Shown here one piece after another: positions 1 through 32,000 of a stretch of 32,000 nucleotides of DNA. Where the stretch lies: contig NC_020304.1 of the NCBI RefSeq assembly GCF_000341395.1, positions 300,001 to 332,000 on the forward strand, in the 5' to 3' direction. A model generated the notes under the pieces. It saw nothing but the letters and a program-made list of their open reading frames with translations, had not been told where the DNA came from and did no database searches. The stretch is from Desulfocapsa sulfexigens DSM 10523 (GTDB taxonomy: Bacteria > Desulfobacterota > Desulfobulbia > Desulfobulbales > Desulfocapsaceae). The translations under genes and the position numbers were made by a program. The first letter of the stretch is position 1. Each line of letters starts with the position of its first letter.

Positions 1-1
1 T

Positions 2-79
2 ACAGAAGAAGCGCATCTGGTTATTACCAGTACTCAGGGTTCAACCCAGATTGTCATGAATATTATCGAAGGAATATAA
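2..79 (+). CDS. 3' end of an unidentified CDS (5' part lies outside the window)
   Basis: The frame is open from the window edge to TAA at 77-79 (TEEAHLVITSTQGSTQIVMNIIEGI*). Only 25 codons are visible, so no family can be assigned. Confidence 0.3.
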   Translation, partial: TEEAHLVITSTQGSTQIVMNIIEGI

Positions 80-84
80 TCTCC

Positions 85-471
85 ATGAAAGCACTTGCAA
101 ATATCCTTCCGGCCAATATTTTTCAAAATGAAAAAGGCCAGTCAGCGGTAGAATACCTGGTTATCTGCACCGCACTGGTGTCCATACTCCTGATCTCTTC
201 CTCCCAGGACAGCATGTATAATATTGTGAGCCACACCATGCAGGAAAAATATAAAAGCTATGCGTTCGGAGTATCCATATCCGATCCGCCAAGTAAACAG
301 TTTGACGATGAAGTGAAACAGGACGCCGACAAAGTAAAAGAAGTACTCAACACTCTATCAAAAATAGAGCGACTCATTTCAGACACCATCGTCCCCGATA
401 TCATGCATGGAAAAATGCCCTCCACGGACTCGATTAAGGAATTTGCCGACCTGATAAAGTCTCTTTTTTAA
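85..471 (+). CDS. Flp/TadE-class prepilin-like protein (putative Tad pilin with a long C-terminal extension)
   Basis: ATG at 85. The N-terminus ...FQNEKG|QSAVEYLVICTALVSILLI matches the Flp-type prepilin signature G/xxxxEY followed by a hydrophobic helix. The gene sits directly upstream of cpaB-cpaC-cpaF. At 128 aa it is long for Flp. Confidence 0.6.
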   Translation: MKALANILPANIFQNEKGQSAVEYLVICTALVSILLISSSQDSMYNIVSHTMQEKYKSYAFGVSISDPPSKQFDDEVKQDADKVKEVLNTLSKIERLISDTIVPDIMHGKMPSTDSIKEFADLIKSLF

Positions 472-591
472 TGTATGTACACCAAAACAATTCAAATAAA
501 ACGGCAACTACCATTTGTAATCCTGTCAAATATATGCGACATCAATAAAAAGCCTTTTTCCAATCCACCTTAAAAGAAATATCGCCTGACC

Positions 592-2517
592 ATGGAAAAC
601 ACGGAACAGAACAAAATAAAAAACAAAACATGGAAGCTCTTTACGGCCGCATTGATTTTTGCATTGCTGGCCGGACTGGGAACAATGCTCTATCTCAACA
701 TCCTTGAGCAAAGGCTGAAAAAACGCCTTACTCCGCCCCAGAAAGAAATGGTTCAGGTTATTGTCGCCAGCAGGAACCTCCCCACTGGGAGTCTTGTCAA
801 TACTTCCACGATGTCAGTCCGCCACGTCCCCAGATCCTACGTTAACAGCGACATTTTCACTCCAGATCAATTCGCCTCAATTCAGGGTGCAATCTTAATA
901 AAACCCCTACAACAGGGAAAAATGCTCGCCCAGGATTATATTGATCTAAAAATCCCAAAGGACTTCTCAGGAACGATCCAGAGTGGGCACCGGGCCATTA
1001 CTATTCAGGTGGATGAAGTAAACTCAATTTCCGGCATGATCAAACCGGGAAACTCCATTGACCTCTTCACCCGGATGTCAGGTAAATCTTTTTCCAACAG
1101 TTCATCGGGTTCACGAGAGGCGATTATTCCGGTTCTTGAAGATGTACTCGTTCTTGCCACCGATAAAATTGCTGCACGGCCCAACGAGGATGAATTCAAA
1201 AATCTTGATTCAGAAGACCGTCGTCGAGCCTACAATACCTTAACCCTGGAAGTAACACCCAAAGAAGCTGCTATTGTTGCAATAGCAGAGTCCCGGGGAG
1301 AGCTTATTTCCATCCTTCGTAACAGCAACGACACCGGAGGAATACTGTTCAGCAAAGTCACCCTTGCAGATCTGCTTGCGCACTCCGATGAAATGCTTGA
1401 ATCCGCAGTCAATAAGCAGCACAATAGAAACCTTGACGGTATCCATCGCAATCAGAACGGACAACTTGTCACCCGGGATGGTGTTGTTATCAAAGACCCC
1501 AATGTCCATCTAAACAAGGATGGACTGCTGGTCACACAAAACGGCACTGTGCTCTCCGGAAGAGATCTAATGGTTGATGCCAATGGCCACATCAGGACCA
1601 AAAATGGAAAGCTGATTGACACTGCAAGCCTGATACCAGGAAAAAATGGGACACTGGTGGATAAAAACGGTAATGTCCTCAGCAGTAACGGATACACAAC
1701 AACCAAAGGTGGCTTCCTTGTAGACAAGAACGGCAATGTCGTTACTCCCGACGGCCATATTATTTCCGGACTCACCGTGGGTAAAGATGGCCAGGTGCGT
1801 ACCAGCAATGGCCGAATAGTAACGGCTGATCACATACGAGTAGGGAAAGATGGTAACGTTCGCCTGACAGACTCTCCTGTGGCTGCCATGACCGTAGACA
1901 AGGATGGAAATGTGCGAACCGCGGATGGCAAACTGGCCAACCCTGAGGACCTTGTCACAGTAGGACCTGACGGAATTGTCCGCGCCAAGGATGGTACAAT
2001 CCTGAAAGGTGTGCATATGGGCAAGGACGGCAAGCTCTACAATGCGGATGGAAAAGAGATGAGTGCTGCCGACATTCTTGCTGCCACCGAGGGATTCAAG
2101 GAAAACAAAAACGGCACCGTAACCGATGCCAACGGCAAAACCTATACAGCAAAAGACCTTGTAAGCGTTGATAAAGATGGAACGGTTCGTAGCAAGGACG
2201 GAACGATCCTCCACGGGGTGCATCTGGATAAAGACGGAAAACTGCGCAATAAAGACGGCTCTCTCCTCACTCCACAGGAAATTTTCACTCAGGATGCAAT
2301 AGCCAGAGCAGCAAAGAGCAACGGTGTAGTTCTCGCAGGAGTTACCGGAAAAATCGATCCTGCATTTGCCGAAAATATCCGTAAGGGGTCTCCAAAAAAC
2401 CTCTCCACATTCAGTCCCTATGAAGTTGAATACATCATTGGTGGCAGGAGTGATGGACCGGCAAAAACGTTTACCATACAAATAGAGAATAAAAATTCTC
2501 AGAGTACAAAAGAGTAG
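592..2517 (+). CDS. cpaB: Flp pilus assembly protein CpaB/RcpC with a ~280-aa C-terminal repeat extension
   Basis: N-terminal TM helix (WKLFTAALIFALLAGLGTMLYL). A SAF-like region (VQVIVASRNLPTGSLV...) and an RcpC-like region (GHRAITIQVDEVNSISGMIKPGNSIDLF...VLEDVLVLATD) follow, which is typical of CpaB. The position upstream of the secretin fits. At 641 aa it is roughly twice the usual CpaB length. Confidence 0.8.
   Translation: MENTEQNKIKNKTWKLFTAALIFALLAGLGTMLYLNILEQRLKKRLTPPQKEMVQVIVASRNLPTGSLVNTSTMSVRHVPRSYVNSDIFTPDQFASIQGAILIKPLQQGKMLAQDYIDLKIPKDFSGTIQSGHRAITIQVDEVNSISGMIKPGNSIDLFTRMSGKSFSNSSSGSREAIIPVLEDVLVLATDKIAARPNEDEFKNLDSEDRRRAYNTLTLEVTPKEAAIVAIAESRGELISILRNSNDTGGILFSKVTLADLLAHSDEMLESAVNKQHNRNLDGIHRNQNGQLVTRDGVVIKDPNVHLNKDGLLVTQNGTVLSGRDLMVDANGHIRTKNGKLIDTASLIPGKNGTLVDKNGNVLSSNGYTTTKGGFLVDKNGNVVTPDGHIISGLTVGKDGQVRTSNGRIVTADHIRVGKDGNVRLTDSPVAAMTVDKDGNVRTADGKLANPEDLVTVGPDGIVRAKDGTILKGVHMGKDGKLYNADGKEMSAADILAATEGFKENKNGTVTDANGKTYTAKDLVSVDKDGTVRSKDGTILHGVHLDKDGKLRNKDGSLLTPQEIFTQDAIARAAKSNGVVLAGVTGKIDPAFAENIRKGSPKNLSTFSPYEVEYIIGGRSDGPAKTFTIQIENKNSQSTKE
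1429..2262 (+). repeat. Degenerate tandem coding repeats ([KD][DN]G-x-[VIL]-x-[TS]-x-[DN]G type) inside cpaB
   Basis: I count 27 D/N-G dipeptides at roughly 9-11-aa spacing between aa 280 and 557, for example VDKDGNVRTADGK, VGKDGQVRTSNGR and VDKNGNVVTPDGH. There are also two clearly related 43-aa blocks: DLVTVGPDGIVRAKDGTILKGVHMGKDGKLYNADGKEMSAADI (nt 1948-2076) and DLVSVDKDGTVRSKDGTILHGVHLDKDGKLRNKDGSLLTPQEI (nt 2155-2283). Confidence 0.75.
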
Positions 2518-2569
2518 GACTGTGCACTATCAATCTCCACGCTAATTTTTTTATATACGGACAGAAACG

Positions 2570-4078
2570 ATGACATCATCTGACACACACACTCTTCCCC
2601 CTGGAAGACGACCCATTTTCCCAACACTGCTACTCTGCACTCTTTTCCTTTTCATCAGCTTTCCACAGGAAAGCAGTGCTCGCGAAGCCGTAACCATGTT
2701 TCTTGGAGAAGTAAAGGTTCTGGAAATTGATGCGATAGAACGTGTGGCTATAGGAAATCCTGCGGTGGCAAGCAACTCCATTCTCCCTCAGGGCCAGCTG
2801 GTACTCCTTGCTGATTCCGTGGGAGCGACCACCATGCACCTCTGGCTGAAGGATGGTCAGGAAAAAGACTTTGACATCGTGGTCAACGAAAAAAAAGTCT
2901 TTGATGACTACGAGGAACTCGTCTCTCTTCTCAGTACTTTCCAGGGAATCAAGCCCATACGAATCGGCGATCTAACCGTTATCAAGGGAAAGATTCATAA
3001 AAAAGACAAGTCTCAATTCGACCGTATTCTCAAGCGCTATGGTGATGTTCTCGACCTGGTCACCGCCAGAGACATTCAATCAGAAGTTTCCCTGTTACTT
3101 AAAGACATCCCAAACCTGACGGTTCGGGAAATTGGCGGCTACACCGTTCTCTCCGGTGAAATAAGTAAGGAGTTTTCTCCCCTCATTGCCATTATCGAGC
3201 AAAAGTACCAGAACATCATGAATCTGACCAGAGTACATGCCGCTGTAGCAGGGAAAATGATCTACATGAAGGTCAAAATCATGGAACTCAGCAAGAGCGT
3301 TACCCAGAAGCTTGGAATCAACTGGGGAAACCTTATGACCGGGCTCACCGGACCTTCACTTGTTTTTGGAGTGGAGTCATCACGAAACGGCGGAACCCTC
3401 CTCAATGACAATAGTACTTCATCGGTTCTTACCAAGCCTGGCGGCACAGACCTCACAACATCCAGAGGCTACTTTGGTATAGCCACGGGTGTCACCTCTG
3501 TTATCAACCTCTCTCTGCAGAATGGCGACGGTGTTATCCTTGCAGAACCGCAGTTGAGCACCCGATCCGGTGGCAAGGCAACATTTCATGCTGGCGGAGA
3601 ATATCCAATCGCCACAACTTCCAGCATGGGCCAGGTAAACGTCGAATATAAAAAATATGGTATCATGCTGAATATTGAGCCTTTAGTCGACGACCGTGAT
3701 AACATTCTCGCCCATATTGAAACGGAGATCAGCAATATTGACCATGGCCAGAACTTCGGAGACTACGTGGGTATCCTGACCCGTAACACATCAACGGATG
3801 TCAGCCTCAAGGTTGGTGAGACTCTTGTCATGGCGGGACTTGTTCAGAATGTTGCCCATAACGACTTTAATAAAGTGAAATGGCTGGGCGACACCCCCAT
3901 CCTTGGCCCATTGTTTCGTTCCCAGGACTTTCAAAACCAGCTCACAGAACTTGTCATCTTCGTAACACCATATGTTTACGACGCTTCGTCAACAGTAAAC
4001 TCCGGTAAGCTTACCGAGGCGGCACGTATTCAGAAACAGTTTGATGAAATTGTTAAAGGCCATGAACTGGTAGATTAA
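2570..4078 (+). CDS. cpaC: Tad/Flp pilus secretin CpaC/RcpA
   Basis: Signal peptide, then the N-terminal pilus-formation/BON-like region (LGEVKVLEIDAIERVAIGNPAVA). C-terminal secretin core motifs are present: AEPQLSTRSGGKATFHAGGEYPI, YKKYGIMLNIEPLV, GETLVMAGL and LGDTPILGPLFRS. Confidence 0.9.
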   Translation: MTSSDTHTLPPGRRPIFPTLLLCTLFLFISFPQESSAREAVTMFLGEVKVLEIDAIERVAIGNPAVASNSILPQGQLVLLADSVGATTMHLWLKDGQEKDFDIVVNEKKVFDDYEELVSLLSTFQGIKPIRIGDLTVIKGKIHKKDKSQFDRILKRYGDVLDLVTARDIQSEVSLLLKDIPNLTVREIGGYTVLSGEISKEFSPLIAIIEQKYQNIMNLTRVHAAVAGKMIYMKVKIMELSKSVTQKLGINWGNLMTGLTGPSLVFGVESSRNGGTLLNDNSTSSVLTKPGGTDLTTSRGYFGIATGVTSVINLSLQNGDGVILAEPQLSTRSGGKATFHAGGEYPIATTSSMGQVNVEYKKYGIMLNIEPLVDDRDNILAHIETEISNIDHGQNFGDYVGILTRNTSTDVSLKVGETLVMAGLVQNVAHNDFNKVKWLGDTPILGPLFRSQDFQNQLTELVIFVTPYVYDASSTVNSGKLTEAARIQKQFDEIVKGHELVD

Positions 4079-4111
4079 ATCAACTCTTATTGTCAGGAAA
4101 ACTCTGAAAAA

Positions 4112-5836
4112 ATGTTTGACATCATAATTCATGACGACAAGGGCAGCACTCTTGAGACCCTGCAATGCACGAAAGCAGAGTGCGGCATTGGTCGTTCCGG
4201 AAAAAACCTGGTCCAACTCAGTGGCTGGCGAATTGCCGGGATTCACGCCCAACTGATTGAAAGAGAGGATGGAATCTATGTCAGCGACACTTCATCCGGC
4301 ATCGGAACGCGGGTCAACGGAGAAACGATAACGACATTTGGTCCGCTTCTGGCTAAAGACACTATCACCATCGGTACATTCAGGATATCAGTAAGCTCAG
4401 GAAAACGACCCTCAGCACAACAGACCGAGCCACCAGCTAGTGAGCCTGAAACCACAGCAAACGAAATGATGGAGAAACCGGAGAAAGAACCATCCGAACC
4501 GAAAAACTCGCTCCGCAGAACATTTGGGGTTCGACAGGGGGCCGAAGATGGACTGGCTGCACCGGGCAGAGATGACCGTCGTTTTATATGGCACAAACGC
4601 ATCCATGACAAACTCATGAACGCCATGGACCTGCGCCGTACCGATGTGCAGGCCATGAACGATGACGAACTCAGTGAAACCGTCAGGTCGCTGGTGAATG
4701 ACATAATAGGGAAAATGGCCAGGAGCCTGCCTCCCGAAGTTGACCGTGCAAAACTTGCCAAGGAGGTCATCGATGAAGCCATAGGACTCGGGCCTCTCGA
4801 AGATTTCCTCGCCGAAGATTCGATCACCGAAATCATGGTGAACAGTTACGACTCAATCTACTACGAAACCCATGGTAAACTCCACAAATCAAACATAACA
4901 TTCAGCAGTGATAATGCCGTCCTTGCCGTCATTGAACGTATTGTTTCGCCCCTGGGGAGACGAATTGACGAAAGTTCCCCCATGGTCGACGGCAGGCTGA
5001 AGGATGGCTCCAGAATTAATGCCATCATTCCGCCCCTTGCCATAAAAGGTCCCTGCCTTACCATTCGGAAATTTTCCAGAAAAAAACTGAGCATTGATGA
5101 TTTTGTCCAATTTGGATCGATCTCCAACAAAATGGTAGATTTTCTAGAAAAAGCCGTTCACTATCGAAAGAATATTATTATTTCAGGGGGAACCGGCAGT
5201 GGCAAAACCACATTCCTCAATGTTCTCTCAGATTTTATTCCCCACGATGAACGGATTATCACGGTGGAAGATTCTGCAGAGTTAAAGCTTGGTCAACCAC
5301 ATGTGGTATCTCTTGAAGCCAGACCAGCAAATATGGAAGGCAAAGGGGCAATCATCATCCGGGATCTGGTAAAAAACTGTCTCCGCATGCGCCCCGATCG
5401 TATTATTGTCGGGGAATGCCGAGGGGGAGAAACCCTTGATATGCTTCAGGCCATGAATACAGGGCACGACGGCTCCCTGACAACTGTCCACGCCAACTCT
5501 CCGCGGGATCTTGTCTCCCGCCTTGAAGTGATGGTGATGATGGCCGGAATGGACCTTCCTGAAAAAGCTATCCGGGAGCAGATTGCCTCGGCGGTCCATG
5601 TTGTTGTACAGCAGTCACGATTCTCTGATGGAACACGCAAGATCACCCATATTACGGAGATCACCGGTATGGAAACCGGAGTGGTGCAGATGCAGAACAT
5701 TTTCATTTACAAACAAAACGGACTTGATAAGGACGGTAACGTTATAGGAGAATACAAGGCCACTGGACGCGTTCCGGAATTTTACGAGGTATTGCGGCAG
5801 CAGGGCATAACTGTTGACATGAGTATATTCGAGTAA
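4112..5836 (+). CDS. cpaF: CpaF/TadA secretion ATPase with an N-terminal FHA domain
   Basis: aa 1-95 look like FHA (CGIGRSGKNLVQL...IAGIHAQLIEREDGIYVSDTSSGIGTRVNGETI...ITIGTFRI). An acidic, Pro-rich linker follows. The VirB11/CpaF-type core has Walker A GGTGSGKTT, the Asp box ITVEDSAEL, Walker B RPDRIIVGECRG and the His box GHDGSLTTVHANS. Confidence 0.9.
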   Translation: MFDIIIHDDKGSTLETLQCTKAECGIGRSGKNLVQLSGWRIAGIHAQLIEREDGIYVSDTSSGIGTRVNGETITTFGPLLAKDTITIGTFRISVSSGKRPSAQQTEPPASEPETTANEMMEKPEKEPSEPKNSLRRTFGVRQGAEDGLAAPGRDDRRFIWHKRIHDKLMNAMDLRRTDVQAMNDDELSETVRSLVNDIIGKMARSLPPEVDRAKLAKEVIDEAIGLGPLEDFLAEDSITEIMVNSYDSIYYETHGKLHKSNITFSSDNAVLAVIERIVSPLGRRIDESSPMVDGRLKDGSRINAIIPPLAIKGPCLTIRKFSRKKLSIDDFVQFGSISNKMVDFLEKAVHYRKNIIISGGTGSGKTTFLNVLSDFIPHDERIITVEDSAELKLGQPHVVSLEARPANMEGKGAIIIRDLVKNCLRMRPDRIIVGECRGGETLDMLQAMNTGHDGSLTTVHANSPRDLVSRLEVMVMMAGMDLPEKAIREQIASAVHVVVQQSRFSDGTRKITHITEITGMETGVVQMQNIFIYKQNGLDKDGNVIGEYKATGRVPEFYEVLRQQGITVDMSIFE

Positions 5837-5844
5837 ATACGACT

Positions 5845-6696
5845 ATGATTGCAAACATTATCATCGCCTCTCTTGTGGCCGTCTCTACAGGAATTTTTGC
5901 CTGGCTCTTTTTTCTCAAGATGTATGACAAATTGACCTACTACAAGGATACTGTCGAAGAACTAACAACAAACAAATTCTCCGAACTTTTTCTCTTCATC
6001 GATATCTCTAACTATTTTTATTATTACATTGCGGCGCTCCTCATCTTCCCTATTATTGCTGGAAGCCTCTCGGGAGATATTTCACTCGGCATACTCACAT
6101 TTCTCGTCATACTCTTCTCACCTTACCTGATCCTCAAGGAGATGATCAAAAAGCGGTTGAAGAAGTTTGAACAGCAGTTGCCGGATGCCCTTGTCATGGT
6201 TGCCGGATCCATCAGGTCTGGATCCAGCCTACCCATTGCTCTCGATAGCCTTATTAAGGAAAGTTCACCTCCGCTCTCTCAGGAATTCGGTCTCTATGTC
6301 CGTGAACGAAAACTTGGGCTCGACCGTGACAAAGCATTTGACAATCTGGAGCGCAGGGTACCTCTCGAGGATTTATCCCTTTCTCTGTCAGCCATTCGTA
6401 TATCCAGTGAAATTGGTGGAGATCTTGCCGAAACCCTGGAATCTCTTGCTGAAACTCTTCGAAAAAAACTTGTCATGGAAGGGAAAATAGACAGTCTCAC
6501 CTCACAGGGGAAACTGCAGGGAATTGTGATGTCCACCCTCCCTCTTTTTCTCATCGTCGCCCTGATGAAACTGGAACCGGCTGCCATGGGCCAGATGTTC
6601 ACCACCAAAATAGGATGGATGGTTCTGGCGACGATTGTATGCATGCAGGTACTCGGATTTATAGCCATCAGAAAAATCACAGCAATTGACGTGTAA
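5845..6696 (+). CDS. tadB: Tad pilus inner-membrane platform protein TadB (T2SS-F-like)
   Basis: Polytopic membrane protein with a T2SSF-like cytoplasmic segment (QLPDALVMVAGSIRSGSSLPIALDSL...). It lies immediately after cpaF. Confidence 0.85.
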   Translation: MIANIIIASLVAVSTGIFAWLFFLKMYDKLTYYKDTVEELTTNKFSELFLFIDISNYFYYYIAALLIFPIIAGSLSGDISLGILTFLVILFSPYLILKEMIKKRLKKFEQQLPDALVMVAGSIRSGSSLPIALDSLIKESSPPLSQEFGLYVRERKLGLDRDKAFDNLERRVPLEDLSLSLSAIRISSEIGGDLAETLESLAETLRKKLVMEGKIDSLTSQGKLQGIVMSTLPLFLIVALMKLEPAAMGQMFTTKIGWMVLATIVCMQVLGFIAIRKITAIDV

Positions 6697-7580
6697 TGAC
6701 TGAAAATTTATATAACATCATACTGGGCTTGAGCGTGTCGGCATCAATCCTCTTCACCCTTATGGGGGTTCTGCAGCTAAGCAAACTGGTTCCCGAAGAG
6801 GATCGTGAATTTATGGATCCTCTCCCCCCGCTCCTGGATTTCATCTGGCCTCTTGCTCGTATTATTGCCTATTACGGCTGTTCCAGGATTCCATTTTCCT
6901 ACCTCAAAAGTGTCGAAGGACGCCTGAAACGCAATGGACTCGGCCATATGATGATCGCTGAAGAGTTTATTGCTCTTCGCATTATTGCGGCATCTGTGGC
7001 ACTCCTTTCGGGCTACATCCTGATAACACTCCTCGCGGAATGGAATCCTATCCTCTACATTGTTCTTCCCGCACTTGGATTCTTTTATCCGGATATATGG
7101 CTCAGAGACATTCGTAAGAAGCAGGTGGATGCTGTCCTGCGCACCCTGCCTGCCTACCTGGACTTTATCACCATGGCAGTGGAAGCCGGGCTGAATTTCT
7201 CAGGAGCCATCGCCCAGGCCAGAACCAAGGGTCCGGCAGGACCGCTGGTGATAGAATTTGGCATCGTACTCCGCGATATGCGTTCCGGAATCCCGAGGAC
7301 CAGAGCCTTGAAGCGAATGGCCAAACGACTGGACATCCATGAAATAAGCAGTTTTGTAAACGCCGTGGTACAGGCAGAAAAAATGGGATCAAGCATGGCT
7401 GGGGTCCTGCGGATCCAGGCAGAGCAACGCCGCAGTGAACGCTTTCAACGGGCAGAAAAGAAAGCGATGGAAGCACCGGTCAAGCTTATCGGCCCACTGG
7501 TTATTTTTATCTTCCCAACGACCTTTATTGTACTGGCATTTCCCATTGCCATTAAGTTTATTCAGGGAGGCTATTTTTGA
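6696..7580 (+). CDS. tadC: Tad pilus inner-membrane platform protein TadC (T2SS-F-like)
   Basis: The start overlaps the tadB stop (TAATG). T2SSF-like segment: LPAYLDFITMAVEAGLNFSGAI...SSFVNAVVQAEKMGSSMAGVLRIQAEQ. Confidence 0.85.
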   Translation: MTENLYNIILGLSVSASILFTLMGVLQLSKLVPEEDREFMDPLPPLLDFIWPLARIIAYYGCSRIPFSYLKSVEGRLKRNGLGHMMIAEEFIALRIIAASVALLSGYILITLLAEWNPILYIVLPALGFFYPDIWLRDIRKKQVDAVLRTLPAYLDFITMAVEAGLNFSGAIAQARTKGPAGPLVIEFGIVLRDMRSGIPRTRALKRMAKRLDIHEISSFVNAVVQAEKMGSSMAGVLRIQAEQRRSERFQRAEKKAMEAPVKLIGPLVIFIFPTTFIVLAFPIAIKFIQGGYF

Positions 7581-7933
7581 TTACCGGAAAGATCAGCATC
7601 AACTCTTCACCTGAAACATCTCTCTACCATATCAGAAAGACCGAAACATTCTTTGAACGTGGCCGGGGATTGCTGGGATGCACAGGACTTGAAGAAGGAC
7701 ACGGTATGCTCATCAGCCCATGTAACTCCATCCACACCTTTTTCATGAAGTTCCCAATAGATGTTATTTTTTTAAGCAACGACAATCGTATTCTGGCCAT
7801 CCATCTCAATATGAAGCCACAACGTTTTTCACGATCAGCAAACGCCTCATCTGTCCTTGAACTCATGGCTGGTCAAACTGACATATCAGGTCTTCAGACG
7901 GGAGATACCCTCCTCTGGGAGCCACTGCAATGA
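7577..7933 (+). CDS. DUF192 (COG1430) family protein embedded in the tad operon
   Basis: TTG start overlaps the tadC stop (TTTTGA). The motif block RGRGLLGCTGLEEGHGMLISPCNSIHTFFMKFPIDVIFL is characteristic of DUF192. Confidence 0.7.
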   Translation: MITGKISINSSPETSLYHIRKTETFFERGRGLLGCTGLEEGHGMLISPCNSIHTFFMKFPIDVIFLSNDNRILAIHLNMKPQRFSRSANASSVLELMAGQTDISGLQTGDTLLWEPLQ

Positions 7934-8382
7934 TAACACTGAAGAGCATTTCCCGTCTCAGTTTCCTGCTGTTTTTTATCCTTACGAGTTGTGCCACAAA
8001 AGACCTGACCCGTATCCGTGAAGAGGCCTATATGGCCTATGATAATAAGGAATACGACAGCGCCGCAGATAAATTTGAAATCCTGGTAAAAAATGCCCCG
8101 GAAGACGTGGAATTCTGGTTTCGTCTCGGAAATGCCTATGCCAGATCGCAGAATCCGCAACTGGCTATATCTGCCTATCAGAACGCGCTACTGCGCGACC
8201 CCACCCATGTAAAGGCATGGTATAATATGGGATTTGTTCAGACCCAGACGGCACTGAAAACATTCGTCGATATGCAAACCTACACGGACACGGGTAGCCC
8301 CCTCGGAAAACAGGGGAAAAACATGCGGGAAGGCCTGTTTCTCCTACTCGAACATGGCAATGAACCTCCAGAAGACAAATAG
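7930..8382 (+). CDS. TPR-repeat lipoprotein (TadD-like candidate)
   Basis: ATGA overlap with the preceding gene. Signal peptide with lipobox ILTS|C. TPR-like helices follow (AADKFEILVKNAPEDVEFWFRLGNAYARSQNPQLAISAYQNALLRDPTHVKAWYNMG). The operon position is compatible with a TadD-type pilotin. Confidence 0.6.
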   Translation: MITLKSISRLSFLLFFILTSCATKDLTRIREEAYMAYDNKEYDSAADKFEILVKNAPEDVEFWFRLGNAYARSQNPQLAISAYQNALLRDPTHVKAWYNMGFVQTQTALKTFVDMQTYTDTGSPLGKQGKNMREGLFLLLEHGNEPPEDK

Positions 8383-9127
8383 ACACAGGCCCGATTTCAG
8401 TTTTCAGGCAAGACTCCTCTCAAATTCGGGGCAGAGTATGGCCGAATTTCTGATTATCCTGCCCGTCATGCTGCTGCTTATTTTCGGGGCTATCCAATTT
8501 GCCCTTATATACCACGCCAAGATAACTCTCAATTATGCGGCCTTTGAGGCTGTACGTGCTGGAACTCTGGGACAGGGGAAATTCGATGAAGTCAAGGAAG
8601 GATTTGCCAGGGGACTGGCTCCGCTCTACAGCTACTTTGAATCAGACCCGGACCTGAGAAAAAAACGGGATCCCAATGCCACTGCCGGGGATCAGATTGA
8701 AGCCTTCCAGATGGCGCGCGACAAGATTTACAAAGAGTTTGACACCTCAAGCAAACTGATCCGTATTGAACGACTCAATCCCTCTGACACAACATTCCTC
8801 AGTTTTGCCTCCGACGCAACACTGCCCAATGACAATCTCAGATACCGTTCCTCAAAAACGAAGGGGAAGGAACAGGTATCATTACAGGATGCGAACCTCC
8901 TCCATCTCCGTGTGACTTACTGGTACCCACTCTACGTCCCCTTTGTGAATAAATTGATTTTCAACACCTTTATCTGCCACAAAAAGTCCCCCGGTTTTTC
9001 AGGGAAATGGGCTGACGATCCCGTCTGTCTGGACAAAGATCAGGATCCGGTAATCCCCCTGACGGCCACAGCAGTCATGCGGATGCAGACACCACTGCTT
9101 CAGAGCACCGGATATTATCCAAATTAA
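8354..9127 (+). CDS. TadE-like pseudopilin
   Basis: The leader ends ...LLSNSG|QSMAEFLIILPVMLLLIFGAIQFALIYH, matching the TadE/TadF prepilin-like motif G/xxxxEF plus a hydrophobic helix. The 5' end overlaps the TPR gene by 29 nt (alternative ATG at 8360). Confidence 0.7.
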   Translation: MAMNLQKTNRHRPDFSFQARLLSNSGQSMAEFLIILPVMLLLIFGAIQFALIYHAKITLNYAAFEAVRAGTLGQGKFDEVKEGFARGLAPLYSYFESDPDLRKKRDPNATAGDQIEAFQMARDKIYKEFDTSSKLIRIERLNPSDTTFLSFASDATLPNDNLRYRSSKTKGKEQVSLQDANLLHLRVTYWYPLYVPFVNKLIFNTFICHKKSPGFSGKWADDPVCLDKDQDPVIPLTATAVMRMQTPLLQSTGYYPN

Positions 9128-9145
9128 AACAGCCTCATTAAACAG

Positions 9146-9179
9146 TCACAACCACTTGTACTTATACTCATGGTTGTGA
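9146..9179 (+). terminator. Hairpin after the tad operon (candidate terminator or operator)
   Basis: Perfect 9-bp inverted repeat tcacaacca (9146-9154) / tggttgtga (9171-9179) with a 16-nt loop. A short T tract follows and a longer T run lies at about 9203-9209. The loop is long for a canonical intrinsic terminator. Confidence 0.35.
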
Positions 9180-9263
9180 TAGTATTTTCACACAGCACTC
9201 TCTTTTTTTGTTCTGGAGAAATACCGCAACACTCGCGCTCAAACTGACAAGTGGAGTCTGACC

Positions 9264-9602
9264 ATGTCAAAGGAACAGAGGAAACATCAAAGAAATCCGG
9301 CCAATGGAAACCTACGAATCAAAACTTCCCTCACGGGTATTGCCTATACCGTATCATTACGGGATGTCAGCAAAGGCGGAGCATTTGTACACACCCTGCA
9401 TCTTCCAAGGCTGAACGAAACAATCAGCTTCGAAATTCTTGATGAGTACGGCCTGCAGCTGATCAGGGGACATGGGAAGGTGGTTCGAATTGTGGAAAGG
9501 GCTCTTGATACAGCTACCGGTTTTGCAGTACGTTTTAATGAATTACTGGATCCGGCAATGCTGGACTATCTGTGCGCTGTTCGCCTTCAGGAAACAGCCT
9601 AG
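9264..9602 (+). CDS. PilZ-domain protein (putative c-di-GMP receptor)
   Basis: RxxxR motif (QRKHQR) near the N-terminus and D-x-S-x-x-G (DVSKGGAF) about 30 aa later. Single-domain size of 112 aa. Confidence 0.8.
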   Translation: MSKEQRKHQRNPANGNLRIKTSLTGIAYTVSLRDVSKGGAFVHTLHLPRLNETISFEILDEYGLQLIRGHGKVVRIVERALDTATGFAVRFNELLDPAMLDYLCAVRLQETA

Positions 9603-9658
9603 GAGCTAATCCGCATCTCCGAAGAGTTGAGGTAGCTGCTCATACGGGAAACAAAAGT

Positions 9659-11581
9659 CTACCAACCACCTCCGCCACCACCACCTGAGCTGCCACCACC
9701 ACTACTGCCACCGGATGAGGATCCACCACCACTTGCAGTAAGTGAGCCCACCGCCATACTCCATGAGCCACTCGCTCCGCCACCGCCAAAGGCCCCACCA
9801 CCACCGGTAAAACCCGATGTCGACGAACCACTGCCAATTCCCGTTGAACTGAGATGACCTACGCTGCCACCAAACTTTCGAAACCATGAATCAACGTCCA
9901 TCCCCAGGCCAAAGGCGAGGAGATAGGGGAACCAGTCGTCTTTGATCCTGGGATTCTTCTGAGCCAACTCCTGTTTGAAAAAGTTTCTGGCCGCGGCAAA
10001 ATTTCTTCGTAAAACAAGCCCTTCTTTACTTTCCCTGGATTTGGAGAGGTTAATAATATTGTTGCTGAAAGACAATGCCAGGCAGAACAGTCCGAAGAGG
10101 AGCAGACTGGACGCCGGAAAGAATAAGAGCACAGCAAAATCTATCAGAATAAACCAGAGAGAAAAGATTATCGCAGCCAATCGTACCTTCAGCGAGAGAA
10201 CAGAATGACGATAGCTGTAGGCGCAGACACAACCAAAAATCCATGAAAAAAGTAGTCCTGCCATACCTCCAACCTGTAACGGGACAAATTCGGCCTGATG
10301 CAGAAAAGCATTCCCAAGTAAAAGAAAGCAACCAGCGACACCTAACAGCACCGTAGGTATCCAGATCATTCCAAGAACAGAATTCCCTTCATCGACAAGC
10401 TTTTTCATCTGCCTTTGCAGGGGGTCCTGTATTTTAAGCACTGGATCAAATGTCTTTCGTTTTTTGCGATAATATTCACGAATGGTTTTGGTGTCTGTTA
10501 TGTCCGAATTTTCGTCCACAAACAGCCCTTTAACCAGTTTGTATTCATAGCCGGAGAACGACTCCCTGGGTTGCAGGATTTTCAGATACAAAACAGGAGG
10601 AATGCCGGGGATACTAATATTGAAGAAAGGCAGGAGATAGGGTTCCATCCAACTCTCCATTTTCCCCTCCTGTACCATTCTGGAAAGAACCGCTGCCACT
10701 TCCGCAGTAGAGGTTGTTTTATCCCAGGTAGCCCCAACTACCTCCGCCTTATGGACGAAGAGCTCTTTTTCAAGCCACTGCTCATCCACAAGGGATGTTG
10801 ACGGGAGCGGTGCAAAACGATTTAGGGATCTTTCCCATTGAAAAAAACCACGTATCTTTGTTGCAATCCAGGCAACCAAAAAGAGTAACAGCAAGAGACG
10901 GATCCAGGTAGCAGCTGGAGGCGGTGGCAGGGCCGGAGTTGCCTGAGGAAGTGGGGCCTGTTTTGTGTAGGTCATAGGCTTTTTTTCTCCTGAAAAGCTT
11001 AGCTTCTGACGCAGCACAACTCCCTCTCCGGGAGCTATGTTATTACGAACCAGAGAAATCGGTAATTGCTGCCATACAGGGTCAAAGGTCAGTTCCAAAC
11101 GAAAATTCTTAACAATTCCTGACCGATCCGGAAAACAGAAATCATGATCCAGCAGATAGTTGCCCTGTTCTGGAAGCAATAGATGACTCAGACTGTAACG
11201 AAGAATATAGGTGATGGAGGTATTGTTAAAAACAGGATCGGAAGGAAGGCGCGAACGCCAGCGGATTGCCGTCTGCCCGTTATGATCCCAGTGATCTACC
11301 AGTTGGAGGTTACCACGCTGTAACGGGATATTTCGACCATTGGCATCAAGCCTGCTGATCGACTCGAATTTCATCTTCTGACCAGGAAAGACACGAAATA
11401 TCCGTTCGCCACCATTCCAGTCACCCGAGAACACAATAGTTTGCTGCTCTTGAATATGAAGACGTCCATCACCATCCAGGGTTGCCCTGACTTCAATATC
11501 CTGCCAGAAGAGAGAGCGGGCCTCTGCAGCGAAAGGACACAGAAGGACGCAGAAAAGGAGGAAACGAAACACAATTAGCAT
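9659..11581 (-). CDS. DUF2207-family membrane protein with a Gly/Ser-rich C-terminal tail
   Basis: Signal/anchor MLIVFRFLLFCVLLCPFAAEA. The N-terminal exo-domain (LFWQDIEVRATLDGDGRLHIQEQQTIVFSGDWNGGERIF) is typical of DUF2207. Several TM helices follow. The C-terminus ...GGGGAFGGGGASGSW...GGGSSGGGGGGGW is the family-typical poly-Gly tail. Confidence 0.8.
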   Translation of the reverse strand: MLIVFRFLLFCVLLCPFAAEARSLFWQDIEVRATLDGDGRLHIQEQQTIVFSGDWNGGERIFRVFPGQKMKFESISRLDANGRNIPLQRGNLQLVDHWDHNGQTAIRWRSRLPSDPVFNNTSITYILRYSLSHLLLPEQGNYLLDHDFCFPDRSGIVKNFRLELTFDPVWQQLPISLVRNNIAPGEGVVLRQKLSFSGEKKPMTYTKQAPLPQATPALPPPPAATWIRLLLLLFLVAWIATKIRGFFQWERSLNRFAPLPSTSLVDEQWLEKELFVHKAEVVGATWDKTTSTAEVAAVLSRMVQEGKMESWMEPYLLPFFNISIPGIPPVLYLKILQPRESFSGYEYKLVKGLFVDENSDITDTKTIREYYRKKRKTFDPVLKIQDPLQRQMKKLVDEGNSVLGMIWIPTVLLGVAGCFLLLGNAFLHQAEFVPLQVGGMAGLLFSWIFGCVCAYSYRHSVLSLKVRLAAIIFSLWFILIDFAVLLFFPASSLLLFGLFCLALSFSNNIINLSKSRESKEGLVLRRNFAAARNFFKQELAQKNPRIKDDWFPYLLAFGLGMDVDSWFRKFGGSVGHLSSTGIGSGSSTSGFTGGGGAFGGGGASGSWSMAVGSLTASGGGSSSGGSSGGGSSGGGGGGGW

Positions 11582-11673
11582 ATCTGAGCACCATAGCCTT
11601 CCATTAGATTCCCTCTAACAGTTTACTTCAGGTTGTTTTTTCTCCAGAAATACAGACAACCATATACAATAAT

Positions 11674-13110
11674 TTACGGAACCTCTCTTACAAGGGATAT
11701 TTTCTCCAACGTTCTCCTGAGCAGAGTAGCCATATCCACACGAATCTCAGCATCCTGTTCCGAGTGTTCGTTTTTTTGCACTATTTCAAAAAAACGATTG
11801 CAGACCTTACGCTCCTCTCTGTTCCAATCGGCACTGTAGCCCACTTTTGCAGGAAGCATAGCATCATCGGAGGACGAGGTTTGGTAATCTCTCCGTCCAT
11901 GAGCCCAGTTTATGATATGGCTGTAGAAGAGAAACTGTCGATCAAGCAGCACAAAAAGAAGCTGGATATTTTTTACCGGCCCAACCGTCAGCTGCTGCGC
12001 ATCAAGACGCATCCCCAGAAGGCGTGTGCCTGACAACAATTCTCGTCCCTTCAGTGCTGTCCCCGCAGCCCCCACAATCCCGCCAATGGTTGAAAAAATC
12101 CCAAAGGAAAGTCCGGCAGCAGCCACATCAATACCGGCACCAACGGCAGCACCACCCAATGCTCCTGCCATGATCAGCTGTGAAGAACTCAACCCAAGAA
12201 ACTCCCAGGTTTTTTCTGCGAACAGATCCTCCTGAAGAATGGAGTGAGGCGGCAGATCAAGGTTGAAGATATTGTGTTTATAAAGATCCCGCATCTGTTG
12301 CTGACACTTCTTCTCCTGCTGGCGAAGGAAATGTTCATACTGTCCGTGGATTTTTTTCTTCAAAGCCCCCTCGTCATCTCCTGGCTGTAACGATATAGAG
12401 CGGTGGTAAGTAAGCCCCTCTTCCACAAGACCAAGCAGCAGCTCCACCACCTGGGTGTTACGCTGCTGCCAGTCATTCTTAAAAGCAATTATCACCTGAT
12501 CAACTATGGGCTGCAGATTCTGATCGATTCCCTTGAGGCTCTCCAGCAGTGCAATACGTTCCTGGTAGGTGGCCCGGCAGGAGTTAAAAAGCCGGATGGA
12601 GTTAAAATGTTTTCTGAATTCCAACTGCCACTTCCCCAGCCATCCCGTCTCTTCAACCTTGCAATTGATAATCGCCATGCGCGGACAGCCGGTGAGACGC
12701 AGAATCTCCATCTCCGCTTTGTCCATATTACGAAGCGGCCTTGAGCCATCGACAACAAAGATAATCCCAGCCCCCCGCAACAGTGGCTGCAGAAGTTCAC
12801 AATCATCCTTAAAATCGGGATCACCAATGTGAGCTGCAATAAAGTCTGCTATCAGGGTATCATCGTTTCCCTGGTATTCCTGCATCCATTGCAGTGTCCT
12901 TCGCGGATTTTGAAAACCCGGGGTATCGGTGAATCTGATTATTTCCCTGCCATCAATAGTGACCGGAAAAATCTGACATTGTCTGGTTTCCCCCGGCATT
13001 GGGCTGATACGTACGGAATCATCTTCAGCAAGGGTAGACAATACCGAGGACTTGCCTTCGTTCGGATGGCCGATCACCGCAAATTCAGGAATTTTCCTCT
13101 CTTCTATCAT
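11674..13110 (-). CDS. Membrane-associated GTPase (MMR_HSR1-like G domain plus DUF3482-like region)
   Basis: G1 is GHPNEGKSS and G3 is DTPG. The G4 position reads INCKVEE, which is non-canonical. A Gly/Ala-zipper hydrophobic hairpin LIMAGALGGAAVGAGIDVAAAGLSFGIFSTIGGIVGAAGTAL lies at nt 12049-12174. The start overlaps the stop of the upstream gene. Confidence 0.8.
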   Translation of the reverse strand: MIEERKIPEFAVIGHPNEGKSSVLSTLAEDDSVRISPMPGETRQCQIFPVTIDGREIIRFTDTPGFQNPRRTLQWMQEYQGNDDTLIADFIAAHIGDPDFKDDCELLQPLLRGAGIIFVVDGSRPLRNMDKAEMEILRLTGCPRMAIINCKVEETGWLGKWQLEFRKHFNSIRLFNSCRATYQERIALLESLKGIDQNLQPIVDQVIIAFKNDWQQRNTQVVELLLGLVEEGLTYHRSISLQPGDDEGALKKKIHGQYEHFLRQQEKKCQQQMRDLYKHNIFNLDLPPHSILQEDLFAEKTWEFLGLSSSQLIMAGALGGAAVGAGIDVAAAGLSFGIFSTIGGIVGAAGTALKGRELLSGTRLLGMRLDAQQLTVGPVKNIQLLFVLLDRQFLFYSHIINWAHGRRDYQTSSSDDAMLPAKVGYSADWNREERKVCNRFFEIVQKNEHSEQDAEIRVDMATLLRRTLEKISLVREVP

Positions 13111-14681
13111 CTCTTCACCAGGGGGCTTACCTGAAGACAGGGGTCCAGCAGTATGGCAGTTTTCTCACGCCAGACCTGAAGGTCCATCTTCGTTACCGGG
13201 GTAAAAATGGTACTCGGATCCGGTTTTCCAATGAGTCCCACAATGATGACCGTTTCTTTGCCACAGTGGAGACGAAGCTCCCGGAGAAAATGCAGCATTT
13301 CCTGAATGGGCGGCTGCCAGGCCTCCTGCAGAATCAGCAGGGGGAAACAACCTCCATCCGATTCAGGTCGCAATTGTGAAAAGATCGGGCTGCTGTCACC
13401 ATATTCATCATCAATCCGCAGCATTCCAGCAACGCCATATCCGAACACCTCCTGGCAGAGCTGTTTCATTCCGGCCGTATCACAGTCATCAAAGAGTTCA
13501 TCCGGGACAAGAGCCAGGAGTTCTCCATTTACAGTCCGGGGTTCTTCCTCCTCTCTCTGCATGGTTTTCGGAAGAGGGTCACTGGAGACACCCTGCACCT
13601 GCGGACGAGTTTCAAGCCGAGGGGAGAGAAGGCGATGGAGGAGCTGATTATGATCCGGTCGCTGTAATGAAACTCTTTTCAGAGCACGCTTACGCCCAAA
13701 GGTACCAAGCATAAAAAGAGCTATCCGGGGCAGTAGGCAGTAACAGCAGATCGCCAGACAGAGAAAGGGCCACCAGGAAACAAGATCAGTGCTTATCAAA
13801 TGATAGAAGCCATCCTTTAACACCATCCTGCTTCCTTCAATCTGGGCAGCACCGGGATAGCTTGCAGACCCCAGCAGCCAGGACCATGGCAGAGCAAGCC
13901 AGTGGACAAGACGTGCCACAAACTGAGACGAAACCTGAATGGTGGACTGCCAGCCAAAGGCCATATCCGAGCTTGCCACCTTGACCAGAAGCACCCCAAG
14001 CACTCCAAAATTAAAGGCAATCCCAAAGAGTTGAAAAAGAAGAAACAGAGGCCAGGAAAACAGCGCTCCGTAGCCCTTGCCACGGGTACGGACGGCAGCA
14101 AGAGCTCCTGCAAATTGAGATCTGCGGTGCCCCGCCATATTCTCAAAGCCGTAACGTCGTATTTTGAAAAGAAAGCTGTTAAGCCCCCTGCTCACCAGGG
14201 AAAGCAATAATGAAGAACGGAGATCAAAGCCGCGTACTCTGCGATAGCCCCACACAAAGAGTAACAGAAGCAGAAAACAGACCTGGAATCCGACAAAGAC
14301 AAGAAAAAAGAGGGACACATTTACCGGTTGCTCCCCGGAATAGCTGAGAAACGACCAGGCAAGCCCGGCACCCGAAGCCAAAGCCAGAAAGGAAAACAGC
14401 GACCAGAACAGACCATACAGCTCATACCACATCCTTCCCGGCAGCAGAGCCTGCCCACCCTGTTCCTGATTTTCCAGACGTCTCCGTTCCTGCAGCCATC
14501 GATAAATCAGCCATTCACGCTCAGGCTCTGCATCCGTCACATCTCCGCCAATTACATTGAGGTAGAGATTCCGATCCCTGTCACGCAGCACAGCTGCGCC
14601 CTCTTCTTCTTCCAGTTGTTTGTCCTGAATGAAAAAATATTCGAGATCCAGAAAATCAGGGATGCGCCACGAAGAATTCAT
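13107..14681 (-). CDS. Polytopic membrane protein, DUF2868-like
   Basis: Acidic soluble N-terminus, at least 4 hydrophobic spans (for example LYGLFWSLFSFLALASGAGLAWSFL and VSLFFLVFVGFQVCFLLLLLFVWGY) and a soluble C-terminal domain. I prefer the ATG at 14681. The track ORF extends to a TTG at 14741, which would overlap the divergent EamA start. The stop overlaps the GTPase ATG (ATGA at 13107-13110). Confidence 0.65.
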   Translation of the reverse strand: MNSSWRIPDFLDLEYFFIQDKQLEEEEGAAVLRDRDRNLYLNVIGGDVTDAEPEREWLIYRWLQERRRLENQEQGGQALLPGRMWYELYGLFWSLFSFLALASGAGLAWSFLSYSGEQPVNVSLFFLVFVGFQVCFLLLLLFVWGYRRVRGFDLRSSLLLSLVSRGLNSFLFKIRRYGFENMAGHRRSQFAGALAAVRTRGKGYGALFSWPLFLLFQLFGIAFNFGVLGVLLVKVASSDMAFGWQSTIQVSSQFVARLVHWLALPWSWLLGSASYPGAAQIEGSRMVLKDGFYHLISTDLVSWWPFLCLAICCYCLLPRIALFMLGTFGRKRALKRVSLQRPDHNQLLHRLLSPRLETRPQVQGVSSDPLPKTMQREEEEPRTVNGELLALVPDELFDDCDTAGMKQLCQEVFGYGVAGMLRIDDEYGDSSPIFSQLRPESDGGCFPLLILQEAWQPPIQEMLHFLRELRLHCGKETVIIVGLIGKPDPSTIFTPVTKMDLQVWREKTAILLDPCLQVSPLVKR

Positions 14682-14733
14682 AACATCAGTTAATAGTTGC
14701 AGGTAAAAAAGAGTTTCTTTCTTTCTGTAAAAG

Positions 14734-15729
14734 ATGCACAATACCAGTTTTCAAGTTTTTTTTACAGAAAGTTTACCATGGATTTTTATTGTGCAGACAA
14801 CAAGCAACTGGCGGGCCAACTTCCTCCTCCTCCTTACCGCAATGATATGGGGTTCTTCCTTCGTTGCCCAGCGTCAGGGAATGGAGCATGTCTCACCCTT
14901 TACCTTTAACGGGCTACGCTTTCTCGTTGGCGCTGTATCTCTTCTCCCCATCCTGTTCCATAGCAGGTCTAAAGAGTACAACAGCACAGGGACAATGCCA
15001 CTACTGTCATGGCCGATCATCGCAGGAGGCTTCTCCCTCGGTCTGGTTCTTTTTGCCGGTGCATCACTGCAACAGATAGGAATAGTCGAAACAACTGCAG
15101 GTAAAGCAGGGTTTATCACCGGACTTTATGTCATTATTGTTCCTCTGCTGGGACTCTTCGGAAAACAGAACACAAGATTCGGCACCTGGCTTGGTGCGTT
15201 GCTCGCTGTCATCGGGATGTATTTTTTAAGTGTCACCGATGATCTCAGCCTTTCGAGAGGTGACCTGCTGGTTCTTTGCAGCGCACTGTTCTGGGCAATG
15301 CACGTGCAATTAATTTCCAGACTGTGCCAGAAGCACGATGCCCTGCAGCTCTCCTTTTATCAATTTCTCTTCTGTGCCCTTTTCAGCCTGCTGACAGCCC
15401 TTCAATGGGAGACAATATCCCTGGCTGGAATTCGGGGTGCACTGTTTCCCATCTTCTACACCGGAATTTTCTCAGTGGGAATTGCCTACACGCTGCAGGT
15501 TGTTGCCCAGAAAAAGGCGCACCCCGCTCACGCTGCCATCATCCTCAGCCTTGAATCTGTTTTTGCGGTCCTGGCCGGCTACTTTATTCTGGGAGAAATA
15601 CTTACCCCCCGAGGACTCTTTGGCTGTAGCCTGATGCTTGCAGGAATGCTCCTGTCACAACTGCTCACCAGCAGAAATAGTGATCAAATACTAAGAGGTT
15701 CACGGTGGTACAGAAAAATATTGAACTGA
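14734..15729 (+). CDS. EamA/DMT-superfamily transporter
   Basis: About 10 predicted TM helices in two EamA-like halves. The N-terminal motif LLLLLTAMIWGSSFVAQRQGME is typical of the family. Confidence 0.85.
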   Translation: MHNTSFQVFFTESLPWIFIVQTTSNWRANFLLLLTAMIWGSSFVAQRQGMEHVSPFTFNGLRFLVGAVSLLPILFHSRSKEYNSTGTMPLLSWPIIAGGFSLGLVLFAGASLQQIGIVETTAGKAGFITGLYVIIVPLLGLFGKQNTRFGTWLGALLAVIGMYFLSVTDDLSLSRGDLLVLCSALFWAMHVQLISRLCQKHDALQLSFYQFLFCALFSLLTALQWETISLAGIRGALFPIFYTGIFSVGIAYTLQVVAQKKAHPAHAAIILSLESVFAVLAGYFILGEILTPRGLFGCSLMLAGMLLSQLLTSRNSDQILRGSRWYRKILN

Positions 15730-16550
15730 CGGTTCTCTGTGAAAACAGTGTAGCGGGCCCCTTCGGCCTTACCGGGGAGCATGGCTGGGCAGTTGGAGTG
15801 ACCACCTCAGCCACCCGTATGCTTTTTGATACAGGACAAGGATTGGGGATACTCCGCAACAGTGAAATCCTTGAGTTTGATCTCAGCAGGGTTGAAACCA
15901 TTGTCCTCAGCCACGGCCATTATGACCACTGTTCCGGATTAGCTCTGGTATTGCCACTCACCGGAAAAACAGATGTTCATATTCACCAACAGGGCTTTGG
16001 CAGACGTTGCCACAGATACAAAGGCACGATCAGAGATATAGGAATCATGGAAAAGCAGAGTAGCCTTGAATCCCTTGGCGCGCACTTCATATTCAACAAA
16101 GATTTCACGAAAATAGAAGACGGGATATATCTCAGTGGAGAAATCCCCCGCCTCACCACATTTGAAGAGCCGGACCCAAGACTTGTACGGGCAGATACAA
16201 CGGAGGAACTCTTTCCCGATCCACTCCTTGATGACCAGACCCTGATTCTCGACAGCAGGGAGGGATTAATACTTATCCTTGGCTGTGCCCATGCAGGATT
16301 AATCAATATCCTCCATCATGTTCAGCAACAGCTGCCAGGCAGACCGATCCACACAATTATTGGCGGAACCCACCTTGGTTTTGCCTCTGATGAACAGTTT
16401 AATGCCACGGTGAAGGCCCTGAGCAATTTTAACATCAAATGTCTTGCTGCAAGTCACTGCACCGGTCTGGAACGTGGAGCAGACCTGGCACAGGCATTTG
16501 GCAGCATATTTCGCTTTGCACCCGTGGGCACGAGACTACAGTTCGCCTGA
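15705..16550 (+). CDS. MBL-fold metallo-hydrolase (COG1237-like)
   Basis: HxHxDH motif (LSHGHYDHCSG) and later His/Asp ligand positions (GCAHAG, GGTHLG). GTG start, overlapping the EamA 3' end by 25 nt. Confidence 0.8.
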   Translation: MVQKNIELTVLCENSVAGPFGLTGEHGWAVGVTTSATRMLFDTGQGLGILRNSEILEFDLSRVETIVLSHGHYDHCSGLALVLPLTGKTDVHIHQQGFGRRCHRYKGTIRDIGIMEKQSSLESLGAHFIFNKDFTKIEDGIYLSGEIPRLTTFEEPDPRLVRADTTEELFPDPLLDDQTLILDSREGLILILGCAHAGLINILHHVQQQLPGRPIHTIIGGTHLGFASDEQFNATVKALSNFNIKCLAASHCTGLERGADLAQAFGSIFRFAPVGTRLQFA

Positions 16551-16552
16551 TT

Positions 16553-17245
16553 ATGCTTCAGCACCATTCCACAGCACAGGAAGCATACTGCACACACTGC
16601 GGCAGTGCTCACACACTCCCCCGTGAACCGGCTATAGCAGCGGCAAAAGACCTGATGGCACGCATGGATCTGGAGCTTGCCACGGATACCCTCTATGGGG
16701 ATGCACGGGGCAAAATGTTCGGGGTACTTGTCTGCCGCACTCCCCACGGCAAGCTCACTACCTTAAAAGCCTTTTCGGGACAGTTTAATGGGCAATGGGA
16801 GCTTCAGGGCTGGGTCCCTCCCCTCTTTAACGTGAAGGACTTTCACGCCCTCAACGACCCGGTGGAAAAGCAGATCAAAGCCCTTGGCAGAGAAGCTGAA
16901 TCCAGCAGTGATCCAAGCATTCTTGAGAAACGCAGACAGCTCTCCAGGAAACTGATGAAGGATATTCACGCACTCTACAGGCTTCACAATTTCAGGGGCC
17001 AACAGTCTTCCCTTGCCGAGCTGTTGCAGGGCCGGGGAATTGCAACGGGAACAGGAGACTGTTGCGCTCCCAAACTGCTCAATTTTGCCGCTCAAAATAA
17101 TCTCCATCCCCTGGCAATCGCTGAATTCTACTGGGGGAAAACGAATAGATCTGCAACCAGACATGAAGGAAATTTCTATCTGGCCTGCACGGACAAATGC
17201 GGCCCCATTCTTGGATTTCTCCTCTGCGGCCTGGAAAAATCGTGA
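16553..17245 (+). CDS. Cys-rich hypothetical protein (resembles the N-terminal module of long RluA-family proteins)
   Basis: ATG at 16553, 2 nt after the MBL stop. The track ORF start at 16439 lies inside the MBL gene. Cys motifs: CTHCGSAH, GDCCAPKLL and ACTDKCGPILGFLLCG. The family link is from my recollection only. Confidence 0.5.
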   Translation: MLQHHSTAQEAYCTHCGSAHTLPREPAIAAAKDLMARMDLELATDTLYGDARGKMFGVLVCRTPHGKLTTLKAFSGQFNGQWELQGWVPPLFNVKDFHALNDPVEKQIKALGREAESSSDPSILEKRRQLSRKLMKDIHALYRLHNFRGQQSSLAELLQGRGIATGTGDCCAPKLLNFAAQNNLHPLAIAEFYWGKTNRSATRHEGNFYLACTDKCGPILGFLLCGLEKS

Positions 17246-17249
17246 GAAT

Positions 17250-17366
17250 ATGGGAGAAATCACCATTCTCCACGCCTATCCTGAGTTTCTGGTCATAAAC
17301 AAACCGTGGGGCCTCCTTTCGGTACCTGAAATCGATCCGGAGGAGAAGGTAAAAAAACTTATTTGA
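17250..17366 (+). pseudogene. 5' stump of an RluA-type pseudouridine synthase (catalytic core missing)
   Basis: The 38 codons MGEITILHAYPEFLVINKPWGLLSVPEIDPEEKVKKLI* match the RluA N-terminal strand (E. coli RluA: ILYQDDHIMVVNKPSGLLSVPG). The ORF stops before the catalytic HRLD motif. It is in a different frame from 16553-17245. Confidence 0.55.
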
Positions 17367-17435
17367 CAGTTCTCCCAGTGAAGATGTAGAATTAATTTCT
17401 TGTTAAAATTTAATTTCTACCTATCTGGAGAACCA

Positions 17436-19154
17436 ATGAAAATCAGCGACATACCAATCCGTTGGAAAGTTCTTACTCTTGCATTACTCGGTCCTGTCAT
17501 TGTGGCCGGGATTCTCGCAGCTCAGCGGATCAGTGATATCCGAGATGGAGCCGAACAGGCTCTGATTGACAAGAGCATAGGCATCACTCTGATGGCTGAG
17601 GCCACTCGGGACCGGATGGCTGACAAGATGCGTCTTGGTGTCATAAAGCCCTTCGACGAAATGGACCCGCAGCAGATAGTTGAAGCAGTGCCTATTGTAA
17701 CTGCCCTTCAGGTTGCTGCTGACAAGGCCCAGGAAGCCGGCTATGAATTCCGATCGCCTAAAGTTTCCCCACGTAACAGCAAGAACACCCCCACTGAGCT
17801 GGAAAGAAGTGTCCTGGCTGAATTCAAAGAAGGAAGCATAGACCACAAAGTAATAGTGGAAGAAGATCAGATACGTTACTTCAGGCCAATCAGGCTAACC
17901 GAAGAATGTCTCTTCTGTCACGGTGATGACAAGGGTGACGAAGATGTTACCGGAGGTATCAAAGAGGGGTGGAAGGTAGGAGAAATACATGGTGCCTTTG
18001 AGATCATCAGTTCTCTTGAAGAAACCAACAAGGCGGTTGCTGCAGCAAAAATAACCGTTGCACTTTCAGTACTCATTATACTCGTGGTCATTGGACTGTT
18101 CTCCTGGTTTATCCTGCGGGTAAGCATTATCAGACCGTTGGATCAGGCCAAAAAGTATATTGACAAAATATCTCAGGGTGACCTGACGGTATCCGTAACA
18201 GAACCATCAAAAGACGAATTTGGCCAGATTCTTGAACGACTGGGTCATATGGCAAGAAATCTCCGGGACATGGTCGCTGAACTATCTACCACTGGACAAT
18301 CGCTGGAATCCTCTTCTGCCCGAATGGGAAAACTGGCCGATGAATTTGCAGGAGGAGCCGATGATACCGCAGGAAGATCTCAAACCGTAGCCGCTGCTGC
18401 GGAGGAAATGAGTGCCAACATGAATACCGTTGCTGCAGCAACAGAAGAGGCGTCCATAAACATTTCTCTTGTTGCCACTGCCACAGAAGAAATGACTTCT
18501 AATATCAATGGTATTGTCAGTAATACGGAGAAGGCACAGGAAATCACAAAACTGGCAGTTAACGAAGCAAGTTCAGCGTCTGAGAAGGTTGACGAACTTG
18601 GAAAAGCTGCCAGAGAAATTGGAAAGGTAACAGAGACCATAACCGAAATTTCAGAACAGACTAATTTGCTGGCACTGAATGCTACAATTGAAGCTGCACG
18701 TGCAGGAGAAGCCGGAAAAGGTTTTGCTGTTGTTGCCAATGAGATCAAAGATCTTGCCAAACAAACAGCAGAAGCCACAGGTGAAATCAAAAAACGGATC
18801 GATTCTATTCAAAACTCTACAAACTCAACCGTCAGCCAGATTGAACAGATCACCACTGTTATCACAAATGTTGATGCCATTGTCGCAACCATAGTTGATG
18901 CAGTAGATGAGCAGTCAGCTACAACAAGTGAGATAGCTGAAAACATCAGTCAGGCTTCCGCCGGTATCATGGAGGTAACTGAAAACGTAGCTCAGGTTTC
19001 AGCAGTTTCCGGCGAAGTTGCCAGGGATATTGCCGAGGTCAGTGAATCTGCTGGAGTTATAGCTACTGGAACAACGGAAATAAAAGAGAGTGCTATCGAA
19101 CTCAGCCGGCAGTCTGCTATCCTGCAGAGCATTGTTAATCGCTTTAAAATGTAA
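17436..19154 (+). CDS. Methyl-accepting chemotaxis protein with a DUF3365-like c-type-heme (CxxCH) sensor domain
   Basis: ATG at 17436 is preceded by GGAG (the track TTG at 17400 is less likely). The order is TM1, sensor domain with CLFCH at 17907-17921, TM2, HAMP, then the MCP signalling hairpin [35 protein letters not shown]. Confidence 0.85.
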
Positions 19155-19194
19155 GCAAGACCCACCGTATTTAGTGCATAGCTTGCAGGCATAG

Positions 19195-19229
19195 GTCCAG
19201 AATTGGAGTAATGAATTCCAATTCTGGAC
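19195..19229 (+). terminator. Strong hairpin downstream of the MCP gene
   Basis: Perfect 13-bp stem gtccagaattgga (19195-19207) / tccaattctggac (19217-19229) with a 9-nt loop, 40 nt after the stop. Only a short T-rich tail (ttcct) follows. Confidence 0.45.
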
Positions 19230-19431
19230 TTCCTGTCATGACTGCCATTTCTAAGATTGACGCTTTCGCCACTCCTCCCATGGGGTAATTAACCATAGAA
19301 ATGGCCCATTAACTCCCACTCATTGCACTAGAAAGTATTCACATCTGACCTCTGCAGATAAATACGAATCATTTAACACTTTTGGTTTCTTCCGGATCCC
19401 GTTGAAGATTACAATAATATCAGGATGTACC

Positions 19432-22200
19432 ATGAAAAAACCTGCCAATCACTCGTTTGTATTGCTTGTTCTTCTATTTCTCCTGTTGTCTCCCCTTACC
19501 GTGATCGGACAGCCAAAGGACACAGCACCCAGAGTGCTTATTCTGCTCTCCTATGACCAGAAAAACCCATGGACCGCAGCTCTCCTCGAAGGCCTGGAAG
19601 CAGGGTTGGCCACTGCGGAACCGGAGCCTGAGCTCTATATTGAATATATGGACAGCAAACGGCACAGCCAGGAAGTTCTTTTTTCGCAGCTGAAAAAGCT
19701 CTACCGGACAAAATACGGCGCCATGACCTTTGACCTTATTATCCTTGGAGACAATAACGCCTTTGATTTTTTTCTTCCCCTTCGTACATCGCTGTTTCCC
19801 GGTGTCCCGGTGGTGTTCTGTGGTGTCAACAACTTTTTCCCTGCTTCCATCGAGGGCCACGACAAGATTACAGGAGTAGTGGAAAAATCAAATATTCTCG
19901 AGACAATACAACTGGCCCTGAGCCTGCAGCCTGACACCAGGCATGTTGCGGTTCTCTCCGACAACACCCCCACCGGACTGGCATACAGAAAAGAGCTATT
20001 AGAAAGTATGTCGGCTTTGGGAAATCGAGTGAGTTTCATAGATCTCTTCAATCAGACGGAAAAGGAATTGATACGTTCCCTGGCCGACTTACCCCAAAAG
20101 AGTATTGTCCTCCTGATTTCCTTCTATCGTGATCGTAACGGAAAACAGCTCAGCATTAGGGAACAGCTGCAGCTGATTCAGAATAATACCAGCCATCCAG
20201 TTTATGCATTGTGGGATCTCTATCTGGGCCGGGGAATTGTGGGCGGTGCCCTCAGCACTGGCCATTCCCAGGGAAAAGATACTGCGCTGCTGGGCCTCCG
20301 GATCCTTGCAGGAGAGGACATGAATCAACTTTCTGTGCTCCAGACAAGTCCCAACATCCCCACGGTTGATTACAGGATGATGCAACAACATGGTTTAGCT
20401 CTGAAACGGCTCCCCGAAGGAACTGTCATCCTCAATAAGCCAGGCTCTTTTTACAGTGACCACAAACAGATTATATGGCTGACCCTACTTCTGCTGCTGC
20501 TTCAAACGCTGATCATTGTTTTCCTCATTCACACTATTCGTCGCCGCAGACTTGCTGAACTCCAGTTACAGGAGCAAAAAGATCATTTACAGGATCTCGT
20601 AACCCAGCAAACTGCTGAGCTTTCAGCGACCAATACCGAGCTGCTTGAAAAAGTAACCAGCCTCAATAATTCTCTGCAGCAGGAAGAAAACCTGACCAGG
20701 ATTATTGAAGACTCCCTTAATGAGATTTTCCTCTTTGATACCACGAGCTACAAGTTTGTCTTTGTAAATACAGGAGCCCTGCAAAATATCGGATACACCA
20801 TGGATGAACTCCTTGAGATGACTCCTCTGGATATCAAGCCCGATATCAAAAAAGCCTCTTTTGAAGAAATCATCGCCCCTTTGCTCAGCAAAAAACAGGA
20901 AAATGTCGTTTTCGAGACACTTCACAGGCGTAAGGATGGCTCCACCTACACGGTGGAAATCCACCTCCAGCAATCGGTGTATCGTTCCCAGCCTGTCTTT
21001 GTGTCCATTGGGCTCGATGTCACAGAGCGAAACAAGAGAGAGGAAGCTCTTCTGCAGAGTAATGGACAATGGGATCGAACCTTCAACTCCTTTACTGATA
21101 TTGTAACTCTTCAGGATAAGGATTTGTTAATAATTAAAGCAAACCAGGCCGCCTGTACCACCCTCGAGCTCCCCTGTGACTCCATTGTCGGCCGTCATTG
21201 TTATGAACTTTTTCACGGTGCATCGGAGATCTGCCCGGATTGTCCCACCCTCGAGACACAGAAGAGTTTAAAACCCTACAGCCGGGAGATTTACCATGAA
21301 AAACTCAACAAAACCTTTCTGGTCTCTGCAGCTCCTGTCCTGGATTCTCAAGGAAAACTGGAATATATTGCCCATGTGGCCAAAGACATCACTGCCTGGA
21401 AACAGCTGGAAGACCGGCTTCTTCTTTCTGAAAAGATGACCAGTGTTGCCGGTCTTGCTGCCGGGGTCGCCCATGAAATCAACACCCCGCTTTCGGGTAT
21501 TCTTCAGTCGGAACAGCTGATCCGGATGGGGCTTTCCCCGGATACTCCGCCAAACCTGAAAGTGGCTGAAAAGCATGGCGTAAACCTCTCCTCGGTACAG
21601 GCTTATATGAAAGAACAGGAGCTTGATTTTTTTATGGATGGCATCAGGTCTTCTGCTCTCAAGGCATCACAGATCATCAAAAGTCTCCTTGATTTCAGTC
21701 GTCCCCAGGATGGGAGCTTTTCAACCAGTGACACTAACGCACTGGTTAAAGATGCAGTGGCCCTGGCAAAATCTGACTATAACTTACGGAAAAAACATGA
21801 CATTATCAACATCAATATCGTTGAGGAATATGATAGGAATCTTCCACTTCTTTTCTGTGCGAAGGTGGAAATTGAGCAGGTCCTTCTGAATCTGATAAAA
21901 AATGCGGTTCAGGCCATGGCAGAAAACAAGATGAGAAAACCCCGCCTTATCCTGCGTACTTTGCAGGTAGGAGAGGTTATCCGTATTGAAGTGGAAGACA
22001 ATGGTCCGGGAATGGAGAATGGTTTAAAAAAACAGATCTTCAACCCATTCTTTACCACCAAGGAGATTGGAGAGGGTACAGGCCTTGGCCTTTCGGTCTC
22101 TTACACCATTATTTGTGAAAAACACCATGGAAAGATCTGGGTGGAGAGTGAAGCTGGTAAGGGCGCCAGATTTGTTGTGGAGTTACCCATAAAACAGTAA
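19432..22200 (+). CDS. Sensor histidine kinase (periplasmic ABC-substrate-binding-like domain, 2 PAS, HisKA-like, HATPase)
   Basis: ATG at 19432 gives the signal peptide MKKPANHSFVLLVLLFLLLSPLTVIGQ. A periplasmic binding-protein-like domain, TM helix, coiled coil and two PAS domains follow. H-box GVAHEINTPLSGIL. N/G boxes LLNLIKNAVQA and DNGPGM...GEGTGLGLS. Confidence 0.85.
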   Translation: MKKPANHSFVLLVLLFLLLSPLTVIGQPKDTAPRVLILLSYDQKNPWTAALLEGLEAGLATAEPEPELYIEYMDSKRHSQEVLFSQLKKLYRTKYGAMTFDLIILGDNNAFDFFLPLRTSLFPGVPVVFCGVNNFFPASIEGHDKITGVVEKSNILETIQLALSLQPDTRHVAVLSDNTPTGLAYRKELLESMSALGNRVSFIDLFNQTEKELIRSLADLPQKSIVLLISFYRDRNGKQLSIREQLQLIQNNTSHPVYALWDLYLGRGIVGGALSTGHSQGKDTALLGLRILAGEDMNQLSVLQTSPNIPTVDYRMMQQHGLALKRLPEGTVILNKPGSFYSDHKQIIWLTLLLLLLQTLIIVFLIHTIRRRRLAELQLQEQKDHLQDLVTQQTAELSATNTELLEKVTSLNNSLQQEENLTRIIEDSLNEIFLFDTTSYKFVFVNTGALQNIGYTMDELLEMTPLDIKPDIKKASFEEIIAPLLSKKQENVVFETLHRRKDGSTYTVEIHLQQSVYRSQPVFVSIGLDVTERNKREEALLQSNGQWDRTFNSFTDIVTLQDKDLLIIKANQAACTTLELPCDSIVGRHCYELFHGASEICPDCPTLETQKSLKPYSREIYHEKLNKTFLVSAAPVLDSQGKLEYIAHVAKDITAWKQLEDRLLLSEKMTSVAGLAAGVAHEINTPLSGILQSEQLIRMGLSPDTPPNLKVAEKHGVNLSSVQAYMKEQELDFFMDGIRSSALKASQIIKSLLDFSRPQDGSFSTSDTNALVKDAVALAKSDYNLRKKHDIININIVEEYDRNLPLLFCAKVEIEQVLLNLIKNAVQAMAENKMRKPRLILRTLQVGEVIRIEVEDNGPGMENGLKKQIFNPFFTTKEIGEGTGLGLSVSYTIICEKHHGKIWVESEAGKGARFVVELPIKQ

Positions 22201-22465
22201 AGAAAATCCAGGTGACCGAATACCAGCAATCCTGTCGCACATGAATAGTGTTACAGAGAAGGGACACCTTTAAGGTGATGGCAAGCTACCTGGAAGAGGA
22301 TAATATTGCGAGTATTTAAGATTTTCCTTACACATAAAACTTGCGTTTATCTTTTAGGAGTGATAACTAACTGAGAAAATTTTCATTAAGATAAAAGATC
22401 AGGCCTTAGATGTACACTCCCCTCAGCAATGGGCCCGTATCATCACTTAGTAACAGCGAGCAACT

Positions 22466-25417
22466 ATGCCTGAAAAAAACATATCCCGTTGGATCTGGAC
22501 AATGGGCTATCGGGCCAAGGCCCTGACAATAGTCTCTACCACCATTCTTATCCTCGCCTGTGTCACCCTCTTCTACGGCATCAGGGAGCACAACAGAACC
22601 ATAGAGTTGCTGATTGCAAAGACTGAAGCGGATATTCACGCCACAGTGAGAGAGGCTCGGCATCGATCCCTCACAGACTATGAGAAACGACTGCAAACCT
22701 TTCTTCAGGTGAACCCGGAGATTATCACGGCCTTTGCAGAACATGACCGTGAGCGTCTTTATGCTCTCAGTCTGCCCCGTCTCAAGACACTGCAACGGGA
22801 AAACAAATTGTTCAGCAATATCCACTTTCATCTGCCCGATGGAACCTCCTTTCTTCGCGTAAATGATCCGGAGCACTGGGGAGACAACCTTCTACAGGAC
22901 AGACCTTCACTGAAAAAAATCCATGCGGAACGAACCCCGCTTTCCGGCTTTGAAATCGGAGTCCATGGCGGATTCTTTCGGGTCATAGCCCCGGTCTTTC
23001 TGCGGGAACGTTATATCGGAGCAATGGAATTTGGTTTGGATATGCATCAGTCCGTTGATATAATACAAAGAATACTGCGCATGCCGACAACCAGCTGTTT
23101 TCCGATTGAACACTGGAAACACGCCGTTCAGTTCACTAAATTTCCAATGGTTTATCGTGGCCAGTATGCGATCAACAGCCATGGGGATCCAATTTATGCC
23201 AAGCTCCCCTCTAATCTCCCCATGGATCGGGAGTATCATAGCCGCGTTGAGATCGAGGGAAGTCATTATATCGTTCATACCCACCAAATTTTCAATGATT
23301 TTGAGAAGAGGGAAATCGGGGGCTTGATTATACTCCAGGACATCACTGACCTTATCCTCAACAAGCGGCATTTTATCGCACAAGCCATCATTTTTACCAT
23401 CTTTTTCCTGGTACTGGGCATTACTGTACTCCATCTCAGTTTCAACCGACTCTTTGGAAACATGGAAAGAGAGGTCGCAAAACGGGAGGAGGCAACAGCC
23501 AGCATGGAGCGTGCGGCACGCCAATGGACTGCCGCCATGGATTCTGAAAGTGATGCGGTCTACATCCTGGATCTTGATCGAAAGCTCATCCAGGCAAACA
23601 GGGCCTTTTATAAAGCAATGGCCACGGATATGGAAACGGCCTTGGGCCGTCCCATTGAAGAGATCGTTCACCCCCATGGGGAAACTGCGCCCTGCCCCAT
23701 CGCCCAGGCCCAGAAAGAACTGCGGGATGGACAATTTCTGCGGGAGGTGGATGACCCGGATAATTCCAGCGGCCTGCCTTTGGAAATTACTGTGACAATC
23801 ATAAGAGATCATGACGATAAACCTCTTAGTATTTTTATGCGGCGTCACGACCTCAGTGAACAACGGGCAGTGGAAAACCGGTTGCGTAAGAGCAAGGAAG
23901 AATGGGAACGAACCTTTGATTCTATTGCAGATCTGGTAACCATTCAAGACAAGAACATGCAAATTGTAAGGGCAAATCGGGCAGCGGAAGAATTTTTTCA
24001 GGTGAAGCGCGGAGGTTTGAGTGGTCTGTACTGCTATGAGGTCTTTCGCGGCAAGAACAGCCCCTGCCAGGATTGCCCAATGCTCAGTATCAAAAAAGAT
24101 AGTAAAGAGCACCCTCCCATTATTCACCATGACAACCTGCAAAAGACCTTTCATATCTCCTCATCCCCCCTGCTTGATGCCGATGACAACGTTGAATACC
24201 TGGTGCATATTGCCAGGGATATCACGACCCAGAAGGCGCTTGAGGAGGAGCTGTATCAGGCACATAAAATGGAGGCCATCGGCACAATGGCCGGTGGTAT
24301 TGCCCATGACTTCAATAATATTCTTGCTGCCATCGTCGGCTTTGCGGAGTTAGTACGTGCTGATCTGGCCGAGGGCAGTCCGTCACGGGAAGATATGGAT
24401 CAAATTATTCAGGCGGCAGACAGGGCGAAAAGTCTGGTACAGCAGATACTCAGCTTCAGCCGAAAAGGCAGTCACCAGCTGCAGATTTTTGCCCCCTCAT
24501 CCGTTGTCCACGAGGTGGCGAAGCTGCTGCATTCCACCCTGCCAAGCACGGTAACCATAGAAGAGACCATTGAAAAGGATACCGGAACAATCAATGCGGA
24601 TCCGACCCGGATCCACCAGATCGTTATGAACCTCTGCACCAATGCTTTCCATGCCATGGAGGGAGAAAAAGGTATCCTTGGTATCAGTCTGCAGCAACAG
24701 GAGATCACCAGTGAAGCCGCCCATAACAAAAAAATTCCACCGGGAAATTATGTCGTTCTTGAGGTGAGAGATACGGGATGTGGTATGGATAAAACAACAC
24801 AGGAACGGATTTTTGACCCTTTTTACACCACCAAAACGGTTGGCAAGGGAACCGGGATGGGGCTCTCTGTTCTCCATGGAATAGTCAAAGACTACCATGG
24901 GTTTATTGAAGTTGAGAGTTGTAAAGGGATAGGCAGTACATTCCGCGTCTATTTTCCATCCGTAAAGACGACCGACGAACCACTTCCTGTCCACACGGAA
25001 AAAAACACAAAGGCTGCAGATATTCCAGGGAGTGAAGAAATTCTTGTTGTTGATGATGACCCACTGCTTGTCCGTATTAACGGGCGTCTTCTCGGGGATC
25101 TCGGCTATCGGGTGACGGAAATGACCTCCAGTACAGAGGCTCTGGAAAAAGTACGCCTGGAACCGCACCGCTTTGATCTCCTTATCACCGACCAAACCAT
25201 GCCACAACTCACCGGAACCGAACTGGCCGCCTCGATAATGAAGATCAGCCCGAAGACAGCGGTGATCATGTGCACCGGACACTCCGGCCTGGTTTCAAAA
25301 GAAGATGCACTGGCCATGGGTATCAACCGTTTTGTCTACAAACCAATTAAAGGGATGGAATTAATTGAGGCTGTGCGCGAGGTTTTGAATGAAACCCGGA
25401 GGGCTTCAAGGTCCTGA
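22466..25417 (+). CDS. Hybrid sensor histidine kinase (Cache-like sensor, 2 PAS, HisKA, HATPase, REC)
   Basis: N-terminal TM helix. The Cache-like block IHFHLPDGTSFLRVNDPEHWGDNL...GFEIGVHGGFFRVIAPVF is followed by TM2 and two PAS domains. H-box GIAHDFNNILAAIVG, ATPase boxes DTGCGM...GKGTGMGLS, and C-terminal receiver ILVVDDDPLL...LLITDQTMP...KP. Confidence 0.9.
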   Translation: MPEKNISRWIWTMGYRAKALTIVSTTILILACVTLFYGIREHNRTIELLIAKTEADIHATVREARHRSLTDYEKRLQTFLQVNPEIITAFAEHDRERLYALSLPRLKTLQRENKLFSNIHFHLPDGTSFLRVNDPEHWGDNLLQDRPSLKKIHAERTPLSGFEIGVHGGFFRVIAPVFLRERYIGAMEFGLDMHQSVDIIQRILRMPTTSCFPIEHWKHAVQFTKFPMVYRGQYAINSHGDPIYAKLPSNLPMDREYHSRVEIEGSHYIVHTHQIFNDFEKREIGGLIILQDITDLILNKRHFIAQAIIFTIFFLVLGITVLHLSFNRLFGNMEREVAKREEATASMERAARQWTAAMDSESDAVYILDLDRKLIQANRAFYKAMATDMETALGRPIEEIVHPHGETAPCPIAQAQKELRDGQFLREVDDPDNSSGLPLEITVTIIRDHDDKPLSIFMRRHDLSEQRAVENRLRKSKEEWERTFDSIADLVTIQDKNMQIVRANRAAEEFFQVKRGGLSGLYCYEVFRGKNSPCQDCPMLSIKKDSKEHPPIIHHDNLQKTFHISSSPLLDADDNVEYLVHIARDITTQKALEEELYQAHKMEAIGTMAGGIAHDFNNILAAIVGFAELVRADLAEGSPSREDMDQIIQAADRAKSLVQQILSFSRKGSHQLQIFAPSSVVHEVAKLLHSTLPSTVTIEETIEKDTGTINADPTRIHQIVMNLCTNAFHAMEGEKGILGISLQQQEITSEAAHNKKIPPGNYVVLEVRDTGCGMDKTTQERIFDPFYTTKTVGKGTGMGLSVLHGIVKDYHGFIEVESCKGIGSTFRVYFPSVKTTDEPLPVHTEKNTKAADIPGSEEILVVDDDPLLVRINGRLLGDLGYRVTEMTSSTEALEKVRLEPHRFDLLITDQTMPQLTGTELAASIMKISPKTAVIMCTGHSGLVSKEDALAMGINRFVYKPIKGMELIEAVREVLNETRRASRS

Positions 25418-25462
25418 CGTTCCTGTTTTTTTTGCCATGGTAATTCTACACAAAAAACATAG

Positions 25463-25680
25463 CCGGAGACCCCGCCCTACATGATATTTCTGTTGGTCGG
25501 CCCATATCTTCGGAGTCTCCTACCTCACTGGGGCTTCCGTCTAATCCTGCCTCACGGGAGCACCCTTGCCATCGGCGGGTCATTTTGTTACCTTCCAAAA
25601 CGTCACATCGCCCCCCTTAGAGGAAACTCCCCCCACCAGGCCCGCATCTTAGCTTTGTGTTGGGCATCAATAACCCGAGC
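25463..25680. other. GC-rich non-coding spacer with three consecutive imperfect hairpins (unassigned: structured RNA, leader or gene relic)
   Basis: My hand count gives about 55% GC, versus AT-rich spacers elsewhere. Stops occur in most frames.
- Hairpin 1: ggagac 25465-70 / gtctcc 25515-20, with inner atgatat 25481-87 / atatctt 25504-10.
- Hairpin 2: ggggct 25530-35 / agcaccc 25559-65, with inner ccgt/acgg.
- Hairpin 3: ggcg 25574-77 / cgcc 25609-12, with inner ttttg 25583-87 / caaaa 25596-600.
- Direct repeat cctcac-(n)-ggg at 25523 and 25550. Confidence 0.3.
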
Positions 25681-25691
25681 TTAGAATTATC

Positions 25692-26774
25692 ATGGCAATA
25701 CTTTTTTTTATCACCGGGCTGATCTTTTTAATTGTCGGTGCGGAAGCATTAGTGAGGGGCTCATCCCGCTTAGCGGCTGCTGTAGGTATATCACCACTGG
25801 TCATCGGGCTGACTGTCGTTGCATTTGGTACCAGCTCACCTGAACTTGCGGTAAGCATCAAATCAGCGCTATCCAACCAGGCGAGTCTTGCCGTTGGAAA
25901 CGTTATTGGAAGTAATATTTTCAATGTTCTCTTTATTCTCGGCCTTTCAGCCTTGATTGTGCCACTTTCCGTATCGCAACAACTGGTCCGGCTTGATGTA
26001 CCTCTAATGATAACAATCTCGGTTGTTGTCCTTGTTTTATCGCTGGATGGAATTTTCAGTCGCACTGATGGTCTCATGCTGGTCACAGGTCTCGCTACAT
26101 ACATCTCTTTTTTGATTTACCAAAGCCGCAGGGAAAACTCTCATGTGCAAGAGGAGTATGCGAAAGAATTTGGGACTGAAAAAAATGTAACAAACAGCTG
26201 GACTAAAAACATCGTCATGGTCCTTAGTGGCCTCGCACTGTTGGTGCTTGGCTCGCGCTGGCTCGTCAACGGAGCAGTCTCCTTTGCCCAATATCTGGGT
26301 GTCAGCGAACTGGTTATCGGGTTGACGATTGTTTCAGCCGGTACATCCCTCCCTGAAGTTGTTACCTCCGTCATTGCCGCGGTTCGCGGCGAGCGGGACA
26401 TTGCTGTTGGGAATGTTATTGGCAGTAATATCTTCAACATTATGGGCGTACTTGGATGTGCCAGCATAGTGGCGCCAATGGGCATCGAGGTGGCCACTGC
26501 GATCTCCAGGTTCGATATTCCGGTAATGATCGCTGTAGCCTTTGCATGCCTGCCAATATTCTATACAGGTGGTTTGATTAGCAGAAAAGAGGGTGCATTG
26601 TTTCTCAGCTACTACGTGGCCTATACCTTTTATCTCGTCTTCGCCGCATCTCACCATGACGCATTGCCTGTTTTTAATGCAGCCATGCTCTACTTCATAA
26701 TCCCTCTAACTATGGTCACACTGATCATTGTGGCGTTACGGGAAATGCACAACAGGAAAAATCGTTCGGAATGA
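25692..26774 (+). CDS. CaCA-family calcium/sodium(cation) antiporter (YrbG-like)
   Basis: About 10 TM helices. Two alpha-repeat signatures are present: AVGNVIGSNIFNVLFILG and AVGNVIGSNIFNIMGVLG. Confidence 0.85.
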   Translation: MAILFFITGLIFLIVGAEALVRGSSRLAAAVGISPLVIGLTVVAFGTSSPELAVSIKSALSNQASLAVGNVIGSNIFNVLFILGLSALIVPLSVSQQLVRLDVPLMITISVVVLVLSLDGIFSRTDGLMLVTGLATYISFLIYQSRRENSHVQEEYAKEFGTEKNVTNSWTKNIVMVLSGLALLVLGSRWLVNGAVSFAQYLGVSELVIGLTIVSAGTSLPEVVTSVIAAVRGERDIAVGNVIGSNIFNIMGVLGCASIVAPMGIEVATAISRFDIPVMIAVAFACLPIFYTGGLISRKEGALFLSYYVAYTFYLVFAASHHDALPVFNAAMLYFIIPLTMVTLIIVALREMHNRKNRSE

Positions 26775-26989
26775 AACCGGAGACATACAAATCCGACATC
26801 CAGAAATATTCCTCAAATATTTAGTAGTAACAATTACAGAGACGAACATAGAGGATTGTTAAATGTCTTTCATCAGAGAAGATAATATCGGCAAAAGCAG
26901 CTTTATTGGATGAAACAGAAACCACTTTAGTAGATACAGATTTACACAATTCACTGTTCGAGTCTCTACAACTTTACTATAGTCCGTTC

Positions 26990-29302
26990 ATGAAAAAAGT
27001 TTCTTTCTTCACATTGGCCTTTCTTATATTGACGGCAATCTCTCTCCTTGCGGTCGCGGTGTATGTACTCGACCTCGACAGACAAATCTCGACTCACTTC
27101 GAAGGGAGGCGTTGGGAGCTCCCGGCTCGGATTTATGCCCGGCCCCTTGAGCTGTATATCGGGAAAACACTCACACTCGATGAGTTGACAAAAGAACTTC
27201 TCCAATTGCACTACAGCCAGATAGAGAGTCCTGAAAAACCTGGTGAATACAGTGTTCGAGGTAACAGAGTTATATTCTACAGCCGCAATTCCCCTTTTCC
27301 TGATGCCCTGCGTCCTGCTATGGCAGTTGAGCTTGCGATCCAGGATAAAACCATTACTCACCTTGCAGACCACAACACTCAAGAACCAATCACCCTGTTC
27401 CAGTTAGAACCGGTACAGTATGCTTCCATATATCCGACTCATAACGAAGACCGATTGTTGATTAACCTGGCAGATGTGCCGGAGTTACTTATCAGGACTC
27501 TGCTCCTGGTGGAAGACAAAAGTTTTTATAACCATTGGGGTATCCGGCCTACGGCAATCATCAGGGCCGCTCTTGCTAACATCAAGGCTGGCAAGACCGT
27601 GCAGGGCGGCAGCACACTGACCCAGCAACTGGTAAAAAACATCTTTCTCAGCAGTGAACAAACCCTGCCCCGAAAGATCAACGAGGCTGTCATGGCCCTG
27701 CTGCTTGAATACCATTACAGCAAGGATGAGATCATGGAAGCCTATCTCAACGAGGTCTATCTTGGCCAGGACGGGAAACGTGCTATTCATGGCTTTGCCA
27801 TGGCAAGCAGATTCTATTACGGTCGGGATCTCGCGGAGTTGGAACCGGCACAGATTGCCTTGCTGGTTGGAATCGTCAAGGGAGCGTCCTACTATAACCC
27901 CAGACGACACCCTGAGCGGGCAACAGCACGGCGTAATCAGGTTCTCGACATCCTGGCGTCTGCGAAAGGAATCGTCCCGGAAAAAACCGAGCAACTAAAG
28001 AACAGTCCTCTCACCGTTACCCAGAAAATCCCCTCCGGTATCACCCCCTATCCGGCGTTTTTGCAGTTGGTACGCAAACAGTTGAAGAGGGATTACAAAG
28101 ACGCAGACCTGCGCAGTGAAGGCTTGTCGATCTTCACAACCCTGGATCCAATCATCCAACAACAGGCAGAAAAGAGCCTTACCGGTGAGCTTGCTACCAT
28201 TGAAAAAAACAGAGGAGACAAGCCCCCGAAAACGCTTCAGGGATCCCTGGTCATTGCCTCGGTAGATCAGGGCGAGGTAGTCGCTGTTGTCGGTAGCCGC
28301 ACTCCAGGACAGGCCGGGTTTAACCGGGCACTGGATATGAAACGGCCCATCGGCTCGATTATTAAGCCGGCGGTTTACCTGACCGCCCTGACCCGACCCG
28401 AGTCATATAACCTGCTGACCACCCTGTATGACACCCCACTCAAGGTGCCGATGAGTGGAAAAGACTGGCAACCAGAAAACTATGACAAAACGTTTCATGG
28501 GCCGTTGCCCCTGATACAGGCATTGGCACATTCGTATAACGTGGCCACCGTCCAGCTAGGGATGGACCTGGGCCTTGACGCCGTTATCGACACAATACAT
28601 GGGCTCGGCATAGAAGAAGATATCACCGCCTATCCGTCACTGTTGCTGGGAGCCATCGAACTGCCACCCATTGATGTCCTGCAGGTGTACCAGACCATTG
28701 CTGCTGGTGGCTACAAAACCCCACTGCGCTCCATCCTGGCCGTTACCGACCAGACGAACACCACCCTGCAACGCTATCCGCTAACAGTGCAGCAGGCTGC
28801 AGATCCGGGTGCAGTCTTCTGCCTGACAACGGCCCTGCAGGCAGCCACGACCACGGGTACTGCCAAATCCATACAACACCTCCTGCCGGAAGGCCTGACG
28901 GTGGCCGGGAAAACAGGAACTACAGATAACTTGCGTGACTCCTGGTTTGCCGGCTTCAGCGGTCAACACGTTGCAGTGGCCTGGGTGGGACGCGATGACA
29001 ATACGTCGACCGGTCTCACCGGAGCAACTGGTGCACTGAAGATATGGGCAGCAACCATGGCCGGAATCAGTACCAGTCCGCTGCAACCACAACCACCCGA
29101 GACTATTGACTGGTATTATTCAGACATTTCTGCCGGCACAATACTCAATCCAAAATGCGGCAAAGACCAGGGACCAGCGCTGCCCTTTATTCGAGGTGGT
29201 GTGCTGCCCGAAGCCAGCTCCTGCAAACAGGAGCAACATGACAACAGCTTTGAACAAAAGCTGCAAAGAGGAATAAACAACATCCTTGATTTCTTGCACT
29301 GA
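26990..29302 (+). CDS. mrcB: Bifunctional penicillin-binding protein 1B (glycosyltransferase/transpeptidase with UB2H-like insert)
   Basis: ATG at 26990 precedes the TM anchor (the track TTG at 26906 is less likely). UB2H-like segment RRWELPARIYARPLELYIG.... GT51 motifs EDKSFYNHWG, GGSTLTQQL and RKINEA. Transpeptidase motifs SIIK (SxxK), SYN (SxN) and KTGTT. Confidence 0.85.
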   Translation: MKKVSFFTLAFLILTAISLLAVAVYVLDLDRQISTHFEGRRWELPARIYARPLELYIGKTLTLDELTKELLQLHYSQIESPEKPGEYSVRGNRVIFYSRNSPFPDALRPAMAVELAIQDKTITHLADHNTQEPITLFQLEPVQYASIYPTHNEDRLLINLADVPELLIRTLLLVEDKSFYNHWGIRPTAIIRAALANIKAGKTVQGGSTLTQQLVKNIFLSSEQTLPRKINEAVMALLLEYHYSKDEIMEAYLNEVYLGQDGKRAIHGFAMASRFYYGRDLAELEPAQIALLVGIVKGASYYNPRRHPERATARRNQVLDILASAKGIVPEKTEQLKNSPLTVTQKIPSGITPYPAFLQLVRKQLKRDYKDADLRSEGLSIFTTLDPIIQQQAEKSLTGELATIEKNRGDKPPKTLQGSLVIASVDQGEVVAVVGSRTPGQAGFNRALDMKRPIGSIIKPAVYLTALTRPESYNLLTTLYDTPLKVPMSGKDWQPENYDKTFHGPLPLIQALAHSYNVATVQLGMDLGLDAVIDTIHGLGIEEDITAYPSLLLGAIELPPIDVLQVYQTIAAGGYKTPLRSILAVTDQTNTTLQRYPLTVQQAADPGAVFCLTTALQAATTTGTAKSIQHLLPEGLTVAGKTGTTDNLRDSWFAGFSGQHVAVAWVGRDDNTSTGLTGATGALKIWAATMAGISTSPLQPQPPETIDWYYSDISAGTILNPKCGKDQGPALPFIRGGVLPEASSCKQEQHDNSFEQKLQRGINNILDFLH

Positions 29303-29328
29303 TAGATTTAATAATCGAAGGAGTATTC

Positions 29329-29348
29329 ATCCTGAAACGAGGATTTTT
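29329..29348 (+). terminator. Weak intrinsic-terminator-like hairpin after mrcB
   Basis: atcct (29329-33), loop gaaacg, aggat (29340-44), then TTTT. The stem is only 5 bp. Confidence 0.25.
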
Positions 29349-29410
29349 GAAATCTGTGGAGAAGCGACTGGATAACTGGACGTAATCATAAAGACCTATG
29401 GGGTAACACC

Positions 29411-29806
29411 ATGAAAATAACTCTCAAACTATTATCCCTTTTCCTGTTCAGTATCTTACTCTTCCAGGGCTGTGCCACCTCCCCCCCGCCACCAATTCAT
29501 TATCCCTCACCTCCCCCCAAACAGACCGACACTGTTTCCGCGAATTTCAGTCGCCAGGCAACAACACAGGTCAGACAGGGCAGACTTGATATTGCTGCAG
29601 CAACGCTGGAGCGGGGCCTGCGCATAGCACCCAAAGATGCCATGCTCTGGTCACAGCTGGCAGAGGTCAAACTGCAGCAAAACCAGTACCAGCAAGCCAG
29701 ATCTCTGGCTGAAAAATCCAACTCCCTGGCAGGTGGCTATCCGGGGATTATGGAGAAAAACAAACAAATAATTAAAGAGGCTTTGATACAAGCCGGTACC
29801 GATTAA
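29411..29806 (+). CDS. Small TPR-like lipoprotein with a Pro-rich linker (LpoP-like candidate PBP1B partner)
   Basis: Signal peptide ending LLFQG|C, which is a loose lipobox. Linker ATSPPPPIHYPSPPPKQTD. TPR-like helices follow (GRLDIAAATLERGLRIAPKDAMLWSQLAEVKLQQNQYQQARSLAEKS). The gene lies directly downstream of mrcB. Confidence 0.55.
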   Translation: MKITLKLLSLFLFSILLFQGCATSPPPPIHYPSPPPKQTDTVSANFSRQATTQVRQGRLDIAAATLERGLRIAPKDAMLWSQLAEVKLQQNQYQQARSLAEKSNSLAGGYPGIMEKNKQIIKEALIQAGTD

Positions 29807-29955
29807 CACCTTGTCTGCCCAGTACTGGTGTTTAGAAAGTTCACTCCCCACCAGAAGAGTTTGGGCTGGATTTATGCTTTTTTGTATTTTCAGGAATTGT
29901 ATACTTGACCAGGTACTTATCCAATAAAATCGAAAAACATTAAGGAACCCCAAAA

Positions 29956-30417
29956 ATGCGAATTATTACTTTTATCTTTTTTGTTTTGTTTGCTTTTCCT
30001 GCCTTCTCAGCTGAAAATAAAACAGAACTTTCGTCTGGACAAACGCTTTATGTAGCTATTTATTCAAATGTTTTTATTGGACCGAAAGAGCACCCCTTCA
30101 ATCTAGCTGCAATGCTCAGCATAAGAAATACAGATTTATACAATCAACTCACTATCACCTCAGCAGAATACTTTGACAACAATGGCAAAATATTAAAGGA
30201 ATACGCTAAAGAACCAATACTTCTTGCTCCTCTGGCGTCACATCACTTTTCAATAAAAGAAAGAGACGAATCTGGCGGCTTTGGCGCAAACTTCATCGTC
30301 AAATGGAAAGCAACGAAAAAAATAAATCCACCAATAATCGAAAGCGTAATGATCGGAACAGGATCAGGAATCTCTTTTGTGAGTCAAAGTAAGGTAATTG
30401 ATGAAAACACTAAATAA
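29956..30417 (+). CDS. DUF3124-family secreted protein
   Basis: Signal peptide MRIITFIFFVLFAFPAFSA. Family-like blocks GQTLYVAIYSNVF, LSIRNTD, GGFGANFIVKW and ESVMIG. Confidence 0.65.
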   Translation: MRIITFIFFVLFAFPAFSAENKTELSSGQTLYVAIYSNVFIGPKEHPFNLAAMLSIRNTDLYNQLTITSAEYFDNNGKILKEYAKEPILLAPLASHHFSIKERDESGGFGANFIVKWKATKKINPPIIESVMIGTGSGISFVSQSKVIDENTK

Positions 30418-30527
30418 AAAGCCACTTGACCTATATATGCACCAGACGCAGAGATACCATTTTTTGCTGACAAACACTGGGTACGCTAGCGATGCATAAC
30501 CTTATATTTTGTTAGAAAAACAATGTA

Positions 30528-30851
30528 ATGAAAAAAATTGATTATCGAAATCAGGCGTTAAAAATCCTACCGTGGATCTGTGGTAACTGTGGCCGTGATT
30601 TTTCAGGAAAAAAACTCAGAGAGTTGACGGTCCATCACAAAGATCATAATCATAAAAATAATCCCCCTGACGGAAGCAACTGGGAACTATTGTGTCTCTA
30701 TTGTCATGACAACGAGCACTCCCGTATCTTGGATTCCGAATGGCTGCCAAGCCACAATTCTGACAACGACCGAAGCCCAGCTGCATACAATACTCCTTTT
30801 AAAAACCTCAATAAACTTGTATCTGACAAGAAAAACAACGAACCAGAATAG
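30528..30851 (+). CDS. yajD: YajD-like HNH nuclease-family protein
   Basis: CGNCG...LTVHHKDHNHKNNPPDGSNWELLCLYCHDNEH, a close match to the YajD HNH/zinc-finger core. Confidence 0.8.
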   Translation: MKKIDYRNQALKILPWICGNCGRDFSGKKLRELTVHHKDHNHKNNPPDGSNWELLCLYCHDNEHSRILDSEWLPSHNSDNDRSPAAYNTPFKNLNKLVSDKKNNEPE

Positions 30852-31085
30852 CAAAGGCAGGAAACGCAACACGGCCCCGAAACTGCATTGGGTCGGTTAT
30901 CTCGACTTTACAGATACTTGGTACTACAAGGAGCCAATTTCACCACTTAGTTATGTGTGCTTGACTTATTTCCCACTATTGATAGAGTAATTCATTCTTG
31001 GAAGTCTTCAGCGGTAGAGAGTTGGACATAAAAACGCAACAAAGGCCTCGCTCCTTAACCAAAAAGCACTGTAAAGAAAAACCAA

Positions 31086-31450
31086 ATGAGAACAATTAAT
31101 ATAGCAACTTTTTTCATGGCTATTCTATTGCTGAGTGTCAACGCATCTGCCCAACCTTCAGGAGAGGAGAGGCAGGGGAATTCGTAATTCATAATCAATC
31201 AGAAAAAATCGTAGTCGGATTTTATACCAATGATGGGAATGGATGGAGCTCGAACTGGCTTTCAGAAGAGCTTGCCCCGGACCAAGCCGCTACGGCTGAA
31301 TTTGCAGATGACATGGGAGCTTGTGACCAGATACTGCAAGTGGGATGGCTTGGTGAGGATGGCAGTGAAATTCTTGACGATCCAATCAGTATAGATATTT
31401 GCAAAACGTCTAATGTTTATGTTTCAGACAATGAAATATACTATGACTGA
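31086..31450 (+). pseudogene. Small secreted protein interrupted by a frameshift (or an assembly error)
   Basis: ATG at 31086 encodes a good signal peptide, MRTINIATFFMAILLLSVNASA|QPSGEERQGNS, and then stops at TAA 31185-87. A second frame is open from about 31101 to TGA 31448-50. It encodes a coherent 90-aa domain (EFVIHNQSEKIVVGFYTNDGNGWSSNWLSEE...CDQILQVGWLGEDGSEILDDPISIDICK...). That frame has no ATG/GTG/TTG until late. Confidence 0.5.
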
Positions 31451-31638
31451 CAGATAAGAGATTGAAGGCCATCTCACTCTCGCGGCCTGCCTGGAGCGAA
31501 CATCGGGGATAATTCATTGTTTTTTTTTAAGTTCTATAGAAACATAGCAGACAGAGATATCAAATACGATTAGACTGAGAAAAGCCAACCCGTCGTTAAA
31601 GACAGGAAGGAGAGCCACTGGCCTTCTGTTATATAGAT

Positions 31639-31677
31639 AGCCGGGTTGCCTTAAATGAGGTGGCCCGGCTTTTTTTG
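31639..31677 (+). terminator. Rho-independent terminator with no CDS immediately upstream
   Basis: agccggg (31639-45) / cccggct (31664-70) form a 7-bp GC-rich stem, followed by TTTTTTT (31670-77). It is preceded by a second imperfect hairpin acaggaagg...ccttctgt. Confidence 0.5.
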
Positions 31678-31766
31678 TTCAGTTCATGGCTATAGTTGTG
31701 GACAGACTCTTATAATGGCATAATTGGATCCGACCACATAACTCATCAGCCAAGGAAACAAAAAAA

Positions 31767-31970
31767 ATGCCTTTTGTTAATATCAAAATCACAAATGAAG
31801 ATGTTACTCCTGAAAAGAAAGCTGAATTAATAAAAGGGGCAACTGAATTATTAAAAAATGTGCTTGGAAAAAATCCGGCAACCACAGTTGTTGTAATTGA
31901 AGAGATAGATACAGACAATTGGGGGATCGGTGGGGAAACTGTCACCCAAAGAAGAAAAAACGGAAAATGA
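31767..31970 (+). CDS. 4-oxalocrotonate tautomerase-family protein
   Basis: MPFVNIKI... has the catalytic Pro-1 after Met. At 67 aa it has the typical 4-OT length and beta-alpha-beta pattern (PEKKAELIKGATELLKNVLGKNPATTVVVIEEI). Confidence 0.8.
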   Translation: MPFVNIKITNEDVTPEKKAELIKGATELLKNVLGKNPATTVVVIEEIDTDNWGIGGETVTQRRKNGK

Positions 31971-32000
31971 AAACTGTTTTCATAACCAGAACTTCATATT

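Follow-up and report, generated by a model that had tools for sequence, protein, structure and literature searches.

What would a Tad/Flp pilus machine gain from a CpaB subunit roughly doubled in size by an array of hairpin repeats, and where in the protein does that array sit? The question is raised by the DNA window analysed here, a stretch of 32,000 nucleotides from Desulfocapsa sulfexigens DSM 10523 (NC_020304.1, forward-strand positions 300,001 to 332,000), in which a single open reading frame (nt 592-2517) encodes a 641-aa CpaB with the doubling that the initial annotation had pointed out. All features named below lie on the plus strand, and nucleotide positions are those of the window. 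The reading in which about half of our confidence is placed is that the array serves as a modular, semi-rigid periplasmic spacer or strut in the Tad alignment complex.

Identity of the protein and its operon

The open reading frame is a genuine CpaB/RcpC. It scores 128.2 bits against the curated equivalog model TIGR03177 (cutoff 71; NCBIfam), with the match spanning aa 20-275, and it has the single transmembrane (TM) anchor, SAF domain (D1) and RcpC domain (D2), in that order, that mark this family. The N-terminal inner-membrane anchor helix (~aa 14-36, nt 631-699) coincides with the hydrophobic stretch KLFTAALIFALLAGLGTMLYLNIL and with an AF2 helix at residues 7-46, the same topology as in RcpC (PMC12307814). 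D1 (aa 55-113, nt 754-930) exceeds the gathering score of Pfam PF08666 (E=3.9e-5), and its region gives Foldseek matches to SAF/antifreeze type III and FlgA folds. D2, the ring-forming body (aa 125-243, nt 964-1320), matches PF16976 at E=3e-25. A predicted helix in the proximal part of linker L3 follows (aa 258-278, nt 1363-1425; AF2), the TIGR03177 match ending at aa 275. The full-length AF2 model finds RcpC (PDB 9gzr) by Foldseek at E=3e-11, and a sequence search of the PDB returned RcpC only, plus spurious nanobody matches.

The genomic context agrees with this assignment. In the tad/flp operon, cpaB stands immediately 5' of the secretin gene, as does RcpC in the tad operon of Pseudomonas aeruginosa (PDB 9gzr; Evans et al. 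2025, PMC12307814). The secretin, CpaC/RcpA (502 aa, nt 2570-4078; PF13629 8e-14, PF00263 1e-35), carries an N-terminal T2SS-T3SS_pil_N β-sandwich (aa 38-106, nt 2681-2887; PF13629), the likely docking site for the CpaB hairpin discussed below. The gene order is Flp-like, CpaB, CpaC, CpaF, TadB, TadC and then TadE-like (Pfam); the downstream segment (nt 4112-9602; Pfam) encodes an FHA-CpaF ATPase, TadB, TadC, a DUF192 protein, a TPR protein, a TadE-like pseudopilin and a PilZ protein. No CpaI-like gene was seen within the window. At the upstream end, nt 85-471 encode a Flp-type prepilin-like protein with the processing motif G/QSAVEY and a weak Flp_Fap match (Pfam E=0.004, under the gathering score); at 128 aa, it is unusually long.

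The repeat array within linker L3

The array extends from about aa 279 to 575, some 300 residues that repeat every 7 positions and have [DN]G turns. Both repeat units quoted in the initial annotation, VDKDGNVRTADGK and SPYEVEYIIGGRSDGPAKTFTIQ, are present, and its count of 27 [DN]G dipeptides is exact for aa 280-564 (nt 1429-2283), where 20,000 composition-preserving shuffles gave 7.3±2.3 with a maximum of 17. Glycine pairs at lag 7 number 20 against 4.8±1.9 in the shuffles, a value reached by 0 of the 20,000, and harmonics of this periodicity appear at lags 14, 21 and 28. The array resolves into 13 hairpin-pair units of 19-28 aa each, and its end would be better placed at about aa 575 (nt 2316) than at aa 564.

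Conservation is concentrated on glycines and hydrophobic positions. Among the 47 array columns conserved at 90% or more, 29 are Gly and 13 hydrophobic (12 aliphatic or aromatic and one Ala), which argues for fold determinants rather than a ligand surface; these Gly and hydrophobic positions are invariant in homologues down to 31% identity. In 57 homologues, Gly is invariant at residues 290, 297, 311, 318, 332, 360, 374, 381, 388, 400 and 407. The proximal half of the array (aa 279-452, nt 1426-1947), delimited by unit layout, invariant Gly and pLDDT of 80-90, is the conserved half, and its copy number is constant among Desulfobulbaceae relatives. Aromatic residues are scarce (Y 1%, F 1%, W 0%, together ~2%).

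Profile searches place the array near other repeat types. The whole protein exceeds the gathering scores of DUF3659 (PF12396; 30.6 vs 24.8 bits) and of the FlgE/F/G D1 motif (PF22692; 35 vs 27 bits), and in both cases zero stretches are individually significant, since the scores are sums of many weak repeats. The motif type dG.v.d.dG.v is common to both families and the window array. DUF3659 is uncharacterised and largely fungal, and a literature search for it found nothing relevant, only unrelated fungal work. A flagellar rod or hook protein is ruled out by a TIGR03506 score of 16 bits (cutoff 70) and by the Tad operon context. RTX calcium-binding repeats (GGxGxDxUx nonapeptides) are likewise ruled out: the array has a period of 7 with the motif xVxKDGxVxTxDG, and RTX Pfam models give no match in the window CpaB.

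AF2 predicts serial short hairpins with high confidence: pLDDT is 80-90 over the array in the full-length model, and 82 when the array is modelled on its own. This separate model was made for Foldseek, because the N-terminal domains dominated searches with the full-length one. The initial annotation had suggested such a search of the array by itself, and it pointed to the elongated hairpin solenoids of choline-binding, CROP and glucan-binding proteins: GtfD at 2e-7 and alternansucrase at 5e-6 (domain V), TcsL CROPs at 1.5e-5, and LytC/LytA at ~1e-3. With TM-scores of ~0.1, the agreement is limited to the local class of repeat. Choline-binding repeats, CROPs and glucansucrase repeats are built from hairpin-plus-loop units of ~20 aa; the window array differs from CW_binding_1-type repeats in its 7-residue sub-period, its [DN]G turns and its lack of conserved ligand-binding aromatics, and also in being predicted to lie in a diderm periplasm as part of a machine component. 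PF01473, PF19085 and PF19127 have no match in the window protein at E<=0.01 (Pfam).

Beyond the array comes a distal linker (aa 576-608, nt 2317-2415), with an AF2 strand at 580-588, a helix at 592-598 and pLDDT below 50 at aa 600-609. The C-terminal β-hairpin follows (aa 609-632, nt 2416-2487; YEVEYIIGG...KTFTIQ), with predicted strands at 611-616 and 625-630. It is presumed, by analogy, to be the element that docks on a secretin or adaptor. Its motif, [DE][YFL]IxGGxSxDG, is kept in all long forms, which bears out the conserved segment that the initial annotation had placed after the array. The related pattern E[LIY]I[IV]GG occurs in 20 short canonical CpaBs, a partly circular comparison in that the sequences were selected by pattern. 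An hhalign comparison of long- and short-form tails gave 92% probability and is weak because the segments were picked by the motif itself. TIGR03177 alignments did not extend into the tail, either in a chimera of aa 1-262 and 597-641 or with the tail alone (NCBIfam), and the tail was therefore assessed by comparing motifs and by the hairpin in the AF2 model. By these two, it has the C-terminal β-hairpin of CpaB/RcpC, with a motif common to short CpaBs.

The order of parts is thus TM, SAF, RcpC, array, hairpin: the array is inserted in L3, after the D2 ring domain and ahead of the C-terminal hairpin, and is not the terminal extension first described. In P. aeruginosa, RcpC has the architecture TM-D1-D2-L3-hairpin, and both the hairpin and L3 are required for RcpA binding and function (PMC12307814). 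RcpC has 303 aa and an L3 of ~35 residues, against ~330 residues from D2 to the hairpin in the window CpaB, of which ~300 form structured hairpin repeats in a variable number of modules. In the systems studied, the hairpin adds a strand to the N-terminal β-sandwich of the secretin or of a CpaI adaptor (PMC12307814, PMC13170226, PMC12637624). In Caulobacter, the CpaB-CpaI-CpaC link between ring and secretin is made by such hairpin donation to a T2SS-T3SS_pil_N β-sandwich, the CpaB hairpin docking on CpaI, which carries that domain (PMC13170226, PMC12637624). There, reach comes from a separate adaptor; in the window, the extra length lies inside CpaB itself.

Modules and length variation among relatives

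The distal half of the array is modular. A variable super-repeat module of 69 aa (aa 453-521, nt 1948-2154), defined by alignment with P0030, is missing from relatives of 573 aa in that alignment; a second module with the terminal helix (aa 522-575, nt 2155-2316) is defined by alignment with relatives. The 43-aa blocks that begin these modules (nt 1948-2076 and 2155-2283), reported earlier as a recent duplication, are truly paralogous, with 26 of 43 residues and 77 of 129 nucleotides identical. The duplication is old, given 60% identity at both levels and a negative TRF result: TRF and DNA repeat searches found no tandem repeat and no recent DNA-level repeat in the gene. A relative with 97.4% identity differs by a single in-frame insertion of 255 nt (85 aa, a third module) near nt 2230-2232, and this indel is flanked by the direct repeat GAYAARGACGGAAAACTRCG.

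The comparison of CpaB lengths in related genomes, suggested at the outset, gave a stepwise series of ~573, 643, 727 and 814 aa, the steps corresponding to gain or loss of modules of 69-85 aa. The two-module form (~643 aa) is the commonest length and occurs across distant species, and module number differs between sister lineages three times in the tree. Long-form CpaBs form one clade, carried by Desulfobulbaceae, Desulfuromonas and sulfur-associated Gammaproteobacteria. The initial annotation knew of no CpaB of this kind. No description was found in the literature, but over 110 clusters, formed at 90% identity, share the architecture, mostly annotated simply as "CpaB"; it is thus already in public data and apparently undescribed.

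CpaC is 435-532 aa at long-form loci and 414-565 aa at short-form loci. Compensatory shortening of CpaC at long-form loci was looked for and none was found; the array would therefore represent net added reach.

A proposed periplasmic strut and competing explanations

The proposed mechanism starts from CpaB/RcpC as an alignment-complex subunit of the Tad/Flp machine whose L3 is enlarged by ~300 residues. The array would fold as an elongated, semi-rigid hairpin solenoid or ribbon, and ~12-14 such arms may project from the inner-membrane-proximal D1-D2 ring towards CpaC. Jointly they would serve as an integral strut, spanning the gap between the inner-membrane platform and the outer-membrane pore and perhaps determining its width. 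Distal-half modules would be gained and lost by recombination between repeats, so that reach would change in discrete steps. The array is estimated to be ~10-14 nm long in total, at 3-4 nm per module, by analogy with hairpin solenoids of ~20-aa units. That the hairpin docks on CpaC, that the array is extended and that it works as a spacer is what we infer from the retained hairpin, the quantised lengths, the confident hairpin model, the few aromatics and the unshortened CpaC. A periplasm-spanning spacer or length-variable element, already raised in the initial annotation, is the best-supported reading, the variation of module number between close relatives included. The proximal ~170 residues, conserved in sequence and copy number, could have a specific partner; such strong conservation is not obviously needed by a pure spacer.

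Instead of spacing the envelope, the array might bind peptidoglycan or another periplasmic glycan and so anchor the Tad machine in the sacculus. All of its top Foldseek matches are carbohydrate- or cell-wall-binding hairpin solenoids, a structural kinship that counts against the spacer; distant HMMER matches include the choline-binding-repeat proteins P0153 and P0167 and the TPR-PD40-repeat-OmpA protein P0150; the proximal half is highly conserved; and the Caulobacter bridging protein CpaI lies close to the peptidoglycan layer (PMC13170226, PMC12637624). However, the window protein has no Choline_bind/CW_binding or peptidoglycan-binding domain match, the aromatics that form the ligand pockets of choline-binding, CROP and glucan-binding repeats are essentially missing, conservation falls on Gly and buried hydrophobic residues, and the TM-scores are low. 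The peptidoglycan- or ion-binding module of the initial annotation accordingly found no positive support, and anchoring to the cell wall is judged improbable. A further possibility is that 12-14 arrays stand side by side as a β-walled tube or cage around the fibre, an adaptation to a thicker pilus of long Flp pilins. Hairpin edges are competent to form inter-chain sheets. A cage-like structure is moreover the published description of CpaB, and RcpC is said to form a conduit through the periplasm (PMC12307814). Homologues of the Flp-like gene, 115-165 aa long, directly precede most long-form cpaB genes, indeed nearly every one, against mostly 51-76 aa (a few of 101-110 aa) in the Flp position at short-form loci; yet this sample is skewed to one clade, and the association may therefore reflect shared ancestry alone. 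The 128-aa protein is also only a putative major pilin, given its sub-threshold Flp_Fap match. A closed conduit is thus considered unlikely, if worth keeping in view.

An artefact or neutral junk (a misassembly, a fusion of two genes or low-complexity sequence that has expanded without a function) is scarcely credible and effectively refuted. Repeats are prone to misassembly, and the 97%-identical relative has 85 aa more than the window allele. Against this, the array and CpaB form one continuous reading frame in this genome and in over 100 independent assemblies (NCBI, JGI, ENA, Logan), which excludes both the two genes and the assembly error named earlier as possible refutations. The repeat copies, ~60% identical at the DNA level, are too diverged to collapse in assembly, and the recurrence of the two-module length across distant species, the invariant Gly and hydrophobic positions and the high AF2 confidence all speak against an artefact.

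Structures of the Tad connection between inner and outer membranes date only from 2025-26 and reveal two ways of making it: RcpC docks directly on RcpA, or a separate CpaI adaptor lies between; the Caulobacter authors note that Tad systems connect the two complexes in diverse ways (PMC13170226, PMC12637624). A repeat strut built into CpaB would, if true, be a third solution and a natural experiment on trans-envelope spacing, and the alleles with one, two, three and four modules are a ready length series for cryo-ET. A wider proposal, which we hold to be quite doubtful, is that long-form CpaB defines a Tad subtype (long Flp-type pilin, FHA-CpaF) in which 12-14 arrays act as a modular ruler or closed β-walled conduit and so fix the spacing of the envelope; copy number would be tuned between strains by recombination to periplasm width (e.g. 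in sulfur-cycling bacteria) or to the thickness of the fibre.

Two other proteins have the repeats of the CpaB array at the equivalent linker position. P0138, a CpaI-like adaptor, has a signal peptide, a T2SS-T3SS_pil_N domain, repeats and then the same C-terminal hairpin, while P0132, VirB10/TrbI-like, has a TM segment, ~1400 aa of these repeats and a TrbI domain. VirB10/TrbI proteins likewise join an anchor in the inner membrane, by way of a long linker, to a C-terminal domain that binds the outer-membrane complex; canonical VirB10, however, has an extended, proline-rich linker in place of hairpin repeats, and it is part of a different secretion system. The strut reading, if true, would give a role to the uncharacterised DUF3659-like repeat type. 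Giant surface proteins also carry the repeat type of the array.

CpaB identity and the repeat array

The tad/flp pilus operon at the start of the window encodes a CpaB of 641 aa (592-2517, + strand). Its N-terminal 275 residues are unambiguously CpaB/RcpC, scoring 128 bits against TIGR03177 (cutoff 71), carrying the Pfam domains SAF (aa 55-113) and RcpC (aa 125-243), and matching Pseudomonas aeruginosa RcpC 9gzr in Foldseek (E=3e-11). Behind this part lies a beta-hairpin repeat array of 13 units, each 19-28 aa long and of the form h.V.KDG.V.T.DG.hh. The initial annotation had counted 27 [DN]G dipeptides; recounting residues 280-564 gives exactly 27, against 7.3±2.3 in shuffles, and the peptide units it quoted are present in CpaB. 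At lag 7 there are 20 Gly-Gly pairs (4.8±1.9 in shuffles; 0 of 20,000 shuffles reach 20), with harmonics at lags 14, 21, and 28; the periodicity is real. The two 43-aa blocks described as a recent-looking duplication are indeed paralogous, but they share only 60% identity at the protein and DNA levels alike, and TRF detected no DNA tandem repeat; the duplication is therefore old.

AlphaFold places the array within CpaB at pLDDT 80-90 (57-sequence alignment), and the array alone (aa 276-580; pLDDT 82.3, pTM 0.58) is modelled as serial short hairpins with occasional helices. Foldseek matches to this model (glucansucrase domain V, 2e-7; TcsL CROPs, 1.5e-5; Rhs, 2e-4; LytC/LytA, ~1e-3) suggest elongated hairpin solenoids, a resemblance confined to the local repeat class because TM-scores are ~0.1. 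In Pfam, the array gives only summed weak matches, to DUF3659 and the FlgE/F/G D1 hairpin motif. Among its 47 columns conserved at ≥90%, 29 are Gly and 13 hydrophobic, a pattern of fold maintenance.

Position of the array in linker L3

RcpC is ordered as TM helix, D1 (SAF), D2 (ring domain), linker L3, and C-terminal beta-hairpin; the hairpin completes the beta-sheet of the secretin N-domain, and the dodecameric ring requires L3 (PMC12307814). In Caulobacter, the packing partner of the CpaB hairpin is the adaptor CpaI, whose T2SS-T3SS_pil_N domain is also present at the CpaC N-terminus (PMC13170226, PMC12637624). The window CpaB ends in YEVEYIIGGRSDGPAKTFTIQ, for which AlphaFold predicts a hairpin with strands at 611-616 and 625-630, and the motif [DE][YFL]IxGGxSxDG...V is retained in all long, repeat-bearing CpaBs that were compared, even at the lowest identity, 27%. 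In 20 short canonical CpaBs, D2 is followed by a related E[LIY]I[IV]GG motif; this comparison is motif-selected and hence weak alone. In a direct profile test, the TIGR03177 alignment did not extend into the CpaB tail. On balance, L3 is where the array lies, with the ring body on one side and a predicted docking hairpin on the other. What had been read as an extension of CpaB is instead an insertion, with the C-terminal hairpin motif kept beyond it.

Distribution and module number

A word-indexed search returned 116 clusters at 90% identity, ~111 of them with the CpaB-plus-repeat architecture (472-835 aa); the label is CpaB wherever a source name is given. With the C-terminal part (aa 270-641) as query, an exhaustive HMMER scan across 1.84 billion representatives gave only 121 matches, ~46 being CpaBs or CpaB fragments. 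Among GTDB species genomes, the long form occurs in Desulfobulbaceae (Desulfocapsa, Desulforhopalus, Desulfofustis, and Desulfobulbus), in Desulfuromonas, and in many Gammaproteobacteria MAGs (Thiohalobacter, Sulfuriflexus, Thiotrichales, Chromatiales, and Cellvibrionaceae); the top match is Desulfocapsa sp. MC-05 (83%), and nearly all carriers are MAGs. In a neighbour-joining tree of the N-terminal domain, built without bootstrap and with query-biased sampling, all repeat-bearing CpaBs (390-768 aa) form one clade apart from short forms. Together, these results show that the architecture is real, clade-restricted, and already in databases. A literature search found no published description of a repeat-bearing CpaB; the protein is a genuine family member with a new, apparently undescribed linker variant.

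CpaB lengths cluster at ~573, 643, 727, and 814 aa. Copy number does not change among Desulfobulbaceae relatives in the proximal half of the array (aa 279-452). The distal half consists of 69-85-aa super-repeats; aligned relatives have between one and three of these, and the ~814-aa length would call for a fourth. In the nearest relative, GCA_975001335.1 (97.4% nucleotide identity across 4.1 kb), one in-frame block of 255 nt makes the difference; it is flanked by the direct repeat GAYAARGACGGAAAACTRCG, the mark that recombination or slippage between repeats leaves. The tree shows three or more cases of sister lineages with different module numbers.

Possible roles of the array and the surrounding operon

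The best-supported mechanism, to which we give roughly an even chance, is that the array works as a strut in the periplasm, semi-rigid and modular, that is part of CpaB itself and would lengthen the tether from inner-membrane ring to secretin one module per step. By analogy with solenoids of ~20-aa units, its total length is estimated at ~10-14 nm. The published periplasm width at the machine site is 24-33 nm. A linker role for such repeats is supported by two other proteins from the HMMER scan. P0138 (520 aa) is CpaI-like, an adaptor with its own repeat strut: it combines a signal peptide, a T2SS-T3SS_pil_N domain, array-type repeats, and a C-terminal hairpin of the CpaB type (FIPGGTSKDG...V). 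In P0132 (1627 aa), ~1400 aa of repeats lie between a TM helix at the N-terminus and a TrbI/VirB10 domain at the C-terminus, which is the place of the periplasm-spanning linker in VirB10. Shortening of CpaC was looked for in long-form loci and not found. Array-type repeats are further found in giant proteins (2000-5000 aa).

The fold class favours a peptidoglycan or glycan anchor, but composition and the lack of profile matches speak against this: unlike ligand-binding repeats of the glucansucrase, CROP, and LytA type, the array has hardly any aromatic residues (Y 1%, F 1%, W 0); we consider such an anchor unlikely. Lateral assembly of arrays into a conduit for a thicker fibre, likewise improbable, is suggested by the co-occurring Flp-type gene (85-471, +; processing motif G/QSAVEY), whose 128-aa product is about twice the usual Flp length. 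At long-CpaB loci, the upstream Flp-motif gene encodes 115-165 aa, against 51-76 aa at most short-CpaB loci; such a gene also lies directly upstream of cpaB at the compared loci L002, L003, L007-L010, L013, L016, and L021-L045. A long product of this kind could be the pilin of a thicker fibre; alternatively, the size difference may simply come from shared ancestry within the clade. That the array is an artefact is extremely improbable. In their graded lengths, long-form CpaBs provide a natural series on which to test how the envelope is spanned by Tad machines.

Downstream of cpaB follow the secretin gene cpaC (2570-4078, +; PF13629 plus Secretin), the cpaF/TadA ATPase gene (4112-5836, +), and tadB and tadC. 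In CpaF, a ~100-aa linker separates an N-terminal FHA domain (aa 26-88) from the T2SSE core, which suggests phospho-threonine-dependent control of the pilus motor. The operon also holds a TadE-like pseudopilin gene and, within it or at its end, genes for a DUF192 protein (7577-7933, +), a small TPR protein (7930-8382, +), possibly a TadD-like pilotin, and a stand-alone PilZ protein (9264-9602, +) that hints at c-di-GMP control. Neither CpaE/TadZ nor a prepilin peptidase was found downstream of cpaB within the window.

Outside the operon, the window is ordinary chromosome (chemoreceptor, sensor kinases, PBP1, Na/Ca exchanger). A 640-aa DUF2207_C membrane protein (9659-11581) adjoins a conserved gene pair (11674-14741, -) encoding a DUF2868 protein (544 aa) and a DUF3482-domain GTPase (478 aa). 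At the window edge, GC falls to 39-40% (profile 30001-32000) against ~48% elsewhere; this stretch contains a small HNH endonuclease gene (30528-30851, +) and may be mobile or foreign DNA.

Follow-up and report, generated by a model that had tools for sequence, protein, structure and literature searches.

In FeoB, a K+-activated G domain controls a membrane transport domain; it is positioned at the membrane beside a helical domain, as is also predicted for the gene pair described here. All of FeoB is one polypeptide, which includes a large polytopic permease domain and carries a canonical NKxD motif. The dynamin-like proteins BDLP, DynA, LeoABC and IniA have in common with the pair a nucleotide-hydrolysing domain, a helical bundle and a hydrophobic element that dips into the membrane, the two genes including one for a membrane protein. 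Dynamin-like systems are usually paralogous GTPase pairs, without a polytopic partner conserved on the periplasmic face. YcjX/YcjF, which we take to be an NTPase and a membrane protein encoded by two genes, is a further likeness. Finally, there are the catalogued families PF11981/MMR_HSR1 (NCBI 'GTPase/DUF3482 domain-containing protein') and PF11067 (DUF2868). In agreement with the original prediction, no function for DUF2868 or DUF3482 was found in the searchable literature or in solved structures.

The window, that is, the whole 32,000-nt stretch of Desulfocapsa sulfexigens DNA analysed here, encodes full-length members of both families (Table 1). Pfam matches DUF3482 at 1.4e-78 (264.7 bits against a cutoff of 29.2) and MMR_HSR1 at 3.9e-13 on the GTPase, and DUF2868 at 1.2e-59 (202.8 bits against 26.8) on its partner. 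These searches bear out the predicted assignments and place neither protein in a family of known function. The annotated members from Thiodictyon, Haloferula and Desulfobulbaceae agree with the window pair in length, motifs and the order of the genes, and only lineage-specific sequence sets it apart from the two families. Both open reading frames lie where they had been predicted, and the size given for the upstream product (~525 aa) was close. The likeliest start is the ATG at 14681 (MNSSWRIPDF...), which is matched by homologue N-termini and by a 524-aa gene call in a relative at 97% identity. The ORF finder lists a TTG at 14741, but a gene beginning there would run into the divergent EamA gene.

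Table 1. Coordinates in the window of the two genes and of the features recognised in them.
Feature	Position	Strand	Basis
GTPase/DUF3482 gene, 478 aa	11674..13110	-	ORF; Pfam MMR_HSR1 + DUF3482
G domain, residues 1-180, Era/Der/EngB-like	12571..13110	-	PDB matches, Foldseek, NCBIfam, AF2
G1 P-loop G14-HPNEGKSS-22, including N17	13045..13071	-	family conservation
G3 D62-TPGF-66	12913..12927	-	family conservation
Degenerate G4, N149-CKVEE-154 replacing NKxD	12649..12666	-	family comparison
DUF3482 region, residues 167-455	11746..12612	-	Pfam, AF2, cross-phylum alignment
Gly/Ala-zipper hydrophobic hairpin, residues ~305-352	12055..12198	-	hydropathy, conservation
ATGA stop/start overlap	13107..13110	-	read from sequence (...aag aga TGA / ATG ata gaa)
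DUF2868 gene, 524-aa inner-membrane partner protein (predicted)	13107..14681	-	ORF; Pfam DUF2868
Residues 1-85, acidic helical N-terminal domain (predicted cytoplasmic)	14427..14681	-	AF2, conservation, charge
Residues 86-326, membrane core (predicted)	13704..14426	-	AF2 helices, hydropathy, positive-inside
D239-x-AFGWQ245, most conserved DUF2868 motif, just after TM3	13947..13967	-	conservation
W303-WPFL307 motif, periplasmic end of TM4 (predicted)	13761..13775	-	at least 90% conserved
Residues 387-524, C-terminal alpha/beta domain (predicted cytoplasmic)	13110..13523	-	AF2

The 4-nt overlap between the two genes, present as predicted, recurs widely: the spacing is -4 nt in 72 of 118 homologous pairs and -1 nt in 19 (91/118 overlapping), and it falls within -20 to +10 nt in 109. 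A neighbourhood survey found the DUF2868 and GTPase/DUF3482 genes adjacent, with DUF2868 directly upstream on the same strand, in 138 of 139 testable loci (80/80 genome loci, 55/56 metagenome or look-up loci and 3/3 look-ups in a Verrucomicrobiota clade). At the exceptional locus, L082, the GTPase has no DUF2868 gene upstream. The paired loci come from Thermodesulfobacteriota, Chromatiaceae, Verrucomicrobiota and unlabelled metagenome contigs; RefSeq annotation places the Thiodictyon genes side by side as well, and in P. aeruginosa the IMG gene ids follow directly on one another (PMC12864544). Over 101 loci, the pairwise identities of one protein correlate with those of the other (r = 0.90). 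The two genes are thus strictly paired, coupled and co-inherited, and the 138/139 adjacency strongly supports a dedicated module of a GTPase and a polytopic partner, as had been proposed. Since the genes lie side by side in bacteria of at least three phyla, their products almost certainly act together as a single machine.

By sequence and by structure, the G domain matches Era, Der (EngA) and EngB (YihA) best; the matched parts are the P-loop, switch I (PGxT), DTPGF and the FVVDG strand. A PDB sequence search matched Der and Era across some 70 residues from the N-terminus, and Foldseek retrieved Era at 1.5e-5 and EngB at 1.3e-4. The NCBIfam matches to these families are, however, all far under the equivalog cutoffs (Der 42 against 306.7; Era 37.7 against 116); the window protein has neither a KH domain nor a tandem G domain, but does have a 300-aa DUF3482 helical/hairpin extension and an obligatory membrane partner. 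In the AF2 model (pLDDT 72.8), a helical insertion follows G3 at residues 69-111. G1 to G3 are intact, and GHPNEGKSS, DTPG and the odd G4 INCKVEE read as originally described. Among 133 family representatives, G14, N17, G19 and K20 of the P-loop are kept in at least 129, and D62, P64, G65 and F66 in 131-132; T42 is invariant, alongside G1 and DTPG. In G4, N149 alone is conserved (132/133), with R/P/S/C at 150 and K/I/T at 151. The P-loop Asn, N17, is presumably a mark of cation (K+)-dependent GTPases, and the window NTPase is probably K+-dependent. F66 stands where Ras has its catalytic Gln, from which we take the protein to be of the hydrophobic-substitution (HAS) class. With FeoB it shares the Era/MnmE/FeoB-like class, the Asn of the GxxNxGK[ST] P-loop and the hydrophobic residue after DxxG; the Pfam FeoB_N match is weak (0.0027) and is precomputed on many homologues too. 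Unlike in FeoB, a second protein, with 4 TM helices and not similar to FeoB, makes up the membrane part, and the GTPase carries its own hairpin and a degenerate G4.

In the DUF3482 region, AF2 predicts long helices at 197-233 and 247-277, the hairpin, and then helices at 383-403 and 431-473. The cross-phylum alignment shows conservation of W214, R217, E266, H279, D295-L-F, W302, G377-P, L388-LDR391 and H404. No sequence relative of this region was found in the PDB (best E = 0.26). The Gly/Ala-rich hairpin expected after the helical region was recovered by hydropathy and AF2, with hydropathy windows at 305-323 and 329-347 and conserved G306, G320, G324, D328 at the turn, G333, G343 and G347. 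Its hydrophobicity is only moderate (KD 1.3-1.7), and comparison with the Gly-zipper proteins SlyB and complex I NUJM gave matches at chance level only. The pLDDT falls below 40 across the hairpin, which we regard as usual for a membrane segment when its partner or lipid is missing from the model. For the orthologue from P. aeruginosa, neither DeepTMHMM nor CCTOP gave a TM segment (PMC12864544). The hairpin may be a monotopic or a partner-buried element.

The acidic N-terminus, hydrophobic spans and soluble C-terminal domain attributed to the DUF2868 protein are supported by AF2 (pLDDT 77.4), hydropathy and charge. Its N-terminal domain, outside the Pfam model (which begins at about residue 192), has 18 D/E against 11 K/R and AF2 helices at 7-27, 29-47 and 55-73, with D12, D36-R37, W62 and R66 kept across phyla. 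Four TM helices are predicted (TM1 ~88-112, TM2 ~122-144, TM3 ~208-234, TM4 ~303-326), with a K/R-rich cytoplasmic loop at 146-207 and a periplasmic segment at 235-302. Both termini are placed in the cytoplasm because of the positive-inside counts, which are 13 K/R in 146-207 and 12 in 327-386, whereas the loops predicted to be periplasmic have 0 and 3. By the same prediction, four motifs lie outside the cytoplasm: DxAFGWQ, which is at least 90% identical in 78 sequences from several phyla, and WWPFL, grouped with Y114-x-G-xx-P-x-N121 and P265-W-x-W268. These Trp-rich motifs on the periplasmic face appear to be the most conserved residues of DUF2868. The C-terminal domain, with a conserved QEAWQPP motif, is modelled as five beta-alpha units in a flavodoxin/receiver-like arrangement (pLDDT 83-91). 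Foldseek matches it weakly to receiver domains and the EF-Tu G domain (E 0.1-0.2), and the DUF2868 profile weakly matches the receiver domain 2j48 (E = 0.063). No profile similarity to the partner's G domain was detected, nor any similarity of DUF2868 to transporters or channels (best PDB fold match E = 0.06, profile E = 0.063). In Thiodictyon proteomics a DUF2868 protein was detected, at higher abundance in the dark (PMC6413534).

A DUF2207-like gene of 640 aa starts 92 nt past the GTPase stop. As had been noted, no terminator-like site was found in this gap, and its RNA is predicted to fold no more stably than shuffled sequence (z = 0.26). The DUF2207 assignment is sub-threshold on both halves (24.3 bits against 33; 18.6 against 24.4). 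The proposed three-gene unit is rejected: among 80 related loci only one has a homologue of the 640-aa gene, and it lies 3 kb off, beyond a RecQ gene. Elsewhere, what follows the pair is unrelated or lies on the opposite strand; the immediate downstream genes include RecQ, histidine kinases, radical SAM and transketolase. Across 135 loci there is no conserved third gene, the commonest next neighbour cluster occurring in 25 at variable position on both strands, and 108 neighbours from 37 diverse loci are spread over 172 Pfam families, none of which recurs more than 4 times. The pair has no third partner. It is chromosomal and non-mobile, found on 1 of 72,556 plasmids and, at full length, in no phage searched. 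Its contexts are unrelated housekeeping ones; in the window, where no mobile elements were found, they are a Tad pilus operon, chemotaxis genes and PBP1. Similarity of the pair tracks taxonomy, and synteny with EamA is kept within Desulfocapsa. In single loci, the Thiodictyon pair adjoins the pufBA light-harvesting genes, the Haloferula pair lies between brxC and pglX of a BREX locus, McrBC lies 5 kb downstream of a pair, and a RES-Xre toxin-antitoxin pair adjoins another.

At the level of sequence, family membership and motif conservation of both proteins are established. The reading we favour, at a probability of about 0.55, is that NTPase and partner form an obligate complex in the inner membrane, which works as a nucleotide-driven transmembrane switch. 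The two genes would form a self-contained, vertically inherited chromosomal operon, in which translational coupling would yield the products in fixed proportion for one inner-membrane complex. The GTPase would be a cytoplasmic Era/EngB-type P-loop NTPase with a degenerate base-specificity motif, kept at the membrane by a helical stalk ending in the glycine-zipper hairpin. Nucleotide binding and hydrolysis on the G domain would switch the conformation of stalk and hairpin, and the hairpin, with the partner's cytoplasmic domains, would relay the switch to the DUF2868 transmembrane core. A cytoplasmic nucleotide state would thus be linked to what happens at the periplasmic leaflet or face, where we infer that a small ligand or lipid is gated or transported or, in reverse, that an envelope cue is sensed. 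By analogy, this logic would be closest to that of FeoB, but split over two polypeptides.

It is possible, though unlikely, that the pair remodels or repairs membranes like bacterial dynamin-like proteins, atlastin, GIMAP or YcjX/YcjF, the GTPase oligomerising through a hairpin 'paddle' to deform, tether or repair stressed membrane with DUF2868 as its receptor. The order of G domain, helical bundle and hydrophobic hairpin is that expected, P-loop matches to Dynamin_N and LeoA are faintly present, and Foldseek lists EHD2, IniA, GIMAP7, Irga6 and Mfn1 at E ~1e-3 to 1e-4. These matches are nevertheless no stronger than those to Era and EngB, with TM-scores of 0.21-0.29 (0.21-0.25 for EHD2, IniA and Mfn1). 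The G domain is small (~180 aa, half dynamin size) and Era-like, Dynamin_N never reaches threshold, and the polytopic partner has its most conserved residues predicted to face the periplasm, which sets it apart from YcjX/YcjF as well. With no Pfam or NCBIfam match to such families, the likeness first suggested stays an analogy. An assembly factor, hydrolysing nucleotide to insert or mature another membrane complex (e.g., respiratory or photosynthetic), seems improbable. Era, Der, EngB, HydF and MnmE, the nearest relatives of the G domain, are all GTPases of assembly or maturation, the Thiodictyon pair adjoins pufBA, and a parallel can be drawn with Era-like GTPases serving as assembly checkpoints; yet 135 loci show no conserved client gene in the vicinity, and the pufBA neighbourhood is a single case.

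The BREX, McrBC and RES-Xre neighbours and a weak PADLOC LeoA match on the GTPase, together with DUF3482 among accessory Pfam markers in Salmonella (PMC12440251), might suggest an anti-phage or conflict module in which DUF2868 is a membrane-acting abortive-infection effector under an NTPase sensor. We consider this very improbable given the taxonomic signal, the conserved EamA synteny, the plasmid and phage counts, the window's own gene content and the absence of defence enrichment among the 108 neighbours. The LeoA match (1.4e-5) covers only the N-terminal ~70 residues, from P-loop to G3, and no PADLOC model matches DUF2868. Some homologues are named 'GTPase Era' or 'EngB' by their sources, and the missing terminator and the same gene order, including the 640-aa gene, in the near-identical relative (97%) would suit an ordinary ribosome-associated GTPase beside a membrane gene by chance, or a three-gene DUF2207-like operon. 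Both variants are already contradicted by the synteny data, since the pairing excludes coincidence and the DUF2207-like homologue is rare and non-adjacent; the equivalog scores and the lack of a KH or second G domain also speak against an Era, Der or EngB.

The nucleotide-driven switch across the membrane is thus our preferred account of two proteins that probably form a physical complex. They are orthologues of long-catalogued DUF families, and the window adds new members to families that have been catalogued but functionally uncharacterised.

The DUF2868 gene ends in ctg gtg aag aga TGA and the GTPase gene begins with ATG ata gaa, so that, from the sequence around 13110, the stop codon of the former and the start codon of the latter have the ATGA at 13107-13110 in common. 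The ORF list and the sequence thus agree with the original prediction, which had described two minus-strand ORFs with a 4-nt ATGA overlap. The family assignments made there hold as well, since both Pfam matches lie far above their gathering scores: DUF3482 (PF11981) covers residues 167-455 of the GTPase with 264.7 bits against 29.2 (1.4e-78), preceded by an MMR_HSR1 G domain (49.9 against 21.9), and DUF2868 (PF11067) covers residues 212-530 of the 544-aa ORF with 202.8 bits against 26.8 (1.2e-59). The GHPNEGKSS, DTPG and INCKVEE motifs that had been read in the 478-aa product are all present, as is the Gly/Ala-rich hairpin. The start of the DUF2868 gene is most likely the ATG at 14681 (MNSSWRIPDF...) rather than the TTG at 14741. 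Homologues begin at the position of this ATG, the gene call in a 97%-identical relative is 524 aa, and the TTG form would run into the divergent EamA gene, which starts at 14734.

Coordinates of the gene pair and of other features of the window
Feature	Position	Strand	Remarks
DUF2868 ORF, longest form, from TTG at 14741	13107-14741	-	544-aa ORF; ORF list
DUF2868 gene from ATG at 14681	13107-14681	-	most likely form
GTPase/DUF3482 gene	11674-13110	-	478 aa; ORF list
G4 position of the GTPase	12649-12666	-	reads NCKVEE
640-aa membrane-protein gene	9659-11581	-	92 nt downstream of the GTPase gene
Complete Tad/Flp pilus operon	592-9127	+	RcpC, secretin, TadA, TadB, TadC, TPR protein, TadE
RcpC	592-2517	+	641 aa
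TadA ATPase	4112-5836	+	N-terminal FHA domain
Region of the 268-aa ORF and the overlapping 117-aa ORF	16439-17366	+	268-aa ORF between MBL hydrolase and MCP genes; no Pfam match
117-aa ORF	17013-17366		other frame; overlaps the 268-aa ORF

For the survey of other genomes, a pair was defined as a DUF2868 gene directly 5′ of the GTPase gene on one strand, with stop and start overlapping or abutting; the window genes fit this definition. When three sets of loci are pooled, the two genes are adjacent in 138 of 139 testable loci, which strongly supports a dedicated, conserved pair. A DUF2868 ORF lies directly 5′ on the same strand in all 80 GTDB genome loci (Desulfobulbales and Desulfuromonadales). 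The second set comprises 62 loci with a DUF3482 gene; it came from look-ups of distant relatives and from scanning metagenomes with an 8-sequence alignment, for which the Thiodictyon protein was the seed. Here, DUF2868 was evident upstream at once in 53 loci and as a C-terminal fragment at a contig edge in 2 more; another 6, with at most 103 nt of upstream sequence, were left out as untestable. Three further look-ups in the Verrucomicrobiota clade were all paired (3/3). The sole exception among the testable loci is a distant relative, L082:4744-7422, which lies within a 5-Mb contig and has no DUF2868 gene immediately upstream; what lies ahead of its GTPase gene is instead the gene of an unrelated, signal-anchored protein of 385 aa without a Pfam match, together with a BrnT toxin gene.

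Of 118 pairs, 72 have a stop-to-start spacing of -4 nt and 19 one of -1 nt (91/118 together); in 109, the spacing falls within -20 to +10 nt. Among 101 loci, the identities of the two proteins between locus pairs are correlated (r = 0.90), with DUF2868 diverging about 1.3 times faster than the GTPase. An exhaustive search of representatives gave 344 clusters (50% identity) at E < 1e-30. The pair occurs in Thermodesulfobacteriota, including cable bacteria, in purple sulfur bacteria, in Pseudomonas aeruginosa and in Verrucomicrobiota; the paired loci that carry taxon labels are from Thermodesulfobacteriota, Gammaproteobacteria (Thiodictyon, by RefSeq annotation) and Verrucomicrobiota (Haloferula), the metagenome contigs being without such labels. 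In P. aeruginosa, the IMG gene ids of the two genes are consecutive (PMC12864544). Two composite proteins from the representative search were set aside and not used as evidence. One of them, P0371 (984 aa; DUF2868, MMR_HSR1 and DUF3482), might be taken for a natural fusion of the Rosetta-stone kind. Its 80-aa linker (~400-480), however, is Arg-rich and looks out of frame, so that a frameshift artefact, a read-through across the overlapping genes, is the likeliest explanation. In the other, P0348 (655 aa), CHASE4-HAMP-HisKA is fused to the final 190 aa of a DUF3482 protein, probably through chimeric assembly.

The pair is essentially chromosomal: it was found on 1 of 72,556 plasmids, and phage records contain no full-length copy. 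The plasmid copy (L088:1694-7428) is on pTs485 of Thiodictyon syntrophicum, a 485-kb non-mobilizable replicon, where it lies just downstream of the light-harvesting genes pufB/pufA and encodes an unusually long DUF2868 protein of about 700 aa. Identity drops with taxonomic distance, from 70-80% within Desulfocapsa to about 60% in other Desulfobulbales/Desulfuromonadales and 30-40% in gammaproteobacterial and verrucomicrobial homologues, and the synteny with EamA is kept inside Desulfocapsa. The context in the window is that of an ordinary chromosome, with the Tad pilus operon, PilZ, EamA, MBL hydrolase, MCP, histidine kinases, a Na/Ca exchanger and PBP1. As side observations, RcpC of the pilus operon has an extra stretch matching the D1 domain of the flagellar hook proteins FlgE/F/G and DUF3659, and the counterpart of the 268-aa ORF in the 97%-identical relative is called as a 230-aa gene, also without a Pfam match.

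The G domain is the sole part of the GTPase matched in sequence and fold searches, the matches being Era, Der and EngB. In NCBIfam, the resemblance to these is confined to residues ~3-76. To count as an equivalog, the whole protein must score above a curated threshold, with a KH domain in addition for Era or tandem G domains for Der; as the scores are far below the cutoffs (37.7 against 116.25 for Era, 42.1 against 306.7 for Der and 38 against 124.45 for EngB), the protein is none of the three. Across some 132-133 diverse representatives of the family, G1 reads Gx[PV]NxGK[ST][ST], T42 is invariant, the P-loop Asn N17 is present in 129/133, and the DTPGF of G3 is kept, with F66 in 131/133. An Asn in the P-loop (GxxNxGK[ST]) is the mark of cation (K+)-dependent GTPases, and in the HAS-GTPases (the MnmE, FeoB, Era, Der and EngB class) a hydrophobic residue replaces the catalytic Gln after DxxG. 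In the present protein, that position is occupied by the hydrophobic F66. Judged by these two motifs, the GTPase would belong to the cation (K+)-dependent HAS-GTPases. The odd G4 that had been pointed out is real: it does not follow the [NT]KxD of canonical guanine specificity. It is, moreover, a trait of the whole DUF3482 family, since only its Asn (N149), and neither the Lys nor the Asp of NKxD, is conserved across the representatives.

In the AF2 model of the GTPase (pLDDT 72.8), the G domain carries a helical insertion after G3 and is followed by long helices at 197-233 and 247-277 and by further helices to the C-terminus; the region 308-370, which includes the hairpin, is of low confidence. 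The cross-phylum alignment identifies the glycines and the turn residue D328 of the hairpin as invariant or nearly so, along with W214, R217, E266, H279, DLF295-297, W302, GP377-378, LLDR388-391 and H404. No PDB relative of the DUF3482 region was found with the cross-phylum profile (best E = 0.26), and the Gly-zipper proteins SlyB and NUJM were matched no better than by chance.

In the AF2 model of the DUF2868 protein (pLDDT 77.4), a three-helix N-terminal region is followed by long hydrophobic helices; the C-terminal domain consists of five beta-alpha units (pLDDT 83-91). From hydropathy and K/R counts, the loops 146-207 and 327-386 are assigned to the cytoplasm, and therefore we propose four TM helices, with the N- and C-terminus both cytoplasmic. 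Residues that are at least 90% conserved across phyla, in the motifs Y114-x-G-xx-P-x-N121, D239-x-AFGWQ245, P265-W-x-W268 and W303-WPFL307, cluster on the predicted periplasmic side. Foldseek gave no significant PDB fold match for the protein (best E = 0.06). The C-terminal domain is weakly similar to receiver domains (Foldseek E = 0.12; E = 0.063 for the DUF2868 profile against the PDB) and to the EF-Tu G domain (E about 0.2). The hints of a receiver-like pseudo-domain are thus weak, and Pfam has no Response_reg match at E up to 10; a degenerate G domain pairing with the GTPase is not supported, the hhalign probability against the G domain of the partner being <1%. We call the domain 'flavodoxin-like' in a purely descriptive sense.

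What might such a pair do? It is autonomous, co-inherited and translationally coupled. By its sequence, one member is an NTPase whose catalytic motifs are intact and which has a conserved hydrophobic hairpin of its own; the other is a four-TM protein with cytoplasmic domains and conserved motifs predicted to face the periplasm. We think it somewhat more likely than not that the two assemble into one inner-membrane complex, in which the nucleotide cycle of the G domain would switch the membrane core of DUF2868. The nucleotide state in the cytoplasm would so be linked with what happens on the outer side of the inner membrane, be it gating, transport or, with the direction reversed, envelope sensing. 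In a bolder version, the pair would be an unrecognised class of nucleotide-driven inner-membrane machine, in which a Gln-less, K+-type NTPase inserts by its glycine-zipper hairpin into the four-TM partner and hydrolysis is coupled to a periplasmic Trp-rich site. To this bolder version we give a probability of roughly 0.25. The nearest functional analogy is FeoB, in which the G domain is fused to a polytopic permease, whereas here the membrane partner is separate and unrelated; the GTPase itself falls short of FeoB (FeoB_N 17.7 against 27 in Pfam, with no FeoB_C or Gate domain). Because the guanine-specificity motif is lost, such a machine may use ATP besides GTP.

A membrane-remodelling pair of the dynamin/atlastin type is a rather doubtful alternative. 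Some homologues of the GTPase have faint Dynamin_N matches, confined to the P-loop; the window protein has none in Pfam, and its Foldseek TM-scores to IniA, Mfn1 and EHD2 are 0.21-0.25. That the pair serves as an assembly factor seems improbable to us. A defence module is very improbable, despite some suggestive loci: in Haloferula sp. (L081:1-13440, GCA_039982995.1), brxC and pglX of a BREX locus enclose the pair, which is followed by several small ORFs and a 974-aa protein; in another locus of the Verrucomicrobiota clade (L171:2220-15075), a Peptidase_M78 gene flanks it and McrB/McrC lie 5 kb downstream; and in a distant relative (L086:87-4598), a RES-Xre toxin-antitoxin pair is directly next to it. 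Such loci are isolated; 108 neighbours from 37 diverse loci are not enriched in defence genes, and the mobility data also argue against this view. In PADLOC-DB v2, the GTPase matches LeoA at P-loop level only (1.4e-5) and DUF2868 has no match, which places the pair in no known defence system.

That the two genes are incidental neighbours, or part of a three-gene unit, is hardly credible. The original prediction had suggested such a unit with the downstream DUF2207-like gene, and this suggestion fails. The 640-aa product has a signal-like N-terminus, several TM segments and a long Gly/Ser-rich C-terminal tail (…GGGGASGSW…GGGGGGGW), and its DUF2207 and DUF2207_C halves, in the right order, score below the Pfam cutoffs (18.6 against 24.4 and 24.3 against 33); for its counterpart in the 97%-identical relative, there is no precomputed Pfam match. 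Only 1 of 80 related loci has a homologue, 3 kb away behind a RecQ gene, and the link to the pair is not a conserved feature. Local co-transcription may still occur, because no terminator-like site was found between the GTPase and the 640-aa gene in the window and the gene order is also kept in the 97%-identical relative. Elsewhere, the next downstream gene is on the opposite strand in 48 of the 106 loci with room downstream, and the 38 close, same-strand downstream genes belong to many unrelated clusters (RecQ, histidine kinases, radical SAM, transketolase, acyltransferase, oxidoreductase). After DUF2868, the next most frequent neighbour cluster is present in 25/135 loci, in variable positions and on both strands; the 108 nearest neighbours match 172 Pfam families, none of them in more than 4 proteins. 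A survey of up to 135 loci thus yielded no conserved third component.

Both families have long been in Pfam, NCBI names proteins after them, and the window genes are plain orthologues. A literature search by names, accessions and descriptions found no functional study of DUF2868 or DUF3482, and no structure or phenotype, in line with the earlier statement that neither has an assigned function. The only biological datum that it gave on either family is the detection of a DUF2868 protein in Thiodictyon, with a higher abundance in the dark (PMC6413534). If the pair is a nucleotide-driven membrane machine, it would be a new transporter, a lipid/glycan flippase or a trans-envelope signal transducer, ranging from Pseudomonadota to Verrucomicrobiota. 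The degenerate G4 with otherwise intact catalytic motifs is also a useful case for nucleotide specificity in Era-like GTPases. The pair, an NTPase strictly coupled to a membrane protein, ranks among the cleaner 'conserved hypothetical' modules, although it is not in itself a new discovery. Since it is autonomous and small, and has an orthologue in a genetically tractable pathogen, the question of its function is directly testable. It is no surprise, but it offers a good and tractable object for the discovery of a function.
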